Below are positions 1 to 64,000 of a stretch of DNA of 64,000 bases, piece after piece. The stretch is from contig JAEUVO010000052.1 of assembly GCA_016786885.1 (NCBI GenBank), positions 12,930-76,929 of the forward strand, written 5' to 3'. This stretch comes from Chitinophagaceae bacterium. GTDB taxonomy: Bacteria > Bacteroidota > Bacteroidia > Chitinophagales > Chitinophagaceae. The notes under the pieces were generated by a model. The model did no database searches. It was not told the origin of the DNA and saw nothing but the letters and a program-made list of their open reading frames with translations. How positions within the stretch are numbered: the stretch's first letter is position 1; the number at the start of each line of letters is the position of its first letter. The position numbers were made by a program, and so were the translations under genes.

Positions 1-1581
1 TAATGCCGGCAGATCATAACTTGAAGGCATAGAGTAATTCAGTTTGTCGCCGTCAAAAAAAGCCTGTTTGGCAAATTTCAACCCCTCTGCAATACTCAAT
101 GGCCGGGCTATATCTGGAATTGAGGCCAGGTATAGCGACAACGAATCGATTCGTTCGAGATTATTCAGGTTACGGGTCACTCCTTGTTTCTTTTTTGTAT
201 CCACCACTATTTCCAATGGCATTACCCCTTTGAAATTTGCCTCAAAGAATTTCAGATCCGTGTAAATCTTGTCAGATTTAGGCAGGTCGTCTACAATGAA
301 ACCTTCGCTTTTTAATTGAAAAATGCCAGCTACAGAAACGGCAACGATAACACTTGTTACTATATAAATAAGTTTTCGATGGTTCAGCGACCATCTTTCT
401 AACCGGTCAAGCCACCTGTTGAGGCGGGGATTGTCAAGGTATTTTGTATGTCTCGATTTTGGAGCCGGTAAGTAACTTAGAATCGCCGGAATTAACACCA
501 GGGAAATAAAAAAGAGGGCCATTATATTGATGCCGGCTACTAATCCAAATTCTTTCAATATCTGGCTTTGAGTCAGTGCAAATACGGCAAAACCAATTGC
601 TGCAGCCACATTACAAAAAAGAGTGACAACTCCCATTTTGTCAACCATTGCTACCAACGACCCTTTTTTGTTTCCTGTTTCATTCCAGGCAACATGGAAT
701 TTGTTGAAGAAGTAAATGCAGTTCGGAATTCCGATTACCACTACCAAAGGAGGAATTAAAGCTGTTAACAGGCTGATCTTATATCCCAGCAGGTGAATGG
801 TCCCCATGCTCCATACAACACCAATCGCTACTACTACCAGGGAAAGCAACATGACACTAAAGGAACGGAAGAACAATAACAAGATCAGGGCTGAAAGAAT
901 GACCGAAGCCAGCAGAAAGAATTTCATTTCATCAGCAATCATAACAGCTACTTCAGTCCGTATAAGAGGAAGTCCGCTTTTATAAACAGTAAGATTATTT
1001 GCTTTGCCAAAATCATCTGCCTGTTTGCTAATGGCAGCAACTACACCAACCCTTGCTTTGGTCGCCATCAGGTCTTTGTTGATCCGTAAGCCCATCAACC
1101 ATGCTTTTGACCCGGGATTATACAGCAGGCCTTCATAAAAAGGAAGGTTAAGGAAAATTCCTGATGCACTGTCTATTTCTGCCTGTGTAAGCGTCTTATC
1201 AGGAAAAATGAGTTCCGCTTTCAGTTTTTCAGTTTCCGGAATCTTTACCAGGTTAACAGCAGTTGGTATAGAAATGATATCATCAACTCCTTTTATTTTT
1301 TTAAAATTTCTCTGTAATTCGTAATAGGCATTGAATGTTTTTTCTTCGAATAATTTATCTGTTTGTATGCCTATAACGAGGAGATTACCATCTTCGCCGA
1401 ATTTTTTCCGAAACTCCTGGTATGCCTTGTATTTCGGATTGTTCAATGGGATTGCCCTCGTAAAGTCGTAACTCAACTGCACTTTGCTTGCATAATAGCT
1501 CATAAAACCAGTGAGCACCGCAAGAATGATTAGTAACGGTAAACGATATTTGAGGATGAACTGTCCGAGCCGGTACCACAT
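1..1581 (-). CDS. MMPL/RND-family membrane transporter, 3' end runs off the window (absent from ORF track)
   Basis: Manual minus-strand translation from ATG at 1581 (MWYRLGQFILKYRLPLLIILAVLTGFMSYYASKVQLSYDF...KFGEDGNLLVIGIQ...). No stop in the frame where I checked codon by codon (1-600 and near the start). Alternating TM bundles and a soluble loop, with PPLVVVIGIPNCIYF and GVMPLEIVVDT segments typical of Bacteroidota MMPL proteins. Confidence 0.85.
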   Translation of the reverse strand, partial: MWYRLGQFILKYRLPLLIILAVLTGFMSYYASKVQLSYDFTRAIPLNNPKYKAYQEFRKKFGEDGNLLVIGIQTDKLFEEKTFNAYYELQRNFKKIKGVDDIISIPTAVNLVKIPETEKLKAELIFPDKTLTQAEIDSASGIFLNLPFYEGLLYNPGSKAWLMGLRINKDLMATKARVGVVAAISKQADDFGKANNLTVYKSGLPLIRTEVAVMIADEMKFFLLASVILSALILLLFFRSFSVMLLSLVVVAIGVVWSMGTIHLLGYKISLLTALIPPLVVVIGIPNCIYFFNKFHVAWNETGNKKGSLVAMVDKMGVVTLFCNVAAAIGFAVFALTQSQILKEFGLVAGINIMALFFISLVLIPAILSYLPAPKSRHTKYLDNPRLNRWLDRLERWSLNHRKLIYIVTSVIVAVSVAGIFQLKSEGFIVDDLPKSDKIYTDLKFFEANFKGVMPLEIVVDTKKKQGVTRNLNNLERIDSLSLYLASIPDIARPLSIAEGLKFAKQAFFDGDKLNYSMPSSYDLPAL

Positions 1582-1663
1582 AAGCGAAATGGGAAATAAT
1601 GAGGTTGCAAAGAAAGGCAAAAAAGCCCAATAGGAACATGACTCTTTGTGATACTTTTGATGA

Positions 1664-3964
1664 GTGAGATATTGTTTGATAATACTATGCTGCATGGGCT
1701 GGTTGCTTGCAAAGGCACAAGATCCATCCCCGCCAATCGGGCAATGGCGGGAGCATTTACCTTATAATAGTGCAATTGATGTAACAGCCGGGGAAGATAA
1801 AGTCTATTGTGCCACTCCTTACAGTTTATTTTCTGTAGAAATAAACGACAATCTCATAGAAAGATACAGTCGGGTAACAGGATTGAGCGAAACAGGACTC
1901 AGTGCTATCAAATTTGATGAAATAAGCAATCAGCTGTTTATTGCTTATAGCAATAGTAATATCGATATTATTTACCGGAACGATATTTATAATATCCCGG
2001 ATATTAAAAGGGATAATATTATTGGCGATAAAAACATCTACAATATTTATCCGCTGAATAAAAATTATTATTTGTCCACCGGCCTTGGGGTAATTGTGAT
2101 TGATGGTGAACGGTATGAAGTGAAGGACACCTGGTTTATTGGTAATGGTGGCAACCAGGTCAAAGTAAATGGATTTACTAGTGATGGAGCTTTCTTTTAT
2201 GCAGCTACAGAAGAGGGATTGAAAAAAGCAGCGATGAATGCAGTTAACCTGGCTGACTATACAAGCTGGCAGATCATTAGTGGGACAAACGGATTATCAG
2301 CCGGGCCTTATAAAAACATAATGACTGTTGACAACAAAATTATTCTGCAGAAAAATGATTCTTTATTTATACAGAACGGCACCAGTTGGTCGTTGTTTTA
2401 TACAGACGGGTGGCCTGTTGTAAGCACTAATACGACAGAGAATAAAATTCAATTGTGCGAAAGACAACCCAATGGAACCAGCCGGGTAGTAATACTGAAT
2501 GCCGATGGAACTATTTTCAGAACATTAGCTAATGTTGGCGCTGTTTCTTTCCCCCGGAAAGCAATTTTATATAAAAATGATCCATGGGTTGCGGACCAGT
2601 TTGCCTGTTTATCTCATTTTGGTTCTACTTTATCTTATGAACAGTACAGTTTGAATTCACCACAGGGTGTTGCAAGTGGCGAAATGCTGGTTTATAATAA
2701 CGTCTTCTATGCTACGGCTGGTTCTGTGAATGATGCATGGAATTATCAATACAATAGTGATGGGATTTACAGTTTCGGGGAAGGAACATGGACAAATATT
2801 AATCGTTACCGGTACAGCAATATTGACTCACTGCTGGATTATGTCACGATTGCTGTTGATAAAAGAGATGAAACAATATGGGCAGGATCTTACGGAGGTG
2901 GATTGCTGCATGTGAAGCTGGGTCCTTCATTTGAAATTTATAAGCAAAATTTTATCGGGAATACTGTTGGTGATCCGGGTAGTTATCGTGTTGCCGGGTT
3001 AGTTTTTGACAGGGAGAACAATTTGTGGATTTCCAATTTCGGATCTCCTCAACCACTCAGGGTCTTAAAAAATGATGGCAGCTGGAAAAACTTCTCTTTG
3101 CCTTTTTCATTATTTGAAAATGCGGTGTCACAAATAGTAATTGACGATAATAACTATAAATGGATCGTAGCCCCGTTGGGCAATGGGTTGATTTGTTTTG
3201 ATCATGGAACCTCCATTGATAACACTGGTGATGACAGATGGAGAAAATATTTCAGCGGCAGCGGCAATGGCAACCTGCCCAATAGTGAAGTGACTTGTAT
3301 AGCAAAAGATAAAAATGGGTTTATCTGGGTGGGTACAACCGACGGAGTTGGAGTGATACAATGTCCCGAACAGGCTTTCAGTGCGCCGGTCTGCGATGCG
3401 GTGTGGCCAATAGTACCCAATGGCAACTTTGCAGGTTATTTATTCAAAGGGCAGGAAGTAAAAAGTATGGCAGTGGATGGTGCAGACAGAAAATGGATAG
3501 CCACCAGGAATGGAGTGTTCCTGGTTAGTGCAACAGGTGAAAAAGTTATTTACCAGTTTACCGAAACAAACAGTCCGTTACTGAGTAATGATGTAAAGAA
3601 AATAGCCATTGATGGAAAAACCGGCGAAGTGTATTTCGCTACATTGAAAGGTATTTGCTCTTTTAGAAGTACCGCTACAGAAGGAGCTGAAACAAATGAG
3701 AATGTACTGGTATTCCCCAATCCCGTACCGCCGGGATTTACCGGCACCATTGCCATCAGGGGATTGGTAAATAATGCGATTGTAAAAATTACTGAGCTGG
3801 ATGGCAAGCTGGTATATCAAACCAGGGCATTGGGAGGACAAGCAGTGTGGGATGGCAGAAATTATAGGGGACAAAAGATATCAAGCGGGGTGTATTTAGT
3901 ATTGGTGAGTGATGATGGGCGAAAAGAAAGAACAGCAACAAAAATTTTCTTTATTCAAAAATAA
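1664..3964 (+). CDS. porZ: T9SS-associated PorZ-like beta-propeller protein with C-terminal T9SS sorting domain
   Basis: Signal peptide, IGQWREHLPY N-terminus, repeated propeller motifs (DKNGFIWVGT, DGADRKWIAT, GEVYFAT), C-terminal VFPNPV...GVYLV CTD; sits next to recO as in other Bacteroidota. Confidence 0.85.
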   Translation: MRYCLIILCCMGWLLAKAQDPSPPIGQWREHLPYNSAIDVTAGEDKVYCATPYSLFSVEINDNLIERYSRVTGLSETGLSAIKFDEISNQLFIAYSNSNIDIIYRNDIYNIPDIKRDNIIGDKNIYNIYPLNKNYYLSTGLGVIVIDGERYEVKDTWFIGNGGNQVKVNGFTSDGAFFYAATEEGLKKAAMNAVNLADYTSWQIISGTNGLSAGPYKNIMTVDNKIILQKNDSLFIQNGTSWSLFYTDGWPVVSTNTTENKIQLCERQPNGTSRVVILNADGTIFRTLANVGAVSFPRKAILYKNDPWVADQFACLSHFGSTLSYEQYSLNSPQGVASGEMLVYNNVFYATAGSVNDAWNYQYNSDGIYSFGEGTWTNINRYRYSNIDSLLDYVTIAVDKRDETIWAGSYGGGLLHVKLGPSFEIYKQNFIGNTVGDPGSYRVAGLVFDRENNLWISNFGSPQPLRVLKNDGSWKNFSLPFSLFENAVSQIVIDDNNYKWIVAPLGNGLICFDHGTSIDNTGDDRWRKYFSGSGNGNLPNSEVTCIAKDKNGFIWVGTTDGVGVIQCPEQAFSAPVCDAVWPIVPNGNFAGYLFKGQEVKSMAVDGADRKWIATRNGVFLVSATGEKVIYQFTETNSPLLSNDVKKIAIDGKTGEVYFATLKGICSFRSTATEGAETNENVLVFPNPVPPGFTGTIAIRGLVNNAIVKITELDGKLVYQTRALGGQAVWDGRNYRGQKISSGVYLVLVSDDGRKERTATKIFFIQK

Positions 3965-3965
3965 A

Positions 3966-4712
3966 TTGACGGATAAATTATATAAAACAAAAGGCATTGT
4001 TTTAAAAACAGTGAAGTATGGGGAGACGAGTATCATCGTTACCATATTTACTGAATTGTTCGGCGTACAGTCTTACCTCGTAAATGGGGTAAGGGCTTCT
4101 TCCAAGAAAGGAACAGGAAAGGCGAATCTTTTTCAACCAACAGCCATACTTGACCTGGTAGTGTATCACAATGAGCTGAAACAACTGAACCGAATCAAAG
4201 AATTTAAGTGGGCGGTTATTTATCAGCATATTTTATCCGATGTGCCCAAAAATTCAGTGGCATTGTTTATGGTGGAATTGCTGACCAAATGCCTGAAGCA
4301 GCCGGAAAACAATCCTGACCTTTTTCATTTTGCAGAGGATTGTTTTTTGCATTTGGATAAAAGTAAAGGAACAGTAATGGCCAATCTTCCTTTATTTTTT
4401 GCCTTACACCTGCCGGTGCATTTCGGGTTCAGGATTGCTGATAATTTCAACGAAGAAAACCGATATCTCGACTTACAGGAAGGAAGTTTTGTCCAGGAAC
4501 ATCCCCATCACCCTTATTTTTTAGAAGAAAAACAGGCAGCCATTACCTCGCAATTACTTAAAGTGATGCAGCCGGAAGAACTGGAGGACATAAAGCTGAA
4601 TCATGATTTTCGAAGGCAACTGCTGCACCAGTTTGAAACTTACTATACATTGCATGTTCAGGATTTTGGAACAATGAAGAGCTTGCCGGTGTTGAGGGAG
4701 GTATTAGGATAG
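3966..4712 (+). CDS. recO: DNA repair protein RecO (likely TTG start at 3966; ORF track extends upstream)
   Basis: KTKGIVLKTVKYGETSIIVTIFTELFG and LFQPTAILDLV motifs, C-terminal KSLPVLREVL. Confidence 0.93.
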   Translation: MTDKLYKTKGIVLKTVKYGETSIIVTIFTELFGVQSYLVNGVRASSKKGTGKANLFQPTAILDLVVYHNELKQLNRIKEFKWAVIYQHILSDVPKNSVALFMVELLTKCLKQPENNPDLFHFAEDCFLHLDKSKGTVMANLPLFFALHLPVHFGFRIADNFNEENRYLDLQEGSFVQEHPHHPYFLEEKQAAITSQLLKVMQPEELEDIKLNHDFRRQLLHQFETYYTLHVQDFGTMKSLPVLREVLG

Positions 4713-5915
4713 CTTCCTTGAAGATGAAAAATCGTTGCTAAATAAGGTAACTCCTGATTTTCTTTTTAAATCAAAACTACCTAATTCATCTTCCCATTCC
4801 AATGCCTTTGCGCCGCTGCTGGTAGCCCACTGCAGAATTGTTTCTTCCGGTATATGTGGAAAATGTTGGCGAATGGTTTCCATTTCTTTGGCAATACTCA
4901 GCTGCCAGTTGCTGCTGTAGCTGTCGGTGCCGAGAACAATATGGCAGTTGTGTTTCATCAGCAGGTCAACCGGCGGCACTTTATTTTCTATATACAGGTT
5001 AGCATTAATACAGAGACAATATACCAGCTTCAATCCATTGGCAGCTGCATACTCATTGGCCCATATACTATCTTCTTCGGGCATGAATGTGTTATGAATT
5101 AATAATATAGTTTGCCCGTTATTAAAATAAGGAAGTACTGACCTGATGCTGCTTTTGCCTGTTACGGGGAAAGGAGACTTACTCATTCCAAAAATTTTAA
5201 AGAACCGCAGGTATTCTCCTCCGCCTGTTTTGTACAACTCATCTTCAGCCGGATGTTCCTGGTTATGGATGGAGATTATTTGGCCGGCAGTTAACTGGTT
5301 AATTAGTTGAAAGGTCTTTGGCGAAATGCTGTAAGGTGCATGAGGCACAAGGGATGTTCGATGTTTGAGGTTCGATGTTTGAAGTTTTTCCTCAAGTGAG
5401 GCAGCAATCTTTTTGTAGTAACTGATATTCTCTTCCGCTTTTTCATCGGTAAAGCCGAGCACTTCCACAAAATTCTGCCAGCGGATATTGCTTTTCTTTT
5501 TTACTTCAACTGTATCTGCTGTATTTCCGATATCTCCTACAGCTACAATGCCACTATCATACATTTCTTTTTCAGCTTCGGTTATAGCCTGCATTTTGTT
5601 CTGCACGGGGTCTTCGTAAGCCCCTCCTTCGGAGGGGGTTGGGGAGGTCTCTCTTTTGGTAACAACGGAACAAAGAAATTCTATAAGCCCGGTATGTGGT
5701 GGAATCACATTTTTCAGGTGACTTAGTTCCAGGTGGCAGTGACAATTGATCAACCCAGGAGTAATGATTCCTTCAAATTGTTGTACATCTTCGCCTGCAT
5801 CTTCTACAGCTATTATAGCTTCTATCCTGCCGTTTTCATCCGTGACAAGCACTTTTTCTTCCCGGAATTTGTATCCGTCAAATAACTTGTCTGCCTTGAA
5901 TTTGCGATAGCCCAT
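4704..5915 (-). CDS. Metal-dependent amidohydrolase family protein
   Basis: PGLINCHCHLELSH (HxH), VPHAPYS, SIHNQE and LGTDS metal-binding motifs. Confidence 0.9.
   Translation of the reverse strand: MGYRKFKADKLFDGYKFREEKVLVTDENGRIEAIIAVEDAGEDVQQFEGIITPGLINCHCHLELSHLKNVIPPHTGLIEFLCSVVTKRETSPTPSEGGAYEDPVQNKMQAITEAEKEMYDSGIVAVGDIGNTADTVEVKKKSNIRWQNFVEVLGFTDEKAEENISYYKKIAASLEEKLQTSNLKHRTSLVPHAPYSISPKTFQLINQLTAGQIISIHNQEHPAEDELYKTGGGEYLRFFKIFGMSKSPFPVTGKSSIRSVLPYFNNGQTILLIHNTFMPEEDSIWANEYAAANGLKLVYCLCINANLYIENKVPPVDLLMKHNCHIVLGTDSYSSNWQLSIAKEMETIRQHFPHIPEETILQWATSSGAKALEWEDELGSFDLKRKSGVTLFSNDFSSSRKLS
5355..5382. repeat. Four tandem heptamers (TGTTCGA TGTTTGA GGTTCGA TGTTTGA) inside the amidohydrolase CDS
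   Basis: Read directly from the sequence. Confidence 0.75.
5619..5648. repeat. GC-rich palindromic element CCCCTCC-TTC-GGAGGGG(G)TTGGGGAGG inside the amidohydrolase CDS
   Basis: 7-bp perfect stem 5621-5627/5631-5637 with a GAA triloop on the minus strand; encodes TSPTPSEGGA; much more GC-rich than its flanks. Confidence 0.7.
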
Positions 5916-5953
5916 ACTCAAAATTCAAATTTCAGCACTCAAAAACCAAATCA

Positions 5954-5961
5954 CTAATTTT
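5954..5961 (+). promoter_or_regulatory. Bacteroidota housekeeping -7 promoter element for prfA
   Basis: TAATTTTG matches TAnnTTTG, 21 nt before the ATG. Confidence 0.7.
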
Positions 5962-5981
5962 GCCGCCCTGAGAATAATACT

Positions 5982-7046
5982 ATGTTAGACAGATTAGAGG
6001 CCATAAAAGCAAGATTTGATCAGCTGGGAGTAGCGCTTACCAACCCGGAGATTGTAGGGAATAATAAAAAATTTACCGAGACCAGCAAAGAATACCGCAG
6101 CCTGGAAAAGATTGTTGTGGCTTATAATGACTACAAAAAGATACTCGAGGATATTGATTTTTATAAGGAGGCGCTGGATGGCGGGGATGAGGAAATGAGG
6201 GAACTGGCTAAGATGGAGGCGCCAGCTCTCGAAGAAAAGAAAGTGGAGAAAGAAGCCTATATCCGCCAACTACTGATACCCAAAGATCCGCAGGATGAAA
6301 AGAATGCAATTTTGGAGATCCGGGCAGGCACAGGCGGTGATGAGGCCAGTTTGTTTGCAGGCGATCTCCTTAGAATGTATATGCGTTACTGCGAAAGACG
6401 TGGATGGAAAACGGCTGTGCTGAGTGAAAATGAAGGGACTGTTGGTGGGTATAAAGAGGTACAGTTAGAAGTAACCGGTGATGATGTTTACGGAACTTTG
6501 AAGTTTGAAAGTGGTGTGCACCGGGTACAAAGGGTACCTGATACAGAAGCTTCTGGGCGGGTACACACTTCAGCAGCAACAGTAGCAGTGATGCCGGAAG
6601 CAGAAGAAGTGGATTTTGAATTAAATCCTGCCGATGTGAAAATGGAAACAGCCAGAAGTGGCGGTGCTGGTGGTCAAAACGTAAACAAAGTAGAGACCAA
6701 AGTAATGCTTACACACATCCCCACAGGAACGGTAGTGGTCTGCCAAACTGAAAGATCACAATTGGGCAACCGGGAAAAGGCTATGCAAATGCTCAGAACA
6801 AAATTGTATGAAGAGCAGGTGAGAAAGCAGGAGGATGAAATTGCCCGTCACCGTAAGAGTTTGGTAAGTACAGGCGACCGCAGCGCCAAAATCAGAACAT
6901 ATAATTTTCCCCAGGGTCGGGTAACGGACCATCGTATCGGCCTTACTCTCTATAATCTCGATGCTGTATTGAACGGAGATGTACAGGAACTTATCGAAGC
7001 GCTCCAGTTTGCCGAAAATTCAGAAAAGCTGACAAAGCAGAATTAA
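5982..7046 (+). CDS. prfA: Peptide chain release factor 1
   Basis: [12 protein letters not shown] (PxT anticodon-mimic motif), [13 protein letters not shown] (GGQ), [15 protein letters not shown]. Confidence 0.98.
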
Positions 7047-7083
7047 GCAGTATTTCTTTTGTCACTGGTTTAATCGGGCTGAT

Positions 7084-7102
7084 AAGGCAGCTTGCCTTTT
7101 TT
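7084..7102 (+). terminator. Intrinsic terminator after prfA
   Basis: AAGGCA-gct-TGCCTT hairpin followed by a T run. Confidence 0.6.
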
Positions 7103-7205
7103 GAGGTGGGTTATATAAAAATAATTTCAGGATAAATACTTTAATACCTACTTTTCCTGTAACCATTAACCTAAATACATCCTTAATTTTCTAAAACGAG
7201 TAATT

Positions 7206-7841
7206 ATGTTAGATCAATTATTAGACATTGTAAAAAACTATGGAAAAGAAACAGTGGTGGAGAACCCTGAAATTCCCAATGAGCAAAACCAGGAAGTGCT
7301 GGCTGATGCAACCAAAACAATAACCAGTGGATTTCAAAATGTATTAGCTGGTGGCGGTCTTCAAAACATTCTTGATCTTTTTAAAGGAGGAGGTAATACT
7401 TCAGGCGGCAGCAGTGGTATTGGGGGCTTGTTGAAAAACCCGATGGTAACGATGATGGTGGGTTATTTTATAAGCAAGCTGGTGAGCAAATACAAAATGA
7501 ACCCATCTTCTGCCAGTAGTGTGGCTAATAATCTTATTCCTAATGTGTTGAATGGTATGATTACAGAAACTAACAATCCACAGAATACCAGTTTTACATT
7601 GGATAGCCTTATAGGCTCTCTTACTGGCGGCGGAAATGGTGGTGGATCACAGTTGCAGGATATTCTTGATCAGTTTGCCGGAAGAGGAAGTAATAATAGC
7701 GGAAACAGTAGCGGTGGATTTGACTTACAGGATCTTATCGGAAGTTTTACCCGAAAAGCTCAGGATAGCTTTCAAAATAATAACCAAAGCGGCGGCGGTG
7801 GTGGATTAATGGATATGATTAAAGGTTTTTTATCGAAGTAA
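7206..7841 (+). CDS. Gly/Ser/Asn-rich hypothetical protein (DUF937/YidB-like)
   Basis: 211-aa ORF with repeated amphipathic LxDLLxxFxG helices separated by Gly-rich linkers; own terminator. Confidence 0.7.
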   Translation: MLDQLLDIVKNYGKETVVENPEIPNEQNQEVLADATKTITSGFQNVLAGGGLQNILDLFKGGGNTSGGSSGIGGLLKNPMVTMMVGYFISKLVSKYKMNPSSASSVANNLIPNVLNGMITETNNPQNTSFTLDSLIGSLTGGGNGGGSQLQDILDQFAGRGSNNSGNSSGGFDLQDLIGSFTRKAQDSFQNNNQSGGGGGLMDMIKGFLSK

Positions 7842-7860
7842 ACTTAAAAGAATCAGGTAG

Positions 7861-7889
7861 GCCATCCTTTTTTGAGGGATGGCTTTTTT
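7861..7889 (+). terminator. Intrinsic terminator after the 7206 gene
   Basis: GCCATCCTT...AGGGATGGC stem followed by TTTTTT. Confidence 0.8.
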
Positions 7890-8262
7890 ATTTTCTGATT
7901 AGCGAAATTTTGGCATGAATTTTCGAAAGTAAGTATGAATCATTGCGTCTTATACCTATAGATCTTTGTCAGTTGATTGTCAGTTTTTTGATTACAAAGA
8001 GCCTGGATAAATACTAACACTTGTTGTTGGGTTTATGCAAAATGTTCAACCTCTGCATCGTATGGTTATCATGGTTGAAGGAGGTTTTACTAAGAGGAAG
8101 ATGAGTGGAATTACTGAAGAAGCTCTTTTAAAGTTTCATTAACAGCAAGGTTTATACTATCGGCAGTAAATTTGCGTTATACTATTACAAATCTTATTAT
8201 AAAAGCAGTCAATTTTCTCATAAGCAGTTAGTTTTGGTTGCGACCCCTGTTTCCACAGGGGT

Positions 8263-8637
8263 CTATTTTTTTATAAACCTTTTCCTGCTGAAAAGAAAGC
8301 CACCCAGGCATCCGACACAGTCAGCACTTATATCGCTGTAGGAGAAATTCCGGTTAACAATAAAATAAAGCTGGATAAATTCCATAGTAATACCGTATAC
8401 AAGACAGGCCAATGTTATCCATACAAAGTTTTTTAGCAGGGGTGCCTTATTTCGTTTTGTCTTAAACAAGGCCCAGCACCACAAAACAACCATACCCAGG
8501 AACATTCCTGCATGAATCCATAGATCAAGCGAAATATCGCTAAACCAGTCTTCAGAGGGCAATTCGTCGCCAGGCATGGTCAGGAGATAGGTACTGATAA
8601 GTAGCCAGCCAATAAGAGGTAAATAAGCCAGTTTCAC
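8263..8637 (-). CDS. VanZ-like membrane protein
   Basis: DLWIHAGMF, YGITMEFIQ, RNFSYSDISADCVG pattern; four hydrophobic segments. Confidence 0.85.
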   Translation of the reverse strand: MKLAYLPLIGWLLISTYLLTMPGDELPSEDWFSDISLDLWIHAGMFLGMVVLWCWALFKTKRNKAPLLKNFVWITLACLVYGITMEFIQLYFIVNRNFSYSDISADCVGCLGGFLFSRKRFIKK

Positions 8638-8682
8638 GGTGTAATTATTTCGGCAATATTAAGCGAAGAATTGCTGACAAAT

Positions 8683-8714
8683 AAATAAAAGGGAGCCTCG
8701 AAAGAAGCCCCCTT
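8683..8714 (-). terminator. Intrinsic terminator between anti-sigma gene and vanZ
   Basis: Minus strand GGGGGCTTC-tttc-GAGGCTCCC (9 bp with G-U pairs) followed by TTTTATTTATTT. Confidence 0.75.
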
Positions 8715-8765
8715 GTTTTAACCAACTATAGAACCAAAACGACTATAGCAAAGGTTTAATACTTT
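8683..8765 (-). ncRNA. Candidate ECF-driven small RNA (~80 nt)
   Basis: Lies between a CAATCT-N16-CGTAT promoter (8797-8771) and the terminator at 8714-8683; has a 5' hairpin built on two CTATAG hexamers; no ORF. Confidence 0.45.
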
Positions 8766-8770
8766 GTCAG

Positions 8771-8797
8771 ATACGAAAAACGAAGTCTGTCAGATTG
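8771..8797 (-). promoter_or_regulatory. ECF-type promoter CAATCT-N16-CGTAT
   Basis: Same motif and 16-nt spacer as the promoter upstream of the ECF gene at 10173-10199. Confidence 0.6.
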
Positions 8798-8817
8798 AAA
8801 TAAAAAAGTGATATTCT

Positions 8818-9579
8818 TTAAAGGCCCCCCATTACATACATATCGCCGCCTGGCACTGAAGGATTCGGACGGTCTTTCTTTTCAAGAGTGATGGCAAAAG
8901 CATGGGCATTCCGGGCATTTTTCATTCTTACCAGCAGTTTCTTTTGTTTTAGATTATAATCAAGCATTCCCAGGTCAATAGGCTGACCATCTAATAAGGC
9001 CCACAGCTGGTATTGTTTGTCAGAAGCGGGAACCGGGAGATTATTGGCCAGCAGATAAACATCATGAGATGCAGTATCCCAATAAACGGTAGCATATGAT
9101 GCAGGAGAAACTTCCATTCCCTTCATGGAAGCCATTTTCACATTCGGATTCTCCTGTAAAATCCTGATATCCTTTTTCACTTCATCCAGTTCAGCAAGTG
9201 TAAGATCATAATTTCCTTTTAACTTCCTGTTTTCATTAGACAAAGTAATATTCATATAGAGACTGCCGGCGAGCAATATCACACAGGCCGCCACAGCATA
9301 TTTTAACCAACTTATTTTTCTTACTGGCACAGTCTGCATTGGTATCACTCTTCCGGGTTCACTTATCTGGTCAAATATTTTTGCCTTCAGATCGGCTGGC
9401 GGGGCAATAGCATTCTCCATCGCTTGCTTTTCCAATACTGTTTCAAAAGCAATTCTTGCCTGCAGCACTTCGGAATATTGTTCGCATGCTTTTTCAAACT
9501 CCCTTCTTTCCTCATCTGAAGCAAGTCCGAGAACATAGCTCTCTACTATTCCGCTTGATATGTATTTCTGTATGTTCAC
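8818..9579 (-). CDS. Anti-sigma factor, RskA (anti-SigK) family
   Basis: N-terminal YISSGIVESYVLGLAS, one TM helix, LP...DKQYQLWA...LG...FAITLE...G C-terminal domain; directly downstream of an ECF sigma. Confidence 0.9.
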   Translation of the reverse strand: MNIQKYISSGIVESYVLGLASDEERREFEKACEQYSEVLQARIAFETVLEKQAMENAIAPPADLKAKIFDQISEPGRVIPMQTVPVRKISWLKYAVAACVILLAGSLYMNITLSNENRKLKGNYDLTLAELDEVKKDIRILQENPNVKMASMKGMEVSPASYATVYWDTASHDVYLLANNLPVPASDKQYQLWALLDGQPIDLGMLDYNLKQKKLLVRMKNARNAHAFAITLEKKDRPNPSVPGGDMYVMGGL

Positions 9580-9583
9580 TTTA

Positions 9584-10123
9584 TTACTGAATCATTGTTC
9601 TTAGCTGTATCAAAGCACTTCGAATCCTGGTTTTTACTGTTCCCAGTGGAATATCCAGTGCTTTGGAAATTTCTTCATGGGTAAATCCCTGGAAATACGA
9701 CATATCTACCAATATCCTTAATTCGCCTTTTAGTTTTCCTAATACTTTTCTCAGGCCAACATCATCCATCGCAGGCCCGGTTACAGCACCTGCAATTTCA
9801 TTATTTTCAGGCAGCGCCACATTCTTCAGGGAATTGTTATGCCCCTTTGATCTCACCTCGTCAATGGCCGCATTACGGGCAATATTCAGCATCCAGGTAA
9901 AGAGCCTTCCTTTTGATGGATCATATGACTCTATTTTGCGCCAGATATTCACAAAAACATTTTGCAATACATCATTAGCTGTCTCTCTATCTGTCACAAC
10001 TGCATTCACAATGCCATAAAGAGCACCGGAATAGTTATCGTACAAATAGCTGAAAGCTTTTTCATTGCGTTGTTGCAACAAAAACACCAGCTCCTGTTCG
10101 CTGTATGTAGTGTTTAGGTTCAA
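9584..10123 (-). CDS. ECF sigma-70 factor (SigK-like, RskA-linked)
   Basis: AFSYLYDNYSGALYG, DVLQNVFVNIW, FTWMLNIARNAAID, LDIPLGTVKTRIR. Confidence 0.93.
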   Translation of the reverse strand: MNLNTTYSEQELVFLLQQRNEKAFSYLYDNYSGALYGIVNAVVTDRETANDVLQNVFVNIWRKIESYDPSKGRLFTWMLNIARNAAIDEVRSKGHNNSLKNVALPENNEIAGAVTGPAMDDVGLRKVLGKLKGELRILVDMSYFQGFTHEEISKALDIPLGTVKTRIRSALIQLRTMIQ

Positions 10124-10172
10124 GTAATTGGTTAAGATACAATGATTACAAAAATTATTGCATCCTGTTTAC

Positions 10173-10199
10173 TTACGGGGCAAGATGATTTTCGGATTT
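10173..10199 (-). promoter_or_regulatory. Putative autoregulatory ECF promoter AAATCC-N16-CGTAA
   Basis: About 50 nt upstream of the ECF start; -35 overlaps the gcvH stop codon; resembles SigK-type promoters. Confidence 0.65.
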
Positions 10200-10575
10200 A
10201 GCCAACAACAGCTTCATAGGCTGCGGCATCCATAAGGGCTTCTACATCAGCAGGATTGCTAACCGTCATCTTTACCATCCAGCCTTCCCCATAAGGATCA
10301 TTGTTCACCAGTTCTGGGGCATTGCCAAGGGCAGAATTGAGTTCTGTTATTGTGCCGCTTACAGGAAGAAAAAGATCAGACACGGTCTTCACCGCCTCTA
10401 CGGTGCCGAAAACTTCACCTGCTTCGAGTTTTTTACCAATTGTATCTACTTCCACATAAACTATATCACCCAATTCCCGTTGGGCATAGTCAGTAATACC
10501 AATAGTAGCAACATCACCTTCAAGACTTATCCATTCATGATCTTTTGTGTAGCGGAGATTAGCTGGGAAATTCAT
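10198..10575 (-). CDS. gcvH: Glycine cleavage system H protein (alternative start 10581)
   Basis: [32 protein letters not shown] lipoyl-Lys motif, NNDPYGEGW. Confidence 0.97.
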
Positions 10576-10589
10576 ACTCATTGATTTAG

Positions 10590-10615
10590 AGCCTGCCTTT
10601 GCCGGCAGACAGGCT
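10590..10615. repeat. REP-like palindrome AGCCTGCCTTTGCCGGCAGACAGGCT in the gcvH 5' leader
   Basis: AGCCTG/CAGGCT outer arms with an inner TGCCGGCA palindrome; related to the element at 31420-31441. Confidence 0.6.
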
Positions 10616-10790
10616 GCAAACCTAAGGGAAAACTGTGAAAATCAAACTGAGGGATCAATTACCTGTTTTTTATTTCGCCGGAATTTTTACGCCGTTCATG
10701 GCAGGTTTTACACCACTGGTCGGGAAACACTTTTACAAACCTGTGACACAGGGCTACCTTTGTTTTCCTAATCAAAAAAGTGTATTGAAT

Positions 10791-13259
10791 ATGAGAAAGT
10801 TAGTATCGTTTTCTGTGTTTTTCTTAGTCTTAGCCAACCTGGCTATAGCCCAGCAAGTAACTGGTGTGGTGAAAGATCAGCAGGGCAAAGGACTTGCAAA
10901 AGCAACAATTTCCCTTTTAAAGGCTAAGGATTCATCAGTGGTTAAGCTTGTTGTTACTGGCGAGAATGGCCTGTTTTCAGTTAGTACTGGCCAGCCGGGA
11001 AATTATCTTGTAAGTGCATCATATGTTGGTTATGTTCCTGTTTATTCCCAGGTATTTGAATTATCTGGTTCAGGAGCAGTTAATCTTCCTGAGCTTACTA
11101 TCGCAAGGAGCAAAGGAGATTTGAAGGATGTAACCGTGACAGCTAAAAAACCCATAATTGAAGTAAGGGCGGATAAAACAATTTTGAATGTAGAAGGTAC
11201 TATTAATGCTGTAGGAAATGATGCGTTAGAATTATTGCGCAAGAGCCCCAGTGTAATGGTAGACAAAGATGATAACATAAGTCTTGCAGGTAAGAATGGT
11301 GTACAGATATATATTGATGGCAAACCTTCTCCTTTGTCAGGCTCTGATCTGTCAAACTATTTAAAAAGTCTTCAGTCAGCACAAATTGAAGCGATCGAGA
11401 TCATTACAAACCCATCAGCCAAGTATGAGGCTGCGGGTAATGCAGGTATTATTAATATTAAGTTGAAGAAGAATAAATCATTTGGTACTAACGGGTCAGT
11501 TAATCTAGGCTACGTTCAGGGTACTTATCCAAAGTATAATGGAGGGTTGAGTCTTAACCATCGTAATAAAAGTGTTAACGTATTTGGTAATTACAATTAC
11601 AATAACGGTAAATACCTGATGGAGATGAATTCTGACAGGGAACAATTTGATACTTTGTTTTCCCAGCAGAACCGCATGAGATTTCTTAACAATACACATG
11701 GGTTTAAAGCAGGGATTGACTATTTTATCAATAACAAAAGCACATTAGGAGCTGTGGTAAACGGAAACATTGCTGATAACGAGTTCAATACTGCAGGTCC
11801 GATGAAATTTATTTATATACCTACTGGTCAGACAGATCGTATTTTGAAAGCTACGAACAGCAATGATATGAAGAGGGACAACCTGAATACAAACTTAAAT
11901 TACAGGTATGCAGTTACCGGAGGTACAGAGTTGAATATTGATGCTGATTATGGTTTCTTTAAGATCAGGTCAAACCAGTTTCAGCCTAATTATTATTACC
12001 AGCCTGATGGTGTTACCGAGATCAGCAGGGCAATATATAATATGATAGCCCCGACAGATATAGATATTTTTTCCTTTAAAACGGATTATGAACAAAACTA
12101 TAAAGGGGGAAGATTGGGGATAGGAGGAAAAATTGGTATTGTAAATACGGATAACGATTTTCAACGGTATGATGTATTTACATCTGGTAAAGTGCTGGAT
12201 ACTTTAAAAAGTAACCGGTTTAAATACAAAGAGAATATCAATGCCTTGTATGTAAACTACAATAAGCAATTTAAAAAAGGAGTAATGATTCAGTTTGGTT
12301 TGAGGGCGGAGAATACTCATTCAAAAGGTACTTCAACAGGGTTCAGGCAAGTGAATTCCTCTATGATACCATATGACTCTACTTTTAAAAGAGATTATAC
12401 CGATGTGTTCCCCAGTGCAGCAATTACATTCAATAAAAATCCCATGAAGCAGTGGACGATCTCATACAGCCGTCGTATAGACCGCCCGGCTTACCAGGAT
12501 TTGAATCCGTTTGAGTTCAAACTGAATGAGTATACTTTTATGAAAGGAAATACTCTACTGAGACCACAATACACCAATAGCTTTGATATTACTCATATCT
12601 ATAAATACAGGCTGACAACAAAGTTTACCTATAGCCATGTAAAAGATATTTTTGCGCAGATACCTGATACGGTTGATAAAACAAAAGGATTTTTGACCAA
12701 AAGAAATCTTGCTACCCAGGATGTGTTTGCTCTGAATATCAGCTATCCTTTCCAGTATAAATGGTATAGCTTCTTTGCATCATTGAATACAAACTACTCA
12801 CATTATGTAGCAGACTTTGGCGGCGGTGACAGGAAAGTTGACCAGTCAGTTTTCTCACTTACCTACTTTATGCAGAACAGTTTTAACCTTGGTAAAGGAT
12901 GGACCGGTGAGGTAAGTGGCTTATATATTTCTCCCTCAGTATGGCAGGGGCTGATCAGGTCAGAAGCTATGGGTAGTGTGGATGTTGGAGTACAAAAAGT
13001 GATATTCAAAGGAAAGGGTAATGTTAAAATAGCGGTGAGTGATGTGTTGCAAACGATGAGATGGGGAGGGTATACAGATTTTGCCGGCGCTTACAGCAGC
13101 TTTAATGGTGGAGGCGAAATGCCGCAGTTCAAACTGAATTTTAGCTATCGTTTTGGTAACAGCCAGGTAAAAGCAGCCCGCCAGCGTAAATCTGCACTTG
13201 AGGATGAAAAGAAAAGAGCTGAAGGAGGTGGTCAGCAGGGTGGAATGGGTAATCAGTAA
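10791..13259 (+). CDS. TonB-dependent receptor / outer-membrane beta-barrel protein (real start probably ATG 10791)
   Basis: Signal peptide MRKLVSFSV...AIAQ, carboxypeptidase-like N-domain, plug EIITNPSAKYEAAG-AGIINI, YSRRIDRP...LNPF barrel motifs. Confidence 0.9.
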   Translation: MRKLVSFSVFFLVLANLAIAQQVTGVVKDQQGKGLAKATISLLKAKDSSVVKLVVTGENGLFSVSTGQPGNYLVSASYVGYVPVYSQVFELSGSGAVNLPELTIARSKGDLKDVTVTAKKPIIEVRADKTILNVEGTINAVGNDALELLRKSPSVMVDKDDNISLAGKNGVQIYIDGKPSPLSGSDLSNYLKSLQSAQIEAIEIITNPSAKYEAAGNAGIINIKLKKNKSFGTNGSVNLGYVQGTYPKYNGGLSLNHRNKSVNVFGNYNYNNGKYLMEMNSDREQFDTLFSQQNRMRFLNNTHGFKAGIDYFINNKSTLGAVVNGNIADNEFNTAGPMKFIYIPTGQTDRILKATNSNDMKRDNLNTNLNYRYAVTGGTELNIDADYGFFKIRSNQFQPNYYYQPDGVTEISRAIYNMIAPTDIDIFSFKTDYEQNYKGGRLGIGGKIGIVNTDNDFQRYDVFTSGKVLDTLKSNRFKYKENINALYVNYNKQFKKGVMIQFGLRAENTHSKGTSTGFRQVNSSMIPYDSTFKRDYTDVFPSAAITFNKNPMKQWTISYSRRIDRPAYQDLNPFEFKLNEYTFMKGNTLLRPQYTNSFDITHIYKYRLTTKFTYSHVKDIFAQIPDTVDKTKGFLTKRNLATQDVFALNISYPFQYKWYSFFASLNTNYSHYVADFGGGDRKVDQSVFSLTYFMQNSFNLGKGWTGEVSGLYISPSVWQGLIRSEAMGSVDVGVQKVIFKGKGNVKIAVSDVLQTMRWGGYTDFAGAYSSFNGGGEMPQFKLNFSYRFGNSQVKAARQRKSALEDEKKRAEGGGQQGGMGNQ

Positions 13260-13271
13260 TTTAAACTTATA

Positions 13272-13313
13272 GATAACTAAAAACTCCCTGCATGCAGGGA
13301 GTTTTTAGTTATC
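13272..13313. terminator. Perfect 42-bp palindrome, bidirectional terminator between convergent genes
   Basis: GATAACTAAAAACTCCCTGCA|TGCAGGGAGTTTTTAGTTATC is its own reverse complement. Confidence 0.85.
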
Positions 13314-14010
13314 AGTCTTTGTATCTTTTTCGCTTAATTAGTTTCGCTTTTATAATTACGACATTTTCAACCGGCCTGTCCCGGTCAGGTCCTTTACTGG
13401 TTTGTACCGATGCAATTTTATCAACTACTTCTATTCCTTTAACTACCTCTCCGAATACTGTATAATTCTGATCAAGGTGCGGAACACCACCAATTGTTTT
13501 ATACACTTCTCTTTGCGAGGCAGGTATTTTTCTTTTCAATCTGTCAGTTTCAATAGTATCCAAACTTCCATCGGTGTGCACTTTTCCTTGTGTAATGTAA
13601 AACTGGCTGGCACTGCTGGCTTTCTCAGGGTTATTATCCCTTGCGGCGGCAATTACTCCTTTCTTATGAAATAATGATTGTCTGAACTCGGCTGGTATTC
13701 TGTACCCGGGTCCCCCACTTCCAAGCAGCTTACCAGCAGGAGCCGTTTTACTGTCAGGGTCTCCGGCTTGTATCATAAAACTTTTTATAACCCGGTGAAA
13801 GAGCACACTGTCATAAAACCCAACCTTGGTCAGTTTTATAAAGTTGTCCCTGTGCAAAGGAGTGGAGTCAGATAATCTAACTATGATGTCACCATAACTG
13901 GTTTGCAGTAGTACATCTTTCTTTCTGTCTTTTCTTGTTATAGTGCTGTCTGTTTGTGAAAGAGCGGGCAGGCTCAGCAATATTGCTGTTATTATTACCA
14001 GTTTTTTCAT
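13312..14010 (-). CDS. Cyclophilin-type peptidyl-prolyl cis-trans isomerase with signal peptide
   Basis: TPLHRDNF, FHRVIKSFMIQAGDP, SQFYI, HLDQNYTVFGEV. Confidence 0.95.
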   Translation of the reverse strand: MKKLVIITAILLSLPALSQTDSTITRKDRKKDVLLQTSYGDIIVRLSDSTPLHRDNFIKLTKVGFYDSVLFHRVIKSFMIQAGDPDSKTAPAGKLLGSGGPGYRIPAEFRQSLFHKKGVIAAARDNNPEKASSASQFYITQGKVHTDGSLDTIETDRLKRKIPASQREVYKTIGGVPHLDQNYTVFGEVVKGIEVVDKIASVQTSKGPDRDRPVENVVIIKAKLIKRKRYKD

Positions 14011-14019
14011 ACGTATTGA

Positions 14020-14370
14020 TTATTCATCAAAATTGTTTTGCTCAAAATAAAGAAGGATATGGTCTTTCAGAAAACTTTCCTGCTCTGGCATGCTCATGTC
14101 CGGCATTGGCCTGAGTTGTTTAAAATGCGGCCAGCCATCTTCATCTACTCTTTCCAGTTCATAGTAACCACTTTGTGAAAGAAGGCTGCAAACGGCAATA
14201 TGCATCAGGTCTTGCTTTTGTTCTTTGGTAAATTTTTCTTTAATATCACCTAATTCCTGGACACCAATAAGAAACAAAATGGTTTCCATATCAGGTTTTT
14301 TACCAAATCGTTCCGCCAGTTTGGCTTCCAGGTTCCACCAGCGTTGCTGTAAGTCATCGTTCGCTAACAT
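14020..14370 (-). CDS. Conserved-looking hypothetical protein (start probably MLANDD at 14370)
   Basis: FGKKPDMETILFLIGVQELG...KQDLMHIAVC; compact ORF co-oriented with the PPIase. Confidence 0.75.
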   Translation of the reverse strand: MLANDDLQQRWWNLEAKLAERFGKKPDMETILFLIGVQELGDIKEKFTKEQKQDLMHIAVCSLLSQSGYYELERVDEDGWPHFKQLRPMPDMSMPEQESFLKDHILLYFEQNNFDE

Positions 14371-14483
14371 TCCGCAAATATAAATGGCAAATACTGGTAT
14401 TTCCATCCGGCGGAAACACGGATATAACAAATAGATGTAATCATTGCGATCTGCGGTTATCTTTGCGCCAAAATTGATTTACA

Positions 14484-15755
14484 ATGTTGCAGTTACAGGT
14501 GCTTCGTCAAAACCCGGAAGCCGTAAAAGAAAGACTCGCCATTAAATATTTCCCTGACTTGTCATTGGTGGATACGATTCTATCATTAGATGACCAGAGG
14601 AAGAAATTGCAAATGGAGTTTGATAATAACCAGGCCAGGGTGAATAGCACATCGAAAGAGATTGGTGCATTAATGGGCAAAGGGCAGAAAGAGGAGGCAG
14701 AAACAAAAAAACAGGAAGTGGCTGCATTGAAATCAATGTTACAACCTATCTCTGAAAAATTAGGCGAAATAGAAAAACAATTACAGGATGAACTGGTGAA
14801 ATTACCAAACCTTCCTTCTGATAAAGTACCTGCCGGTAAAACCCCGGCTGATAATGTAGTGCTAAGAGAAGGTGGAAGTAAACCAACCCTGGCAGCAGGC
14901 TCTTTACCTCATTGGGAGCTGATCAAAAAATATGATATTGTTGATTTTGAAACCGGGGCTAAAATAACAGGCAGTGGCTTTCCGCTATATAAAGGCAAAG
15001 GGGCAAAACTGCAACGGGCATTGATACAGTATTTTCTGGATTTTAATACAGCTGCTGGTTACACCGAATACCTGCCACCACTGATGGTAAATGAAGCAAC
15101 AGCATATGGAACAGGTCAACTGCCCGATAAAGAAGGGCAGATGTATCATATGCCGGCGGATGGGTTTTATATGATTCCTACTTCTGAGGTACCTGTGACC
15201 AATATTTACCGGAACGAAATTGTAAAGGAAGCTGATCTGCCTTTGAAAATGACAGCATATTCTCCTTGTTTCAGGAGAGAAGCGGGTAGTTTCGGGGCAG
15301 ATGTAAGGGGTTTGAACCGTGTACACCAGTTTGACAAAGTGGAAATTGTTCAGTTAGTACATCCGGCAACAAGTTATGAGGTGCACCAGGATATGGTGAA
15401 TCATGTAGAAAAATTATTACAAAGCCTTGAGTTACCATATCGTATCCTTGCTCTTTGCGGCGGTGACATGAGTTTTACTTCTGCACTTACTTATGATTTT
15501 GAAGTCTACAGTGCAGCACAAGAAAAATGGCTGGAAGTAAGTTCTGTTTCTAACTTCGAGGCTTATCAGACCAACCGCATGAAAATTCGTTTCAAAGATG
15601 AGAATGGAAAAATGCAATTGTTGCATTCACTCAATGGAAGTTCACTGGCTTTGCCAAGGATCGTTGCTTCTTTATTGGAGAATAATCAAACAGCAGAAGG
15701 AATAAAGTTGCCACCCGTATTGCATTCTTATTTTGGAACAGGAATATTAAATTAA
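14484..15755 (+). CDS. serS: Serine--tRNA ligase
   Basis: N-terminal coiled coil, YMIPTSEVP, CFRREAGS, RVHQFDKVE, EVSSVSNF, NGSSLALPR; TATCTTTG -7 element at 14458-14465. Confidence 0.98.
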   Translation: MLQLQVLRQNPEAVKERLAIKYFPDLSLVDTILSLDDQRKKLQMEFDNNQARVNSTSKEIGALMGKGQKEEAETKKQEVAALKSMLQPISEKLGEIEKQLQDELVKLPNLPSDKVPAGKTPADNVVLREGGSKPTLAAGSLPHWELIKKYDIVDFETGAKITGSGFPLYKGKGAKLQRALIQYFLDFNTAAGYTEYLPPLMVNEATAYGTGQLPDKEGQMYHMPADGFYMIPTSEVPVTNIYRNEIVKEADLPLKMTAYSPCFRREAGSFGADVRGLNRVHQFDKVEIVQLVHPATSYEVHQDMVNHVEKLLQSLELPYRILALCGGDMSFTSALTYDFEVYSAAQEKWLEVSSVSNFEAYQTNRMKIRFKDENGKMQLLHSLNGSSLALPRIVASLLENNQTAEGIKLPPVLHSYFGTGILN

Positions 15756-15774
15756 GTAGTTCATGTGTGAATAT

Positions 15775-15804
15775 AAAAAATGCCCCTATCATGGGACATT
15801 TTTT
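15775..15804. terminator. Bidirectional terminator between serS and the metalloprotease
   Basis: AAAAAATG(C)CCC...GGG(A)CATTTTTT. Confidence 0.65.
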
Positions 15805-15826
15805 ATATCATGAGAACGATTCACTA

Positions 15827-16795
15827 TTATGGTTGTGCAAAACTGTTGCGTGGCCCGCCGGTTGCAAATACGGCCAGCATTCTTGATTTTTGGCCAATGC
15901 TGAACATATACATACAGGCATCATCAGTGTAGTCCATATAATTCATGGTCATTTCAACAGGTGTTCCGGAGCAGGTACTTTTGTGACCGGCTGCAGGACA
16001 TCCGTAGTTAGCTGTATTGTGAGTTGGTGTATCACCCACCTGGTCATTGCCACAGGTAGCATCTCCCCAGATATGACGAAGATTCATCCAATGGCCCACT
16101 TCATGTGTGGCTGTTCTTCCTTTGTTGAAAGGTGCTGCGGCTGTTCCTGTTCTGCCGGTTGCATTATCATCTAATACAACACCGTCAGTGGCAGAGTTAC
16201 CACCTGGGAATTGAGCATATCCTAATATTCCACCGCCCATATTGCAAACCCAGATATTGAGTTTTGTGGTTGGGCTGGTAGGTACAATACCCTGAGCACT
16301 TTTCTTCATTGCATCGTTGGTGCTCCAGCTTGTTTTGGTTGTAGACCTTCTTTTTACCTGGTCCAGAACAAACCGTACGCCAATATTTCCGGCTTTAACA
16401 CTGTTGTAAGTAGAGGTAAGATTATAATCAGCATTAGTAGCTGCAAAATCCTCATTTAATACATCGATCTGTGATTGTAACTGTGTTAGTGCAACGTTTT
16501 GTGCAGTAGTTCTGTACAAAACATTAAATACGACAGGAATTTCAATTATTCCATTAACAAGGCGAAATTGCTCTGGGTTAGCAGCTACCCGCTTAGTAAA
16601 TTCTTCAATGGCATCCATCCGTTGACGCAGAGAGGGATCAGCTTTTATTTGTTCCTTTAAAACTTCATCTGCAGCACAATGGCGCTCTGTAGCCACTGCG
16701 TCCTGTTCAGGTAAACCTTCTTCATTAGAAACAGATTTGTTACAACCCATTACAAAAAGGATACCTCCTGCAAGCAATACAAGTGATTTCTTCAT
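15827..16795 (-). CDS. Zinc metalloprotease lipoprotein, peptidase M43 (ulilysin/pappalysin-like)
   Basis: Lipobox-like VMGC, LGYAQFP, GRTATHEVGHWMNLRH zinc motif, NYMDY Met-turn. Confidence 0.92.
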   Translation of the reverse strand: MKKSLVLLAGGILFVMGCNKSVSNEEGLPEQDAVATERHCAADEVLKEQIKADPSLRQRMDAIEEFTKRVAANPEQFRLVNGIIEIPVVFNVLYRTTAQNVALTQLQSQIDVLNEDFAATNADYNLTSTYNSVKAGNIGVRFVLDQVKRRSTTKTSWSTNDAMKKSAQGIVPTSPTTKLNIWVCNMGGGILGYAQFPGGNSATDGVVLDDNATGRTGTAAAPFNKGRTATHEVGHWMNLRHIWGDATCGNDQVGDTPTHNTANYGCPAAGHKSTCSGTPVEMTMNYMDYTDDACMYMFSIGQKSRMLAVFATGGPRNSFAQP

Positions 16796-16876
16796 AAATG
16801 ATTAATTGTTTTAGTGTATGAAAAAAAATGACTTAGTAATTTATCAGAAATTTTTATGATATCTGTAACGGGCAGT

Positions 16877-16903
16877 AAACTTTTATTGCAACATAGTGTC
16901 TGA
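16877..16903 (+). promoter_or_regulatory. sigmaE-type ECF promoter AAACTT-N16-TCTGA
   Basis: Boxes and spacer identical to those at 18402-18428 and 39617-39591. Confidence 0.7.
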
Positions 16904-16953
16904 TTTAGCCGAACCGGTAAAACTACGATGTGTTTATTCTTTACTTTATAATC

Positions 16954-17274
16954 ATGATGTATAAAATTGCTCTTATATTTTTTTTATCCGCATTATTTGC
17001 TTGTCAACGAAAGACTATACCTGTTATCACAGAAAGGAAGGATGCGCCATCCCAAAAACCTGTGCTTGTTATGGAGACAATTGTTGCAGATACAGCCGCA
17101 GGCAGGCAGATATTCATGGCCCGCTGCGGACGATGCCATGGGGTGCCGGATCCATTACAATACACCACTAAGCGATGGGAAACTATCCTGGCATCCATGA
17201 TACCCCGTAGCAGAATTAATACAGAACAGGCTGTACATCTTACCGCATTCATAAATGCTAATGCAGACAGATAG
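16954..17274 (+). CDS. Small monoheme cytochrome c lipoprotein
   Basis: Lipobox LFAC, CGRCH heme-binding motif, W...L..M axial-ligand candidate; start at 16954 or 16957. Confidence 0.8.
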   Translation: MMYKIALIFFLSALFACQRKTIPVITERKDAPSQKPVLVMETIVADTAAGRQIFMARCGRCHGVPDPLQYTTKRWETILASMIPRSRINTEQAVHLTAFINANADR

Positions 17275-17276
17275 AT

Positions 17277-18320
17277 CTAATGTGCAAGGGTCTTAATTTT
17301 CTTATTCATAATATAAAACCAAAGCGGGGGAAGCAATGATAACAGCATCATTCCCGGGTAACCGGTTGGCATTTGCGGAGAGTTATCATGATGTCTAAGT
17401 ACCTGGTATTTCCTGCTGGCCATATAGTGATGATCAGAATGGCGACTCAGTTCGAACAGCATTAATCTTCCAATAATATGATCGCTGTTCCAGCTATGTA
17501 CCGGCATTGCTCTTTCATACTTGCCATCTCCAATACTTTTGCGTTGCAAGCCATAATGTTCTATATAGTTTACTGTTTCTAATAATAAGATGCCGATTAA
17601 GGCAGCTGATAAAAAATATAAAGTAACCAGCCATCCGAAAATAAAAAAGATAATGGCAAGGAATCCTGCCTGGATAATATGAAACATTATCATTTCATTT
17701 TCTAAGGAAAAAACCGGTTTCCCAATTTTCCTCCTTTCATGATTGGCAATATGCCAGGCACTTAGATAACTGAAAATGATAGAGCGGAAATAAAAAGTAT
17801 AAACCATTTCACCATACCGGGCACTGCTGGGATCTTCCGGGGTAGCCACTCTTTTGTGATGCCCTTTATTATGTTCAGTAAAAAAATGCATGTAAAGCGA
17901 TGTAAGTAATAATGCCTTTGCCAATGTCTGTTCAAACTTATTGACCCGGTGTCCTAATTCGTGGCCAACATTAATCCCAAAAGTGCCACATAGTAAACCC
18001 ATTACCCAAATGCGACCCAGGATATCGAATGCGGTGAGATCATTTGATGACATTACTACCAGGAATTTTACCAGCAGACTGTATTGCAGAATGACAATAA
18101 GGTAAAGTAAGAGGTCATATGTTTTGTCCTTTTTGGCAAGTTCTTCTTCGGCAGTACTCATGTTTACCGGGCTTGGTTTTATAAACAATTCAGTAACCGG
18201 TATAATAATCCATGCCCAAACCAACGGCATCCATATCTGCCATCCTGTAACACTGAAAGAATGCCAGGCCCCTATATATATAACCAAGGGAGACAAGTAT
18301 TTAAAGGCCCTGATTTGCAT
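17277..18320 (-). CDS. alkB: Alkane 1-monooxygenase (AlkB family membrane di-iron hydroxylase); start probably MQIRAF at 18320
   Basis: All AlkB His boxes present: HELGH, EHNKGHH, NYIEHYGL, LSRHSDHH; PQMPTGYP. TACTTTTG -7 element at 18347-18340 argues against the 18338 start. Confidence 0.92.
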   Translation of the reverse strand: MQIRAFKYLSPLVIYIGAWHSFSVTGWQIWMPLVWAWIIIPVTELFIKPSPVNMSTAEEELAKKDKTYDLLLYLIVILQYSLLVKFLVVMSSNDLTAFDILGRIWVMGLLCGTFGINVGHELGHRVNKFEQTLAKALLLTSLYMHFFTEHNKGHHKRVATPEDPSSARYGEMVYTFYFRSIIFSYLSAWHIANHERRKIGKPVFSLENEMIMFHIIQAGFLAIIFFIFGWLVTLYFLSAALIGILLLETVNYIEHYGLQRKSIGDGKYERAMPVHSWNSDHIIGRLMLFELSRHSDHHYMASRKYQVLRHHDNSPQMPTGYPGMMLLSLLPPLWFYIMNKKIKTLAH

Positions 18321-18401
18321 ATATTTTTTGATGTTCATTCAAAAGTAAAAAATAAGCTCTCCTTTTTAGCGTTTCTTGTAAGATAAACTTGCATCCTTTT
18401 T

Positions 18402-18428
18402 AAACTTGCTACCTTCATAATAGTCTGA
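18402..18428 (+). promoter_or_regulatory. sigmaE-type ECF promoter AAACTT-N16-TCTGA for DUF1800-DUF1501
   Basis: Exact match, ending 18 nt before the ATG; a second TAAACTTGC copy lies 17 nt upstream. Confidence 0.7.
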
Positions 18429-18446
18429 AACTTAAATTATAGAAAC

Positions 18447-19940
18447 ATGTCGTTGACTAACCAGTTGAAGAACCAGCACCTGATGTGGAGGGCCGGGTTC
18501 GGCCCCGCCGTTGAGCAATTAGACGACCTCTCAAAATATACTCCCAAACAATTCTTTAAAGCCCTTGTAAAAGCTTCTGAAAAAAAACCGGATTATATCG
18601 ATGTGGCAGATGATTACCTGAAAGGGTTGATGATGGGTATTGAAGAAGTGGGTCGTCAGCAAAAAAAGGAACTGGATGCGGATGAAAGAAAAAAAGTACA
18701 GCAAAAGAACCGGGAAGGTGTACGTAACCTTAATATGTACTGGATGCATGAGATGGTGGGTACCGCATCTCAACTGAGGGAAAAAATGGCTTTTTTCTGG
18801 CATGGACATTTTGCCTGCCGCAACCTGAATGTGTTTTATCAGCAGGGATTATTGGATGTTATACGAAGAAATGCACTGGGAAATTTTGGAACGATGTTAA
18901 GAGAGGTTTCAAAATCTGCAGCCATGCTGAATTTCTTAAATAACCAGCAAAACCGGAAAGACCATCCCAATGAAAATTTTGCACGGGAAGTGATGGAGTT
19001 GTTTACACTGGGAAGAGGAAACTATACTGAAAATGATGTGAAGGAAGCGGCGAGGGCATTTACCGGCTGGGGAGCCAATCTAAAAGGCGAGTATCAGTTC
19101 CGCCGGTTTCAACATGATTTTGGCAGTAAAACAGTATTAGGAAGAACGGGAAATTTTGACGGAGGTGAAGTGCTTGATATTTTATTGGAAGAAAAGCAAA
19201 CTGCAAAATATATTACACAGAAGATATACAAGTTCTTTGTAAATGAAAAAGCGGATACTGATAAAATAAACTGGCTGGCAGACAGGTTCTACAAAAATGA
19301 GTATGATATCAGCAAACTGATGGAGGATATTTTTACCAGTGATTGGTTTTACGATGAAAAAAATATCGGGGCACAAATAAAATCACCGGTGGAGCTTTTA
19401 GTAGGAATTCAGCGCATGCTGCCTATGAAACTGGAAAATGAAGAAGCATTAATGCTCCTGCAAAGAGTACTCGGTCAATTATTATTTTACCCGCCAAATG
19501 TTGCCGGATGGCCCGGTGGAAAGAACTGGATAGACAGCTCTTCTTTAATGATGCGGATGCGGATACCTAAACTGATCAATGATGTGGATGAAATGAATGT
19601 GAAAGCCAAAGATGATGATGATACCATGATGGGTATGAAGGATGGCAATATGCAGGCCAAAGGAAATAAAAAGCCCGGTGGCCAGCAGTCAGGAGCAGCT
19701 TATGCCGGAATGCGCCGTCAGCAGATCAATGCCAATGTGGACTGGCAACATTATGTAAAACATTATGAAAGTGTGCCAAGAGAAAACCTGGCAGAAACGA
19801 TTTCAAAAATTCTACTGCAAACAAAAAGCCGGGTAAGCATGGATATCATCAAGCAATACGCTGACCAAACAGGAAGGGAGAACTTCGTTAAAACAGCTAC
19901 CCTGCAGATAATGAGTACGCCGGAATACCAGTTATGTTAA
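18447..19940 (+). CDS. DUF1800 family protein
   Basis: HLMWRAGFG, FFWHGHFA, PNENFAREVMELFTLG, EAARAFTGW, PPNVAGWP, STPEYQL. Confidence 0.93.
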   Translation: MSLTNQLKNQHLMWRAGFGPAVEQLDDLSKYTPKQFFKALVKASEKKPDYIDVADDYLKGLMMGIEEVGRQQKKELDADERKKVQQKNREGVRNLNMYWMHEMVGTASQLREKMAFFWHGHFACRNLNVFYQQGLLDVIRRNALGNFGTMLREVSKSAAMLNFLNNQQNRKDHPNENFAREVMELFTLGRGNYTENDVKEAARAFTGWGANLKGEYQFRRFQHDFGSKTVLGRTGNFDGGEVLDILLEEKQTAKYITQKIYKFFVNEKADTDKINWLADRFYKNEYDISKLMEDIFTSDWFYDEKNIGAQIKSPVELLVGIQRMLPMKLENEEALMLLQRVLGQLLFYPPNVAGWPGGKNWIDSSSLMMRMRIPKLINDVDEMNVKAKDDDDTMMGMKDGNMQAKGNKKPGGQQSGAAYAGMRRQQINANVDWQHYVKHYESVPRENLAETISKILLQTKSRVSMDIIKQYADQTGRENFVKTATLQIMSTPEYQLC

Positions 19941-19965
19941 ACGCAAAATGCTTAATGCCTAACGC
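19938..19965. repeat. Four tandem heptamers (TAAACGC AAAATGC TTAATGC CTAACGC)
   Basis: Read directly; between DUF1800 and DUF1501. Confidence 0.6.
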
Positions 19966-20009
19966 TATTCAAACGTTTTGCATTATGGGTTCTGCACAAA
20001 GGTTTAAAT

Positions 20010-21209
20010 ATGCATATCAAACGTAAAGAATTCATTCAGATCGGTTCATTGGCCACAGCGTCGCTGATGGTGCCAAAATTCCTGAAGGCATTTGAAGGGA
20101 AAAGTATGGTGTTGCCGGGAAATAAAGTGATAGTGATCCTTCAATTGAGTGGAGGAAATGATGGACTGAACACTGTAATTCCTTTCAGGAACGATCTTTA
20201 TTACAAAGCAAGACCAAAACTGGGCATTGCAAAAGATAAAGCATTGTCAGTGACAGATGAAGCAGGGCTTCATCCGGCTTTGACAGGGTTTAAAGAATTA
20301 TATGATGATGGCAGCCTCGCTATTTTAAATAATGTAGGCTATCCTAACCCGGACAGATCACACTTCCGCAGTATGGATATTTGGCATACCGCCAGCCAGA
20401 GTCATGAGTACTGGACAAATGGATGGGTGGGCCGTTATCTGGATGCACAATGTAATGGTTGTGATAAACCAACACAAGCGATAGAACTGGATGATGTACT
20501 CAGTTTAGCATTAAAAGGAGAAGATATTAAGGGAATCGCAGTAAAGGATCCCCGGAGATTGTACGGAACCGCCAATGAAAAATTCTTCCGGGATGTGATG
20601 AAAAATCATAAGGATGAAGCAGGAGAGCAGCCGGTGGATTATTTATATAAAACAATGGCGGAAACATTGTCGAGTGCTGATTATATTTTTCAGCAAAGCC
20701 GGATGCACCCGACCAATGCGGAATATCCTAAGACAGAACTGGGAAACAGCCTGAAGACAATTGCTTCATTAATCTACTCAGAGATCAATACGAAAGTATA
20801 TTATGTATCATTGGGAAGCTTTGATACACATATCAACCAGGATGCACAGCAGCAACGCTTGTTTACTGAAATGAATGATGCGGTGAAAGCTTTTGTAAAA
20901 GACCTGAAACAGCAGCACCGCTTTGAAGATGTCATGTTGTTCACTTTCTCTGAGTTTGGCAGAAGGGTGAACCAGAATGCCAGCAATGGTACAGATCATG
21001 GTACAGCTAACAATATGTTCCTTGTCAGTGGCGGACTAAAGCAAAAAGGTGTGCTGAATCCATTACCTGACCTCAGTGACCTGAATGAAGGTGATCTGAA
21101 ATACAACGTCGATTTTAAGAATGTGTATGCCACGATGTTGAAAAAATGGCTGAATGCTGATGACAAAGCGATTTTGTTAAAGCAGTATGAGTACATGAGT
21201 TTTATTTGA
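20010..21209 (+). CDS. DUF1501 family protein (Tat-like leader)
   Basis: KRKEFIQ leader, LQLSGGNDGLN, RSHFRSMDIW, GSFDTH, SEFGRR, GTDHG. Confidence 0.93.
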   Translation: MHIKRKEFIQIGSLATASLMVPKFLKAFEGKSMVLPGNKVIVILQLSGGNDGLNTVIPFRNDLYYKARPKLGIAKDKALSVTDEAGLHPALTGFKELYDDGSLAILNNVGYPNPDRSHFRSMDIWHTASQSHEYWTNGWVGRYLDAQCNGCDKPTQAIELDDVLSLALKGEDIKGIAVKDPRRLYGTANEKFFRDVMKNHKDEAGEQPVDYLYKTMAETLSSADYIFQQSRMHPTNAEYPKTELGNSLKTIASLIYSEINTKVYYVSLGSFDTHINQDAQQQRLFTEMNDAVKAFVKDLKQQHRFEDVMLFTFSEFGRRVNQNASNGTDHGTANNMFLVSGGLKQKGVLNPLPDLSDLNEGDLKYNVDFKNVYATMLKKWLNADDKAILLKQYEYMSFI

Positions 21210-21235
21210 TAAATACCAATCCGTGCCCGGAAATT

Positions 21236-21265
21236 AGAAAGCCCACTCATTTGAGTGGGCTTTCT
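21236..21265. terminator. Bidirectional terminator between DUF1501 and OPT
   Basis: AGAAAGCCCACTCA-tt-TGAGTGGGCTTTCT perfect 14-bp inverted repeat. Confidence 0.85.
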
Positions 21266-21281
21266 GTTGATATGATTAACC

Positions 21282-23360
21282 TTATAATGTTTTCTTTTTA
21301 CCGGTGGCTATGCGATATAAAACAAATCCCATCAATGCAAAGAAAGCAACCCCCAGCCATTTATATCCTTCTCCTCCTAAAAAGGATGGTTTGGATAATT
21401 CATGTTCAGCATTCACTTTTCCAAGTTTTGCGTTGACACTATCAATAGAAGAAAGAATTGCCACTAAAACACCAGCCAAAGCTCCACCAGCAACTAACCC
21501 GGTGGCAAAGAGATTTCCTTTGCCAAGGTCTTCCTCCTCCGGAGATACTTGTATATTTTTCTTTTTCTGTCTCCACTCTACTATACCTCTTATGGCACCA
21601 CCGATAAATATAGGTAGTGTGGTGGATAAAGGCAGATAGATACCAATAGCAAAACTTAACGCTTTGATACCGCAAAGTTCCATTACGATCGCAATAAAAA
21701 CACCTACCAGTACAAATTGCCAGTCCAGGTTAAAAGACAAAATACCTTTTATCAATGTGGCCATTAGCGTTCCCTGCGGTGCCGGATATTTATCGGTTCC
21801 AATAGCATGGTTGATACCTTGTGATACCATTTCAGCAGTAGGTTGGTCAAGAATTTTTATAGTAGCGCCAATTGCCAGAGAAGAAACAATGGCACCAACA
21901 AACAAAGCTATCTGCTGGTATTTTGGTGTGGCTCCTACGAGATAACCTGTTTTTAAATCCTGTGATGTGGCACCTGCATTAGCGGCGGCAATACAGATCA
22001 TACCGCCAACAACCAATGCCATTGGTTCATATACATGCCCTGTCCATCGTACAGCAATAAAAATAAGACAGGTACCCATTAGCGTTGCAATGGTCATACC
22101 TGATATTGGATTATTAGACGACCCGATCAATCCCACGATCCTGGATGATACTGTAACGAAAAAAGCTCCGAATATAATTACCAGGAACCCTAATAACAAC
22201 TTACTGCCTATATTACTGCCGGGTATAAGTGTATTGGGCAATAATGCAATCACTAATAGCAGAATAAGGCTGCCTATGCCGACCACTTTCATGGAAAGAT
22301 CTCTTTCTGTACGGGGTACTACAGTGTCTGCTTCTATACCGCTTCCTTTTTTCAGCGAACCAATACTTCCTTTGAAAGAGGAAATAATTGTTGGAATTGT
22401 TTTTATTAACGTAATGAAACCTCCTGCTGCTACAGCGCCGGCACCGATCTGGCGGATATAGGCTCTGTAGATAGCTGTTGACCAGTCATCAAAACCTTGT
22501 GTAGCCGGATTCCATCCTCCCGGTCCGCCTGCAGCGTTTACATCTTTCAGGTAGCCAAGTTTTGCCAGTTGTGCAGCAATGATAGCGCCGTTATCATTAA
22601 GCAAACTTGCCAATAGGGGAGTGAAAACAAACCAGCTTAATACACCACCTGCTACCAGCACACCTGCAATCTTTGGTCCTATGATATAACCAACCCCCAT
22701 GTATTCGGGAGTTATCTCTCCACTGACTTTTGCAGAAGGGAAGAATCTTTCTGTTTGTTTGGTCATGAACGCCGGTGCTTCAGCTATTACATGAAATATC
22801 TTTTGTAATATGGCATAAGCAAATGCAAAACCTAACCCCATAAAAGCTGTTTTGGCAAAATCACCGCCCTTTTCCCCGGCTTTTAATACAGAGGCACAGG
22901 CGGTTCCTTCAGGATAAGGAAGTGTTTTGTGCTCCTGTACGATCAATGAACGACGGAGAGGTATCATCATCAATGTTCCAAGAACTCCACCGAAGATGGC
23001 CAGTATCAATATGGTGAAATAATTAAAGAAGTTAGCACTGCCTGCTTCACTTAAAAATAAAAAGCCAGGTAGCGTAAATACAACACCTGCTGCAATGCTT
23101 TCACCGGCAGAACCGGTAGTTTGTATAATGTTATTCTCAAGAATGGTGGTCTTTAAAAATTTCCGGCCTAATGTGATGGCCAGTACAGCAATCGGGATAG
23201 AAGCTGAAACAGTAAGTCCTGCTTTTAATGCGAGGTAGACTGTTGAAGCGCCAAATATGATTCCGAATGCGGCCCCGGTGAGAATGGACTTAAGGGTAAA
23301 CTCAGCCATTTTTGTTTCAGGAGAAACAAAGGGCTTGAAACTGGTTTGTTGATCAGCCAT
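21282..23360 (-). CDS. OPT family oligopeptide transporter
   Basis: YLALKAGLTVSASIP, ENNIIQT, LPYPEGTAC, SSNNPISGM, SQDLKTG, PAPQG. Confidence 0.95.
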   Translation of the reverse strand: MADQQTSFKPFVSPETKMAEFTLKSILTGAAFGIIFGASTVYLALKAGLTVSASIPIAVLAITLGRKFLKTTILENNIIQTTGSAGESIAAGVVFTLPGFLFLSEAGSANFFNYFTILILAIFGGVLGTLMMIPLRRSLIVQEHKTLPYPEGTACASVLKAGEKGGDFAKTAFMGLGFAFAYAILQKIFHVIAEAPAFMTKQTERFFPSAKVSGEITPEYMGVGYIIGPKIAGVLVAGGVLSWFVFTPLLASLLNDNGAIIAAQLAKLGYLKDVNAAGGPGGWNPATQGFDDWSTAIYRAYIRQIGAGAVAAGGFITLIKTIPTIISSFKGSIGSLKKGSGIEADTVVPRTERDLSMKVVGIGSLILLLVIALLPNTLIPGSNIGSKLLLGFLVIIFGAFFVTVSSRIVGLIGSSNNPISGMTIATLMGTCLIFIAVRWTGHVYEPMALVVGGMICIAAANAGATSQDLKTGYLVGATPKYQQIALFVGAIVSSLAIGATIKILDQPTAEMVSQGINHAIGTDKYPAPQGTLMATLIKGILSFNLDWQFVLVGVFIAIVMELCGIKALSFAIGIYLPLSTTLPIFIGGAIRGIVEWRQKKKNIQVSPEEEDLGKGNLFATGLVAGGALAGVLVAILSSIDSVNAKLGKVNAEHELSKPSFLGGEGYKWLGVAFFALMGFVLYRIATGKKKTL

Positions 23361-23391
23361 GCAGTTGGGTTTTTATTACAGGGAAGATATG

Positions 23392-23425
23392 AAAAAAGGT
23401 GACGAATACTTTCATCACCTTTTTT
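23392..23425. terminator. Hairpin terminator between POT1 and OPT
   Basis: AAAAAAGGTGA...TCACCTTTTTT. Confidence 0.7.
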
Positions 23426-23442
23426 TGTGAGCAGAGTCAATA

Positions 23443-25092
23443 TTAATTGACTCCTTTTTCTTTCATTACTTTATTAAGCCACTTAAGTAATAAGAATAAA
23501 AATAATGCTGCAGCGCCCAGCAGTATAAAGTTGAGCCAGAAGTAACTTGTTTTATCATCATATTCATCCCATTTACTGGCCAATATACCGCTGAGTTTAT
23601 TGCCGATGGATGTGGATAAGAACCATCCGCCCATCATTAAAGAAGTGATGCGAACCGGGCTTAGTTTGGAAACCAATGATAAGCCCATCGGGCTTAAGAA
23701 TAATTCACCGATGGTGATGACTCCATAACTTCCGATGAGCCACCAAACACTTACTTTTTCTGTTCCGTTATTACCTGCTTTTACAGCAGCTACCATTACG
23801 AGTACAGATAAAGCCGATATTAATAATCCAAAAGCAATCTTTGTGGGAGTGGAAGGTTCTTTACCCTTTCTTCGTAACCAGGTGAAGAATGCAACAACTA
23901 AGGGTGTTAATACGATTACCCAGAACGGGTTGATAGATTGGCTGAGGCTCGGTAACCAGGCTTTGACTGTTTCACCTTCTTTGGGTAATTTTTCAGGAGC
24001 TACATTCTTAAAATAAGAAGGATATCCTAATTCTTTTACTTCCTTTCCGTTTTCTCTTATTTTTCTGAACTGATTATCCAGTTTGGTAACTGAATCCAGT
24101 TTATAAGTAGTGTTGGCTGGTTTGTCTGTCTGTTTCAACGCATGTAATCCATTGCCAACAACCCCGCTTACTTCTCTGTCTGTGTATCGGCTGGCCCATG
24201 TGTTCAGTGCTGAACCATTTTGTTTGAAAATAGCCCAGAATAAAATCACCACGGCGAAAATAGAGAGCATGGCACCCATCGCCGGTCTTTCATCTTTGCT
24301 GCTCCTGATCAATAAGACAGTATAAAAAACCAATACCGGGATACAGGCAAAAATAAATGCATCGGTAGAATTAGAATCAAAAATATAACCATCGTTACCC
24401 TTAATGAACCAGCCGATCACTCCAAATAGGATAGATGGAAGTATGACGAGAGCCAGTATCTGCCAGAGCGGCATATCACCGGGTTTTAAGGGTTTTCTTA
24501 CATCATATTCCTTATAATGTTTGGTACCGGCGATAAAAGTGATAACGCCTATAAACATGCCTACGCCGGCAGCTGCGAAAGCAGCACCCCAACCTATCAT
24601 GGTGTATAAAGCAGCGCCAAAAAAATTACAGATAAAAGCACCGACATTAATACCCATGTAAAAGATGTTATAACCTTCATCTTTTTGATGAATATGCTGC
24701 GGAGTGGAATATACATTGCCCAGTAAGGTAGAGATATTGGGTTTAAAGAAACCATTGCCGATTATCACCAGCGCCATAGACACATACAGCATCATTTCAT
24801 TGTGTATACCCATGGTACAGTAGCCGGCACCCATCAAAAGACCGCCGAGTATAATAGAACGACGGTAACCCAGATAACGATCAGCGATCAGCCCTCCCAG
24901 GAATGGGGTAAAAAAAACCAATGCAATGAAAGTGCCATACAAACTGGCAGAATCTTTTTCATCCATATTAAAGCCATCCACTGAATCTTTTAGGTACAAG
25001 GTAAAAATGCCGATCATCAGGTAATAACCGAACCGTTCCCACATTTCGGAAAAGAAAAGAAAGGGCAGGGCTTTCGGGTGTTTCTTCCACAT
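23443..25092 (-). CDS. POT/PTR family proton-coupled di/tripeptide transporter
   Basis: FFSEMWERFGYY (ExxERFxYY), GNGFFKPNIS, FYMGINVG, FQ/QSINP, ELFLSPMGLS. Confidence 0.95.
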   Translation of the reverse strand: MWKKHPKALPFLFFSEMWERFGYYLMIGIFTLYLKDSVDGFNMDEKDSASLYGTFIALVFFTPFLGGLIADRYLGYRRSIILGGLLMGAGYCTMGIHNEMMLYVSMALVIIGNGFFKPNISTLLGNVYSTPQHIHQKDEGYNIFYMGINVGAFICNFFGAALYTMIGWGAAFAAAGVGMFIGVITFIAGTKHYKEYDVRKPLKPGDMPLWQILALVILPSILFGVIGWFIKGNDGYIFDSNSTDAFIFACIPVLVFYTVLLIRSSKDERPAMGAMLSIFAVVILFWAIFKQNGSALNTWASRYTDREVSGVVGNGLHALKQTDKPANTTYKLDSVTKLDNQFRKIRENGKEVKELGYPSYFKNVAPEKLPKEGETVKAWLPSLSQSINPFWVIVLTPLVVAFFTWLRRKGKEPSTPTKIAFGLLISALSVLVMVAAVKAGNNGTEKVSVWWLIGSYGVITIGELFLSPMGLSLVSKLSPVRITSLMMGGWFLSTSIGNKLSGILASKWDEYDDKTSYFWLNFILLGAAALFLFLLLKWLNKVMKEKGVN

Positions 25093-25190
25093 AGCAAATT
25101 CTTTTAGTAAGGAAAGATAATGAATGAAAGGTTAGGGCAAACAAAAAAGGCGGCCTCGGAGCCACCTTTGTATGAGCAAGTTTAGTATTG

Positions 25191-26891
25191 TTAATCGGCA
25201 CCCGTCTTATCTCTAACAATCTGGTTGAGTGATTTAATTCTTGAATAGATTAATATACCGCCAATAAAAGCAGCTGCAACCAATATCAGGAAGAACATTT
25301 TCTTATCGGTAAAATCATCCCAGAAACTTGTCATTACACCAGCCACTTTTCCCCCGATCGAAGTTGACAGGAACCAACCGCCCATCATAAGAGCGGTAAG
25401 TCGTGCCGGAGCTAATTTAGAAACCAATGATAATCCCATTGGGCTGAGGAATATTTCACTAATAGTGAATATGAAATAAGTCAGCCATAGCCATATCGCA
25501 GAAGCTTTATGTGTGTAAATAGAGGGAACCGACATGATAGCAAAAACCATTACTAATGCTGATAATCCGGAAATAAATAATGCCATTCCAAACTTTGACA
25601 TAGTGGTAGGTTCTTTCCCTTTGCTTCTTAAAAAACTAAAGAAAGGAACAAAGAATAGTGTTAACAAGACAATGAATAACGGATTGATCGATTGAAATAA
25701 TTCAGTGTTGGTCAGTTTAACATCCTTACCTCCGGGCCATTGTTCTTTTGGAACGTTGACAAAATAAGGGTCTGGTCCCATCTCCTGTATTACTTTTCCA
25801 CTGTCGTCTTTTACTTCCACCATGTACTGATCTAATTTATTTACAAGACGGGGTGTATCAGTTACTTTTTGTAATGGGAATATTGCCCCTGTAATCTTTG
25901 CAGTTGATGCAGAAGCTACCCTGTCGGTGTGTTTTTCTGCCCATAAAGTAAGACCCGTGGCGTTTTGATTATAGATTGTCCAGAAAGCAATTGCAATGGC
26001 AAAAATGAATAACAAGGCGCCAATACCTTTTTTATCCTGCCCTTTGGCTCTAACCCATAATGAAATATAAAAAGCGATAATTGGTAAGCATGCAAAAATA
26101 AATGCATCATTAGCTTGCGTACCCATAATTGGTGAACCCAAAATTTCTTTTGGAACAAACCAACCAATTACAGCGGCAATTATTGCGGGAAGGAAAACAG
26201 TCGAAAATATTTTTGACAGTGGCATATCTTCAGCCTGTACCGGTTTTTTTACATCGGCTTGTTTTATATCCTTGTTTTTTACAGAAAGAGCAAGAATGAT
26301 CAGGCCAATAATTAAACCTACACCTGCAGCAGCAAAAGCATACCCCCATCCATAAGCATTTCTTAACCAGGCGGCCACGAAATTGCATATAAAGGCCCCA
26401 ATATTAATACCCATGTAAAAAATGTTGTAAGCATTATCTTTCAGAGGTTTCAAATCATCACGGTTATAAATATTTCCGAGAAGTGTAGAAATATTTGGTT
26501 TAAAAAATCCATTACCAACAATGATTAATGCCAGAGATATAAACATGGCTGTATCTCCGGGTATTGAAAGTCCCAGGTATCCGGCTGCCATTAATGAACC
26601 TCCCAGGAAAATAGATTTGATATATCCCAGGTACCTGTCGGCAATTAAGCCGCCGATAAATGGGGTCAGGTAGACCAGTGCAATAAAACTACCTACTATA
26701 TCAGCTCCTATTCTGCCGGAGAACCCTTTTCCTCCGGTCGTGGAATCTGTCATGTATATAAGAAGAATGCCTACCATCAAATAGTAAGCAAAGCGTTCCC
26801 ACATTTCAGTAAAAAACAGAACAAAGAGTGCTTTTGGATGTCGACCCGGATGAGCGGGTTGTGCAGGCAATACGTCTTGTGCTTGGCTCAT
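25191..26891 (-). CDS. POT/PTR family proton-coupled di/tripeptide transporter (paralog)
   Basis: FFTEMWERFAYY, GNGFFKPNIS, FYMGINIG, FQSINP, EIFLSPMGLS. Confidence 0.95.
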   Translation of the reverse strand: MSQAQDVLPAQPAHPGRHPKALFVLFFTEMWERFAYYLMVGILLIYMTDSTTGGKGFSGRIGADIVGSFIALVYLTPFIGGLIADRYLGYIKSIFLGGSLMAAGYLGLSIPGDTAMFISLALIIVGNGFFKPNISTLLGNIYNRDDLKPLKDNAYNIFYMGINIGAFICNFVAAWLRNAYGWGYAFAAAGVGLIIGLIILALSVKNKDIKQADVKKPVQAEDMPLSKIFSTVFLPAIIAAVIGWFVPKEILGSPIMGTQANDAFIFACLPIIAFYISLWVRAKGQDKKGIGALLFIFAIAIAFWTIYNQNATGLTLWAEKHTDRVASASTAKITGAIFPLQKVTDTPRLVNKLDQYMVEVKDDSGKVIQEMGPDPYFVNVPKEQWPGGKDVKLTNTELFQSINPLFIVLLTLFFVPFFSFLRSKGKEPTTMSKFGMALFISGLSALVMVFAIMSVPSIYTHKASAIWLWLTYFIFTISEIFLSPMGLSLVSKLAPARLTALMMGGWFLSTSIGGKVAGVMTSFWDDFTDKKMFFLILVAAAFIGGILIYSRIKSLNQIVRDKTGAD

Positions 26892-27040
26892 AAAGCTTTT
26901 TTTAGTTTACAAAATCAGAGTCCGTAGTTATTTAGAAGTGACCAAAATACAGAAATTTACCCACCCGGAAATTTTTTCGGGCTATCTTTAGCGAACGTAC
27001 CCGATATTCGCAAATCGCTAAAATCCAACCATAATAACCC

Positions 27041-28321
27041 ATGCGAATTTTATTGTTAGGCTCTGGCGGAAGGGAAAATGCCCTTGCGTGGAAATTATCC
27101 CAAAGCCCCCGTTGTGAGAGCTTATTTATTGCTCCCGGCAATGCCGGTACCTCAAAATTTGGTACTAATCTCAATATTGGTATCACTGATTTTGATTCTA
27201 TCAGAAAAGCCTGTATTGATGAAAAGATAGATATGGTTGTTGTTGGCCCGGAGGAACCATTGGTAAAAGGAGTAACTGATTTTTTGATCAGCAGTGCGGC
27301 ATTAAAAAATCTTGATGTGATCGGCCCTGGCAAAGCAGGTGCACAACTGGAAGGCAGCAAGGCCTTTGCCAAAGCCTTTATGATGAGGCATAATATCCCT
27401 ACTGCAACATACCGTGAGTTTACACTGGATAATTATGTAGAAGGAGTTGAGTACCTGAAAACACATCCATTACCGATCGTCTTAAAAGCAGATGGACTGG
27501 CAGCTGGCAAAGGAGTTGTTATATGCGAAAATCATATTGAAGCTATCGCTGAATTTGAATTGATGATTCAAAGGGCCAAGTTTGGAGAGGCAGGTAAAAA
27601 GGTAGTGGTAGAACAGTTCTTAACCGGTATTGAAATATCAGTATTTGTATTAACAGACGGGAAAAACTATGTAATGCTGCCTGAGGCGAAGGACTATAAA
27701 AGAGTAGGAGAAGGTGATACGGGCCCTAATACAGGTGGTATGGGCGCCGTCAGCCCGGTACCATTTGTTGATGCTTCATTACTTAAGAAGATTGAAGATA
27801 AAGTGATACGACCGACGGTAGATGGATTAAGGAAAGAAGGATTGGAATACAGAGGCTTCATTTTCTTTGGTTTTATGATCGTTGGTGATGAACCCTATAT
27901 GATCGAGTACAACTGCCGTATGGGTGATCCGGAGACTGAAGTGGTTATACCAAGACTAAAAAATGATTTAGTTGACTTACTGGATGCTGTAGCAAAACAG
28001 GAATTGGATAAAGTAAAAATTGATACAGATACAAGAACTGCGTGTACTATAGTTGCTGTAAGCGGCGGGTATCCCGGAGAATATCAAAAAGGATATGAAA
28101 TAACGGGGATTGATGATGTTAACCCGGAAGACAGTATGCTTTTTCACATGGGTACAACAGAGAAGAATGGAAAAATAATTACTTCGGGGGGTAGAGTTTT
28201 CTGTATTACCTCGTATGGTCGTTCTGTTTTTGATGCAGTGGAAATATCAAAGGAAGAAATGCAAAAGATTTCTTTTAAGGATATGACATACAGAAGCGAT
28301 ATCGGTTTTGAATTCGAGTAA
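27041..28321 (+). CDS. purD: Phosphoribosylamine--glycine ligase
   Basis: LLGSGGRENA, APGNAG, LEGSK, KADGLAAGKGV, GPNTGGMGA, EYNCRMGDPE. Confidence 0.98.
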   Translation: MRILLLGSGGRENALAWKLSQSPRCESLFIAPGNAGTSKFGTNLNIGITDFDSIRKACIDEKIDMVVVGPEEPLVKGVTDFLISSAALKNLDVIGPGKAGAQLEGSKAFAKAFMMRHNIPTATYREFTLDNYVEGVEYLKTHPLPIVLKADGLAAGKGVVICENHIEAIAEFELMIQRAKFGEAGKKVVVEQFLTGIEISVFVLTDGKNYVMLPEAKDYKRVGEGDTGPNTGGMGAVSPVPFVDASLLKKIEDKVIRPTVDGLRKEGLEYRGFIFFGFMIVGDEPYMIEYNCRMGDPETEVVIPRLKNDLVDLLDAVAKQELDKVKIDTDTRTACTIVAVSGGYPGEYQKGYEITGIDDVNPEDSMLFHMGTTEKNGKIITSGGRVFCITSYGRSVFDAVEISKEEMQKISFKDMTYRSDIGFEFE

Positions 28322-28384
28322 GACAGCACCTTGATCCTGTTGATTATTTAACGATTTTTCAGTTTTTCTTTCGAACATTGTCAT

Positions 28385-29380
28385 ATGGAAGTCCATTACC
28401 ACGATTATTTGCAGCTTGATAAGATTTTGAATGCGCAGGATCTCGAAAGCATCCGTCATAACCTGCCGGCACATGATGAGATGCTTTTTATCGTCATTCA
28501 CCAGGCATACGAACTCTGGTTTAAACAACTGCACCACGAAGTGGATTCTGTTGCTGCCATACTCAGCAAACCTGCTGTAAATGATAATTCTCCTGAACTG
28601 CAAACTATTGTTCACCGGCTCAATCGCTGTATAACTATTTTAAGAGTGCTGGTTCACCAGATTGATATAATGGAAACCATGACACCGATGGATTTTCTTG
28701 ATTTCCGTGATATGCTGAGACCGGCATCAGGGTTTCAAAGCTGGCAGTTTAAAGAACTGGAAGCAAAATTGGGATTGAAATTTGAACACCGGCATGGCAA
28801 GGAATATTATACATCTCAGTTGAGAAATGAGCATGTTGCGATTATAAAGAATGCTGAGGGAAGTAAATCATTACTTCAATTACTGAACAGCTGGCTGGAA
28901 AGAATGCCCTTTTTAAAAGAAGGAGCTGATGATTCATTCTGGAGTAATTATAAGAAAAGCTACCAGTCAAGCCTGGCAGAAGCAGAACAAAACAATATAG
29001 CTGCTTTTGAAGAGGTATTCAGCAATAATGATAAAGCGGCTGGACGTTCATTGTCATCTGCTGCCTGCAGAGCGGCATTATTTATTATGTTGTACCGGGG
29101 GTATCCTCTGCTGCAATTGCCGTTCCAGTTACTCAATTGCCTGTTAGAGATTGATGAACAATTAAGTTCATGGCGCTACCGCCATGTAAATATGGTACAC
29201 CGGATGATAGGTACAAGAATAGGTACCGGCGGAAGTACCGGAAAAGATTATCTGAAAGCTGCTGCTGATAAACATTACATTTTTCGTGAAATAGCGCAGT
29301 TAAATAGTTTTTTAATAGAGCGACGAAAATTACCATCATTAAATGCAACAGTAGAAGCAAAGCTTGGATTCGGTCACTAA
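28385..29380 (+). CDS. kynA: Tryptophan 2,3-dioxygenase
   Basis: YHDYLQLDKIL, HDEMLFIVIHQAYELWFKQ, PASGFQSWQF, WRYRH...RMIG...GTGGS. Confidence 0.93.
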   Translation: MEVHYHDYLQLDKILNAQDLESIRHNLPAHDEMLFIVIHQAYELWFKQLHHEVDSVAAILSKPAVNDNSPELQTIVHRLNRCITILRVLVHQIDIMETMTPMDFLDFRDMLRPASGFQSWQFKELEAKLGLKFEHRHGKEYYTSQLRNEHVAIIKNAEGSKSLLQLLNSWLERMPFLKEGADDSFWSNYKKSYQSSLAEAEQNNIAAFEEVFSNNDKAAGRSLSSAACRAALFIMLYRGYPLLQLPFQLLNCLLEIDEQLSSWRYRHVNMVHRMIGTRIGTGGSTGKDYLKAAADKHYIFREIAQLNSFLIERRKLPSLNATVEAKLGFGH

Positions 29381-29437
29381 ACTTAAAAGGCCGCAAAGAA
29401 TTGCGGCCCGTTTTCCCTGTATGTGTGGTAATAAAAG

Positions 29438-29905
29438 CTAAAAAGTATAGCGGATTCCTAATCCTCCCCAACTACCAACAAAGCCACGGTTGTCGCCAAA
29501 TTCAAAAGAAGGTTGCCAGTCAATCGACATGTTAATAGGAGCCCCGTTGAATTTATAATCCAATCCAAGTACACCATCAAGTCCTATAAAACTGCCATCG
29601 CCATTTCTTGTGTTGTAAAAGCCGATATGTGCACCCGGACCAATATACCATTGCAGACCTGATGCCCCACTGATAGGCCCATGTATTTCATACAAACCGG
29701 TAAGACGAAATCCCTGTCTCCAGAAATAACCAATTCCTTCAAGGGCATTATTGCCATTGACAAAATGCTTTAAAGAAATGCCTCCGCCGTCCCATACTTT
29801 TACTCCCAATGCAGTTGTATATGAAGAACTGTTAGTGCTTTTGCTTTGAGCTTGTAAAAATGAAAATGCTAAAATGGCCAGGCTGGTAATACAGATCTTT
29901 CTCAT
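29438..29905 (-). CDS. Small outer-membrane beta-barrel hypothetical protein (start MRKICI at 29905)
   Basis: Signal peptide ending QAQ; alternating beta-strand pattern; GLDGVLGLDYKF...SIDWQP...GIRYTF with C-terminal Phe. Confidence 0.85.
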   Translation of the reverse strand: MRKICITSLAILAFSFLQAQSKSTNSSSYTTALGVKVWDGGGISLKHFVNGNNALEGIGYFWRQGFRLTGLYEIHGPISGASGLQWYIGPGAHIGFYNTRNGDGSFIGLDGVLGLDYKFNGAPINMSIDWQPSFEFGDNRGFVGSWGGLGIRYTF

Positions 29906-29997
29906 CACACTAATTTTAGTGGAAAAATTTACTTCAGCATCCTGTGTGCCATTACTGTGCCAGAAAGCAAAGCTGTAACAAAAAAACTGAGGAAAAA

Positions 29998-31197
29998 CTA
30001 TTTGACTTTGATTATCAGTGAAAAATAGAGGACAACAATCAGGGAAATGATTGCCGGAAGAATGAATGTGAAAGAGCTTCCAATACCAGTCCATAAGGCG
30101 CCAGCTATAATACTTGCAAACAATGAGCATATGCTTTCTCCCGAAGTATAAAATCCGATTGCTGTAGCTGTATTCTGATGATGGGAAAGGTTAGTTATCC
30201 ATGCCTTGATAACTCCTTCTGTGGCTGCTGCATAAATACCATATACAGAAAACAGGATAAAAATAAAAAGTATGGAAGGTTTGAATGCAAAGCCACCATA
30301 TACAATAGTAAACAATATAAGCCCAAGGATGATTATTCTTTTGAATCCCAGCCGGTCTGCTAATATACCCATTGGGTAAGATGTGGCGGCGTAAACAAGA
30401 TTGTAAAAAATATAAGCAGCAATAGTAATTGTATCGGCATTGAAATCGGTTTGCCAAAGGGTGATGACTTTATCGCCAATAGTTTCCCTGGTAACGAGTA
30501 ATAAAAAAATATCTGAGCTGTTAAACAATGCAAATAACAATAAGCCGGGAACCACCTTTTTAAATTCAGGGGAAGCAATTTTCCAATAGCTGAAAAAGGA
30601 GAAAAAATTTCCTTTGCCTAAAGTAGAAACTGGATTTCTTTTTTCCTTGAGTAAAAAGATCAGCAAGACAGAAATCATTCCCGGAATAAATGCTATGTAA
30701 AAAAGAGTGGTGTATGAACCTGGATAAAAAAACAAGAATAATAAAGCAATAACAGGACCGATAGCAGCTCCTATGGTATCCATACCACGATGAAAGCCAA
30801 ATACTCTTGCCTTTGTTTCTTTTGTTGCTTCCTGTGACAACAATGCATCTCTTGCTGCGGTGCGAAGCCCTTTGCCTAAACGATCAACGGTTCTTACAAA
30901 AAATATCCATAAGGGATATGCAAATGTTGCCATCAATGGTTTTGAGATAGCCCCCAAAAAATATCCCAGCTTTACAAATGGCAAACGAAGGCCTTTTTCA
31001 TCACTTAATTTTCCAAAATAACCTTTACTGATGCCTGCAGTAAAATTTACTACTCCTTCTAATATTCCTATCAGTAGTACACTAAAACCAATTTCTTTTA
31101 AATAAACAGGGATCACAGGATATAACATTTCACTTGCTATATCTGCAAATAAGCTGACCAGTGATAAAACCAAAACTGTTCTGGTGATGACCTGCAT
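29998..31197 (-). CDS. MFS transporter (start probably MQVITR at 31197)
   Basis: SLFADIASEMLYP, DRLGKGLRTAARDA, FGFHRGMDTIGA; about 12 TM segments. Confidence 0.9.
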   Translation of the reverse strand: MQVITRTVLVLSLVSLFADIASEMLYPVIPVYLKEIGFSVLLIGILEGVVNFTAGISKGYFGKLSDEKGLRLPFVKLGYFLGAISKPLMATFAYPLWIFFVRTVDRLGKGLRTAARDALLSQEATKETKARVFGFHRGMDTIGAAIGPVIALLFLFFYPGSYTTLFYIAFIPGMISVLLIFLLKEKRNPVSTLGKGNFFSFFSYWKIASPEFKKVVPGLLLFALFNSSDIFLLLVTRETIGDKVITLWQTDFNADTITIAAYIFYNLVYAATSYPMGILADRLGFKRIIILGLILFTIVYGGFAFKPSILFIFILFSVYGIYAAATEGVIKAWITNLSHHQNTATAIGFYTSGESICSLFASIIAGALWTGIGSSFTFILPAIISLIVVLYFSLIIKVK

Positions 31198-31419
31198 GTA
31201 ATGAAGGTAAAAGAAAAAACTTTTTGTATTTAAAACTATGGACATGTCATACCGGGCAATATTTGTGGCGGGTAATTGGTTTACGCAAAAATTGCTGTAT
31301 CCACAACCCCGAATTTGTTTTTAACTGTGATTTCTCAAAATGGACAAATCAAAAAAAAACCTTGCCTGACAAGGGTTTCCCTTTGCAAATTCAAATTATT
31401 TCCTTCACCTTTGCCCACA

Positions 31420-31441
31420 ACCTGTCTGCCGTAAGACAGGT
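31420..31441. repeat. REP-like hairpin ACCTGTCT-GCCGTA-AGACAGGT in the mreB 5' leader
   Basis: 8-bp perfect stem between a CACCTTTG -7 element and the mreB ATG. Confidence 0.6.
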
Positions 31442-31459
31442 AAAATCCGATATAAATAC

Positions 31460-32485
31460 ATGGGACTTTTTAACTGGTTTACACAAGAAATAGCCATTGA
31501 TCTGGGTACCGCTAACACCCTCATAATACATAACGACGAAGTAGTAGTGAACGAGCCGAGTATTGTAGCCCTCAACCGTAATAATCCGAAAGAGGTGCTG
31601 GCAGTAGGTAAGAAGGCGTTAATGATGCATGAGAAAACCCACGAGAGCATCCGTACTGTCCGTCCGCTGAAAGATGGTGTGATAGCCGATTTCAATGCTG
31701 CTGAGCTTATGATCCGTGAGCTGATCAAACTGGTTTATCCCAAAAAACCGCTTTTTCCCCCAAGCTGGAGAATGATGATATGCATCCCTTCTTCCATTAC
31801 AGAAGTAGAGAAAAGGGCTGTTCGTGACAGTGCTGAACAGGCTGGCGCCAAGGAAGTGTACCTGATCCATGAGCCTATGGCGGCTGCGCTGGGTATCGGT
31901 ATTGACGTGGAAGAGCCTGTAGGCAATATGATCATTGACATAGGCGGCGGAACGACCGGTATCACCGTTATTGCACTGGCAGGAATTGTTTGCGACCAGT
32001 CTATTCGTATAGCAGGGGATGAATTTACTGCTGATATTATGGAAGCATTGCGCCGTTATCACAGCTTGTTAATAGGAGAACGTACGGCCGAGCAGATCAA
32101 AATACAGGTAGGAGCCGCTATGAAGGAGATTGATAATCCACCGGATGATTTTGCTGTAAATGGCCGTGACCTGGTGACCGGTATTCCCAAGCAGATCATG
32201 GTTAGCTACCAGGAAATAGCCGAAGCATTGGACAAGAGCATTTTCAAAATTGAAGAGGCTATCCTGAAAGCATTGGAACAGACCCCACCAGAACTGGCAG
32301 CCGATATTTACCGTCGCGGCTTGTACATAACTGGCGGTGGTGCTTTGCTCCGCGGATTGGATAAGCGTTTGAGCAACAAGATCAAGTTACCGGTACATGT
32401 AGCAGATGACCCCCTCAAGAGTGTAGTTAGAGGAACCGGTATAGCACTTAAGAACTACGACAGGTATCCATTTGTGATGAGATAA
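31460..32485 (+). CDS. mreB: Rod shape-determining protein MreB
   Basis: IDLGTANT, RPLKDGVIADF, EPMAAA, DIGGGTT, TGGGALL. Confidence 0.98.
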   Translation: MGLFNWFTQEIAIDLGTANTLIIHNDEVVVNEPSIVALNRNNPKEVLAVGKKALMMHEKTHESIRTVRPLKDGVIADFNAAELMIRELIKLVYPKKPLFPPSWRMMICIPSSITEVEKRAVRDSAEQAGAKEVYLIHEPMAAALGIGIDVEEPVGNMIIDIGGGTTGITVIALAGIVCDQSIRIAGDEFTADIMEALRRYHSLLIGERTAEQIKIQVGAAMKEIDNPPDDFAVNGRDLVTGIPKQIMVSYQEIAEALDKSIFKIEEAILKALEQTPPELAADIYRRGLYITGGGALLRGLDKRLSNKIKLPVHVADDPLKSVVRGTGIALKNYDRYPFVMR

Positions 32486-32543
32486 ACGGAAGCCTGGGAC
32501 CGGTTCGATTAACCCGGCTTCCGGCATCTGACTTCAGAATTCT

Positions 32544-33422
32544 ATGAGAAACGTATTTCTCTTCATTCTTCGCTACAAAACCTTTTTTAGCTTCCTCATC
32601 CTGCAGGTAGTATCATTATGGTTTCTGTATACTTACAACAAATTTCACCGGGCCAGGTTTCTTGGCATCGCCAACGAAGTGACCGGCAGGGTAAATACAC
32701 AGTATAATAAAGTAGAAGATTACTTTACGCTACGGGAAGAAAACCGAAGGGTTCACCAGATAAATGATTCCTTATTGAATTTGTTGCCCAAAAATTATAT
32801 GCGGGCAGACACAAGTGTTCAGTTGGTGCAGGATTCTATTCCGTTTGATACACTGGGACATTACCGCAGGTATTATTTCCGGCCGGCTACTGTTGTTTAC
32901 AATACTGTCAGCAGCCAGAAGAACTATATACAACTCAACAGGGGTTCCAATCATGGCATAAAAGATAATATGGCCGTGTTAAGCTCCGATGGTAGCGCAG
33001 TAGGAGTAGTTGTTGGGGTGAGCCCTAACTTTTGCCAGGTAATGAGCCTGCTGCATGTACAGCAAAAAGTAAATGCCTCTTTAAAGAAAAGCGGTGATTT
33101 TGGTACAATTGAATGGGAAGGGAAAGATCCCCGTTTGCTAACGCTTAAAGGAGTTCCGAAAAGTATAGAAATAAAGGCAGGCGATACTGTGCTTACAAGT
33201 ACTTACTCCTTTAATTTTCCACCCGGGTACATGGTGGGTACAATAGCTGAAGTGGTAACCGATAAGAGTACTAACTTTTATGTGCTAAAAGTAAAACCAG
33301 GAGCAAAGTTTTACAGCTTGCAACAGGTGTTTGTCGTGGAGAACCTTCAGTATGCAGAGCAGATTGCGCTGAACCAGGAGGCAAGAAAAAGAATTGAAGA
33401 CCCCAAAAAGAATCCGAAGTGA
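32544..33422 (+). CDS. mreC: Rod shape-determining protein MreC
   Basis: N-terminal TM, coiled coil LREENRR, QLNRGSNHGI, GDTVLTS...FPPG; operon position. Confidence 0.95.
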   Translation: MRNVFLFILRYKTFFSFLILQVVSLWFLYTYNKFHRARFLGIANEVTGRVNTQYNKVEDYFTLREENRRVHQINDSLLNLLPKNYMRADTSVQLVQDSIPFDTLGHYRRYYFRPATVVYNTVSSQKNYIQLNRGSNHGIKDNMAVLSSDGSAVGVVVGVSPNFCQVMSLLHVQQKVNASLKKSGDFGTIEWEGKDPRLLTLKGVPKSIEIKAGDTVLTSTYSFNFPPGYMVGTIAEVVTDKSTNFYVLKVKPGAKFYSLQQVFVVENLQYAEQIALNQEARKRIEDPKKNPK

Positions 33423-33952
33423 GTGATCTTTTAAGAAATATATTGCGGTTTGCAGTGATGATATTAGTTCAGGTTTATGTGCTGAACAAGGTTCCGCATC
33501 TGCATCGTTTTATCATTCCCTATTTGTATTTTCTTTTTATTCTATGGCTCCCATTCTCTGTTTCCCGCCAATGGTTACTTGTTATCGGGTTTTTTACCGG
33601 CCTGGTGCTGGATTATTTCACAATGACCCCGGGACTACATGCTGCTGCCTGCTTGCTGATCGCCTATGTACGTCCTTTTTTGATCAGTATCCTTACTCCA
33701 AAAGATACAACCGAGTTCAACTACAGGGAACCGTCGCCCAAGGCTATGCAGTGGACGCCTTACCTTGTATATGTATTTGTGCTTACCCTGCTTCATCATG
33801 GCTATATGGTCTTTCTGCAATGGCTAAGCTTTGGCAGTTTCTTCGATTTTATCATTAAAGTAATTGCTACCACAGGTATCAGTATGTTGCTCATCATTAC
33901 CGTGGAATTGCTTTTTCCCCGTAAGCTGAAATTCAGGACAAATACGGCCTGA
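33419..33952 (+). CDS. mreD: Rod shape-determining protein MreD
   Basis: Hydrophobic, PYLYFLFILWLP, GLVLDYF...GLHAAA; ATGA-type overlap with mreC. Confidence 0.92.
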   Translation: MSDLLRNILRFAVMILVQVYVLNKVPHLHRFIIPYLYFLFILWLPFSVSRQWLLVIGFFTGLVLDYFTMTPGLHAAACLLIAYVRPFLISILTPKDTTEFNYREPSPKAMQWTPYLVYVFVLTLLHHGYMVFLQWLSFGSFFDFIIKVIATTGISMLLIITVELLFPRKLKFRTNTA

Positions 33953-34104
33953 CAGTAGTTTATCCTTTTTCGCAGGTAGAAAATTTTCTTAAAACAAATT
34001 TTATTTTCAAATAGATTTGGAAACAGGCTTTTGTAATTCGTACTTTGTACATCGATTAACAAACTCTTTTTCCTCACCTCATATTTCATTGTTTGTAGCG
34101 TTCC

Positions 34105-36210
34105 ATGTCTGTGTTTAACCAATCAAGAAGCCGTATCATTCGCATTATTTTCCTTATTGCTTTTGTGGTAATTATTGCTCAGTTATTTTACCTGCAGGTA
34201 ATAGAAGGTAAATACAGGCAATTGGCTATGGACAATGCTGTTTTTGCCAAAGTAGTTTATCCCGAACGGGGGATCATTTTTGACAGAAAAGGCAAGGCTA
34301 TCCTGAACAATACAATTATATATGACCTGATGGTCACCCCGGCAGAAGTAAAGGGAATTGATACGCTGGAGTTTTGCCGGTTGATTGGTATAGATACTGC
34401 TGAATTCAAAAAAAGGATACTGGAAGCCAGGTTTAAAAATACTGCGGTAAGACCCTCTGTTTTTAAAGGATTACTTACAAAAGAACTGCAGGCCCGATTT
34501 GAAGAGAACAGCTGGAAATACCCTGGCTTCAACCTGGTAGAGCGGCCTTTGCGAACGTATCCCTTTAATGCGGCAGCACATATCTTAGGATATATCCGGG
34601 AAGCTGATACAAAGGATATAGAGAAATCAGGTGATTTTTACCGGCAAGGTGATTATATCGGTAAAACAGGCCTTGAAGCATATTATGAAAAAGTGCTGAT
34701 GGGACAGCGGGGGGTGCAGTACATGATCAAGGACAACAAAAACAGGCTGGTTGGTCATTACGAAAACGGGGCTTTTGATACAGCATCAGTAGCTGGTCGT
34801 GGATTACGAACTTATATAGATGTAGAATTGCAACAGCTGGCAGAAAGACTGATGTCGAATAAAGTGGGAGGATTGGTTGCGATTGACCCAAAGACAGGTG
34901 GTATTCTGGCAATGGTGTCCGGTCCCAATTTTAACCCTAATGACCTCACAGGTTCAGAGGGTAGCAAGAATTACAGCCGCATGGTGCTAGATGTTACTGG
35001 TCCTATGCTTAACAGGGCAATTGGCGGAAGATATGAACCTGGTTCTACTTTCAAACCACTTGGTGCATTGGTGGCATTGAATGAAGGAGTGATCACACCT
35101 TCCTATGGTTATCCTTGCGGAGGCAGGTACACATTATGCGGACACGGAAAACCTGCCTGTACCCATGCAGGCGGCGGGCATGCTGCCAATGTTCGTTTGT
35201 CTATTGCCAATTCCTGCAATGCTTATTATGCCCATATTTACCGCTTAACAGTTGATAATCCAAAGTATGGTAATGTGAAAAGTGGCTACCTTAAATGGAG
35301 AGAGTATATGAATACGTTTGGATTAGGTGTAAGATTGGGACTTGATCTACCAAATGAGAACCCTGGATTCATAGCTGATACATCTGTTTACAATAAAGAA
35401 AATGCAAATTACTGGACCTCCTGCACTAATCTTACCCTGGGTATTGGTCAGGATAAAATGCTGACAACTCCATTGCAAATGGCGAATGCAATGTGTATCG
35501 TTGCCAACAGGGGCTATTATTATACTCCCCATTTTGTAGAAAAAATAGATGGAGAGACAGAAGAAGATACCGTACTGATGAATAAGTTTCGGGTAAAGCA
35601 TGATGTACTGACTCATATTCCTGATACTGCTTTCACGGCTGTAATAGAAGGTATGAATGATGTGGTAAAATTTGGTACCGCAAGAGTTGCGCAAATTCCA
35701 AACATCGATGTATGTGCCAAAACCGGGACGGCAGAAAACTATACAATCCTTGATGGCAAAAGAATCAAACTGCCAAACAATTCCATGTTTGTTTGTTTTG
35801 CGCCAAAGTATAACCCTAAAATTGCAATTGCTGTGTTTGTACAGAATGCAGGTTTTGGTGCTACCTGGGCTGGCCCTATCTCCCGTATCATGATTGAAAA
35901 GTACCTGAACGATACATTGATGACAAAAAGTAAAGCCGACCTGGAACGCATCGCTAATACCAATCTGATGCCGGCTTATTTTAAGAGACTTCAGTACAAG
36001 GAGGATTCTATAAGGGCTTACAACTGGTATAGGGATTATAAGGATAGTTCACTTATCAAAAGATTCCTCAAACTATCGGCTTCCGTTAATGAGCAAAAAT
36101 CTGCTCCTCCGGCGAGAAAGATGCCGGAGCGGTCTAAAAAAGAAACTATGGCAGCGATAATGCCGAAAGAAAAAATATATCATAAACAGGCAAACCCTGC
36201 TGCTGCATGA
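34105..36210 (+). CDS. mrdA: Penicillin-binding protein 2
   Basis: YPERGIIFDR, YEPGSTFK (SxxK), SCN (SxN), KTGTAE. Confidence 0.96.
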   Translation: MSVFNQSRSRIIRIIFLIAFVVIIAQLFYLQVIEGKYRQLAMDNAVFAKVVYPERGIIFDRKGKAILNNTIIYDLMVTPAEVKGIDTLEFCRLIGIDTAEFKKRILEARFKNTAVRPSVFKGLLTKELQARFEENSWKYPGFNLVERPLRTYPFNAAAHILGYIREADTKDIEKSGDFYRQGDYIGKTGLEAYYEKVLMGQRGVQYMIKDNKNRLVGHYENGAFDTASVAGRGLRTYIDVELQQLAERLMSNKVGGLVAIDPKTGGILAMVSGPNFNPNDLTGSEGSKNYSRMVLDVTGPMLNRAIGGRYEPGSTFKPLGALVALNEGVITPSYGYPCGGRYTLCGHGKPACTHAGGGHAANVRLSIANSCNAYYAHIYRLTVDNPKYGNVKSGYLKWREYMNTFGLGVRLGLDLPNENPGFIADTSVYNKENANYWTSCTNLTLGIGQDKMLTTPLQMANAMCIVANRGYYYTPHFVEKIDGETEEDTVLMNKFRVKHDVLTHIPDTAFTAVIEGMNDVVKFGTARVAQIPNIDVCAKTGTAENYTILDGKRIKLPNNSMFVCFAPKYNPKIAIAVFVQNAGFGATWAGPISRIMIEKYLNDTLMTKSKADLERIANTNLMPAYFKRLQYKEDSIRAYNWYRDYKDSSLIKRFLKLSASVNEQKSAPPARKMPERSKKETMAAIMPKEKIYHKQANPAAA

Positions 36211-37547
36211 GGCAATCAAATCCTGCCATATCAAAAGGAATTGACTGGAGCCTGGTATGGATATACCTGTTGCTGGTATCTATTGGTCTTACGGCCATTT
36301 TTGCTGCAACGTACAAAGAAGGTGATGCGGTGATTCAGAGTTTTATCAATTTTAAAACCGACTACAGTAAACAGTTTTATTTCTTTTGCTTCTCTGCCTT
36401 ACTTGGCTTTTTTATCCTGTTGACAGATAGTAAGTTTTTTGCTGCCACGGCCAACCTGTTGTATGCGGTTGGCATTGTAATGTTATTGCTCGTTTTTCCT
36501 TTTCATTCTCCCATTAAAGGAACAGAGTCTATCATTAAATTAGGCGCATTCAACTTTCAACCTGCAGAGTTGTGTAAAATATTTGTAGCGCTGGCACTGG
36601 CCAAGTATTTGTCGAGGCCTGAAACAGATTTCACAAAAACAAGATCTCAGTTGATCGCAGCCGGAATCGCTTTGTTTCCTGCTGCACTTACTATTATGCA
36701 GAGTGAGACAGGCCTGGCCCTTGTTTATTTTTCTTTCTTTATAGTGATGTACAGGGAAGGGCTGCCTTCTATTGTTTTGATAATTGGGTTTTCAATAGCT
36801 GCACTTATAGTAGCGACAATAGTAATAGAACCCAATACGCTGGCCATCATACTTACTGCTATCGCTGCATTTATTATTTATTTATTCAGAAGACAGATCA
36901 AACGACGCCGTGATTTACTTGTTACAATACTGTTTCTATGGGCCTTATGTGTGGGTATTCAGCGGTTCGCAGTACCAATGATCTTTAAGAATGTGCTGCA
37001 GAAACACCAGGTAGAACGTATTTATGATCTTTTCGGGAAGGATAACCCTTACCTGGAAAAGGGAGAAGAGATAAGTGCAGAGGATGCAAAAAAGAAAAAG
37101 GAAAGCGGAAGCAGTTATAATGTAAGACAATCTAAGATTGCTATTGGAAGCGGACGTTTCTTTGGAAAAGGATTGCTGAATGCTACGCAGACCCGTTATG
37201 ATTTTGTACCGGAACAAAGAACTGATTTTATTTTTTGTACTGTTGGTGAGGGATTTGGTTTTTTGGGGAGCATTATTTTGCTTGGCCTGTATCTTATTTT
37301 GTTATTACGAATTGTTACGATTGCGGAACGGCAGCGAAGTGTATTCAGCCGTTGCTATGCATATGGAGTAGCATCTGTATTCTTCTTTCATATGGCAATA
37401 AATATTGCCATGACAATCGGCCTTGCACCGGTGATCGGTATTCCCCTTCCTTTTATCAGCTATGGCGGAACCTCCCTTCTTACTTTTACTATCATGCTTT
37501 TTATTTTAATACGGCTGGATGCTGACCGGCAGATGGTATTGCGATGA
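36207..37547 (+). CDS. rodA: Rod shape-determining protein RodA (SEDS family)
   Basis: FQPAELCK, IAIGSG, PEQRTDFIF...GEGFG, PLPFISYGGTS. Confidence 0.96.
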   Translation: MRQSNPAISKGIDWSLVWIYLLLVSIGLTAIFAATYKEGDAVIQSFINFKTDYSKQFYFFCFSALLGFFILLTDSKFFAATANLLYAVGIVMLLLVFPFHSPIKGTESIIKLGAFNFQPAELCKIFVALALAKYLSRPETDFTKTRSQLIAAGIALFPAALTIMQSETGLALVYFSFFIVMYREGLPSIVLIIGFSIAALIVATIVIEPNTLAIILTAIAAFIIYLFRRQIKRRRDLLVTILFLWALCVGIQRFAVPMIFKNVLQKHQVERIYDLFGKDNPYLEKGEEISAEDAKKKKESGSSYNVRQSKIAIGSGRFFGKGLLNATQTRYDFVPEQRTDFIFCTVGEGFGFLGSIILLGLYLILLLRIVTIAERQRSVFSRCYAYGVASVFFFHMAINIAMTIGLAPVIGIPLPFISYGGTSLLTFTIMLFILIRLDADRQMVLR

Positions 37548-37583
37548 CAGAACCATTTGAATCAATTATCGTTATTTCGTAGT

Positions 37584-38324
37584 ATGAAGATCATTCCCCT
37601 TTCTGAAGGCACATTTACTATTGATAAATCAAAGCTTTTTGTTCCTTTCGATGAGTCTGAACATAGTTTAAAGGAAAGACCTGCCGGCAGCTTGCTGGTG
37701 GAAATACAGCCCTTTGTCGTTATTACTTCAAAGGATATTTTATTGCTGGATACAGGACTGGGATTTGAAAAGAACGGAATTTTACAATTGCATCAAAACC
37801 TGATGGATGCAGGTATTAACCCGTCTGATATAACAAAAGTATTGATGACACACCTGCATAAGGATCATGCCGGTGCTGTAGGTATAGAAAGAGATGGCTT
37901 GGGTGCAAGGCTATCATTTCCGAATGCTGCTTATTATGTACAGCGGGATGAGCTGGCTTTTGCTTTTGAAAAAGGGTTCCCTTCTTTTATTACAGAGGAG
38001 TTAGAATGTTTAAAAAATTCAGAGCAGGTGGTTTTACTTAATGGTAATGGAATGATAGATGATTACATTAAATATGCAGTGACAGGAGCCCACTCGCCGT
38101 ATCACCAGGTTTTCTGGATATCCGAGGATGATGAATCAATTTTTTTTGGCGGTGATGAGGCGCCGCAGCTGCAACAAATGAAGCACCGCTTTGTAGCCAA
38201 GTATGACTTTGATGGGAAAAAAGCAATGGAATTAAGGCAGCAATGGTGGGAGAAAGGAGAAAAAGAAAAATGGACTTTTCTCTTTTATCATGATGTTAAG
38301 CATCCTGTGTGGGAGTTCAAATAA
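37584..38324 (+). CDS. MBL-fold metallo-hydrolase (start MKIIPL at 37584)
   Basis: LLDTG, THLHKDHAG (HxHxDH), GAHSPYH. Confidence 0.9.
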   Translation: MKIIPLSEGTFTIDKSKLFVPFDESEHSLKERPAGSLLVEIQPFVVITSKDILLLDTGLGFEKNGILQLHQNLMDAGINPSDITKVLMTHLHKDHAGAVGIERDGLGARLSFPNAAYYVQRDELAFAFEKGFPSFITEELECLKNSEQVVLLNGNGMIDDYIKYAVTGAHSPYHQVFWISEDDESIFFGGDEAPQLQQMKHRFVAKYDFDGKKAMELRQQWWEKGEKEKWTFLFYHDVKHPVWEFK

Positions 38325-38349
38325 AAAAGCCGGTTCTTAAGACCGGCTT
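38323..38349. terminator. Terminator between convergent genes
   Basis: AAGCCGGT-tcttaag-ACCGGCTT with a flanking A run. Confidence 0.75.
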
Positions 38350-38377
38350 CGTATACAGATAACAACCCATTTTAAAA

Positions 38378-38791
38378 TTATAATGGCAACGACCTTATTC
38401 TGCCACGGATACCCTGACGTTTTTGCATCCTTTCTCTTTGAACATCCTGCAGTATTCTGATGAATTTTTCCTGGTGCTCATAAACCTCATTACTCCTCCT
38501 TTCACCAACTATCTCTTTAAATTCAATTCGGTACCGAAGGCGAAGATCAATGATCTTTTGCTGTAAGTCAAGTTTGGGAAGGGTTCTGTTTTCTCTTAGG
38601 GTAGTCCTCCATTCTTTAAAATACCGGAGGAAAACAGGAGTAAACCGCTCAGCTTCGTCTTTGTTAAGGTGCATTCTTTGCTGGATATACTCTCTCATTT
38701 TATCCCGAATCTTTTCGTCACCCTCGTCCTGAGCCAGAATGGAGGTAGTGGCAAATACACACAAACTCAGTATAAATAATATCTTTTTCAT
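38378..38791 (-). CDS. Periplasmic helical protein (Spy/CpxP-like accessory of the ECF module)
   Basis: Signal peptide ending ILAQ; charged helical body (LNKDEAERFTPVF); third gene of the ECF/anti-sigma unit. Family assignment is inference. Confidence 0.7.
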   Translation of the reverse strand: MKKILFILSLCVFATTSILAQDEGDEKIRDKMREYIQQRMHLNKDEAERFTPVFLRYFKEWRTTLRENRTLPKLDLQQKIIDLRLRYRIEFKEIVGERRSNEVYEHQEKFIRILQDVQRERMQKRQGIRGRIRSLPL

Positions 38792-38801
38792 TTTTTTCTG
38801 A

Positions 38802-39578
38802 TTAATTCATCAAGGTTTCATCAGAAGCAATATTGGTATCAGTATCATCTAATAATTCTGTATCATTTAGCAGGCTCTGTATTTCATTTTCCGGAATATC
38901 TTTTACCAGCTCTTTAATATCCTGGTTTTTTTCTACAGAAGCTATAGTGCCTTGTCCGGATTTCTCTTCCTGTGTTAATTGAATAAACTCATCAATTTTT
39001 TCAGTACTTACTTTTTTGGTATTAACCTTTACCCATTTGTATGAATCCGAATCTACAGATACCTTATCTCCGTACAAGAAAAAATATCCGGTAGTAACAA
39101 TTATACCAGTCACTATGGCTGCAGCTGCAAAACGAATCCATTTACGACTGCCGAGTGATACAACTTTTGTTTTATTGGAAGCTCTTTTTTCACCCAGGTT
39201 TTCAAAATACCCGGCGGGTACTGAATAAGGCATTTCCTTTTTCAGGCCACTGAGTAAAGGTGAAAGAGTTTCTAACTCTTCTTTTGCTGACTGGCTACCG
39301 GTTGAAACAGAAGAGATCAATGATGTTTCTATTTCTTCAAAATACCCGGCAGGTACAGTATAAGGCATGTCTTTAGACAACTTGCTGAGCAAAGGAGATA
39401 AATAGGCTAATTCATCCACTGCATTTTCTGCCTCTAAAGCTCTGATTCTGCGAAGCACCTCCTCAACCAGTCCGTCAAAATATCCTGTCGGAGCAGAATA
39501 AATATTCCCCGGGGTATGTTCAGCCAGTTTGCTTTGCAATTCCCTTAGCTCTTGTAATATGTTGTCTCTCTGTGTCAT
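38802..39578 (-). CDS. Putative membrane-anchored anti-sigma factor
   Basis: Three repeats of (Y)xVPxGYFE/D-LSPLLS-type motif, single TM WIRFAAAAIVTGIIV; follows the ECF gene. Confidence 0.8.
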   Translation of the reverse strand: MTQRDNILQELRELQSKLAEHTPGNIYSAPTGYFDGLVEEVLRRIRALEAENAVDELAYLSPLLSKLSKDMPYTVPAGYFEEIETSLISSVSTGSQSAKEELETLSPLLSGLKKEMPYSVPAGYFENLGEKRASNKTKVVSLGSRKWIRFAAAAIVTGIIVTTGYFFLYGDKVSVDSDSYKWVKVNTKKVSTEKIDEFIQLTQEEKSGQGTIASVEKNQDIKELVKDIPENEIQSLLNDTELLDDTDTNIASDETLMN

Positions 39579-39590
39579 TTTTACGTTAAT

Positions 39591-39617
39591 TCAGACGTTT
39601 TCCGGTCCTCAAAGTTT
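39591..39617 (-). promoter_or_regulatory. sigmaE-type promoter AAACTT-N16-TCTGA for the anti-sigma gene
   Basis: -35 overlaps the ECF stop codon; -10 ends 13 nt before the ATG. Confidence 0.7.
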
Positions 39618-40170
39618 AATGATTCAGCATGTAATCCTCAATTTTTTTAACCGCATGATGATAGCTGGCTTTAAGAGCTCCTTCGCTGGTTTCCAGTACC
39701 CGGCTCATTTCTTCGTAGGGCATTTCCTCATAATACCGTAAGGCGAACACAACTCTTTGTTTTTCAGGAAGTTGTTGAATGGCTAATTGTAATTTCCATT
39801 CTAATTTATTAGCATCGAAATGCTTGTCAGCTTTTATCCGGTTGCTCAGCCCGGTTTCTACGTCACTAAGGCTAACGGAAGCCTTTTTCTTCTGTTGCTC
39901 CAGGTAGGTCAGGCATTCATTAGTGGCTATCCGGTACAGCCAGGTGTACAACTGGCTGTCTTCCCTGAAATTTTCCAACCCATTCCAGACCCGGATCAGA
40001 ACGTTCTGCAGCACATCATTCGCATCTTCATGCTCAACCACCATCCGTCGGATATGCCAGTAAAGTTTTTCCTGGTATTTTTTAATAAGGCTTGTATAGG
40101 CTTTTTCTTTCGTAACAGGGTTGCGAAACTGGACCAGTAATTCGCTATCAGAAGCAGTGGTTAATGACAT
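39616..40170 (-). CDS. ECF sigma-70 factor (RpoE-like)
   Basis: YQEKLYWHIRRMV, DVLQN, LYTWLYRIATNE, LPEKQRVVF, GALKASYHHA. Confidence 0.94.
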   Translation of the reverse strand: MSLTTASDSELLVQFRNPVTKEKAYTSLIKKYQEKLYWHIRRMVVEHEDANDVLQNVLIRVWNGLENFREDSQLYTWLYRIATNECLTYLEQQKKKASVSLSDVETGLSNRIKADKHFDANKLEWKLQLAIQQLPEKQRVVFALRYYEEMPYEEMSRVLETSEGALKASYHHAVKKIEDYMLNH

Positions 40171-40192
40171 TAGTTATCGGGCTTTGGGTGGC

Positions 40193-40219
40193 TTAGAATA
40201 TTGGAGAAGCGGTTTGTTT
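40193..40219 (-). promoter_or_regulatory. Putative autoregulatory ECF promoter AAACAA-N16-TCTAA
   Basis: Same spacer and near-identical boxes to the internal promoter; 23 nt before the ECF ATG. Confidence 0.55.
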
Positions 40220-40242
40220 AAACCACTTCAGTTATTAAAAAT

Positions 40243-40274
40243 AAAAAAGCAGGTTCAATTTTAAAAGAACCTGC
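40243..40274 (-). terminator. Terminator after the transketolase subunit
   Basis: GCAGGTTC...GAACCTGC stem with T run on the minus strand. Confidence 0.7.
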
Positions 40275-40296
40275 CCGAATACTTTAAAACAATCTG

Positions 40297-41262
40297 TTAA
40301 CCATTATTTTTCCTGCTCATCACTTTCACGGCAGCAGCCACTATATCCGGAACATCCAGACCGTATTTTTTCAACAATTGAACCGGGGTACCACTTTCTC
40401 CAAATGTATCTTTTGTACCAATATATTCAATTGGAACCGGGAAGTTTTTTGCTGCTACTTGTGCTATAGCATCACCAAGACCGCCGATGATATTATGTTC
40501 TTCCGCGGTTACTACACATTTTGTTTTACGAATGGATTTTATCACGGCTTCTTCATCCAGAGGTTTAATCGTATGAATATTGATAACCTCTACACTTACC
40601 CCCTTCTCTTCTAACAATGCGCCGGCCTGGATAGCATTCCATACCAGGTGGCCACAGGCAAAAATGGTAACATCTGTTCCTTCGGAGAAATATTGAGCTT
40701 TGCCAATTTCAAAAGGCCTTTCTGAAGTAAAAATTGGCCATGCAGGCCGGCCAAAACGGAGGTAAACCGGACCTTCATATTCTGCAATAGCTTCGGTCGC
40801 AGCCTTTGTTTGTGCATAATCGCAAGGAACAATTACTGTCATGCCGGGCAGCATTTTCATCAACCCTATATCTTCGAGTATCTGGTGAGTGGCACCGTCT
40901 TCGCCCAATGTAAGACCAGCATGCGAAGCACATATTTTTACATTTTTATCACTGTATGCCACAGACTGGCGAATCTGGTCGTATACACGGCCGGTAGAAA
41001 AATTAGCAAAAGTGGTAGTATAGGGGATCTTGCCACCAATCGTCAAACCCGCAGCGATACCTATCATATTTGCTTCAGCAATGCCGCATTGGATAAAACG
41101 TTCCGGGAATTCTTTCATAAACTGGTTCAGCTTAAGGGATCCTGCCAGGTCTGCTGTTAATGCAACAATATTTGAATTTTTTCTTGCTGCTGCTACAATT
41201 CCGTCGCCAAAACCACTACGGGTATCCTTAGTTCCTGTTGATTGAATATCCTTTAATGACAT
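40297..41262 (-). CDS. Transketolase C-terminal (pyrimidine-binding) subunit
   Basis: GIAEANMIG, GEDGATHQ, YLRFGR, TIKPLD, EEHNIIGGLG. Confidence 0.93.
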   Translation of the reverse strand: MSLKDIQSTGTKDTRSGFGDGIVAAARKNSNIVALTADLAGSLKLNQFMKEFPERFIQCGIAEANMIGIAAGLTIGGKIPYTTTFANFSTGRVYDQIRQSVAYSDKNVKICASHAGLTLGEDGATHQILEDIGLMKMLPGMTVIVPCDYAQTKAATEAIAEYEGPVYLRFGRPAWPIFTSERPFEIGKAQYFSEGTDVTIFACGHLVWNAIQAGALLEEKGVSVEVINIHTIKPLDEEAVIKSIRKTKCVVTAEEHNIIGGLGDAIAQVAAKNFPVPIEYIGTKDTFGESGTPVQLLKKYGLDVPDIVAAAVKVMSRKNNG

Positions 41263-41318
41263 TATTAAAATTTAAGTGTCGCAAAAGTAAGGGTTAGGGG
41301 TGAATGCTGTATCTCAAA

Positions 41319-42374
41319 TCAATTCAATTCACCTGCCTGGCTGGAGAATACAGTTTCATCAGCTTTCAGTCGTTGTTCCCATTTCCAGGCAGTTGACATC
41401 ATATCTTCCAGCGAGAACTTAGGCTCCCATCCAAGCACTTTCCTGGCCAGATCATTATTGGCATAAATTGCAATAACATCACCCGGCCTTCTTGCTCCAA
41501 TTTCATAATTTAAACTGAGGCCACTTACTTTTTCGAATGCATGTATTGCTTCCAGTACTGTTACGCCATTTCCGGTACCCAGGTTGAACACTTCACATAA
41601 ACCTTTATTCCTTCCTTCTTCCAGGTATTTCAGCGATAAAGTATGGGCATTGGCAAGATCACAAACATGGATAAAATCCCTTACACAGGAACCATCTCTT
41701 GTAGAATAGTCATTACCATAAACATACATTTTCTCTATTCTTCCAACAGCAGTTTGTGTTATTGCCGGGACAAGATTCTGTGGCTTACCAACCGGCATTT
41801 CACCGATAATAGCAGAAGGGTGGGCTCCTGCAGGATTAAAATAACGAAGCAGAATATGATGTGTACCAGAGCTTTTGGCAAATTCATTAATAATCTGCTC
41901 ACTCATCTGTTTGGTATAACCGTAGGGCGATTCTGCCGGTTTTGGCGGAGTACTTTCTGTTACCGGTATCTGATCAGGATTACCATATACTGTACAGGAA
42001 GAAGAAAATACAAAATGAGGTATGTGAAACTCCTGTACACATTTCAGCAGGTTGATGAGAGAGGTAAGATTATTTTCAAAATACAGCAGTGGGTTTTCTA
42101 CGGATTCACCAACTGCCTTGTAAGCAGCAAAGTGAATAATACCGGTGATATCATCATTTTCCTGGAAAATGGCAAACGTATCATCAAAGTTGCAAAGGTC
42201 AACTTTGTAGTTTTTTACTTTTTTGCCTGTTATCTGCTCAATCCCTTTCAGGATATTGGGGTTTGAACGGGAATTGTTATCGACGGAAATAACATCATAT
42301 CCGTTTTCTATCAGGTCAACAAGTGTATGTGAGCCGATATAACCGCAGCCGCCTGTTACAAGTATTTTAGCCAT
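41319..42374 (-). CDS. galE: UDP-glucose 4-epimerase
   Basis: GGCGYIGSHT, HFAAYKAVGES, FSSSCTVYG, YGYTK, LRYFNP, RDFIHVCDLA. Confidence 0.96.
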   Translation of the reverse strand: MAKILVTGGCGYIGSHTLVDLIENGYDVISVDNNSRSNPNILKGIEQITGKKVKNYKVDLCNFDDTFAIFQENDDITGIIHFAAYKAVGESVENPLLYFENNLTSLINLLKCVQEFHIPHFVFSSSCTVYGNPDQIPVTESTPPKPAESPYGYTKQMSEQIINEFAKSSGTHHILLRYFNPAGAHPSAIIGEMPVGKPQNLVPAITQTAVGRIEKMYVYGNDYSTRDGSCVRDFIHVCDLANAHTLSLKYLEEGRNKGLCEVFNLGTGNGVTVLEAIHAFEKVSGLSLNYEIGARRPGDVIAIYANNDLARKVLGWEPKFSLEDMMSTAWKWEQRLKADETVFSSQAGELN

Positions 42375-42425
42375 AAAAAATCCCGACAAAAGTCAGGATT
42401 TATTTTAGAAAAATCAGGTATTAAA

Positions 42426-43637
42426 TTAAAATAGCCTGGCAATCTGATACACTCCTGCTGCCAGCAAAGCACTGATAGGAATAGTAAGTACCCATGCCCA
42501 GATTAGGTTGATCGTTACTCCCCATCTGACGGCAGATAATCTCTTTGTAGCACCTACTCCCATAATGGCACCTGTGATGGTGTGGGTGGTACTTACAGGA
42601 ATCTTCAAGGCTTCAGTAATGAAAAGGGTCAATGCGCCGGCAGTTTCTGCAGCTACTCCCTCAAAAGGAGTGACTTTGGTGATCTTGGTGCCCATAGTCT
42701 TTACAATCTTCCAGCCACCACTCATGGTGCCGAGCCCGATTGCAGCATAACATGCAATAGGTACCCAGTCAGGCATTTGTTTGAAATCAGTAATTGTACC
42801 GCCAGCTATTAACGCAGCTGTAATGATTCCCATTACTTTTTGCGCATCATTACCACCGTGCCCAATACTGAATGCGGCTGATGAGATCAATTGTAACCTT
42901 TTAAACCACTGATTTGCTTTATGTGCATTCAGATTGCTCAGGTAAAGAGAAAAAGAAGCCATTACGAGCAAAATGAAGGATAACAGGATCCATTTGAAAT
43001 TTTTCGAATAAAAAATGACCTGGCTGATATAATTTTCATAATGTGTTTTTTTCGCCAGCACCTCTTTATTAAACTCAAGACTAATAGCGAGAAAAATGAT
43101 AACGAAAATTATCACACAAACGGAAAATATTTTTGATGTCCAGCCTTTTTTAAAGGAGCTTAAGAACCATAAAGACATAATGAAGGCCATCACCATACCA
43201 ATGAGGGGCGCCAGGAAAATAAAACTGGCGGTTCTGATAATGATAGATGAATTAACTGCCTCAAATCCTCCTGCTGCAATAGCTGCGCCGGCAAAACCGC
43301 CGATCAGTGTGTGTGAAGATGAAGAAGGAATGCCCAGCCACCATGTCAACAGGTTCCAGGCTATGGCTGCTATTAGGCCGGAAAAAATAACGACCATCAT
43401 ATTACCTTCCAGTATATGATCAGGCTTTACTGTTTTAGCAACAGTATCAGCAACGCCATGGTCTTTGAAGATAAAGAAGGCTATAGAATTAAATACTGCA
43501 GCCCACAAAACTGCCTGGAAAGGAGTAAGTACTTTGGTAGACACTACAGTGGCAATAGAATTGGCCGCATCGTGAAAGCCGTTGATATAATCAAATATCA
43601 GTGCTAGAGCTATGATGGTTATGAGAAAAGGTGTCAT
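42426..43637 (-). CDS. Inorganic phosphate transporter, PiT family
   Basis: NGFHDAANS, PSSSSHTLIG, HGGNDAQK, PVSTTH. Confidence 0.96.
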   Translation of the reverse strand: MTPFLITIIALALIFDYINGFHDAANSIATVVSTKVLTPFQAVLWAAVFNSIAFFIFKDHGVADTVAKTVKPDHILEGNMMVVIFSGLIAAIAWNLLTWWLGIPSSSSHTLIGGFAGAAIAAGGFEAVNSSIIIRTASFIFLAPLIGMVMAFIMSLWFLSSFKKGWTSKIFSVCVIIFVIIFLAISLEFNKEVLAKKTHYENYISQVIFYSKNFKWILLSFILLVMASFSLYLSNLNAHKANQWFKRLQLISSAAFSIGHGGNDAQKVMGIITAALIAGGTITDFKQMPDWVPIACYAAIGLGTMSGGWKIVKTMGTKITKVTPFEGVAAETAGALTLFITEALKIPVSTTHTITGAIMGVGATKRLSAVRWGVTINLIWAWVLTIPISALLAAGVYQIARLF

Positions 43638-43672
43638 AAATATTAGTCAGATGATGGAGTAATAGCTGGTGC

Positions 43673-44323
43673 TTATGCGTATTTGATGATTATTGACTCT
43701 ATCACATTACTGGCGTCTTCACATTTATCAGTAACAATCTCCATTACCTGGTATATTTCTCTTTTTTTGATTACTTCTTTGGCATCTGGCTCCGTAGCGA
43801 ACAGTCTTTCAATACTCATATCAAAAATATCGTCTGCCTGGTTTTCAATGCTGTTTATTTTCACCAAAGCCTCGGTGATATTGCGCATATTTTTCATATC
43901 CCGCAGTTCAGTTACCGCAATTTTTACCTGCTGGCAGCTTTGTTCAATTAACTCAGAAAATTTCTGCATTCCCATATCATTAGGATTTACCCGGTAGAAA
44001 TTGATCTTTTTGGCAGAAGCATAGATATAGTCAGCAATATCATCCAGCGAAGTGGCCAGGTAGTGAATGTCTTCCCTGTCAAACGGGGTAATGAAATTAC
44101 GGCCGAGTTCAGTGAACAGGTTGTGGGTCAGTTCATCATTGGCATGTTCCAGATCTTCGATCTGTATGATCAGGGCAGCTCTTTTATCAAAATCAGGTTC
44201 CGCTACCACATCTTTGAGCTGGGAGCCCATTTTGGATACGTTGTCAGCTACTTTTTCGAATAATTCATAAAATACCTTGTTCTTCGGCATGAAGATCTTC
44301 AGAAAAGAATTGAGTCCGGCCAT
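43673..44323 (-). CDS. DUF47 (PhoU-like) phosphate-transport regulator
   Basis: LEHANDE, FITPFDREDI, ENQADDIF, DKCEDA; directly upstream of PiT. Confidence 0.94.
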   Translation of the reverse strand: MAGLNSFLKIFMPKNKVFYELFEKVADNVSKMGSQLKDVVAEPDFDKRAALIIQIEDLEHANDELTHNLFTELGRNFITPFDREDIHYLATSLDDIADYIYASAKKINFYRVNPNDMGMQKFSELIEQSCQQVKIAVTELRDMKNMRNITEALVKINSIENQADDIFDMSIERLFATEPDAKEVIKKREIYQVMEIVTDKCEDASNVIESIIIKYA

Positions 44324-44420
44324 AGTGTTTATTTTAGTTTCGGTTCCGGTTATATGCCGGATGACGATGGTTTGCGAAAATACCGGGTAGTTAAGAGGGG
44401 GTAGCGGGGGTCGGAAGAAT

Positions 44421-44470
44421 TAATAATAACTTAATATATAAATAAAATTAGGGTAACAATTCAATAACAA
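44421..44470 (+). promoter_or_regulatory. 11-bp-periodic TAA(C)A array (Pho-box-like) upstream of the porin
   Basis: TAATAA 44421, TAATAT 44432, TAAAAT 44443, TAACAA 44454, TAACAA 44465. Confidence 0.6.
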
Positions 44471-44504
44471 AGACTTTATATTGCAGCAATTTTAAGCATA
44501 TATC

Positions 44505-45836
44505 ATGTTTTCGGCAAAACAACTGCTGTTAAAGTACCTGTTATCTTCGCTTTTCGCCTTTTTCTTTTTTCTGAGCAGTTATTCTCAGCGATACCTTTCT
44601 GATATTGATTCTTCTTTCTTTATCAAGGATACTGTCAGGCCGGTCATAAAGCGATTCGAAAATCTGCGTATTACCGGGTATATCCAGCCGCAGTTTCAAA
44701 GGGCCCAATCAGACGGCGCTCCCTCATATACAGGGGGTAATTTTTCAGCATTCTCCAGCAGCCGGTTTATGCTTCGCCGGGCAAGGGTGAAGATCGACTA
44801 TGTGATGCCTTCAAAATTAAAATATCCCCGGGCACTTTTCTCCTTTCAGATAGATGCTACTGAAAGAGGGGTAATTGTGCGGGATATGTTTTTAAAGCTA
44901 TTTGAAACTAAGCGAAATCTTTTTTCTTTAACAGCCGGGTTGTTTGCCCGCCCGTTTGGATATGAAGTCAACCTTTCATCTGCATTCAGGGAAACACCGG
45001 AAAGAGGCAGAATGTCTCAGATATTAATGCCCTCTGAAAGAGATATCGGGGTAATGGTATCACATGAACCACAGGAAACGAAGCGACAGCGATCTCGATT
45101 TAAATTTGATCTTGGATTTTTTAACGGGCAAGGATTATCCGGTACGACAGATTTTGATAGTCATAAAGATCTTATTTCAAGAATGTTTGTACGGCCCTTT
45201 ACCAATCAAAAGATCGAGTTGTCAGGAGGGTTGTCTTACCTGAGGGGTGGATGGAAGAATGGAACCAGGTACGTATACGAAAGCGGAATTGCCGCTAATG
45301 GAGATCATATATTTATTATAGACTCCTCTGCGTCAAATCTTGGAAGATCTTCACCCCGGCATTACTATGGCGCCGATTTTCAATGCAAGTTTCGGCATAA
45401 ATGGGGGGAAAGTGAATGGAGAGCCGAGTATTGGTTTGGAACTCAACCAGGCACGACTGTTTCCACCAGTAATCCGGGAACTCTGCCAACATCAAATGGT
45501 AACCCTGTTCCCACTTATGTCCGGCATTTTGATGGGATATTCTTACTCTTTTTGCAGAATATTATTACTGCCGATCACCAACTGATGATAAAGTATGACT
45601 GGTATGATCCAAACATAAAAGTATCCAAGCTGGAAATTGGCAAACCAGGTACTAACCTTACCATAGCAGATATAAAATTTTCAACTTTAGGTATCGGTTA
45701 TTCTTATCACCTAAACCCCCAGACCAAACTCATCCTGTATTATGATATTGTGAAGAATGAAACCACCCAAATGACTGGCTATTCTGCTGATCTGAAGGAT
45801 AATATTCTGACCTGCCGCCTTCAATTCCGGTTCTAA
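44505..45836 (+). CDS. Porin, phosphate-selective O/P-like
   Basis: FMLRRARVKIDY, FQIDATERG, GLFARPFGYE, RDIG, FNGQG, C-terminal RLQFRF. Confidence 0.8.
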   Translation: MFSAKQLLLKYLLSSLFAFFFFLSSYSQRYLSDIDSSFFIKDTVRPVIKRFENLRITGYIQPQFQRAQSDGAPSYTGGNFSAFSSSRFMLRRARVKIDYVMPSKLKYPRALFSFQIDATERGVIVRDMFLKLFETKRNLFSLTAGLFARPFGYEVNLSSAFRETPERGRMSQILMPSERDIGVMVSHEPQETKRQRSRFKFDLGFFNGQGLSGTTDFDSHKDLISRMFVRPFTNQKIELSGGLSYLRGGWKNGTRYVYESGIAANGDHIFIIDSSASNLGRSSPRHYYGADFQCKFRHKWGESEWRAEYWFGTQPGTTVSTSNPGTLPTSNGNPVPTYVRHFDGIFLLFLQNIITADHQLMIKYDWYDPNIKVSKLEIGKPGTNLTIADIKFSTLGIGYSYHLNPQTKLILYYDIVKNETTQMTGYSADLKDNILTCRLQFRF

Positions 45837-45845
45837 AGCCGCACT

Positions 45846-45922
45846 TAACATTCCGGTAACATTCCCATCATAATTGGTTAACATGGGGGTAACATACCAG
45901 TAATGTAGCGGACACAACTTTG
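45846..45922 (+). promoter_or_regulatory. Six-unit 11-bp-periodic TAACAT array (Pho-box-like) plus -7 element CAACTTTG
   Basis: TAACAT at 45846, 45857, 45879, 45890; TCATAA 45868; TAATGT 45901; CAACTTTG 45915-45922. Confidence 0.8.
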
Positions 45923-45938
45923 CCGCAAATAACCATGT

Positions 45939-48755
45939 ATGTATTTCAGGCTGCGATTATTGTTAAGTGTATTGTTGCTCACTGCTTTTGTATCTCTGCA
46001 TGCCCAATCAATAAAACTTTCGGGTAAGGTTGTTAACAAAAAAAATGAACCACTGCAGGGAGCTACAATTGTTATCAGCGGTGCCGGAAAGCAAGTACAG
46101 GCTGATGTGGAAGGAAAGTTTTATGTAACACTTGAGGCAGGTAAAAAATATACCATCACTGTTTCTAATACCGGCTATCAGACCAAAGAAATAACTGATG
46201 TAGATGTAACGGCTAACCAGGATAATTACCTGGAGATTGTTTTGGAAGATAAGTCAAGCCTTGAGGGGGTGACGATCAGAACATCATCCAGAAGACAAGA
46301 GAATACGACTGCCCTTCTGACTTTTCAAAGAAGTAACACAGCCCTTTCCAGTGGTCTGGCTGCAGACTTTATCCGCCGTACGCCTGATAAAAATACAGGG
46401 GAGGTCTTGAAAAGAGTAAGTGGTACCAGTATACAGGATAACAAATTTGTTATTGTCCGTGGCTTAAGCGACAGGTATAATTCTGCTTTGATCAACAATG
46501 CACAGCTGCCAAGTACAGAGCCTGATAAAAAAGCATTTTCATTTGATGTGATTCCTTCTACACTTATTGATAATATTATCATTAATAAAACAGCCACACC
46601 AGAATTGCCGGGAGAGTTCGCAGGCGGATTGATACAAATAAATACTAAGGATGTACCCACCAGGGATCTGCTTAGTGTTGGTGTAAGCTGGGGCTTCAAT
46701 ACTCAATCAGTGTTCCAGGATTTTATCAGCAATGAGAGGAATGCGAATGACTGGCTCGGTTTTGATGACAGAACAAGGGGATTGCCTAAAGGCTTTCCTA
46801 CTTCTGCACAGGCTTACAGGGCATTAGGGGGTACTACTACCGGTATTCAGCAGCAGATTGAATACAGCAAGTTGTTTAATAATGATGTATACAACGAAAA
46901 AACCACTACAGCTCTACCTTCACAAACTTACAGTCTCACCTGGGGAACAAGCAAGAAATTTAAAAATGGCGGCACATTGGGCAATATACTATCTGTTCAA
47001 TATCGCAACAGTATGCTGAAATATGATGTGGAAAGAAGATTACATGAAGATGATGGAGATGTACTGGTGCAGTTATTTGATGAACAGAACAGATATAGTG
47101 TAAATGTTGGTGCTCTTGCCAATATTTCTTATGTGAAGGGAAGACATAAAATTTCTTTCAAGAATTTATTTAACCAGCTGTTTGAAGATAATTATTATAC
47201 CCGTGGTGGTGTTAGTAATGACCGTATCCAGGATATCAATTTCCGTTCTTCAGTACTAAACCAGCGTTCATTATACAGCGGACAAATTGAAGGCAACCAC
47301 CAACTGACCAATAGTGGTATCAAACTGATGTGGAATGGCAACTTTGCCTATAACTGGAAGTCACAGCCAGATCTACGCACTTCGGCTTATTTCCGTGGAA
47401 AAGGAACCAATGATCCTTTTGAATTTAACGATGACGACACCCGTCGCTTTTTCAGTGACCTGAAGGATTATAGCTACGGCGCTACAGGAAGCCTGACCAT
47501 TCCATTTGTTTTCAAGAAACAAAAGCAAACATTCAAGGCCGGAGGGTCAACTTTAATCCGTATCCGTGATTTCCGCAGCCGCATTTTCCGCTATGAACCG
47601 GCGAATGTATCTCAGTTTGACGCAACTAAGAACCAACTTCCTTACAACCAAATATTCGCCCAGGAAAATATAGCACTGGATGGATTTAAGATCCTCGATT
47701 TTACCAATAACCAGGATAAATATTTTGGTGTGTCTGTACTGAACGGTATGTATGGCATGTTCGATAATAAGTTTGGAGAGCAAGTACGGCTGGTATGGGG
47801 TGTAAGAGTGGAAAACTTCCAGCAGTTTCTTACTACAAGAGATGTGACGGCTAAAAGAGTAGTAGTAAATACAGAAAAATGGGATGTGCTTCCTTCTTTC
47901 AACTTTACACTTTCTCCCAATAATAAACACAGTATACGGGTAGCGGGCAGCCGCACAGTAGCCAGACCGGAATTCAGAGAGATCGCACCTTTCTCTTTCT
48001 TTGATTACGAAGTGAACTATGCAGTAAATGGAAATCCGGATCTGAAAAGAACTTCCATTCTCAATGGGGATGTTCGTTATGAATTTTATCCCAAAGGTGG
48101 TGAAGCAATCACTATCGGCGCCTTTTACAAAAACTTTGATGACCCGATTGAACTACGACTGAATCCTTCGAGTGTATTGGACAGACGTAACTATGAGTAT
48201 ACCAATGCTGACAAGGCTTACTCAATCGGTGCTGAATTTGAAGTAAGAAAAAATCTTGATTTCCTAAGTAAATCACTGGAGAATTTCAGCGCCTTTATCA
48301 ATCTTACTTATATCTATTCAAAGGTTACTCTTGCTTCTACTTCCGGAACCGGCAGTGCTACTACTTCTAACCGTCCTTTACAAGGGCAATCTCCTTACCT
48401 GGCCAATTTGGGGTTACAGTATAACAGCAAGAAGGGCGGATGGAATGGTTCGTTGCTGTACAACAGGATCGGTCAGCGGCTGGCACTGGTTGGAATAAAT
48501 GACCTGGGTTTCCCGGATATATATGAAAGACCCCGTGACCAGGTAGATCTGCAGATCGCCAAAAAAATATTCAAAGACAGGGGTGAATTGAAACTTACTT
48601 GGGCAGATATCCTGAACCCCGCTTATTATTTCTATGAGAATGTGGACAGCAAGAAAGCATACAGCGGTGGTAATGACAGGTTGTTCTACTCCTATACACC
48701 GGGTTCAACCATTTCAATTGGTTTCACCTACGATTTCAATGTTGGAAAAAAATAA
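45939..48755 (+). CDS. TonB-dependent receptor
   Basis: Signal peptide, carboxypeptidase-like N-domain, plug (RGLSDRYNS, FDVIPS, LPGEFAGG), TVARPEFRE, GNPDL, C-terminal barrel strands. Confidence 0.94.
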   Translation: MYFRLRLLLSVLLLTAFVSLHAQSIKLSGKVVNKKNEPLQGATIVISGAGKQVQADVEGKFYVTLEAGKKYTITVSNTGYQTKEITDVDVTANQDNYLEIVLEDKSSLEGVTIRTSSRRQENTTALLTFQRSNTALSSGLAADFIRRTPDKNTGEVLKRVSGTSIQDNKFVIVRGLSDRYNSALINNAQLPSTEPDKKAFSFDVIPSTLIDNIIINKTATPELPGEFAGGLIQINTKDVPTRDLLSVGVSWGFNTQSVFQDFISNERNANDWLGFDDRTRGLPKGFPTSAQAYRALGGTTTGIQQQIEYSKLFNNDVYNEKTTTALPSQTYSLTWGTSKKFKNGGTLGNILSVQYRNSMLKYDVERRLHEDDGDVLVQLFDEQNRYSVNVGALANISYVKGRHKISFKNLFNQLFEDNYYTRGGVSNDRIQDINFRSSVLNQRSLYSGQIEGNHQLTNSGIKLMWNGNFAYNWKSQPDLRTSAYFRGKGTNDPFEFNDDDTRRFFSDLKDYSYGATGSLTIPFVFKKQKQTFKAGGSTLIRIRDFRSRIFRYEPANVSQFDATKNQLPYNQIFAQENIALDGFKILDFTNNQDKYFGVSVLNGMYGMFDNKFGEQVRLVWGVRVENFQQFLTTRDVTAKRVVVNTEKWDVLPSFNFTLSPNNKHSIRVAGSRTVARPEFREIAPFSFFDYEVNYAVNGNPDLKRTSILNGDVRYEFYPKGGEAITIGAFYKNFDDPIELRLNPSSVLDRRNYEYTNADKAYSIGAEFEVRKNLDFLSKSLENFSAFINLTYIYSKVTLASTSGTGSATTSNRPLQGQSPYLANLGLQYNSKKGGWNGSLLYNRIGQRLALVGINDLGFPDIYERPRDQVDLQIAKKIFKDRGELKLTWADILNPAYYFYENVDSKKAYSGGNDRLFYSYTPGSTISIGFTYDFNVGKK

Positions 48756-48799
48756 CTCTACAATAAATAACTAAAACAAAAACACAAAACAAAAATTAT

Positions 48800-50152
48800 A
48801 TGAAGAAGATTCTTTTCGGTGCACTGGCTTTTATAGCGCTTTTCAGTACACCCTCTTGTGTGAAGGTGAATTTTGATGAAGGAGAGGTAATTACTCCTGC
48901 ACCCGACCCTACCAGTAATGTTATCACAGGGGTTATTTCCTCCAGTAAGTTTTATGCAAAGGGAAAGTGGGTGTTGAAAGGATATGTGTATGTAACAGAA
49001 GGTGCCACTATTACTTTTGAAGCTGGTTGTGTTGTTCAGAGTGATATTACAGAGAAGGGTGCGCTGATCATTGAAAGGGGCGCCAAGCTGATTGCTTCCG
49101 GAACAAAAGATAACCCGATTGTATTCACCAGCGGAAAAGCTGTTGGATCAAGAGCACCCGGTGATTGGGGTGGTATTATTTTATTAGGTAAAGCGCCAAC
49201 CAATCGTCCGCTTGACCCGGCTCCAACTATCGAAGGTGGTGTAGGCCGCCAGTACGGCGGAATTGATCCGCTGGACGAAAGTGGTATCCTGCGTTTCGTT
49301 CGTATTGAGTATGCAGGTATTGCAGCAGAACCCGGATCTGAAATAAATGGGTTAACCTGTGGTGGTGTTGGTTCAGGCACTATTATCGAGAACGTACAGG
49401 TTTCTTTTGGAAATGATGATGCATTTGAATTCTTTGGGGGTACCGTAAATGCCAAGAACCTTATCGCTTTTGCAACAGCGGATGATGATTTTGATTTCGA
49501 CTTTGGGTATAGTGGAAAAATTCAGTTCGGTATTTCTATGCGTAAACCGGATTTTGTTGATGCAGGTGATGCCGGAAACGGTATTGAGTGCGACAATGAT
49601 GGTAGCGGAACCAACGCAACTCCTGTTACAAAACCACAATTAAGCAATTTTACTTTTGTGGGACCAAATGATGCGACCGGTACAGCAGCCAATCATAATT
49701 ATTCAAACCGCTGGAGAAGAAGAACACAGTTTATTCTTCGCAACTCAATCCTGATCGGGCATCCTGATGCAGGCTTCTCCATGGAATCTGATGGCACACT
49801 TAATGATTATTACGTAAATAATATTTCAGAATTCAAGAATAACCTGGTTCATGCCACTGCTAATGTGTACCGCTCAGGTAATACTGCTATTGCTACCGCA
49901 GCACAGATCCAGGCAAAGGCTGAAAGTGAAGGTTGTGTTACTCTGGCTACATCAGCAGCAGCTCAGTTAACCAGTCCTTTTTACTCTACCACACCTAATT
50001 TTTTACCTGCGACCGGCTCACCTGCATTAAGCGGTTCAAGTTTTACCGGTATGAATGCTTTCTTTACTGCTACTACTTACCGTGGCGCTATGGGAACTAC
50101 AGACTGGACAGCTACCTGGACCAACTGGGATCCGCAGAACAAGGCCTATTAA
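48800..50152 (+). CDS. Lipoprotein of unknown function, probable beta-helix fold
   Basis: Cys after hydrophobic leader (TPSC), GDWGGIILLGKAP, SGILRFVRIEYAG, DDAFEFFGG, DDDFDFDFG, NGIECDN. Confidence 0.8.
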   Translation: MKKILFGALAFIALFSTPSCVKVNFDEGEVITPAPDPTSNVITGVISSSKFYAKGKWVLKGYVYVTEGATITFEAGCVVQSDITEKGALIIERGAKLIASGTKDNPIVFTSGKAVGSRAPGDWGGIILLGKAPTNRPLDPAPTIEGGVGRQYGGIDPLDESGILRFVRIEYAGIAAEPGSEINGLTCGGVGSGTIIENVQVSFGNDDAFEFFGGTVNAKNLIAFATADDDFDFDFGYSGKIQFGISMRKPDFVDAGDAGNGIECDNDGSGTNATPVTKPQLSNFTFVGPNDATGTAANHNYSNRWRRRTQFILRNSILIGHPDAGFSMESDGTLNDYYVNNISEFKNNLVHATANVYRSGNTAIATAAQIQAKAESEGCVTLATSAAAQLTSPFYSTTPNFLPATGSPALSGSSFTGMNAFFTATTYRGAMGTTDWTATWTNWDPQNKAY

Positions 50153-50176
50153 TCTTTAGATACAGAATAACTGAAT

Positions 50177-50205
50177 ACGTCCTGAATTTTCAGGACGTTT
50201 TTTTT
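50177..50205 (+). terminator. Intrinsic terminator of the TBDR-lipoprotein operon
   Basis: ACGTCCTGAA-tt-TTCAGGACGT followed by a T run. Confidence 0.85.
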
Positions 50206-50236
50206 ACTGAAATTTGAGATGCTAAACAAGTTACTT

Positions 50237-50671
50237 ATGAACAGGTTATTTCTTTTTACCATAACTATTTTACTGCTTACAGTGGCATGTAAGAATAATG
50301 CAAAAAAGAACATGATGTCAGAAATGAACAGCTGCGACAGTGCTGTGATCATGTATTACCATACACCGGGTAATCCCCGCTTTTTTAATATGGTGAAATT
50401 AAAAGACAAAAAATCACTTTCCGTAATTGCTGCTGATGCGAACGGCAAAGTAATAAAGAGCAAGGATACCTGTACCTCACAGGGAAAGATATATTTCTAT
50501 GGAAAAGGCGATGCGGTGTATGTTACTTATTTTTCCCGTACTGATGAGTGCAGAACATTTTCCTTTATTAAAACCGGGGAAAAGTATTTTACCCGTATGA
50601 ACTCCGAAGCAAAAGAATTGCTTGATACATTACAGTGGCTGGCAAAAGAACCTGTTGTTGTAAGTCAGTAA
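50237..50671 (+). CDS. Hypothetical lipoprotein (start MNRLFL at 50237)
   Basis: Lipobox TVAC followed by KNN; two Cys in the body (CTSQGKIYFY, CRTFSF). Confidence 0.7.
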   Translation: MNRLFLFTITILLLTVACKNNAKKNMMSEMNSCDSAVIMYYHTPGNPRFFNMVKLKDKKSLSVIAADANGKVIKSKDTCTSQGKIYFYGKGDAVYVTYFSRTDECRTFSFIKTGEKYFTRMNSEAKELLDTLQWLAKEPVVVSQ

Positions 50672-50680
50672 TGAGAGAGA

Positions 50681-51886
50681 TCAGTTGCGTGGGGTGTAAG
50701 CATAAGCCACTTCATACACCTTTTTGTTCAAGCCAGGTATTAATTGTCCCAGTTTTAAATCCTGTTTCTGCGGAGTGGGTTCGCAAACAGAATATTTTTC
50801 ACCATTATAGATGATAGGTGTGCCAACCGGTTTATCAAACCTTACCGCAATGGTAACATGTTCCGGGAAGGCCAGTACTATCATCGGCAGATTATAGATC
50901 TCCTTTACCAAGCAAAAGAACAGGGCTGCCCTGTCGTCACAATCACTTTGTTCATACAGGAGTGTTTGTTCAGGGCTCAGTCTTTTTTCATTTCCAAACT
51001 GCCTGCTGTCAGGCTCAAACAAAAATGCATAACGGGTGAAGCGCATCAGGAAATCGATGCCGTTTTTTTGGTTCATTCCTTTGACATGTTTTTTCAGGTC
51101 GGGAATCAGTGAGCTGTAGGTTTCTTTGCTGAGGGGAATATTAAAGTAAGATTCATAATCAACCACCGGGTAGTTGGCAAAAATTGTTTTTATCTGCGGG
51201 TTCAGCCTGAGTTTGAAATGATAATCCAGCTCGTTATAGTTGAAGCTGATCTCTTTTTCCTGGTAATCTGTTTTATTAAAATCGGGCAGATGTGTCACTT
51301 TGTACGAAAACCCTTTCACAGCGCCGGGCACAGGTATGATTACTTCTGTAAATATCTCTTTTTCAAAATTGATGATTCCGTAGTCATGATAGTTCAGGCA
51401 TATATACTGCTTGCCATTACGCAGGCGGCCCGGTATATTATAGATGTTCTCATCTGTTTGTACGTAAAATAATATCCTGTCTGCTTTTATACTCAGTATT
51501 GCATCATATCCTGAACCAGTGAGCAGAAACCATTTATACAATGTGTAGCGGTGATAATTGGCGGCTTTAGGACTTATATGCTGAGCCGTTTTCCGGATCA
51601 GCTGGTAGTAGAGCCAGTCATCCAGCCGGTATTGTTCTTTGTATTGCTGCAATGCTTTTATAAGCGATGAATAATCTCTGGTTACCATGGTTTGGTAGAA
51701 ACCCTGAACTGTTTTTTCTGACAATGAGGCAGTAAAATCGACAAATAAGGATTGTTCAAAAGGGAGGTTTACCGGTTCGCCATAAAAGTCAAAATTGATA
51801 GAGGCTTCCGTCTGCCGGGCTTCGGATGAGGCGGGGGCCAGGCAGGCAGCCAGCAGGAGTGATAATATGTAAAGCTTTGTTTTCAT
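50681..51886 (-). CDS. Secreted protein with transglutaminase-like Cys-His motif
   Basis: Signal peptide; SDCDDRAALF, AFPEHVTIAV, VCEPT motifs. Family assignment is inference. Confidence 0.7.
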   Translation of the reverse strand: MKTKLYILSLLLAACLAPASSEARQTEASINFDFYGEPVNLPFEQSLFVDFTASLSEKTVQGFYQTMVTRDYSSLIKALQQYKEQYRLDDWLYYQLIRKTAQHISPKAANYHRYTLYKWFLLTGSGYDAILSIKADRILFYVQTDENIYNIPGRLRNGKQYICLNYHDYGIINFEKEIFTEVIIPVPGAVKGFSYKVTHLPDFNKTDYQEKEISFNYNELDYHFKLRLNPQIKTIFANYPVVDYESYFNIPLSKETYSSLIPDLKKHVKGMNQKNGIDFLMRFTRYAFLFEPDSRQFGNEKRLSPEQTLLYEQSDCDDRAALFFCLVKEIYNLPMIVLAFPEHVTIAVRFDKPVGTPIIYNGEKYSVCEPTPQKQDLKLGQLIPGLNKKVYEVAYAYTPRN

Positions 51887-51980
51887 ACAGGCTCTGTATA
51901 AAGCTACAAAAACTTAACAATAAGGTAATATTAAATTTTTCATTTCTCAATAATTACCCCTAATCCGTTGTTTTAATCAG

Positions 51981-52035
51981 TAATTATTAATTAATGCGCT
52001 CGTAACAACCCGGTAATAATGATGAATGAATTTTA
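51981..52035 (+). promoter_or_regulatory. Four-unit 11-bp TAA array plus -7-like GAATTTTA, with no credible gene downstream
   Basis: TAATTA 51981, TAATGC 51992, TAACAA 52003, TAATAA 52014; GAATTTTA at 52028, 14 nt after the last unit as at 45901-45915. Confidence 0.55.
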
Positions 52036-52039
52036 CAGC

Positions 52040-52137
52040 AGTTCTTAGTCCGGTTACAAATGGCGTTAGTAAGGATCGCCGGTGGAAAATTCTCATGCAG
52101 TTGCCACCCTGGTACGTTCTGTACAGGGTGGTTTTTT
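52040..52137 (+). ncRNA. Candidate Pho-regulated small RNA (~100 nt)
   Basis: Bounded by the promoter above and by a plus-strand terminator, although both flanking genes are on the minus strand. Confidence 0.45.
52103..52137 (+). terminator. Plus-strand intrinsic terminator
   Basis: CCACCCT(G)GTAC-gttct-GTACAGGGTGG followed by TTTTTT; no U tract on the minus strand. Confidence 0.75.
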
Positions 52138-52154
52138 ATGCGGCTGACTTATGC

Positions 52155-53183
52155 TTAATAAATTTCTCTCAGAAGTATTTCTTCATCTTTCTGCTCTGCT
52201 ACAGGGAGCGAAAAGACATATTCAAGTGATTTGGCAATACTATCTGAATAGTCTTTTCGAATAACTGGCGAACTTTCCATCCAGCTATCGAAATGTGAAG
52301 TAAAATTTTTATCGATTGCAGGCAGGCATGTAATACCCAGTTTTGTAAGGGCAGCGGCATTAGATTCCTGTTCATACTGGCCGCTGATGGGGATAGCGAG
52401 GATTTTTTTTCCAAGATGAAGCGCTTCCGCAGGAGTTTCAAAACCGGCGCCGCAGATTATTCCGGAACAGGTGATAAGGCTTTTATTGAACATGCCTTTG
52501 TTGACGGGTATAAAACGGATATTTTCTTCTTGTCTTATTCTATCTGTTTCTCTTGAGAAAATTTCAAACTGAATGCCGGGGAAAGCCTGAAAAATTGATT
52601 TAAGTTGTGGTTCGCAGTAAGATGGCAGGTAAACAGTAATATGATTACCGTCTGATGGCTCTGCCTGCAGTATTTCATTTTTTATAACAGGTCCAAAAAT
52701 AAAATCGTCGTAGGATTCAAAATGAAGCCCTGCATGATATGTTGCTTTTATGTATTGTTTCAGCAGGTATTCTCCGGTTATACTTTTTTTATCGGGCCTG
52801 GGAGTATGTGGCGACTGAAAGCTGGCCTGGTGGCCAAAATGAACAGAGGGTATTTTTTTGCGGACACAGGCTGCTGATGTGATGTAATCGAAATCATTCA
52901 GGATAAGATCATATTTTTCTACCGGCAGATCCCGGATCTCCTGTTTTACCCTCAATGGTTGAATTTTTTTGATCATCTGCCAGTAATCCAACCCACCCTT
53001 GCAATTATAGTAAAGGCTGATGCCTTTGCTGCGGTATTTAATCGGGGCATCAAGTTGAAGATTACTGTTATCTCCGCTCAGAAAGATATCAACCGTTCCA
53101 TATTCCTGCAAATACGGGAGTAAGGTCATCGCCCTGCTGATATGCCCGTTACCGGTAGCCTGAACTGCGTAGAGTATTTTCAT
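52155..53183 (-). CDS. GT-B glycosyltransferase (MJ1255/Glyco_trans_1_3-like); start MKILYA at 53183
   Basis: YAVQATGNGHISRA, LNDFD, ICGAGFETPAEALHLGK, GQYEQESNA. Confidence 0.85.
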   Translation of the reverse strand: MKILYAVQATGNGHISRAMTLLPYLQEYGTVDIFLSGDNSNLQLDAPIKYRSKGISLYYNCKGGLDYWQMIKKIQPLRVKQEIRDLPVEKYDLILNDFDYITSAACVRKKIPSVHFGHQASFQSPHTPRPDKKSITGEYLLKQYIKATYHAGLHFESYDDFIFGPVIKNEILQAEPSDGNHITVYLPSYCEPQLKSIFQAFPGIQFEIFSRETDRIRQEENIRFIPVNKGMFNKSLITCSGIICGAGFETPAEALHLGKKILAIPISGQYEQESNAAALTKLGITCLPAIDKNFTSHFDSWMESSPVIRKDYSDSIAKSLEYVFSLPVAEQKDEEILLREIY

Positions 53184-53193
53184 TTTGCATTTA

Positions 53194-54036
53194 TTAATGA
53201 AGGGAATTAATAAATAGGCCGATCTCATCCGTTATCACACTCAACGTAGGTATCTTTTTATTCATTTGTATAATATTCGCTCCTGTAAACTCTTTTTCAT
53301 CATATTGATAGATAGTCCATTCATTATTTGTGAACTCAAGAGAAGTGAGGTTCTCGATCCAGTCACCGCTATTTAAGTAGATTACCGTCCCGTTCTTTGT
53401 TTCTATTAATTTCTTTTGCGGCTGGTGTATATGACCGCAGATCACATAATCGTATCCTTTTTCGATGGCCAGTTCTGCTGCAGTTTGTTCAAAATCTGCA
53501 ATCCAGCTCACGGCTTTCTTTACACTGTTTTTTATTTTCTTGCTGAAACTCATTTTTGGCCGACCCAATTTTTTCAGCCACCAGTTGATGAAACGATTGC
53601 AGAGTATCAGCCAGTCGTAACCAAAGCCTCCCAGTTTGGCAATGATCTTTGCACTGCCTTTGGTGGTATTGTCAAATACATCACCGTGGAATACCCATGT
53701 CATTTTTCCATTGATCTCTACCACCAGTTTGTCCACCAGCTGAAAGTTGCTTAGCTGAATGCCGCTGTAGCGGCGAAGCATCTCATCATGATTGCCTGTG
53801 ATGTATACTACTCTTGTGCCATTATCAAGAAGATTCATGATCTCTTTTATTACCTGGAGGTGAGATGGAGGGAAATAACGTTTGCTGAACTGCCAGCCAT
53901 CAATTATATCTCCATTCAGAACGAGAAGGCGTGGCGAAATACTTTGCAGGTAATTGACAATTTCTTTTGCATGGCAACCATAGGTGCCAAGGTGCAGGTC
54001 TGAAATGACGGCAACGTCAAGATTTCTTTTTTTCAA
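53194..54036 (-). CDS. Calcineurin-like metallophosphoesterase (LpxH/PlcP-like); TTG start
   Basis: SDLHLG, NGDIID, GNHD, HGD, CGHIH, NSGDW. Confidence 0.9.
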   Translation of the reverse strand: MKKRNLDVAVISDLHLGTYGCHAKEIVNYLQSISPRLLVLNGDIIDGWQFSKRYFPPSHLQVIKEIMNLLDNGTRVVYITGNHDEMLRRYSGIQLSNFQLVDKLVVEINGKMTWVFHGDVFDNTTKGSAKIIAKLGGFGYDWLILCNRFINWWLKKLGRPKMSFSKKIKNSVKKAVSWIADFEQTAAELAIEKGYDYVICGHIHQPQKKLIETKNGTVIYLNSGDWIENLTSLEFTNNEWTIYQYDEKEFTGANIIQMNKKIPTLSVITDEIGLFINSLH

Positions 54037-54053
54037 TGTGTACAGAGGTTTTA

Positions 54054-54130
54054 CAAAATACGTAAAGAGTTATTACCTGAATGCGAAGAATGATTTAAGA
54101 AATTGTAATCAATATGTGATGTAATCATTA
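54054..54130 (-). promoter_or_regulatory. 11-bp-periodic array plus -7-like GTATTTTG for the phosphoesterase-GT operon
   Basis: Minus-strand units at 54130 TAATGA, 54119 TCACAT, 54108 TTACAA, 54097 TAAATC, 54075 TAATAA (54086 poor); -7-like element starts 14 nt after the last unit. Confidence 0.5.
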
Positions 54131-54191
54131 ATACATACTTGCTGGTGTATATATTATTCAAATGTTACCAGGCAAAAAATTATTGAACTAT

Positions 54192-54257
54192 TCATTTTTC
54201 GATAACTATTCGTTTATCTCTTCTTAAGATCAACTTCATATACCTGTGTCAACTTCG
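54192..54257 (+). promoter_or_regulatory. Degenerate 11-bp-periodic array plus CAACTTCG for susC
   Basis: TCATTT 54192, TAACTA 54203, TTATCT 54214, TAAGAT 54225, TCATAT 54236; CAACTTCG at 54250. Confidence 0.5.
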
Positions 54258-54298
54258 CTTCTCCAATGGATAGGTTAATAAACTAAAACAACTTTCTT

Positions 54299-57200
54299 AT
54301 GTCAGTAAATCAATTTTTAAAATCCGGAAGGCCTGCTTTATTTTTCATTATCAGTATACTTTTCTCCTGTCTCTTATTTGCTCAAAAAGTAACGAACGGG
54401 AAAGTAATATCTGCGGATAATCAACAACCAATGGCAGGGGTTACTATCACTGTCAAGGGAACTGGTGTAATGGCTACTACAGATCAGTCAGGGTTATTTA
54501 GCATCATTGCTTCTGATAATGATGTATTAATTATCAGTAATGTCGGTTTTATCAGCAGGGATGTAAAAGCTTCAGAAGCACATTCAATTATTCTTGAATC
54601 TGAAACTAAGAGTATGAGTGAAGTGGTAGTAACGGCTTTAGGTATAAGGAAGGAAACCAAAAGGTTGGGCTATTCTGTGCAGGAAGTAAAAGGCTCAGAT
54701 CTGCTGAAAGCAAGGGAACCCAATGCAATTAATGCATTGGTGGGTAAAGTTGCGGGACTTTCCGTAGGTGCTTCAACTGAAATACTCGGCAGGCCCCAAA
54801 TTTTGTTGCGTGGAAACAGCGTCAATTTCTTTGTAATAGATGGAGTGCCTATTAATTCAGACACCTGGAACATCAGCCCAGATGACATCGAAAGTTATTC
54901 AGTATTAAAAGGCCCTACAGCTGCGGCATTGTATGGTAACAGGGCAATCAATGGTGCAATAATTATTAATACAAAAAAAGGGTCAAAGGATAAAAGAGGA
55001 TTTAGTATAGAGTTTAACTCCAGTACCATGTTTGAAAAGGGATATAACGCATTACCAAAAGTGCAGGATGAGTATGGACCCGGTGATCATGGTAAGTATT
55101 CATTTGTAGATGGAAGAGGAGGTGGGTTGAACGATGGAGACTATGATATCTGGGGGCCAAAATTTGAAGGCCAGCTGATAGCACAGTATGACAGCCCGAT
55201 TGATCCTGCAACAGGATTACGTACAAAAACTCCCTGGATTGCCAGAGGGAAAGATAACCTGAGCCGGTTTATACAGACAGGGTTGTTAACTACAAACAGT
55301 ATTTCTGTTTCTTCGAGTTCAGAGAAATCCGATCTCCGTTTCTCTTTGTCTAACACCTATCAGAAGGGGATAGTGCCCAACACAAAACTCAACGGGTTTA
55401 ACTTTAATACATTTATCGGGCATAATTTCTCACCTCGCCTTCGTTTTGAGGCCAATGTAAATTATAACAGGCAGTCTACTCCCAATGTCCCTGACGTTAA
55501 TTATGGGCCCAACAGTATGATATATAACATTACTATCTGGGGTGGTGCAGATTGGGATATTGATGATATGAAAAATTACTGGCAACCGGGTAAGGAAGGT
55601 GTTCAGCAGATATATGCAGAATACCAGCGATACAATAATCCCTGGTTCCTTGTGAAAGAATGGTTAAGAGGCCACCATATGAACTACCTCAACGGGTATG
55701 CGAGCCTTAACTTTAAAATCAATAAAAACCTTGAATTACTTGGCCGGACATCTGTATCAACGTATGATCTTTTGCGTACTGAGAAATTTCCTTATTCTGC
55801 TACAAGCTATGGTCGTGAAGAGGCAAAAGGAGATTACAGGGAAGATATCAGAAAGCTTTTTGAAAATAATACTGAACTGTTGCTGAAGGTTAACAAGAAG
55901 TTTTTCAATAACGATTTTAGTGTGTCTGGCCTTGTGGGCGGCAATGCCCGTAATATGCGTTTCAATTCAAGTTATGTTACAACCGATTACCTGAATGTGC
56001 CTGGTATTTACACATTTGCAAATTCCCGCAATCCTGTCAAAGCCTCAAATTTTACATCAGAAATGCTGGTGCTGAGTGCTTACTCTTCTGTTGATATTTC
56101 TTACAAGAACTACATAAATGTCGGCGCTACTATCCGTTGGGATAAATCATCAGCAATTCCTAATAGCAAGCCAGGTACTTATCCATCAGTTTCTGTAAGT
56201 ACTGTATTGTCAGATTACATGAAAATGCCTGCTGCTTTATCGTTTCTTAAACTGAAAGGCTCTTTTGCCAGTGTAAGGGATGGCGGTACCCAGGCTTATA
56301 TCGGCCCATCATCATATCCAATTGGGTATGGTGCTGCATATACCACTGCTTATGACGGACCAAGCTACAGCCTGGTAAGCAAAGTGTATAGTACAAGATT
56401 AGATTATAATAATACCAGTGCGGCCTATTACACAGATAATTTATATGATGATATTGCAACTGCCAACAGGACCAACTACGAGGCAGGGTTGGATATCCGG
56501 TTCTTGAAAAACAGGATAGGTTTGGATGCTGTTTACTTCACTTATATTGATGGCCCGCAAATTTTCCGTAACCCTATTTCACAGTCTACAGGTTATACCT
56601 CTTTATATATTAATGCAGCGAAGTATGCTACCAAAGGGTTTGAGTTTACTATTAATGGCAGCCCGGTGAAAACAAAAAGTGGTTTTTCATGGGATGTGTT
56701 ATTGAACTGGTCTACTTACAAACAAACTTATCTTGAATTACCTGCGGATTCAATATTGGTAGGACAGATATATGTAAAAGAAGGAGACAGGCTTGATATG
56801 TACCAGGGTACTGCTTATGCCCGCACCCAGGATGGTCAAATTATTAATGACGGAGGAGGCCGTCCTATAGTTCTACCAAAGAACCAGATATTGGGTTATT
56901 CAAATCCTGATTGGGTTTGGGGACTTACAAATAAGTTTAACTACAAGAATATTTTCCTGACCGTTCAGATAGACGGAAGAGTAGGTGGAGAAATGGAAAA
57001 TTATATCCGTCGTCAAACATTCCGCGGTGGTCGTCATATTGAAACTGTTCAGGGAGCTATGGGCGATGCCCGTTACCAGGATTTCCTTGGTGTGAAGTCA
57101 TGGGTAGGTGAAGGTGTTGTTATAACTGCCGGCACACCTATTTATGATCCGGTAACCGGTCAGATAACCAATTACAAGGATCTCACTTTTGCGCCCAACG

Positions 57201-57505
57201 GTACAAAAACATATTTGCAGGATTATATCAGCCGTTACAATTCTACAGCGGAAGGTAACCTGATGAGTAAAACATTTGCGAAACTAAGAGAGATAACACT
57301 GGGTTATAATATTCCTTCAAAAGTTCTTGGCAAGTCTTTTATCAAAAATGCATCAGTATCGTTTGTAGCCCGTAATCTCTTCTATTTTGCGGATAAGAAA
57401 AATAAGGATGTGGATATTGATCAATATGCTGGAAGTCAATCATCCAGCAGTCTTCAATCACCTACTGTAAAAAGATTTGGATTCAACCTTAACCTTGTTT
57501 TCTAA
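54299..57505 (+). CDS. SusC/RagA family TonB-dependent outer-membrane transporter
   Basis: EVVVTALG, LVGKVAGL, VIDGVP, VLKGPTAAALYG.RAINGAIIINTK, C-terminal GFNLNLVF. Confidence 0.96.
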   Translation: MSVNQFLKSGRPALFFIISILFSCLLFAQKVTNGKVISADNQQPMAGVTITVKGTGVMATTDQSGLFSIIASDNDVLIISNVGFISRDVKASEAHSIILESETKSMSEVVVTALGIRKETKRLGYSVQEVKGSDLLKAREPNAINALVGKVAGLSVGASTEILGRPQILLRGNSVNFFVIDGVPINSDTWNISPDDIESYSVLKGPTAAALYGNRAINGAIIINTKKGSKDKRGFSIEFNSSTMFEKGYNALPKVQDEYGPGDHGKYSFVDGRGGGLNDGDYDIWGPKFEGQLIAQYDSPIDPATGLRTKTPWIARGKDNLSRFIQTGLLTTNSISVSSSSEKSDLRFSLSNTYQKGIVPNTKLNGFNFNTFIGHNFSPRLRFEANVNYNRQSTPNVPDVNYGPNSMIYNITIWGGADWDIDDMKNYWQPGKEGVQQIYAEYQRYNNPWFLVKEWLRGHHMNYLNGYASLNFKINKNLELLGRTSVSTYDLLRTEKFPYSATSYGREEAKGDYREDIRKLFENNTELLLKVNKKFFNNDFSVSGLVGGNARNMRFNSSYVTTDYLNVPGIYTFANSRNPVKASNFTSEMLVLSAYSSVDISYKNYINVGATIRWDKSSAIPNSKPGTYPSVSVSTVLSDYMKMPAALSFLKLKGSFASVRDGGTQAYIGPSSYPIGYGAAYTTAYDGPSYSLVSKVYSTRLDYNNTSAAYYTDNLYDDIATANRTNYEAGLDIRFLKNRIGLDAVYFTYIDGPQIFRNPISQSTGYTSLYINAAKYATKGFEFTINGSPVKTKSGFSWDVLLNWSTYKQTYLELPADSILVGQIYVKEGDRLDMYQGTAYARTQDGQIINDGGGRPIVLPKNQILGYSNPDWVWGLTNKFNYKNIFLTVQIDGRVGGEMENYIRRQTFRGGRHIETVQGAMGDARYQDFLGVKSWVGEGVVITAGTPIYDPVTGQITNYKDLTFAPNGTKTYLQDYISRYNSTAEGNLMSKTFAKLREITLGYNIPSKVLGKSFIKNASVSFVARNLFYFADKKNKDVDIDQYAGSQSSSSLQSPTVKRFGFNLNLVF

Positions 57506-57537
57506 GAAACATTCAACAACAACTCAAAACTGATTAT

Positions 57538-59133
57538 ATGAAAAAGTACATACTAACTTTCACAGCAGCAGTGATCTTATTCACTTCCTGTAAAAAAAAG
57601 TTTGAAGATCTTGAAAGTAACCCCAATCTTCCCGAGAGTGTACCAGCAGCACTGGCATTGAATGGCATTGAAACCAGCATGGCCGGTTTTCAACGCCCCT
57701 GGAACCTGGAACAACGCTGGAACCAGTTTGCCTGCTGCAATTATAATTACTACGGCAACCAGGAGTATAACTGGAGCGGGGCGTCTTTATTTTATACAAC
57801 ATTGAAAAATGTTATAAAGATGGAAGAGGAAGCAAAGGCAGGCGGTGGAGGAGATGTAAATCCCTACTCTGCTTTGGGTAAATTTTTCAGGGCTTATTTC
57901 TTTTATGAAATGACGATGAGGGTAGGTGATCTGCCGATGAAAGAGGCATTAAACGGAATAAATAATCTTACCCCAAAGTATGATACGCAAAAAGAAATAT
58001 TCATACAGGTAATTAAATGGCTGGAAGAAGCCAATACAGATATAACAGCACTTATTGCTTCTGCGAATAATACCTTGTTAGGTGATTATTTCTTTAATAA
58101 TGATTTGCGGAAATGGCAAAATGTCGTAAACACATTCCGCCTCCGGGTACTCATCAGCCTGAGTAAAAAAAGCGGTGATGCCGATCTGGCATTAGGGTCA
58201 TCTTTTTCTGCTATCATGAGTAATAAACCAAAGTACCCGGTAATAGAGAGTATGAATGATAACCTGCAGTTTGTTTGGGTTAATCCATTCAATAAATACC
58301 CGATTAACCCTGATAACTTTGGATTTGATGCAACCCGTTACAATATGTCTTCTACTCATATTGGCCTGCTGACCTCTCTTAAAGATCCCCGAGTCTTCGC
58401 AGTAGCTGACCCCGCAGGTTCACAGCTTAAAGCTGGCCTCTTGCCATCTGATCATGATGCGTACGTTGGTGCAAGCCCGGCTGAAGATCTTGCTGACATG
58501 TCAACTAAAGCGGGATTTGATAATGGCCCGGGTTTTACACCGGGTAAATATTCATTTTATGGCCGCTACCGTTATTACCGTACTTACACAGCAGAGAATA
58601 CTATCTTGATCGGATATCCTGAATTGTGTTTCAATATTGCTGAAGCGATCAATCTTGGTTGGATAAGTGGAAATGCAGAGGAGTGGTATATAAAAGGAAT
58701 AAAGGCTTCAATAGGGTTTTATGGGATTAAAGATGGAATCAATGATTTTTATTATCTAAAACCTGGTGGTAAGGTAACTGAAAGTGCTGATTATATAAAC
58801 TATAAAGTAACCTTTGTATTCAATGACTATTACAGCCAGCCTGCTGTAGCGTATGCCGGTAATAATGCCACTGGTAGGAACCAAATACTCAATCAGAAGT
58901 ATCTTGCTTTTTTTCAAAACTCAGGATTTGAAGCATATTATAACCAGCGTCGTACAGGAGTTCCTGTTTTTGCGCAGGGTGGCCCGGGAACAGGTAACAG
59001 CGGTCAGATACCGAAGAGATTTCAGTACCCCGGTACAGAAAGAACTACCAATCCAGCTAACCTGGCAGAAGCATTGCAAAGACAGTTTGCCGGACAGGAT
59101 AATATAAATGCAGCAATGTGGCTGATCCAATAA
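57538..59133 (+). CDS. SusD/RagB family lipoprotein
   Basis: Lipobox TSC-KKKFED, SNPNLP, GDLPMKEAL, PKYDTQKEI, QKYLAFF...EAYYNQRRTG, PKRFQYP. Confidence 0.95.
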   Translation: MKKYILTFTAAVILFTSCKKKFEDLESNPNLPESVPAALALNGIETSMAGFQRPWNLEQRWNQFACCNYNYYGNQEYNWSGASLFYTTLKNVIKMEEEAKAGGGGDVNPYSALGKFFRAYFFYEMTMRVGDLPMKEALNGINNLTPKYDTQKEIFIQVIKWLEEANTDITALIASANNTLLGDYFFNNDLRKWQNVVNTFRLRVLISLSKKSGDADLALGSSFSAIMSNKPKYPVIESMNDNLQFVWVNPFNKYPINPDNFGFDATRYNMSSTHIGLLTSLKDPRVFAVADPAGSQLKAGLLPSDHDAYVGASPAEDLADMSTKAGFDNGPGFTPGKYSFYGRYRYYRTYTAENTILIGYPELCFNIAEAINLGWISGNAEEWYIKGIKASIGFYGIKDGINDFYYLKPGGKVTESADYINYKVTFVFNDYYSQPAVAYAGNNATGRNQILNQKYLAFFQNSGFEAYYNQRRTGVPVFAQGGPGTGNSGQIPKRFQYPGTERTTNPANLAEALQRQFAGQDNINAAMWLIQ

Positions 59134-59242
59134 ATATTTCGAAATAGCATAGCAGCAGTTTTCTCATGCAAGCAGAGCAATCAGTAAGCGTAAACAAAGG
59201 CGGAACTTTTCTAAGTTTCGCTCCTTTTTAAAATTTTTGGAT

Positions 59243-61963
59243 ATGATCATTAGATATGTTCAGCCAATTTTATACCTATTAATTCATTTCGTTGCAAGTA
59301 CGCAAAATCATAAGCAGATAATAACCTTGCAGGTTCCGGGCAAAGACCAGTATGCTGTGATAAAGGAGAAAGGGGTTTCTGTTTTGCCAAGTGGTAGGTT
59401 TGTAACACCTGCAGGACAGATGATTCGTATCACCCATGATCCGTTTGGAATGGCGCTTTCACCTGATGGTAAGAAGGCTGTAACGCTGCACAACGGAGTT
59501 TTTACCATTATAGACCTTGTTACTCTCGGTCATACCCGTGTTCCATCATATGATAAAAAAATTACTTCGCCATTATCAAACGGATCTTTTTTGGGTGTTG
59601 CATTTTCACCTGATTCCAAAACAGTTTTTCTGAGTGGCGGAGATAACGGAGCGGTTATTATGTATGATATAGAAGAATTTCAGCGTATTGATTCAATTTC
59701 ATTAAACGGGCGGATTGATGGCATTGACTATACAGAGAGTTTTACTTCAGACCTGTTATTAAATGAAAATAACAACGAATTGCTAGTATTGGACAGGGGA
59801 AATTTTCGCCTGGTCAGAATTAACCTGGATTCTAAAAAGTTAACTGCTTCAATAAAGACTGGTCGCCAGCCTTTCGGGTTATCAACCAGCCCAGATAAGA
59901 AACTAGCTTTTGTTGCCAATGTGGGCATGTACTCCTATCCACTGGTGAAAGGAATGGACTCCACAAACTATAATTCTATGATGATCAACTGGCATCCATA
60001 TGGAGATAATACAGTTGAATCAATAAACGGCATTGTAATTGACGGAAAGAAAATCCCTGGTGTAGGGAGTCCTTTATCTCCAGAGGCTATGAGTGTGTTC
60101 ACTATTGACCTTGCAACAAACAAGGTGATCGATAAGTTTAAAACCGGCCATCAGATAGGGCAGATGATTGAGGATGCAGAAGTTGTGGGTGGAGCCAGCC
60201 CCAATTCTATCGCTGTTGGCAGCAGATACGCTTATGTAACCAATGCCACTAATGATAACATTTCTGTTATTGACTATACAACAAGGAAAATCATTTCTCA
60301 TATTCCGATCTCTGTTGATAAACGGATTGATAAATACCGTGGATTATTGCCATTTGGTATCACGTTGAGCAGAGATGAGAAAACATTGTATGTGGCCTTG
60401 CTTGGTTTCAATGCGGTGGCGGTTATTGATATAAATACGAAACTGACAAAGGGGCTGATACCAACCGGCTGGGGACCTGCCAGGGTACAGTTGTCCAAAG
60501 ATGAAAAAGAAATTTATGTTATCAGCTGTCGTGGCTTGGGGGCCGGTCCAAATGGAGGAGAGGGCTTTATTAAGCCAGTGCAGGGAACTTATGTTGGCGA
60601 TATTCAGCTGGCTACTTTTCAAAAAATCATTATGCCAGATGAAAAACAACTGGCTGATTATACAAGACAGACTATTGATAATACTATGCAGGCAGTGAGT
60701 GTAAATGATGATGAGAACAATCCACTGCCTGCATTGCCAAAACTCAGGCAAAGCCCTATCAGGCATATTGTTTATATCACTAAAGAAAACAGAACTTATG
60801 ATGAGGTGATGGGGCAGTTAAAAACCGGCAAAGGTGACCAGACACTGGCCAGGTATGGTGTAAATGTGAATGTGTACGGGAAAAACGATACTCTGAAAGT
60901 TTCTAATGCCGATGTGATGCCCAATCATAACAAAGCAGCAACTGAATTTTCTTATAGCGATAATTTTTATTGCGACAGCGATGCCTCTATTCATGGGCAT
61001 CACTGGATGGTTGGAGTGATACCTAATGAATGGGTTGAAGCCAACTCCAGTGTGAGTAAGACAGCTGACTACTTTTCTACTGCACCTGGTCGCCGGTTCC
61101 CGGGAAGTACCGGTAGTATGGACCCCGAAGATTACGCAGAAACCGGGGGTCTGTGGGAAGCACTAGAGAGAAACAAAATTTCATTTTACAATTTTGGTGA
61201 GGCAAATGAAACAGCACATGTAAGAGAAGAATGGTATGATACATTAACCGGGGCTGCACATGCAGTAATGGTACCCATGCAAAAAGCTTTGTGGAGCCGT
61301 ACTTCTCATAATTATGCTGGCTATAATACTAATATACCTGACCAGTTCAGGATGGAACAATTTGAAACAGAATTTACCAGAATGTGGATCGAAGGAAAAG
61401 AAGAGTTGCCGCAACTGATAACTATGCAGGTTCCCAATGATCATGGAGCCGGGCCGAGACCTGAGGATGGTTACCCATATGCACATTCATATATGGCGGA
61501 TAATGACCTGGCTGTTGGCAGAATCCTGCATTTTCTTTCCCGTACAAAATACTGGAAGAATATGCTGGTAATAATTACAGAAGATGATCCACAAGGCGGA
61601 GTGGATCATGTAGATGCTCACAGGAGTATTTTGCTGATGGCCGGCCCATATATAAAACGTAATTATGTTTCTCATACCCATGCAAACTTTGGTTCCATTC
61701 TGAAAATGATATATAATATCCTTAATATTGATTATGTGAATCAATATGATGTAACAGCATCGTTGTTGCAGGATTTCTTTACAGATAAGCCTGATTATAC
61801 ACCCTATAATTTTGTATTTCCTGATAAGAGAATATTTGATACACAAAAAGCCATGCAGCGATATAATAGAAGTATCGACTGGAAAAAAATTCAGCAAGGG
61901 CCAAAGATGGACGATGAAGATCAGCAGCGTACCGACCATTATAAGCAAAAGACTAACGAATAA
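59243..61963 (+). CDS. YncE-like beta-propeller fused to phosphoesterase (AcpA/PlcH, alkaline-phosphatase superfamily) domain, paralog A
   Basis: LPSGRFVTPAG, propeller repeats (KLAFVAN, YAYVTNA, TLYVAL), KENRTYDEV, FYCDSDASIHGHHW, PNDH, DNDLAVG, EDDPQGGVDHVDAHRS. Confidence 0.9.
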   Translation: MIIRYVQPILYLLIHFVASTQNHKQIITLQVPGKDQYAVIKEKGVSVLPSGRFVTPAGQMIRITHDPFGMALSPDGKKAVTLHNGVFTIIDLVTLGHTRVPSYDKKITSPLSNGSFLGVAFSPDSKTVFLSGGDNGAVIMYDIEEFQRIDSISLNGRIDGIDYTESFTSDLLLNENNNELLVLDRGNFRLVRINLDSKKLTASIKTGRQPFGLSTSPDKKLAFVANVGMYSYPLVKGMDSTNYNSMMINWHPYGDNTVESINGIVIDGKKIPGVGSPLSPEAMSVFTIDLATNKVIDKFKTGHQIGQMIEDAEVVGGASPNSIAVGSRYAYVTNATNDNISVIDYTTRKIISHIPISVDKRIDKYRGLLPFGITLSRDEKTLYVALLGFNAVAVIDINTKLTKGLIPTGWGPARVQLSKDEKEIYVISCRGLGAGPNGGEGFIKPVQGTYVGDIQLATFQKIIMPDEKQLADYTRQTIDNTMQAVSVNDDENNPLPALPKLRQSPIRHIVYITKENRTYDEVMGQLKTGKGDQTLARYGVNVNVYGKNDTLKVSNADVMPNHNKAATEFSYSDNFYCDSDASIHGHHWMVGVIPNEWVEANSSVSKTADYFSTAPGRRFPGSTGSMDPEDYAETGGLWEALERNKISFYNFGEANETAHVREEWYDTLTGAAHAVMVPMQKALWSRTSHNYAGYNTNIPDQFRMEQFETEFTRMWIEGKEELPQLITMQVPNDHGAGPRPEDGYPYAHSYMADNDLAVGRILHFLSRTKYWKNMLVIITEDDPQGGVDHVDAHRSILLMAGPYIKRNYVSHTHANFGSILKMIYNILNIDYVNQYDVTASLLQDFFTDKPDYTPYNFVFPDKRIFDTQKAMQRYNRSIDWKKIQQGPKMDDEDQQRTDHYKQKTNE

Positions 61964-61973
61964 ATAAAAAGCA

Positions 61974-64000
61974 ATGAGAAAAACGTTACTGTTATCCTTA
62001 TGCTCCTTTCTTATACTGCCCTCATTCGGGCAGGATAAAACTACCTCTGCTATAAAAGCCCGGTTAGAAAAAAAGAAGGTTTCTTTACCCAATGGCTGGA
62101 TATTGTCACCTGCGGGCCGTTCTTTACCGCTTGGAGACCTTCCATTGAATATAGCCGTGTCTAAATCAAAAAAATTGATTGCGGTTACCAACAACGGACA
62201 AAGTGTGCAGAGCATACAGTTAATTGATGTGAAAACGGAAAAGGAACTGGACCGGATAATTGTGCCAAAAGCATGGTATGGTTTGAAGTTCAGCGCTGAT
62301 GAAAGATTTTTATATGCCAGCGGCGGAAACGATAACTGGATTTTGAAGTTCGTACTTCAAAATAAAAAACTGGTATTGACCGACAGTATTCAGCTTGGTC
62401 AAAAATGGCCGGAAAAAATTTCTCCTGCAGGTATTGACATTGATGATGATACGAAAAAGATGTATGTAGTTACAAAGGAAAACAACTCACTGTATGTAGT
62501 GAATCTTGTTTCAAAAAATATCATTTATAAAGACACATTACTGGAACCTGCATATTCCTGCCTTTTGTCAAACAATAAAAAAGAACTCTATATTTCTTCC
62601 TGGGGTGGGAAAAAAATACTGGTATTTGATGTGAGTTCAAGAAAAATAACTGCACAAATACATGTTGGTGAAAACCCTAATGAATTGCTGCTTTCCAAAA
62701 ACGGCAAATTATTATTTGTTGCCAATGCCGGCGATAATGCAGTTTCTGTAATTGATATAGCCAGCCGTAAAGTCCTGGAAGTACTTAATGCAGCTTTATA
62801 TCCGGATGCACCCACAGGGTCAGCCAGTAACGGGCTTGCATTAAGTGAGGATCAGCAAACACTCTATGTGGCCAATGCAGATAACAATTGCCTGGCGGTT
62901 TTTGATGTAAGCAAACCGGGTTTCAGTAAATCAAAAGGATTTATTCCTGTTGGCTGGTATCCTACTAATGTCAAAGTAATTGGTAAAAAAATATTTGTAA
63001 GTAATGGCAAAGGCCTTTCATCATTACCTAATGCCAAAGGTCCTGATCCATCCAAGCATGACCAGGAAGTAAATTACCAGCACGGTGATTACAAAAATAA
63101 ACAGAGCCAGATACAATACATTGCCGGATTGTTTAAAGGTACTATGAGTATCATAGACGAACCGGGTGCTGGGCAATTGAGTATTTATTCAGAAGCTGTT
63201 TATCAAAATACACCTTACACTAAAGAAAAGGAACTGAATGCAAAAGGAGAGGCTGGTAACCCCATTCCCATGAAAGTGGGTGATGCATCTCCCATAAAAT
63301 ATGTGTTTTACATTATTAAAGAAAACAGAACTTATGACCAGGTGCTCAGTGACATGCCCGGTGGTAATGGCGATACAAGTTTATTATTGTTTGGGAAAAA
63401 AATAACGCCTAACCAGCACAAGCTTGCGGCCGAGTTTGTACTGCTTGATAATTTTTATGTAGATGGGGAAGTAAGCGCTGATGGACATAACTGGAGTACT
63501 GCTGCCAATGCCAATGACTACCTGGAGAAAACATGGCCTACTGATTATGGTGGTCGTGGTGGTAATTATGATGCAGAGGGTAACCGGGAAGTTTCAAATC
63601 CAGATCGGGGATTTATCTGGGATTATTGCAAAAGGGCCGGCGTGAGTTACAGAACCTACGGTGAATTTGCAGATGATTACAAAGCCAATATTAAAGTGCT
63701 GGAAAATCATTTTTGCCCTTATTACACCAGTTGGGATGAAAGTATAAAAGATACCACAAGGTTTTATCAATGGAAAAGAGAATTCGACTCTCTGTTAGCA
63801 GTCAATGCTGTTCCCCGGTTTAATTCACTCAGGTTTATCAATGACCATACAGAGGGACAAAGATTGGGGAAGCCCACACCATTTGCCCATGTGGCTGATA
63901 ACGATCTGGCCGTTGGAATGTTTGTGGAGTATCTGTCTAAAAGCCCGATTTGGAAAGAATCGGCAATTTTTATTATAGAAGATGATGCACAAAATGGCCC
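61974..64000 (+). CDS. YncE-like beta-propeller fused to phosphoesterase domain, paralog B, truncated by window end (absent from ORF track)
   Basis: Manual translation from ATG 61974: MRKTLLLSLCSFLILPSFGQ, LPNGWILSPAG, propeller repeats, KENRTYDQV, FYVDGEVSADGHNW, NDHTEG, DNDLAVG, EDDAQNG. Confidence 0.92.
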   Translation, partial: MRKTLLLSLCSFLILPSFGQDKTTSAIKARLEKKKVSLPNGWILSPAGRSLPLGDLPLNIAVSKSKKLIAVTNNGQSVQSIQLIDVKTEKELDRIIVPKAWYGLKFSADERFLYASGGNDNWILKFVLQNKKLVLTDSIQLGQKWPEKISPAGIDIDDDTKKMYVVTKENNSLYVVNLVSKNIIYKDTLLEPAYSCLLSNNKKELYISSWGGKKILVFDVSSRKITAQIHVGENPNELLLSKNGKLLFVANAGDNAVSVIDIASRKVLEVLNAALYPDAPTGSASNGLALSEDQQTLYVANADNNCLAVFDVSKPGFSKSKGFIPVGWYPTNVKVIGKKIFVSNGKGLSSLPNAKGPDPSKHDQEVNYQHGDYKNKQSQIQYIAGLFKGTMSIIDEPGAGQLSIYSEAVYQNTPYTKEKELNAKGEAGNPIPMKVGDASPIKYVFYIIKENRTYDQVLSDMPGGNGDTSLLLFGKKITPNQHKLAAEFVLLDNFYVDGEVSADGHNWSTAANANDYLEKTWPTDYGGRGGNYDAEGNREVSNPDRGFIWDYCKRAGVSYRTYGEFADDYKANIKVLENHFCPYYTSWDESIKDTTRFYQWKREFDSLLAVNAVPRFNSLRFINDHTEGQRLGKPTPFAHVADNDLAVGMFVEYLSKSPIWKESAIFIIEDDAQNG

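Follow-up and report, generated by a model that had tools for sequence, protein, structure and literature searches.

We report that the two-gene operon at positions 45,939 to 50,152 of a 64,000-nucleotide stretch of Chitinophagaceae DNA (hereafter the window) is the Chitinophagaceae copy of an already described pair, a TonB-dependent receptor (TBDR) and a surface lipoprotein of the ElpS type, and that it adds no new system. The operon is probably a PhoB-controlled outer-membrane uptake module in which the lipoprotein captures a phosphorus-containing ligand for the transporter. Membership of the family, pairing with a receptor in two phyla, the phosphate-regulon context, the predicted fold and the pattern of conserved residues are established. 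A first-pass annotation had described a two-gene operon with an operator array, a terminator and a lipoprotein rich in acidic motifs, and this description as a whole is confirmed from the sequence; of its interpretation the phosphate island, the non-SusD beta-helix, the cation-like site and the role as a lid have survived, and the labels "unrecognized" and "phosphatase" have not.

Operon layout and phosphate-regulon neighbourhood

The operon is composed of the receptor gene P0001 (45939..48755, + strand, 938 aa) and the lipoprotein gene P0002 (48800..50152, + strand, 450 aa), separated by an A-rich spacer of 44 nt (48756..48799, + strand) without a terminator or promoter match, which implies co-transcription. 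Downstream lies the terminator that had been proposed for it, a strong intrinsic one formed by a hairpin at 50177-50198 with a 9-bp stem and a 4-nt loop, followed by seven T residues (50177..50205, + strand). Reading of the sequence and a phased scan identified a Pho-box-like operator 5' of P0001 (45846..45922, + strand) composed of six TAACAT-type units phased at 11 nt, four of which are exact. As the only site in the whole window with four exact phased units it could pass for the strongest operator array, as had been suggested, but this is only partly right since the array at 44421-44480 rivals it, with five of its six units within one mismatch. A crude Pho-box score detected at least three phased units in 29 of 55 related loci, a score which is too strict given that the window's own array reaches only 2.

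The second array belongs to the gene of a porin-like outer-membrane protein, P0003 (44505..45836, + strand), which has a signal peptide and the C-terminus ...RLQFRF; as P0003 has no family match, the porin label is one that we infer. Its homologues are found near the pair in the related loci L005, L020, L024, L041 and L059. Divergently oriented is an operon identified by domain match as PhoU_div (DUF47) and a PHO4/PitA-type phosphate transporter (42426..44323, - strand), an arrangement repeated in 12-15 related loci. Directly downstream of the pair a small lipoprotein of 150 aa, P0004 (50219..50671, + strand), is kept in that position in about 10 Chitinophagales loci and is a possible third component. 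The window also carries a PlcP-like phosphoesterase with a glycosyltransferase, as well as further phosphoesterases, and a PhoB-like regulator is encoded on the same contig. Recurrent neighbours in the related loci are a PhoB-type regulator (17), PitA (15), PlcP (11) and an OlsF-like gene (8). The pair thus sits inside a phosphate-regulon island, as the PhoU_div-PitA operon, the PlcP-like phosphoesterase and the nearby phased array testify, and the operon is putatively under the control of PhoB. The genus lacks PstA and PstB.

The receptor, the lipoprotein and their relatives

P0001 is composed of a signal peptide, a CarboxypepD_reg domain (27-103), a TonB-box linker at about 106-121, and the Plug and TonB_dep_Rec_b-barrel domains (Pfam scan). 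A SusC-type identity was rejected, as the SusC/RagA model TIGR04056 matches only over its N-terminal 86 positions and at 41.6 bits, far from the curated cut-off of 368 (NCBIfam). Against TIGR01782, a type of receptor which often carries carbohydrates, it scored 200 bits (cut-off 310). The AF2 model (pLDDT 83.9) retrieved generic TonB-dependent transporters with Foldseek, the best being FecA (E 1.5e-27) and OprC being among the matches. Alignment of 61 receptors showed conserved Arg and Lys residues that include R422, R543, R623, R667, R713, K731 and R847. With 26% identity over its full length (E 1e-50) to the receptor beside the ElpS-type gene of Sphingomonas, P0001 is by sequence its orthologue.

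The N-terminus of P0002 (MKKILFGALAFIALFSTPSC) carries a lipobox with Cys20 (codon 48857-48859), which is invariant among the homologues (alignment A1). A Lys followed by Asp/Glu after the cysteine resembles the export signal of the Bacteroidota, a signal which the clade of P0002 shows in a weaker than canonical form (CVKVNFDEGE) and other clades show clearly. The mature protein has a pI of 4.8. In some records near-identical proteins go by the name "T9SS C-terminal target domain-containing", but a reading as T9SS cargo was rejected because NCBIfam finds no such domain in P0002. Pfam-A and NCBIfam scans gave no family match at all, SusD included; no Pfam family matched at E <= 0.1, while the true SusD encoded at 57538-59133 of the window reached 1e-58. 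The AF2 model (pLDDT 91.2) is an all-beta right-handed helix and not an alpha-helical/TPR fold, so that the claims of a non-SusD protein and of a probable beta-helix both hold, the latter as a confident prediction. Searching the PDB by sequence returned only spurious matches to designed "Cake" proteins. The top Foldseek matches of the model were all parallel beta-helix proteins, the Ca-dependent PL9/PL3/PL6 lyases among them, but these matches were weak (E >= 5e-3, TM 0.2-0.4).

Clustered at 90% identity, the homologues of P0002 fill more than 7,900 clusters; at 50% identity they are covered by 6,423 representatives. The names of 10 diverse cluster representatives were only "hypothetical protein". 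Contrary to what had been claimed, the family is not unrecognized: it appears in the literature as ElpS (PMC2996285), under the names FI/FII/FIII (PMC8115612) and through the putative lid BT4056, and has the Pfam entry PF28492, which in precomputed Pfam annotation is carried by all 120 homologues listed, out of the more than 7,900 clusters. To this widespread ElpS / FII / BT4056 family P0002 belongs on sequence grounds, the tie to ElpS, Fjoh_0546 and BT4056 resting on shared gene order, on the published accounts and on the orthologue in Sphingomonas. Its core (residues 68-287) is 41% identical to the protein of the Sphingomonas elpS-type locus (E 1e-35), and an HMM built from its relatives matches proteins of Alteromonas, Indioceanicola and Sphingomonas (E 1e-62 to 1e-81). 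In these three genera the lipoprotein and receptor genes are both homologous and adjacent, in an ElpS-type T2SS or a phoBR context: the order in Sphingomonas is homologue-TBDR-gspN/D/E, which is the layout of the ElpS locus, and in Alteromonas phoB-phoR-pstS...3-domain homologue-TBDR-exbBD-tonB. The lipoprotein was present in 134 of 201 sampled Bacteroidota genomes, the gene of the orthologous TBDR lay directly upstream on the same strand in 57 of 60 related loci, and the two were in proximity in 88 of 108 genera. Judged by this homology and gene order the pairing is conserved across two phyla. Many relatives consist of two to five domains in tandem, an architecture less suited to a simple lid than to an enzyme or to a binder of polymers or surfaces.

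ElpS itself (CC0170/CCNA_00169 of Caulobacter crescentus) was described in 2010 together with the TonB-dependent receptor CC0171 (PMC2996285) and is a lipoprotein of the cell surface whose induction under phosphate starvation depends on PhoB (PMC2996285, PMC5172544); CC0171 is reported to be constitutive, with elpS induced and ElpS shed into the medium. P0002 resembles it as a lipoprotein of the ~50 kDa type with Cys20, in having an adjacent orthologous-type TBDR and, from sequence evidence, in its putative control by phosphate starvation, and it has the beta-helix core and the DDxxE / DDxFDxD motifs in common with the ElpS-syntenic Sphingomonas orthologue. The two systems differ in that the lipoprotein gene lies upstream of the receptor gene in Proteobacteria and downstream in the window, that the linked T2SS which releases ElpS has no counterpart at the window locus, that the C-terminal cap motif of P0002 sits N-terminally in the alphaproteobacterial protein, and that P0001 has the CarboxypepD_reg N-domain of the Bacteroidota. 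A second relative is the Flavobacterium pair described in 2020, Fjoh_0545 (TBDT) and Fjoh_0546 (FII), which is strongly induced by phosphate starvation and abundant in the exoproteome (PMC8115612). This pair shares with ours the order of TBDT then lipoprotein in a phosphorus-related cluster and the pectin-lyase-fold assignment; its Pho cluster (phoBR, OprP, glycosyltransferase) is repeated in the Chryseobacterium locus L071. The likeness is known by description, and where F. johnsoniae has phoBR the partner operon in the window is PhoU_div-PitA; F. johnsoniae also has three paralogues (FI, FII, FIII), whereas the window's genome has a single copy of the family.

The third relative, BT4055/BT4056 of Bacteroides thetaiotaomicron, was predicted in 2023 as an "alternative lid" pair with proximity in 621 genera; AlphaFold-Multimer gave only few high-confidence contacts, 519 conditions revealed no fitness phenotype, and Price et al. 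quote an InterPro assignment to the pectin-lyase fold (10.1101/2023.03.17.533168). It is likewise a non-SusC TBDT with a non-SusD lipoprotein, in proximity across hundreds of genera, but its role as a lid is predicted only, and the Pho evidence belongs to the other relatives. Solved complexes of non-SusD lipoproteins with TBDTs, BtuB-BtuG (8bmx) and XusA-XusB (9gbc), follow the same principle of capping and ligand binding, as do SusCD and PusCD, the latter importing organophosphorus under phosphate limitation (10.64898/2026.09.03.749221). In BtuG/XusB/SusD-type lipoproteins the ligands are established and the folds (beta-propeller or TPR-like) are unrelated to the beta-helix of P0002.

The carboxylate ladder and competing functions

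The three acidic motifs pointed out in the first-pass annotation are all present (GNDDAFEFFGG, 204-214; ADDDFDFDFG, 227-236; IECDNDG, 262-268), and across 288 domain copies they are the most conserved feature of the family. Nearly every conserved polar residue is a carboxylate or an amide (E145, D159, E181, N183, D206, D207, E210, D228, D229, D232, E263 and D265), with no conserved His, Lys or Arg in these copies. A ladder defined by conservation (E181, N183, D206, D207, E210, D228, D229, D232, D234, E263 and D265; codons within 49340..49597, + strand) stacks on four successive rungs of the helix, with the register read off the model's DSSP string, and has the look of the metal-chelating site that had been proposed. 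In Ca2+-dependent beta-helix lyases stacked Asp/Glu residues hold Ca2+ that bridges a linear polyanion. P0002 shares the right-handed beta-helix and the stacked acidic residues with the PL1, PL3, PL6 and PL9 pectate/alginate lyases, but differs from them in the lack of a conserved catalytic Lys/Arg and of any sequence family match, and in the weakness of the structural matches. By this analogy the ladder is most likely occupied by Ca2+ or Mg2+. Carboxylates do not bind phosphate without a bridge, and the cation bridge is purely what we infer; a ladder of carboxylates and amides without a basic residue points to cation-mediated binding rather than to a classical phosphatase.

The most likely role of P0002 is that of a surface-exposed, cation-loaded capture partner which supplies the transporter with a phosphorus compound. 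When phosphate runs short, a PhoB-like regulator would bind the phased TAACAT array and turn on both genes, as suggested by the sequence and by experiments on the relatives. The lipoprotein, lipidated at Cys20, would be displayed on the cell surface, where about eleven conserved Asp/Glu, lined up in a strip along four rungs, would hold Ca2+ or Mg2+, and these cations would bind the anionic phosphorus-containing ligand much as polygalacturonate is held by Ca2+-dependent pectate lyases. Acting as a capture protein or non-SusD lid, the lipoprotein would hand the ligand to the transporter for import with TonB energy; periplasmic enzymes would then free phosphate, to be taken up by the neighbouring PitA-type carrier. 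Counting against this role are the few predicted contacts and the missing phenotype of BT4055/BT4056, the constitutive CC0171 and the shedding of ElpS in Caulobacter, the tandem multi-domain relatives and the weak export signal in the clade of P0002. The earlier suggestion of a lid for organophosphate uptake is also the reading favoured in the literature (Price et al. 2023 preprint, 10.1101/2023.03.17.533168), in which no ligand is reported for any member of the ElpS/FII/BT4056 family.

The suggestion of a surface phosphatase has fared worse. Refolded and immunoprecipitated ElpS had no activity on pNPP (PMC2996285), which makes a phosphomonoesterase unlikely, and no typical His/Lys/Arg or nucleophile is conserved. 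Membership among the alkaline phosphatases and nucleases (PhoA, PhoD, PhoX, PafA, EndA) was rejected on the same ElpS result and the lack of a Pfam/NCBIfam match, and membership among pectate lyases or GH28 on the lack of a conserved Lys/Arg base and of NTD, GDD, GHG and RIK motifs, with Foldseek at E >= 5e-3. An enzyme of another kind, such as a diesterase, nuclease or polyphosphatase, is possible but fairly unlikely: here the ladder would serve as the metal-dependent active site of a pectate-lyase/glycosidase-like groove and cleave a phosphorus-rich polyanion at the cell surface (polyphosphate, teichoic acid, nucleic acid or phosphoglycan), the fragments being imported by the TBDR. The beta-helix is the fold of polysaccharide lyases and hydrolases, the paired DD on adjacent rungs recalls the GH28 "GDD" motif, tandem multi-domain forms occur, FI/FII were modelled on polygalacturonase by Lidbury et al. 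(PMC8115612), and overproduction of ElpS raises phosphatase activity in supernatants (PMC2996285). Against this, the lyase base and the His/Arg/Lys of the GH28 motifs are missing, the structural matches are weak, pNPP was not hydrolysed by ElpS preparations, an exoprotein of such very high abundance (PMC8115612) is more typically a binding protein, and no dedicated downstream hydrolase is conserved around the pair in the related loci.

A variant of the capture role, by analogy with pectate lyases, is that the Ca2+/Mg2+-loaded ladder may bind metal-phosphate, pyrophosphate or short polyphosphate, the pair being a TonB-energised high-affinity route for inorganic phosphorus with the lipoprotein possibly shed as a hemophore-like "phosphophore"; PitA-type carriers are a class known to move metal-phosphate complexes, and we regard this variant as unlikely. 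Quite unlikely is a lipoprotein which works mainly after its release, either as a hemophore-like shuttle of phosphorus compounds docking on the TBDR or as an activator or scaffold of secreted phosphatases. ElpS is indeed cleaved and released in a T2SS-dependent manner and stimulates extracellular alkaline phosphatase activity (PMC2996285), T2SS genes adjoin the pair in Sphingomonas and Indioceanicola, and FI/FII/FIII dominate the phosphate-depleted exoproteome of Flavobacterium (PMC8115612); however, none of the related Bacteroidota loci has a linked T2SS, vesicles or shedding can enrich a protein in the exoproteome, a phosphatase partner beside the pair is not conserved, and the activator version leaves the strict adjacency of the TBDR unexplained.

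We consider it very unlikely that the acidic strip takes Ca2+, Fe3+ or Al3+ from mineral phosphates, thereby solubilising phosphate, while the TBDR imports the metal or a metal complex. The purely carboxylate site, the fact that some TBDTs transport bare metal ions (one of them, OprC, is a structural match of the receptor) and the ferric-citrate transporter FecA as the nearest match of the receptor would suit such a role, but the likeness to FecA is one that all TBDTs share, the regulating signal is phosphate and not iron, with tight repression under Fe and N limitation (PMC8115612), and the window holds no metal-regulon context. A glycan-utilisation pair with a pectin-like substrate, placed in the phosphate island by chance, would fit the pectin-lyase-fold assignment (Foldseek; InterPro, as cited above) and the often carbohydrate-carrying TIGR01782 type of receptor, but is extremely improbable in view of the Pho array directly upstream, a phosphorus-stress neighbourhood kept over dozens of loci in two phyla, induction by phosphate starvation shown experimentally in two model organisms, and the absence of CAZyme or sugar catabolism genes adjacent to the pair.

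Significance for phosphorus acquisition

The family is among the most widespread and most strongly induced functions of phosphate starvation in the Bacteroidota and many Proteobacteria; two thirds of the Bacteroidota genomes in the sample carry it, and it provides the top exoprotein of phosphate-starved Flavobacterium. Its ligand is a gap in how bacteria of soil, water and the gut acquire phosphorus. With its single copy the window provides an uncomplicated example from a genus that lacks PstCAB, and the carboxylate/amide ladder without a basic residue sharpens the biochemical question by pointing to cation-mediated binding and away from a classical phosphatase. If the ligand were inorganic or condensed phosphate, the pair would be the main scavenging pathway of this genus, using the Pho-controlled PitA-type carrier.

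Operon and phosphate-stress neighbourhood

The gene for the TonB-dependent receptor P0001 (45939-48755, forward strand; 938 aa) is separated by 44 nt from that for the lipoprotein P0002 (48800-50152, forward strand; 450 aa), and both open reading frames have exactly the coordinates assigned in the first-pass annotation. No terminator was found in the 44-nt gap, and a hairpin with a 9-bp stem followed by a T7 tail lies 3' of the lipoprotein gene, which bears out the proposal of a two-gene operon with its own terminator; the operon is real and well delimited. It had also been credited with the strongest operator array. Upstream of the receptor gene there are six units with an 11-nt period, four of which are exact TAACAT, and a phased scan found four exact units nowhere else in the window; by near-matches, however, the array preceding the porin-like gene P0003 is ahead, with 5 of 6 units at one mismatch or fewer, and the claim therefore holds for exact units only.

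The pair sits inside a phosphate-stress island. Divergent to it lies a PhoU_div-PHO4/PitA operon (42426-44323, reverse strand), and P0003 (44505-45836, forward strand) has a signal peptide, a C-terminal RLQFRF and its own 11-nt-phased TAACA-type array (44421-44480). For P0003, searches of Pfam, NCBIfam and the PDB gave no match. Its homologues are found close to the pair at five further loci, and P0003 may itself be a phosphate porin of divergent sequence. Beginning 20 nt past the operon terminator is the gene for a small lipoprotein, P0004 (50219-50671, forward strand; 150 aa, ...LLTVAC), which has no family match, recurs immediately 3' of the lipoprotein gene at about 10 loci of Chitinophagales and is a possible third component of the module. 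The window also carries a calcineurin-like (PlcP-type) phosphoesterase and a glycosyltransferase downstream of the pair, a SusC/SusD pair and two phosphoesterase-propeller proteins. The genome's top-scoring PhoB-like response regulator (G000:C51:87064-87723, reverse strand; 227 bits to TIGR02154) is encoded on the same contig as the window, some 10 kb beyond its end.

PstB was below the NCBIfam cut-off in the source genome and in all 12 same-genus genomes (best 160 versus 343 bits), as was PstA in the source genome (34 versus 193 bits), and one PstS-like PBP_like_2 gene is retained (G000:C55:38385-39116). Judging from these scores, high-affinity Pst transport seems to be absent, so that Pi uptake at the inner membrane seems to depend on the PitA-type carrier encoded beside the pair; the Pho-array-linked PhoU_div-PitA operon may be the main Pi carrier.

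The neighbourhood was compared across 80 loci from named genomes. A P0001 homologue was immediately upstream on the same strand in 57 of the 60 loci with sufficient upstream sequence. Recurrent neighbours were an OmpR/PhoB-type regulator (17 loci), PitA (15), PhoU_div (12), PlcP (11), an unannotated 400-aa protein (11), P0004 (10) and an OlsF-like acyltransferase (8), and in a Chryseobacterium locus a response regulator and a histidine kinase lie divergently beside the pair. The OlsF-like enzyme is bifunctional (PF13444 and PF19576) and adjoins the pair at L042:4050-5801 and in seven other loci, together with PlcP-like and glycosyltransferase genes; this places phosphorus-free lipid synthesis in a cluster with the uptake module across Bacteroidota.

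Receptor and beta-helix lipoprotein

P0001 has a cleavable signal peptide followed by CarboxypepD_reg, Plug and TonB-dependent beta-barrel domains (Pfam). Assignment to SusC was rejected, as TIGR04056 covers just the first 86 model positions and scores 41.6 bits where the cut-off is 368; among full-length NCBIfam matches the highest was to TIGR01782, of Xanthomonas/Caulobacter type (200 bits, under the cut-off of 310). In the AlphaFold2 model (pLDDT 83.9) an Ig-like domain at the N terminus is followed by a TonB-box linker, which is disordered, and then by the plug and a tall barrel. In Foldseek it shows a generic likeness to TonB-dependent transporters, with FecA at the top (E 1.5e-27); BtuB-BtuG and XusA-XusB, lipoprotein complexes of solved structure, are among the matches. 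Many invariant arginines are common to 61 aligned orthologues.

P0002 begins with MKKILFGALAFIALFSTPSC and contains all the acidic motifs previously noted, as GNDDAFEFFGG, ADDDFDFDFG and IECDNDG. It matched nothing in Pfam or NCBIfam, SusD included, whereas a true SusD encoded at another place in the window reaches 1e-58; the lipoprotein is, as had been claimed, not SusD-like. The suspected beta-helix was likewise recovered: from 42 sequences AlphaFold2 predicted, with high confidence (pLDDT 91.2, pTM 0.89), a parallel beta-helix of right-handed twist in which residues 1-31 are disordered. In most homologues the lipid-modified Cys is followed by K and then D/E runs resembling the Bacteroidota lipoprotein export signal, and the clade of P0002 has a weaker export-type sequence, CVKVNFDEGE.

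Conservation was assessed in 288 domain copies from 153 proteins, three of them proteobacterial. Those kept in at least 88% of copies comprise glycines, some hydrophobic residues, W123 and a polar set composed of E145, D159, E181, N183, D206, D207, E210, D228, D229, D232, E263, D265, Q242, N283 and N315; the 288 copies have not one conserved His, Lys or Arg. By DSSP the DD lies in the turn preceding a short strand from which the E/D points outward, a pattern that recurs every 22-31 residues over four successive rungs (180-182, 209-212, 231-234 and 262-264), and in the model the conserved carboxylates would therefore stack as a ladder. With a pI of 4.8 the mature protein is acidic, and its core 141-270 has 22 D/E against 7 K/R.

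A family spanning two phyla

Of 8,000 scored candidates taken from a set clustered at 90% identity, 7,992 matched P0002 at E <= 0.001, and at 50% identity the family has 6,423 representatives; precomputed Pfam PF28492 was present on 120 of 120 homologues among the matches listed. In an even draw of 201 Bacteroidota genomes the lipoprotein was found in 134, and in 88 of 108 genera; the source genome has one copy. Multiple tandem ElpS-type units are common, with two copies in 71 and three to five in 31 of the 153 top representatives, and the carboxylate ladder is kept in every tandem copy; L082:4256-8326 and L083:6785-9655 are examples, besides those among the representatives at 50% identity. 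The 450-aa homologues P0052, P0096 and P0110 (81-83% identical) are named in NCBI records "T9SS C-terminal target domain-containing protein", which is likely a misannotation, as NCBIfam shows no such domain in P0002. Two metagenomic contigs, L001 (labelled Sphingomonadales, with Chitinophagaceae-like neighbours) and L069 (Bifidobacteriaceae), carry Bacteroidota-type loci at 83% and 42% identity to P0002, and their labels are probably binning errors.

The relation to Caulobacter ElpS was addressed through annotated proteobacterial replicons rather than by direct alignment to ElpS, Fjoh_0546 or BT4056. The gene layout described for elpS, in which the lipoprotein, a TonB-dependent receptor and gspN/gspD/gspE come in that order, recurs with homologues in Sphingomonas parapaucimobilis and Indioceanicola profundi, and in Alteromonas macleodii phoB-phoR-pstS precedes a three-domain homologue, a receptor and exbB-exbD-tonB. 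P0002 keeps its acidic motifs in an alignment with the Sphingomonas protein that covers residues 68-287 at 41% identity (E 1e-35), and P0001 aligns over its full length with the neighbouring receptor (E 1e-50); both genes are thus orthologous across two phyla, and just their order is inverted. The C-terminal segment of P0002, P-x-x-G-S...F(F/Y)..T.Y.GA.G..DW, falls, when aligned, on the N-terminal side of the Sphingomonas beta-helix (L084:6305-7933 versus window 48800-50152) and forms the linker between tandem copies, so that the domain boundary looks permuted between phyla.

The lipoprotein was put forward as possibly "unrecognized", but its family is already in the literature. The F. johnsoniae "hypothetical lipoproteins" FI, FII and FIII (Fjoh_3856, 0546 and 4889), relatives of ElpS modelled on a polygalacturonase-like fold, are among the most Pi-depletion-induced and abundant exoproteins, and the FII gene comes after the Pi-induced transporter gene Fjoh_0545 inside the phoBR cluster (Lidbury et al., PMC8115612). 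ElpS, a lipoprotein of about 50 kDa (Cys20) anchored at the cell surface, is produced under Pi starvation only, and its gene adjoins those for the TonB receptor CC0171 and a T2SS (PMC2996285); its induction requires PhoB (PMC5172544). BT4056 of B. thetaiotaomicron is 40% identical to Fjoh_0546 and a distant relative of ElpS, and BT4055 and BT4056 lie close together in 621 genera, 394 of Bacteroidota and 171 of Proteobacteria (Price et al., 10.1101/2023.03.17.533168).

Proposed role in phosphorus uptake

The best supported reading, and in our view a probable one, is a PhoB-controlled uptake module in which the lipoprotein would capture an anionic phosphorus compound at the cell surface and hand it to the TonB-dependent transporter. 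The earlier idea of a lid agrees with the published listing of BT4055/BT4056 among "alternative lids", a pair for which AlphaFold-Multimer gives few contacts of high confidence and which has no fitness phenotype (10.1101/2023.03.17.533168); a 2026 preprint that solves the SusCD-like P importers PusCD does not deal with this family (10.64898/2026.09.03.749221). A strip of some 11 carboxylates that lacks any basic residue is unable to bind phosphate directly and has to be neutralised, from which we infer that Ca2+ or Mg2+ bound on it would bridge to the ligand. Ca-dependent pectate lyases and the beta-propeller phytase are analogues for such a Ca2+-bridged ligand.

Foldseek against the PDB, a check proposed at the outset, found no close solved structure for P0002, only weak matches (E >= 5e-3, TM 0.2-0.4), all of them beta-helix proteins; at the top were AlgE4 epimerase, pectin methylesterase and three Ca-dependent lyase families, PL9, PL3 and PL6. 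A surface depolymerase cutting a P-rich polyanion is an unlikely but real competitor; across the loci examined no specific hydrolase was a recurrent neighbour. A phosphatase, as had been suggested, is not supported: refolded and immunoprecipitated ElpS had no pNPP activity (PMC2996285), and the family lacks a conserved His, Lys or Arg. Proteolysis releases ElpS, and its overproduction raises phosphatase activity in the supernatant (PMC2996285). That P0002 is a shed shuttle or phosphatase activator appears improbable. Stripping of metal from mineral phosphates by the pair is more doubtful again, and a glycan system with no relation to P is scarcely credible for a pair inside a phosphate-stress island. 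The operon itself is an ordinary member of an already known family.

Follow-up and report, generated by a model that had tools for sequence, protein, structure and literature searches.

The window, by which we mean the whole stretch of 64,000 nucleotides analysed here, holds on its plus strand a compact unit (51981-52137) composed of an operator, a -7-like box and a stretch of about 99 nt that ends in an intrinsic terminator. This unit lies within the intergenic region 51887-52154, and the two genes that flank the region are both encoded on the minus strand, as the sequence-only reading of this DNA had stated. The features of the unit, of its neighbours and of the phosphate-scavenging genes that surround it are collected in Table 1.

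Table 1. Coordinates of the predicted sRNA gene, its parts and the genes and operators around it in the window and on its contig
Feature	Position	Strand	Basis or remark
PhoU_div (DUF47) and PHO4/Pit transporter	42426-44323		
Operator and box of the TBDR operon, six phased units	45846-45922	+	last unit at 45901, box CAACTTTG at 45915
TBDR and lipoprotein operon	45939 onward		
Exported protein of 401 aa, no Pfam match, divergent	50681-51886	-	
Separate promoter block of the 401-aa gene	51899-51940	-	90-98% identical in congeners; outside the sRNA unit
Operator of the sRNA, four direct TAAY units	51981-52027	+	sequence; footprint in 11 congeners; also in other genera
-7-like box GAATTTTA	52028-52035	+	14 nt past the start of the last unit
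Predicted sRNA	52039-52137	+	about 95-99 nt, 5' end expected at about 52039-52043; covariance-model matches
Conserved 5' single-stranded segment CAGUUCUU, candidate seed	52039-52046	+	unpaired in folds
Stem-loop 1, UCCG/UGGA and GGCG/CGCC (52062-52065 with 52077-52080)	52049-52086	+	fold, covariation
Conserved single-stranded linker UUCUCAUGCAGUU, candidate second seed or protein-binding site	52090-52102	+	unpaired in folds
Intrinsic terminator, hairpin 52104-52131 and T6 52132-52137	52104-52137	+	sequence, RNAfold, covariation
Convergent glycosyltransferase gene (PF13528)	52155-53228	-	ends 17 nt from the T-run of the sRNA
PlcP-like metallophosphoesterase with glycosyltransferase	beside the sRNA		
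Phosphoesterase promoter with 14-nt offset	unit 54075, box 54061	-	
Weaker susC operator and box	54203-54257	+	before the SusC-like gene at 54299; matrix score 18.7
SusC/D, then two beta-propeller/PF04185 phosphoesterases	54299 onward		
Best PhoB homolog of the genome and histidine kinase (PhoR)	22 kb away, same contig		227 bits (second-best homolog 168)

Promoter and operator of the predicted RNA

The four units of the operator start at 51981 (TAATTA), 51992 (TAATGC), 52003 (TAACAA) and 52014 (TAATAA), in exact 11-bp phase, and the plus-strand array of TAA units with a box at 14 nt that had been described from the letters of the DNA is thus present as described. The box GAATTTTA agrees with the Bacteroidota -7 consensus TAnnTTTG at A2 and at T5 to T7 but not at T1 and G8, the consensus within the sRNA family being nAnnTTT[A/G]. 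The -33 element TTTG used by Bacteroidota sigma-A is absent from this promoter, and its region is occupied by units 3 and 4, which span roughly -37 to -16, much as Pho promoters do without a -35 element. A weak -7 box is what would be expected of a promoter that depends on an activator, and we infer from this layout that the sRNA promoter is of that kind and that the array is the binding site of a response regulator of the PhoB/OmpR type.

Arrays of this geometry are rare, with just 14 arrays of at least three perfectly phased TAAY units in the whole 3.98-Mb genome, two of which (those of the sRNA and of the TBDR promoter) are followed by a -7 box at +14. When the genome was scanned with a position matrix to which ten other species had contributed their orthologous promoters and the source genome nothing, the sRNA site obtained the top score (27.3), and the susC and TBDR promoters scored 18.7 and 17.7, respectively, the maximum in the shuffled genome being 15.9. 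The phylogenetic footprint aligned on the -7 box points the same way, as 11 species keep TAAY at the four phased positions together with the 14-nt offset while the spacers drift. The arrangement of promoter and terminator at this locus is far beyond chance.

Structure of the RNA and covariation among its homologs

The terminator hairpin has 11 bp (8 + 3) with one bulged G, and the bulge is the one reason why a simple terminator scan missed it. Its U tract lies on the plus strand only (T6 at 52132-52137, with no T-run for the minus strand), in agreement with the sequence-only reading. All of the 73 homologs compared carry a T-run behind the hairpin on the strand of the RNA, and for the opposite strand no more than three A occur in the 8 nt that precede the hairpin. 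In folds of the window copy with RNAfold (MFE -29.3 kcal/mol, z -1.68, which is mildly better than shuffled sequences) the terminator hairpin is kept.

To describe the family we built a covariance model from two near-identical sequences of another genus, with stem-loop 1 and the terminator written in by hand, and then re-aligned the sequences that it recovered. This seeded model found 79 copies, among them the stretch 52039-52137 (+) of the window (30.4 bits; E = 3e-5), and the model rebuilt from the 79 sequences scored the window copy at 61.2 bits (E = 5e-8) and identified it as the single copy of the source genome. Standard base pairs fill 91.6% of the pair cells, compared with 72.8% for shuffled partners and 43-55% when the partners are slid by 1-3 columns, and double changes are seen in all 22 model pairs, counts that come from an alignment fitted to the model and lean towards structure for that reason. 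The search for covariation in orthologous loci that the sequence-only reading had proposed has thereby been carried out, with a positive outcome. The 9 pairs of the terminator (97% of cells paired) all show compensatory changes, and the 13 pairs of stem-loop 1 (about 86% of cells paired) all show double changes.

Two further analyses qualify the picture for stem-loop 1. An alignment-free check found the UUAG loop enclosed by a hairpin in most homologs, with 9.3 pairs as compared to 6.7 in shuffled sequences, z averaging -1.1 and lying below -1.64 in 28% of the sequences, its agreement with the covariation being more modest. Consensus folding with MAFFT and RNAalifold yielded the terminator only and did not recover stem-loop 1, because the arms of this stem vary in length and sequence. 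The loop of the window copy spans 52066-52076, with a conserved GUUAGUAA at 52065-52072, and in the homologs the stem presents the loop GUUAG(Y)A.

The most conserved columns of the alignment are unpaired, namely the 5' segment CAGUUCUU and the linker UUCUCAUGCAGUU, the columns of the latter being conserved at 80-95%. AGTTCTT is found in 93% of 75 distinct homologs, a figure that is partly the product of ascertainment, and the copies found by the model of the RNA alone keep AGTTCTT or AGCTCTT. The sequence-only reading had also proposed that GGTGG, which does lie at 52081-52085, could pair with the CCACC of the terminator and make the RNA switch its conformation. We reject this switch for want of conservation, as just 2 of 73 homologs have, within 40 nt upstream, a 5-nt complement of the 5' arm of the terminator.

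Comparison with Rfam 15 gave no match at the gathering threshold, either in the 64-kb window or in 15 diverse homolog loci, as the sequence-only reading had anticipated in recognizing no known family. When 51850-52200 was scanned permissively, no family came below an E-value of 1.8, and PyrR had the top score (19.4 bits, E = 2.1, for a cut-off of 54), through a match that rests on the terminator. The RNA appears on these grounds to be a previously undescribed sRNA family of Chitinophagaceae. The guide RNA of the dCas12f-sigmaE system (PMC13472631) was considered and rejected, there being no such genes adjacent to the locus and the size and architecture being different.

Conservation of the unit and its independence from neighbouring genes

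In a BLAST search against 61 related genomes, the intergenic DNA found matches in 15, every one a member of the same genus, and these matches fell into two separate blocks: one (51899-51940) is the promoter of the 401-aa gene and the other (52003-52137) covers the candidate RNA. The first block is missing where the 401-aa gene is missing, and the sRNA unit remains, whereas the second is seen with the 401-aa gene but without the glycosyltransferase gene and vice versa. A pattern scan that used only the promoter and AGTTCNT, applied to one genome per species in 185,579 species, returned 81 loci, almost all of them in Chitinophagaceae, with the cultured carriers Terrimonas pollutisoli H1YJ31, T. 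ginsenosidimutans NA20, Terrimonas sp. R1 and Chitinophagaceae bacterium IBVUCB2 among them. In 79-80 of these loci the promoter leads into the same RNA and terminator, and the single clear false match lies in a coding region of Hymenobacter.

The converse search was conducted with the 79-sequence model, which had been rebuilt without the promoter, and detected the RNA, always as one copy, in 33 of the 301 genomes sampled from the family (19 of 151 genera) and in none outside Chitinophagaceae in a sample of 201 genomes of the order. All 15 copies that this model added to those of the pattern scan have three to four phased TAAY units and a -7-like box upstream. Promoter and RNA hence predict each other in both directions, as the pattern finds the RNA and the model of the RNA alone finds the promoter. 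In sum the whole unit is present as a single copy in about 100 Chitinophagaceae genomes, many of them from soil and water.

The genes around the unit change from genome to genome. The 401-aa gene is a neighbour in 43 loci, the PF13528 glycosyltransferase in 41 of about 77, a lipoprotein without Pfam match in 11, a PF01663 phosphodiesterase-like protein in 8 and a PhoR-like kinase in 6, where the sRNA adjoins the 3' end of phoR. Of 77 loci, 48 have a convergent gene as the next one downstream, 26 have one in the same orientation (at distances of 29-672 nt and belonging to several families) and 3 have none, and about half of the loci lack either of the neighbours seen in the window and still keep the whole unit. 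The surroundings are in all cases phosphate-scavenging islands.

Since the unit keeps its own promoter whatever its neighbours are, we regard it neither as a leader nor as the mere terminator of a convergent operon. Its own promoter and terminator, the variable neighbours, the lack of a conserved ORF and the covariation make it an independent, non-coding and structured element, and its gene structure, conservation, independence from neighbours and common operator are, with the covariation, established in silico. That an RNA is independently transcribed from 51981-52137 (+) is very probable on this genomic evidence, and the stand-alone RNA of about 100 nt that the sequence-only reading had placed between promoter and terminator finds its support in the joint conservation of the two in about 100 genomes with changing neighbours and covariation.

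The same operator at phosphate genes

The 14-nt offset had also been claimed for the TBDR, susC and phosphoesterase promoters of the window. We find it at the TBDR promoter on the plus strand and at the phosphoesterase promoter on the minus strand, and the susC promoter (box at 54250) fits the offset with degenerate units only. In 586 kb of homolog loci there are eleven arrays of the same geometry that do not belong to the sRNA, ten before the ortholog of the TBDR of about 930 aa (TBDR orthologs in 10 other genomes) and one before a PlcP-like phosphoesterase.

The source genome has neither PhoU (PF01895) nor a pst operon, its sole PBP_like_2 protein sitting in a TonB/TPR cluster, a lack that it shares with most carriers, and for this reason the pst genes were examined in G095, another genome that carries the sRNA. 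There the pstS-pstC operon is preceded by three TAACAT units and one TAAT with an 11-bp period, and the box TTCTTTTG lies 14 nt after the last unit, an observation on one operon, as the clade is mostly devoid of Pst. The phoB promoter of the source genome shows no clean array, just imperfect TTAAG repeats.

Phosphate depletion in Flavobacterium johnsoniae induces a TBDT with a lipoprotein, PlcP, a glycosyltransferase and PusCD (PMC8115612), and the kinds of genes at the loci with TAAY arrays match these induced kinds, which supports the link to the Pho response. We have thus 11-bp direct repeats at a fixed distance from a core promoter element, conserved across genera, and the same operator upstream of the pstS-pstC operon of G095, of the PlcP-like phosphoesterase and of the TBDR orthologs. 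Because the same array is found at TBDR, PlcP-like and pst genes, and because the context is that of a phosphate island, the operator is probably a Pho box, and it seems likely, from the geometry of the repeats and from the genes with the common operator, that the TAAY array is the Pho box of this lineage. By the same evidence the sRNA would probably be under the control of PhoB and phosphate.

Proposed mode of action and candidate targets

We propose the following model. The four TAAY repeats, spaced by one helical turn, would stand in for the -33 element in an arrangement of the PhoB/OmpR type, and the array would be bound by the PhoB homolog whose gene lies at a distance of 22 kb within the same island of phosphate-scavenging genes. 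Phosphate limitation would then switch the sRNA on along with the TBDR, the SusC/D-phosphoesterase locus and the PlcP-like lipid-remodelling genes, and transcription, which may begin at or a few nucleotides after 52039, would stop at the strong intrinsic terminator. The resulting RNA is predicted to expose three conserved unpaired segments, CAGUUCUU, the loop GUUAG(Y)A and the linker UUCUCAUGCAGUU, and its most probable mode of action would be pairing in trans with mRNAs. We consider it likely that the stretch 51981-52137 (+) is, taken as a whole, a complete and independent non-coding RNA gene with a Pho-box promoter, induced through PhoB when phosphate is scarce and probably acting in trans; as to base-pairing in trans itself, our leaning towards it is a slight one.

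Target prediction, which had been suggested in the sequence-only reading, did not single out a set of mRNAs. Exact complements of the conserved segments of the sRNA (the seeds) were not enriched, and the complementary runs between the conserved segments and 4141 start regions were no longer than those of shuffled versions. Nothing could be learned from duplex energies computed for the entire RNA body, and the genes of the island ranked unremarkably. The best duplex with a start region joins the linker to AACUGUAUGAGAA, over the start codon of a 1060-aa amidohydrolase, by 14 consecutive pairs (-20.6 kcal/mol), and five genomes of the genus, counting that of the window, retain this site. In other genera the mean energy of this pairing was -12.1 kcal/mol in 15 genomes with the sRNA and -7.9 kcal/mol in 12 without a detected copy (Mann-Whitney P = 0.004), a comparison confounded by relatedness, as the carriers are also closer relatives and the difference may reflect shared ancestry. 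We take the amidohydrolase as a weak lead and as a rather doubtful target.

A bolder reading would make the RNA the post-transcriptional arm of the Bacteroidota Pho regulon, either with its linker UUCUCAUGCAGUU as an antisense to ACUG(C/U)AUGAGAA start regions in mRNAs of exported proteins (for example, the periplasmic amidohydrolase) or with its CAGUU motifs titrating a protein, and this we hold to be improbable. Were the linker version true, phosphate starvation would directly shut down the translation of a set of envelope proteins; in the other version the RNA would titrate an RNA-binding protein through two to three CAGUU motifs. If either were true, this would be the first experimentally tractable sRNA of Chitinophagaceae and the first defined Pho box of the phylum.

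Alternative explanations

An sRNA that is real and regulated as proposed above could instead act by binding or sequestering a protein through repeated CAGUU motifs. The motif occurs two to four times in 59 of 75 distinct homologs and always in unpaired segments (one at the 5' end and one in the linker, to which many homologs add another in the loop), complementary start regions are not enriched, and Bacteroidota are largely devoid of Hfq and use other RNA-binding proteins. A motif of 5 nt nevertheless carries little weight, it is present just once in 14 homologs and missing from 2, and the neighbourhoods of the locus show no linked candidate protein, so that we judge sequestration quite improbable as the main role of the RNA. 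A role in cis, as antisense partner of the convergent plcP-glycosyltransferase operon that tunes the 3' end or the stability of its mRNA by way of a common hairpin or of read-through, appears very unlikely to us. The glycosyltransferase gene is indeed convergent to the sRNA in 36 loci, often within about 20 nt, and read-through from the minus strand is plausible because the hairpin has no T-run for that strand; however, every conserved segment is kept in the roughly half of the loci that are without this neighbour, and a purely antisense role would require no conservation of the 5' segment and the linker.

The same independence from neighbours leaves only a very slight chance that the RNA is a cis-regulatory leader or attenuator. 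A gene on the same strand follows 29-672 nt downstream in 26 of 77 loci and some of these genes are phosphatase-like, but at 48 loci, that of the window among them, the gene that follows is convergent, the downstream genes belong to more than one family, and the terminator is strong and has no conserved alternative pairing; the two marks by which a riboswitch or attenuator would be known, one constant downstream gene in the same orientation and a conserved structure that competes with the terminator, are both missing. We find it scarcely credible that there is no plus-strand RNA at all, the hairpin serving the minus-strand operon and the TAA array regulating the divergent 401-aa gene (50681-51886), the scenario under which the sequence-only reading would have withdrawn its proposal. 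Both neighbours being on the minus strand would suit such a scenario, but it is contradicted by the persistence of the unit where the 401-aa gene is missing (as in loci L012 and L013) and likewise where the glycosyltransferase gene is missing, by the conserved promoter block that the 401-aa gene has for itself, and by three features that point to the plus strand in every copy, namely the -7 box, its constant offset of 14 nt and the T-run; moreover, the stretch of about 65 nt between box and hairpin is conserved, with covariation. Finally, to the idea that 51981-52137 encodes a small protein we give almost no credence, despite an AUG within the conserved linker and a two-codon AUG-NNN-UAG at the loop of some homologs. 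Closed ORFs inside the RNA reach a length of 0-10 codons at the most in the majority of homologs, with no conserved one among them, the frame that opens at the linker AUG enters the covarying terminator without a stop, and the tiny ORF MMNEFYSSS (52019-52048), which had rightly been judged unlikely to form part of the transcript, lies in the promoter and has its sequence in none of the 81 loci.

Significance and comparison with known systems

Bacteroidota dominate the turnover of organic phosphorus in soils and rhizospheres. To our knowledge, bacteria regulate their phosphorus metabolism almost entirely through proteins, and few Pho-controlled sRNAs are known, PhoS in Bacillus and PsiR1 in cyanobacteria being examples. 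The literature that we searched yielded no Pho-box consensus for Bacteroidota, no sRNA of Chitinophagaceae and no Pho-controlled sRNA for the phylum. What the present analysis offers is a candidate new and well-delimited sRNA family with a covariance model, spread over about 100 species genomes with cultured Terrimonas strains among them; a candidate Pho box (TAAY, 11-bp period, 14 nt before the -7 box) that may be used to predict Pho regulons where Pst and PhoU are lacking; and a directly testable connection from phosphate sensing to control at the post-transcriptional level. As an sRNA under a two-component system, the element is of an already familiar kind and not categorically new.

Within the phylum, the nearest parallels in layout are the sRNAs of Bacteroides thetaiotaomicron such as GibS, which are intergenic, about 100 nt long, end in an intrinsic terminator, expose unpaired seeds and act in trans, and whose regulation goes together with that of nutrient-uptake loci, in a phylum that lacks classical Hfq. 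In sequence they are unrelated to the Chitinophagaceae RNA, and they belong to another order and respond to a carbon signal rather than to phosphate. PsiR1 of Synechocystis is a stand-alone transcript with a Pho-box promoter, co-induced with phosphate-acquisition genes. The Chitinophagaceae RNA is like it in being a stand-alone unit with what is probably a Pho-box promoter, PsiR1 being nonetheless cyanobacterial and unrelated in sequence and structure. PsiR1 was detected as a phosphate-stress-induced sRNA by dRNA-seq (PMC4195498; reviewed in PMC6596454).

The PhoS sRNA of Bacillus velezensis and B. subtilis is induced by phosphorus scarcity via PhoP (PMC11522486) and is encoded beside the pho two-component genes, a position that the Chitinophagaceae RNA shares in the 6 genomes where it adjoins phoR. 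PhoS derives, however, from the 3' UTR of phoPR, whereas the RNA described here has its own promoter and operator; the two come from different phyla and have no similarity of sequence or structure, and the regulation and function of PhoS were shown by experiment while those of the Chitinophagaceae RNA are predicted. The operator itself is best compared with the Pho box of the E. coli type, where in class II activation by PhoB the 11-bp direct repeats replace the upstream promoter element (PMC9306846). The unit is TAAC(A)T or TAAY in Chitinophagaceae and CTGTCAT in E. coli, there are four to six units instead of two, and the downstream element is, unlike in E. coli, the Bacteroidota -7 box; PhoB is the predicted ligand of the TAAY array. 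Common to both systems are the constant distance of the repeats from the downstream box and their occurrence at pst and at phosphatase or transport genes.

Phased arrays and conserved promoter sequences

Upstream of the 401-aa gene, which is divergent from the predicted sRNA, lies a 42-nt block showing 90-98% identity among congeneric species, a conservation that exceeds that of the sRNA itself. Inside this block there is a TAACAA/TAATAT pair with 11-bp spacing, the orientation of which is inverted with respect to the 401-aa gene, and this pair overlaps the probable -7 and -33 region of that gene. TAAY units in phase, including TAACAATTCAATAACAA, form a further run beside the PhoU_div-Pit operon, with no clean -7 box at +14 of this run. 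In the continuation of the island, we guess from N-terminal sequence alone that the genes may encode a second TBDR besides that of the window, hydrolases of the HD and HAD types, a transporter, an oxidoreductase, a phosphodiesterase-like protein and PhoR-PhoB; the region upstream of the putative phoB presents imperfect TTAAG repeats instead of a TAAY array.

Coordinates of the features discussed (G000, the genome containing the window; G095, a related sRNA carrier; L, loci from other genomes)
Feature	Location	Strand	Context
Phased TAAY run	window 44421-44470		between divergent PhoU_div-Pit operon and 443-aa gene at 44505
42-nt block	window 51899-51940		upstream of 401-aa gene
Island continuation	G000 contig C51:77380-89588		past the window's end
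Putative phoR-phoB	G000 contig C51:85927-87735	-	after phosphodiesterase-like protein
Amidohydrolase start region	G000 contig C15:4317-4329		orthologs L101, L106, L112, L122, L152-L167
405-aa protein	L182:22-90 (G095)		first gene of operon containing pstS-pstC
Weak second sRNA match	L020:2944-3040	-	close to main sRNA copy
Weak second sRNA match	L089:3884-3971	-	close to main sRNA copy

Sequences related to the sRNA

A conserved amidohydrolase of 1060 aa has a start region, AACUGUAUGAGAA, that is complementary to the conserved unpaired linker of the sRNA. The 5' UTR of the amidohydrolase gene is unusually conserved between genera, and the motif complementary to the linker is also found on the start codons of several further exported proteins with the N-terminus MRK. 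The first covariance model gave weak second matches in two genomes (E = 0.02 in L020 and 0.08 in L089), which may be degenerate paralogs or chance similarities. The complete Chitinophagaceae promoter-sRNA unit was also observed in three MAG contigs labelled Citrobacter or Bacteroides fragilis (L019, L072 and L075), these contigs being probably mis-binned or mislabelled.

Phosphate uptake in the sRNA carriers

Neither PhoU (PF01895) nor a pst operon was found in the whole G000 genome, the sole PBP_like_2 protein of which lies within a TonB/TPR cluster. The same absence holds for most of the sRNA carriers (G000 and 25 related carrier genomes), among which only G095 and G188 have an additional PstS. 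Phosphate seems to be taken up by means of Pit plus PhoU_div and of outer-membrane scavenging systems. The 405-aa protein of G095, which has no Pfam match and whose gene immediately follows a Pho-box-like array, may represent an undescribed kind of phosphate channel in the outer membrane.

Follow-up and report, generated by a model that had tools for sequence, protein, structure and literature searches.

The closest described counterparts of the locus analysed here are PUS1 and PUS2 of Flavobacterium johnsoniae (PusCD1 and PusCD2), in which a SusC/SusD-like pair is accompanied by periplasmic, Sec-exported phosphoesterases and not by CAZymes. These are Pho-response genes, and the logic of both systems is that an organophosphorus ester is imported first and then hydrolysed in the periplasm. 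The concept of a "phosphate utilisation system" (PUS/PusCD) is already published, and other pusCD-like pairs adjoin aminophosphonate genes (Lidbury 2020; Connolly 2026; PMC8115612; bioRxiv 10.64898/2026.09.03.749221). This aminophosphonate-linked type is mentioned in the literature but not dissected there, and the version presented below is unstudied.

The stretch of DNA that was analysed (the window, 64,000 nucleotides) belongs to a Chitinophagaceae MAG. Judged by its gene content, the locus is a PUS of the aminophosphonate-linked type, because it brings together SusC/SusD, phosphoesterases, downstream C-P genes, PhoB/PhoR and an enriched TGTTACC-N4-TGTTACC operator. Its core features are the following.

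54299-57505, plus strand: SusC/RagA-type TonB-dependent transporter (PusC-like); TIGR04056, 437.6 bits (cut-off 368)
57538-59133, plus strand: SusD-like surface lipoprotein (PusD-like); PF12771, E 1.4e-58, lipobox LFTSC
59199-59236, plus strand: conserved GC-rich hairpin and T-run directly after susD, a candidate partial terminator or mRNA-end element
59237-61963, plus strand: fusion 1 (908 aa), made of a Sec signal, a YncE-type beta-propeller and an AcpA/PLC-family (PF04185) phosphoesterase
61974-64000, plus strand: fusion 2 (826 aa, 675 of them in the window), of the same architecture, ending at the window-equivalent of 64454

The initial annotation had reported SusC/SusD followed by two large exported propeller-phosphoesterases; the ORFs lie where it placed them, with matches to PF04185 and YVTN/YncE. 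Plug and CarboxypepD_reg domains were found in SusC by profile search, and the SusC-like transporter and SusD-like lipoprotein form the pair typical of a PUS, with phosphatase, phosphodiesterase and phosphonate genes beside them instead of CAZymes. It had also seen no CAZyme or sugar regulator in the window, and none was present among 48 of the larger ORFs of the window and the rest of the contig; the same scan gave no glycoside hydrolase, HTCS, SusR or ECF/anti-sigma gene next to susC. In this the locus departs from F. johnsoniae PUS, as it has an adjacent PhoBR in place of the ECF/anti-sigma pair. The enzymes differ as well: a PI-PLC, a calcineurin-like PDE and PhoA in F. johnsoniae, propeller-AcpA/PLC fusions and an NPP-like enzyme here. 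A further difference is that the present locus is joined to a C-P bond-cleaving pathway and to an inner-membrane DUF5690 protein.

As predicted, the locus continues beyond the window, with same-strand genes running for another 11 kb on the contig. Inspection of these genes, a check proposed with the annotation, gave the order TonB receptor, PhnZ-like, PhnX-like, DUF5690, PbfD, NPP-like enzyme (exported, alkaline-phosphatase superfamily) and pyruvate-kinase (PK) paralog, with spacings of -8 to 86 nt; the stop of fusion 2 and the start of the TonB receptor overlap by 4 nt. After the PK paralog comes a PhoB/PhoR pair, convergent to the locus on the opposite strand, whose regulator is the best PhoB match of the genome. 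With phosphonate and phosphoester genes, PhoR/PhoB and no glycoside hydrolases downstream, the reading as an organophosphorus locus rather than a glycan PUL was borne out. As for substrates, the context favours aminophosphonate-containing compounds over the sugar phosphates, nucleotides and teichoic acids that had been listed.

PbfD, a FAD oxidase (TIGR03364, aminoethylphosphonate oxidase), scored 434.8 bits against a cut-off of 285.1. The PhnX-like protein fell just under the cut-off of TIGR03351 (216 against 218.9) and below that of TIGR01422, the canonical PhnX equivalog (124.6 against 220). It nevertheless matched the B. cereus phosphonatase 2IOF (E 2e-20), its FDIAGT and MGYHK aligning with the regions of Asp12 (the Asp of DxAGT) and Lys53 (the Schiff-base Lys). 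An over-threshold PbfD and a PhnX-like hydrolase in which both catalytic residues align recall the PbfD-PhnX route, which handles 2-aminoethylphosphonate (AEP) and N-methyl-AEP (PMC10590968). The PhnZ-like HD oxygenase was also just under its cut-off (TIGR03276, 210 against 214.6), and, compared for the iron-ligand His/Asp and substrate Tyr/Glu motifs, it aligned with the crystallised PhnZ 4MLM (E 5e-47) over DYIGE, HD, HEK, H-V and WDE. Residues typical of PhnZ, which acts in the PhnY*/PhnZ route for 1-hydroxy-AEP, appear to be kept; in sister loci PhnZ is replaced by PbfA, the enzyme of another route for 1-hydroxy-AEP. No PhnY*-type Fe/2OG dioxygenase was found among the locus genes by domain search, so that 1-hydroxy-AEP would need an outside source. 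The locus therefore differs from the known AEP routes by the lack of PhnY*, by a hydrolase of the PhnX-like clade TIGR03351, and by the embedding of the pathway behind SusCD and exported esterases. DUF5690 is a polytopic membrane protein with no significant match to solved transporters, and no paper on its function was found in the literature. It takes the place that AepXVW, AepP and AepSTU (PMC8316502) hold as dedicated inner-membrane importers in AEP catabolic clusters, but belongs to a separate protein family.

The locus is part of a Pho island, which has the following features upstream of susC.

42426-44323, minus strand: operon of PhoU_div (DUF47; PF01865, E 7e-21) and a PHO4/Pit-type phosphate transporter (PF01384, E 1.7e-94), the left edge of the island
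44441-44469, no strand: operator-like dyads (12/14 and 11/14 matches) within the promoter region from which PhoU_div and the 443-aa gene diverge
44505-45836, plus strand: 443-aa exported porin-like protein with a C-terminal Phe; no Pfam match, recurs as cluster c14 beside such loci
45844-45905, no strand: 11-bp-phased GGTAACA/GTTAACA array upstream of the TonB receptor (dyads of 13/14, 12/14 and 11/14), the best dyads in the genome
45939-50152, plus strand: TonB-dependent receptor (938 aa) and 450-aa lipoprotein, the latter without Pfam match; recur as clusters c15/c18 next to related loci
50681-51886, minus strand: 401-aa protein, no family assigned, with operator-like dyads upstream at 51913-52018
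52155-53228, minus strand: MJ1255-family glycosyltransferase; PF13528, E 2e-28
53194-54036, minus strand: PlcP/LpxH-like metallophosphoesterase; PF00149, E 8e-16
54152-54169, plus strand: operator-like dyad TATTATTCAAATGTTACC, 11/14 match, about 130-147 nt 5' of the susC start

The operator motif is PhoB-box-like and strongly enriched in the island: 9 of the 47 intergenic operator dyads of the genome sit in its 967 nt of intergenic DNA, where 0.12 were expected, and one site precedes the Pit/PhoU-like operon. Of 41 loci, 56% have a dyad of 11/14 or better upstream of susC, compared to 1.5% of shuffles, mostly at one common offset. We infer that the locus is PhoBR-controlled, which would be a Pho link like that of PUS1 and PUS2. 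The PlcP-like and glycosyltransferase genes, a candidate phospholipid-to-glycolipid remodelling pair, are divergent from susC and lie upstream of it in many related loci (clusters c9/c10).

The two fusions are paralogs with 25% identity over their full length. Both carry a predicted Sec type-I signal and a 7-bladed YncE-type propeller, and their PF04185 scores were 38 and 40 bits for a gathering score of 23; no lipobox, T9SS C-terminal domain or PLipase_C_C domain was found in either. The family is large (1735 clusters at E<1e-30), and its profile matched AcpA 2D1G with an E of 3.6e-17. For fusion 2, an AF2 model was obtained with a pLDDT of 88.7 and a pTM of 0.90. The best PDB matches of the C-terminal domain model of fusion 1 include AcpA, a GPE ethanolaminephosphodiesterase, PlcN, NPC and PlcH, the top Foldseek matches of this catalytic domain being 2D1G, 8YK5, 9GY2, 8K3G and 9GYE. 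The fusions share with Francisella AcpA and with PlcH, PlcN and NPC (PF04185) the alkaline-phosphatase-superfamily fold and the metal-ligand motifs ENR(S/T)(F/Y)D and DD...DH. Residues E450, N451, D670, D671 and H678 of fusion 2 align with the AcpA ligands E43, N44, D386, D387 and H394; across 55 sequences N451 is kept in at least 90%, and the other four do not vary. They depart from these enzymes by weak Pfam scores, by the N-terminal propeller, by the lack of PLipase_C_C and by the context of the nucleophile. The latter we take to be a Ser or Thr, as for AcpA Ser175 and PlcH Thr178; Ser501 of fusion 2 is invariant within an S-x-x-G-H-x-W motif, but no alignment was obtained across the Ser175 stretch of AcpA.

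Ranked second among the structural neighbours of the catalytic domain of fusion 1, 8YK5 is the glycerophosphoethanolamine ethanolaminephosphodiesterase of Streptomyces sanglieri, a C-type glycerophosphodiesterase ("C-type" as in PMC5095149). It cuts the glycerol-O-P bond of a soluble lipid head group, and the reaction proposed for the fusions would be the phosphonate analogue. Identity is however only about 12%, and the 8YK5 enzyme is actinobacterial, Tat-secreted and devoid of a propeller. We know of no activity of this enzyme on phosphonate esters.

Taken together, the SusCD pair and the fusions are probably one half, that of the outer membrane and periplasm, of a PUS under PhoBR control that targets aminophosphonate-containing organic matter. 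Upon phosphate limitation, PhoB would activate the island. SusCD would then capture and import a soluble phosphonate ester, for instance glyceryl-AEP (a deacylated phosphonolipid head group) or a phosphonoglycan fragment, in keeping with the import-first logic of PUS1 and PUS2. In the periplasm, both fusions, together with the NPP-like enzyme, would cut the alcohol-O-P bond, producing free AEP, N-methyl-AEP or 1-hydroxy-AEP; C-type cleavage is proposed because this is the sole ester bond in such a phosphonate ester. DUF5690 would move the free aminophosphonates across the inner membrane into the cytoplasm. There, PbfD and the PhnX-like hydrolase would act on AEP and N-methyl-AEP, and the PhnZ-like enzyme on 1-hydroxy-AEP, in each case yielding phosphate. 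That the whole would be a system dedicated to phosphonolipid or phosphonoglycan head groups, with SusCD importing esters of AEP, N-methyl-AEP or hydroxy-AEP, the fusions and the NPP-like enzyme acting as the missing C-type phosphonate-ester hydrolases that free the aminophosphonates, and DUF5690 founding a new family of aminophosphonate permeases, is put forward more tentatively, as a possibility short of probable. The scheme does not account for the PK paralog or for the second TonB receptor.

Of 80 genome loci, 35 keep the order SusCD, fusion 1 or NPP-like, fusion 2, TonB receptor, PhnZ, PhnX-like, DUF5690, PbfD, including loci with a SusC/SusD identity of only 30-60%. When metagenome loci were sampled with DUF5690 as anchor, phosphonate genes were present in 68 of 80; among the 39 such loci of at least 9 kb, SusC/D was found in 20 and an exported alkaline-phosphatase-superfamily esterase in 24. 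PhnZ and PbfA, the alternative enzymes for 1-hydroxy-AEP, never occurred together (PhnZ only, 50 loci; PbfA only, 9).

Alternatively, it may be that only regulation is shared: separate Pho modules would lie side by side, SusCD and the fusions, the latter as generic AcpA/PLC-like enzymes, scavenging phosphomono- and diesters of the ordinary kind (phospholipid head groups and nucleotides), and the phosphonate module being fed independently, for instance by free AEP that enters at the second TonB receptor. We consider this rather unlikely, yet the most serious alternative. Fusion 2 was found in 28 of 301 genomes of a phylum-wide sample, and PbfD and DUF5690 are missing from most of them (present in 4 and 5 of 27); many fusion 2 genes are orphans, standing alone amid unrelated genes in roughly half of the set of 80 related loci. 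Phosphonate-linked copies all fall in one clade of the fusion tree, so that linkage may have arisen in few events. AcpA, which was matched, is a broad-range phosphatase, and Pit, PlcP-like and other P genes of the island plainly function separately. In many metagenome loci no esterase other than the NPP-like enzyme stands between SusD and PhnZ, so that the fusions may be accessory enzymes for some other, ordinary phosphoester. The hairpin that follows susD, reported earlier at about 59196-59229, also fits separate modules, and it is real: its stem spans 59199-59222 with the T-run after, and read by eye it recurs in most of 38 related loci with a stem that varies in sequence and keeps its pairing (no Rfam match). 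It could split transcription units. Independent transcription of the phosphoesterases, which had been raised as a challenge to the annotation, is opposed by the end of the hairpin about 15 nt before the start codon of fusion 1, which leaves no promoter room.

Against mere shared regulation stand the 4-nt overlap of fusion 2 with the TonB receptor and the few-nt gaps that follow into the phosphonate genes. Independent gene arrangements moreover place an exported PF04185 or NPP-type esterase close beside DUF5690 and phosphonate enzymes, all on one strand. Locus L084, from another family, has in order an NPP-PDE, a propeller-PF04185 fusion, DUF5690, PhnW, PhnX and PbfA, the last three all over their cut-offs; a canonical PC-PLC (PF04185) lies beside PbfD/DUF5690/PhnZ in L085, and directly 3' of PbfD in 5 metagenome loci. 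Finally, in minimal metagenome loci of the form SusC-SusD-NPP-PhnZ-PhnX-like-DUF5690-PbfD, all cytoplasmic enzymes are phosphonate-specific.

It is very improbable that the fusions are true extracellular phospholipases C, secreted or vesicle-borne, that attack intact membrane lipids or phosphonolipids and whose released head groups are then imported by SusCD or the second TonB receptor. The structural neighbours do include PlcH, PlcN and non-specific PLCs, and the Connolly preprint (bioRxiv 10.64898/2026.09.03.749221) leaves open an extracellular PLC whose monoester product PusCD then imports, but the plain Sec type-I signals, with neither lipobox, T9SS C-terminal domain nor PLipase_C_C, make no secretion route evident. 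Least likely is a carbon-directed PUL for a polysaccharide bearing phosphate or phosphonate groups, merely de-decorated by the esterases: glycans are the classical cargo of SusCD pairs and AEP-decorated glycans occur naturally, but the glycoside hydrolase or lyase and the sugar-sensing regulator of a classical PUL are absent from the window and the 11 kb downstream, the only degradative CAZyme recognised across 80 related loci is an opposite-strand GH1-like gene in four (L006, L020, L025, L065), and the neighbouring genes are of Pho type.

Much natural phosphonate is not free AEP but occurs as esters within the lipids and glycans of ciliates, invertebrates and certain bacteria. To our knowledge, its release by bacteria is largely unknown, because the described pathways begin at the free compound. 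Should regulation be all that the genes share, this would be just another Pho island, of limited interest. If the proposed aminophosphonate system is true, it would be the first defined route in Bacteroidota by which phosphonate bound in polymers or lipids is turned into phosphate. The locus and its many relatives, which belong to common inhabitants of activated sludge, soil and fresh water, offer a testable chain from SusCD through exported esterases and DUF5690 to PbfD/PhnX-like and PhnZ or PbfA, and working functions for two large uncharacterised families, the propeller-phosphoesterase fusions and DUF5690.

The initial annotation had described a SusC/SusD pair followed by two large exported proteins, with no CAZyme or sugar regulator visible in the window, in a locus running past it. 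The corresponding ORFs were all present. The contig extends 12.7 kb further; among 48 of the larger ORFs of the window and the remaining contig, no glycoside hydrolase and no sugar-type regulator was found. All genes past the window, up to and including a pyruvate-kinase paralog, lie on the + strand with a spacing of -8 to 86 nt. The source genome, in which the window spans 12930-76929 of contig C51, is 3.98 Mb and 99% complete. The public records closest to it come from bioreactor or activated-sludge-type samples and belong to Chitinophagaceae MAGs, with fusion 2 identities of 99% (related locus L072) and 95% (L004). The features are as follows, with positions past 64000 continued on the same contig.

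52155-54036, - strand, divergent from susC: PlcP/LpxH-like metallophosphoesterase and glycosyltransferase
54299-57505, + strand: SusC, TIGR04056 437.6 bits (cut-off 368), Plug and CarboxypepD_reg domains, without STN domain
57538-59133, + strand: SusD, PF12771 E 1.4e-58, lipoprotein signal
59237-61963, + strand: fusion 1, 908 aa, YVTN/YncE propeller and PF04185 above gathering score
from 61974, + strand: fusion 2, 826 aa when complete, YVTN/YncE propeller and PF04185 above gathering score
64451-66487, + strand: TonB receptor (TBDR), with a 4-nt overlap between its start and the stop of fusion 2
66491-67066, + strand: PhnZ-like HD oxygenase, TIGR03276 210 bits (cut-off 214.6), crystallised PhnZ E 5e-47, catalytic motifs aligned
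67135-67809, + strand: PhnX-like hydrolase, TIGR03351 216 bits (cut-off 218.9), B. cereus phosphonatase E 2e-20, Asp and Schiff-base Lys positions aligned
67810-69108 (10740-12038 in fetched locus L003), + strand: DUF5690, PF18943 E 1e-165, about 10 hydrophobic spans
69101-70258, + strand: PbfD, TIGR03364 434.8 bits (cut-off 285)
70295-71419, + strand: exported alkaline-phosphatase-superfamily enzyme (NPP-like), DGFR and DHG motifs
71506-72945 (L003 14436-15875), + strand: pyruvate-kinase paralog, with a housekeeping-type copy elsewhere in the genome
72998-74932, - strand, convergent to the phosphonate genes: PhoR-like kinase and PhoB-like regulator (PhoB match)

The pyruvate-kinase paralog, last gene of the locus, is 34% identical to the other pyruvate kinase of the genome, and its place behind the NPP-like gene is retained in 5 loci from genomes and 3 from metagenomes. 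The sole degradative CAZyme recognised around related loci was a GH1 beta-glucosidase-like gene near L006, L020, L025 and L065, on the opposite strand and outside the same-strand block.

PbfD converts 2-aminoethylphosphonate (AEP) and N-methyl-AEP into phosphonoacetaldehyde, which PhnX cleaves to acetaldehyde and phosphate (PMC10590968); on the basis of this chemistry, the downstream half of the locus is predicted to be an aminophosphonate catabolic module. In sister loci lacking PhnZ, PbfA (664.7 bits, cut-off 525) takes its place: over 72 loci, 50 had PhnZ only, 9 PbfA only, and none had both. This mutual exclusion appears when L021, L023, L024, L026, L045, L072 and L088 are set against the other loci. 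In L072, fusion 2 is 99% identical to that of the window, yet the downstream set differs, with PhnZ absent and PbfA present, and PbfD was not detected there by tblastn. Module content thus turns over even between near-identical strains.

The two fusion proteins are paralogs sharing 25% identity over their entire length. In the AlphaFold model of fusion 2 (pLDDT 88.7, pTM 0.90), a 7-bladed propeller (residues ~35-350) is joined by a disordered linker to an alpha/beta domain (~385-800). A Foldseek search with this entire model returned propellers only among its matches. The catalytic domain of fusion 1 was modelled alone to reveal its structural neighbours, at a lower quality (pLDDT 70.9), and its best PDB matches included Francisella AcpA, 8YK5, PlcN, fungal and plant non-specific phospholipases C and PlcH, with 3LXQ and LtaS, other alkaline-phosphatase-superfamily proteins, interleaved among them. 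Entry 8YK5, a glycerophosphoethanolamine ethanolaminephosphodiesterase, is a C-type enzyme (PMC5095149). A profile of 55 fusion homologs matched a single non-propeller structure, AcpA (2D1G, E 3.6e-17). Pairwise alignment placed E450/N451 of fusion 2 on E43/N44 of AcpA, and D670/D671/H678 on D386/D387/H394; E450, D670, D671 and H678 are invariant in the 55 sequences, and at least 90% of them keep N451. Ser501, also invariant, lies within an S-x-x-G-H-x-W motif and is a candidate nucleophile of fusion 2. All 111 family members from related loci carry Sec type-I signals ending in ...AQ, with neither a convincing lipobox nor a T9SS tail, and for this reason a periplasmic location is expected for the fusions, in line with the argument made for the Pus1 enzymes of F. 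johnsoniae. The family comprises 1735 clusters (50% identity) at E<1e-30.

On the other side of susC, the divergent PlcP/LpxH-like and glycosyltransferase genes form a pair of a type tied to phosphate-sparing lipid remodelling (PMC8115612). Further left come a 401-aa protein of unassigned family, a TonB receptor with a lipoprotein, a porin-like protein and a PhoU_div/PHO4 (Pit) operon, from which a Pho-type island extends rightward. The PhoB-like regulator encoded within 72998-74932 is the best PhoB match of the genome (215.9 bits, against 178.9 for the runner-up). We searched the susC upstream regions of 41 loci for words in common, without a preset motif. The word recovered was ATGTTACC, often arranged as TGTTACC-N4-TGTTACC, which has the 7+4+7 layout of PhoB boxes. 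A dyad matching at least 11 of 14 positions was found in 56% of the 41 upstream regions, mostly at one offset, against 1.5% of shuffles. Genome-wide, 47 intergenic sites reached this threshold, 9 of them within 967 nt of intergenic DNA between 44.4 and 54.2 kb of the window, where 0.12 were expected (Poisson 2e-14, or 9e-6 when counted as 4 separate promoters); one of the 9 lies upstream of the Pit operon. There is therefore good in-silico evidence for PhoB control of the island, which we predict from these sites. A direct repeat AACTATTC(A/G)T with an 18 bp spacing (54186/54204) did not recur in other loci and was set aside.

The genome's strongest operator array is carried by the TonB receptor and non-SusD 450-aa lipoprotein genes (45939-50152) and the gene for the porin-like 443-aa protein (44505-45836). 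Pfam gave no match for the lipoprotein or for the porin-like protein. All three genes recur by related loci in other genomes (protein clusters c14, c15, c18).

Are esterases and phosphonate genes linked by function, or do the genes of the island share regulation only? Fusion 2 was used to fetch 80 genome loci, and in 35 of them the genes run SusC-SusD-(fusion 1 or NPP-like)-fusion 2-TBDR-PhnZ-PhnX-like-DUF5690-PbfD, which holds even when SusC/SusD identity is only 30-60%; in L066, the phosphonate genes are placed on the other side. Cultured relatives that share the gene order are Lacibacter luteus TTM-7 and Lacibacter sp. MH-610 (L014, L049). Of the metagenome loci fetched with DUF5690 that carry phosphonate genes, 39 are 9 kb or longer; SusC/D was present in 20 of these and an exported esterase in 24 (an NPP-like enzyme in 16, the fusions in 7 and a canonical PC-PLC in 5, some loci having more than one type). 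In another family, L084 encodes in a row an NPP-PDE, a propeller-PF04185 fusion, DUF5690, PhnW, PhnX and PbfA, the last three above cut-offs, and in L085 a canonical PC-PLC is found by PbfD, DUF5690, PhnZ and an NPP-like enzyme, with PhoBR adjacent. This conserved order, and the company of esterases with DUF5690 and phosphonate genes in L084, L085 and the metagenome loci, argue against shared regulation only. That reading draws on the distribution of fusion 2, which 28 genomes carried when 301 were sampled evenly across the phylum: PbfD was found in just 4 of 27 fusion 2 genomes, which led us to reject specificity of the fusions for phosphonate loci, and DUF5690 in 5 of 27. Moreover, many fusion 2 copies are orphans amid unrelated genes, every phosphonate-linked copy falls inside one 66-member clade of the fusion tree, so that few origins are needed, and the NPP-like enzyme alone occupies the esterase slot in many loci. 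We consider shared regulation only to be rather unlikely, and an integrated mechanism of SusCD, periplasmic esterases, DUF5690 and phosphonate catabolism to be reasonably probable. Within it, there is good support for the SusCD-esterase-DUF5690-phosphonate chain taken as one, and a specific role of the two fusions is plausible.

The PC-PLC of L085 (5388-7955; TIGR03396, 767 bits) is a phosphocholine-type phospholipase C encoded directly beside or after PbfD/DUF5690. The same placement was seen in L125, L132, L134, L149 and L150, that is, in several Bacteroidota loci, making it a second PF04185 enzyme, without propeller, linked to aminophosphonate genes.

DUF5690 had no significant match in a PDB sequence search, nor did the NPP-like enzyme, and our literature search found no paper on the function of DUF5690. 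Phosphonate genes were present in 68 of the 80 metagenome loci fetched with it (L086-L165), where it sits between the PhnX-like and PbfD genes, or beside PhnW/PhnX. It is a likely permease, and a strong candidate to represent a new family of aminophosphonate permeases.

The initial annotation had also pointed to a weak hairpin behind susD, which could make the esterases an independent transcription unit. The hairpin is present: followed by a T-run, it is the best terminator-like site of the locus (59199-59222; entire spacer z = -2.0), and by eye most of 38 related loci have one 3' of susD, with a variable stem sequence and pairing kept. The independent unit is unlikely, because the hairpin ends ~15 nt 5' of the fusion 1 start codon, which the T-run reaches, and no separate promoter can follow. 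More likely, the hairpin sets the ratio of susCD to enzyme transcripts or shields the susCD mRNA at its 3' end. In the spacer 59134-59236, the conserved hairpin is GCGGnnCTnTTCnnnGnTnCGC plus T-run; comparison with the equivalent spacer (~30 loci) also shows a short motif GCAGTTTTCTCAT that recurs just 3' of the susD stop where SusD identities are only 30-96%. An Rfam scan of 53900-64000 gave no match, including for this motif.

The proposal of a PUL-like organophosphorus locus was right, and its concept is not new, since phosphate utilisation systems (PUS/PusCD) have been published in Flavobacterium: PUL-like loci, likewise with phosphatases replacing CAZymes, induced by phosphate depletion (PMC8115612). 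Import of glycerophosphoinositol or inositol phosphate has been demonstrated for PusCD1 and PusCD2 (bioRxiv 10.64898/2026.09.03.749221), and other pusCD-like pairs adjoin aminophosphonate genes (PMC8115612; bioRxiv 10.64898/2026.09.03.749221). What has not been described is the combination of the propeller-AcpA/PLC fusions and the NPP-like enzyme as periplasmic esterases, DUF5690 as the likely permease, a cytoplasmic end made of PbfD and the PhnX-like hydrolase plus PhnZ or PbfA, and a defined operator. Our literature searches turned up no publication on the fusion family, nor any on a bacterial phosphonolipid hydrolase.

As for the substrate, no PhnY*-type dioxygenase, which would make 1-hydroxy-AEP, was found in the window's own locus, so that hydroxy-AEP there would need to be taken up ready-made. 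PbfA is an (R)-1-hydroxy-AEP ammonia-lyase, and both it and PhnZ act on 1-hydroxy-AEP. For these reasons, the loci appear adapted to AEP, N-methyl-AEP and hydroxy-AEP acquired ready-made, which occur as head groups in natural phosphonolipids and phosphonoglycans. The sole ester bond of these molecules is alcohol-O-P, and it is the one cut by C-type PF04185 and NPP enzymes; its cleavage by the esterases of the locus would release the free phosphonate directly.
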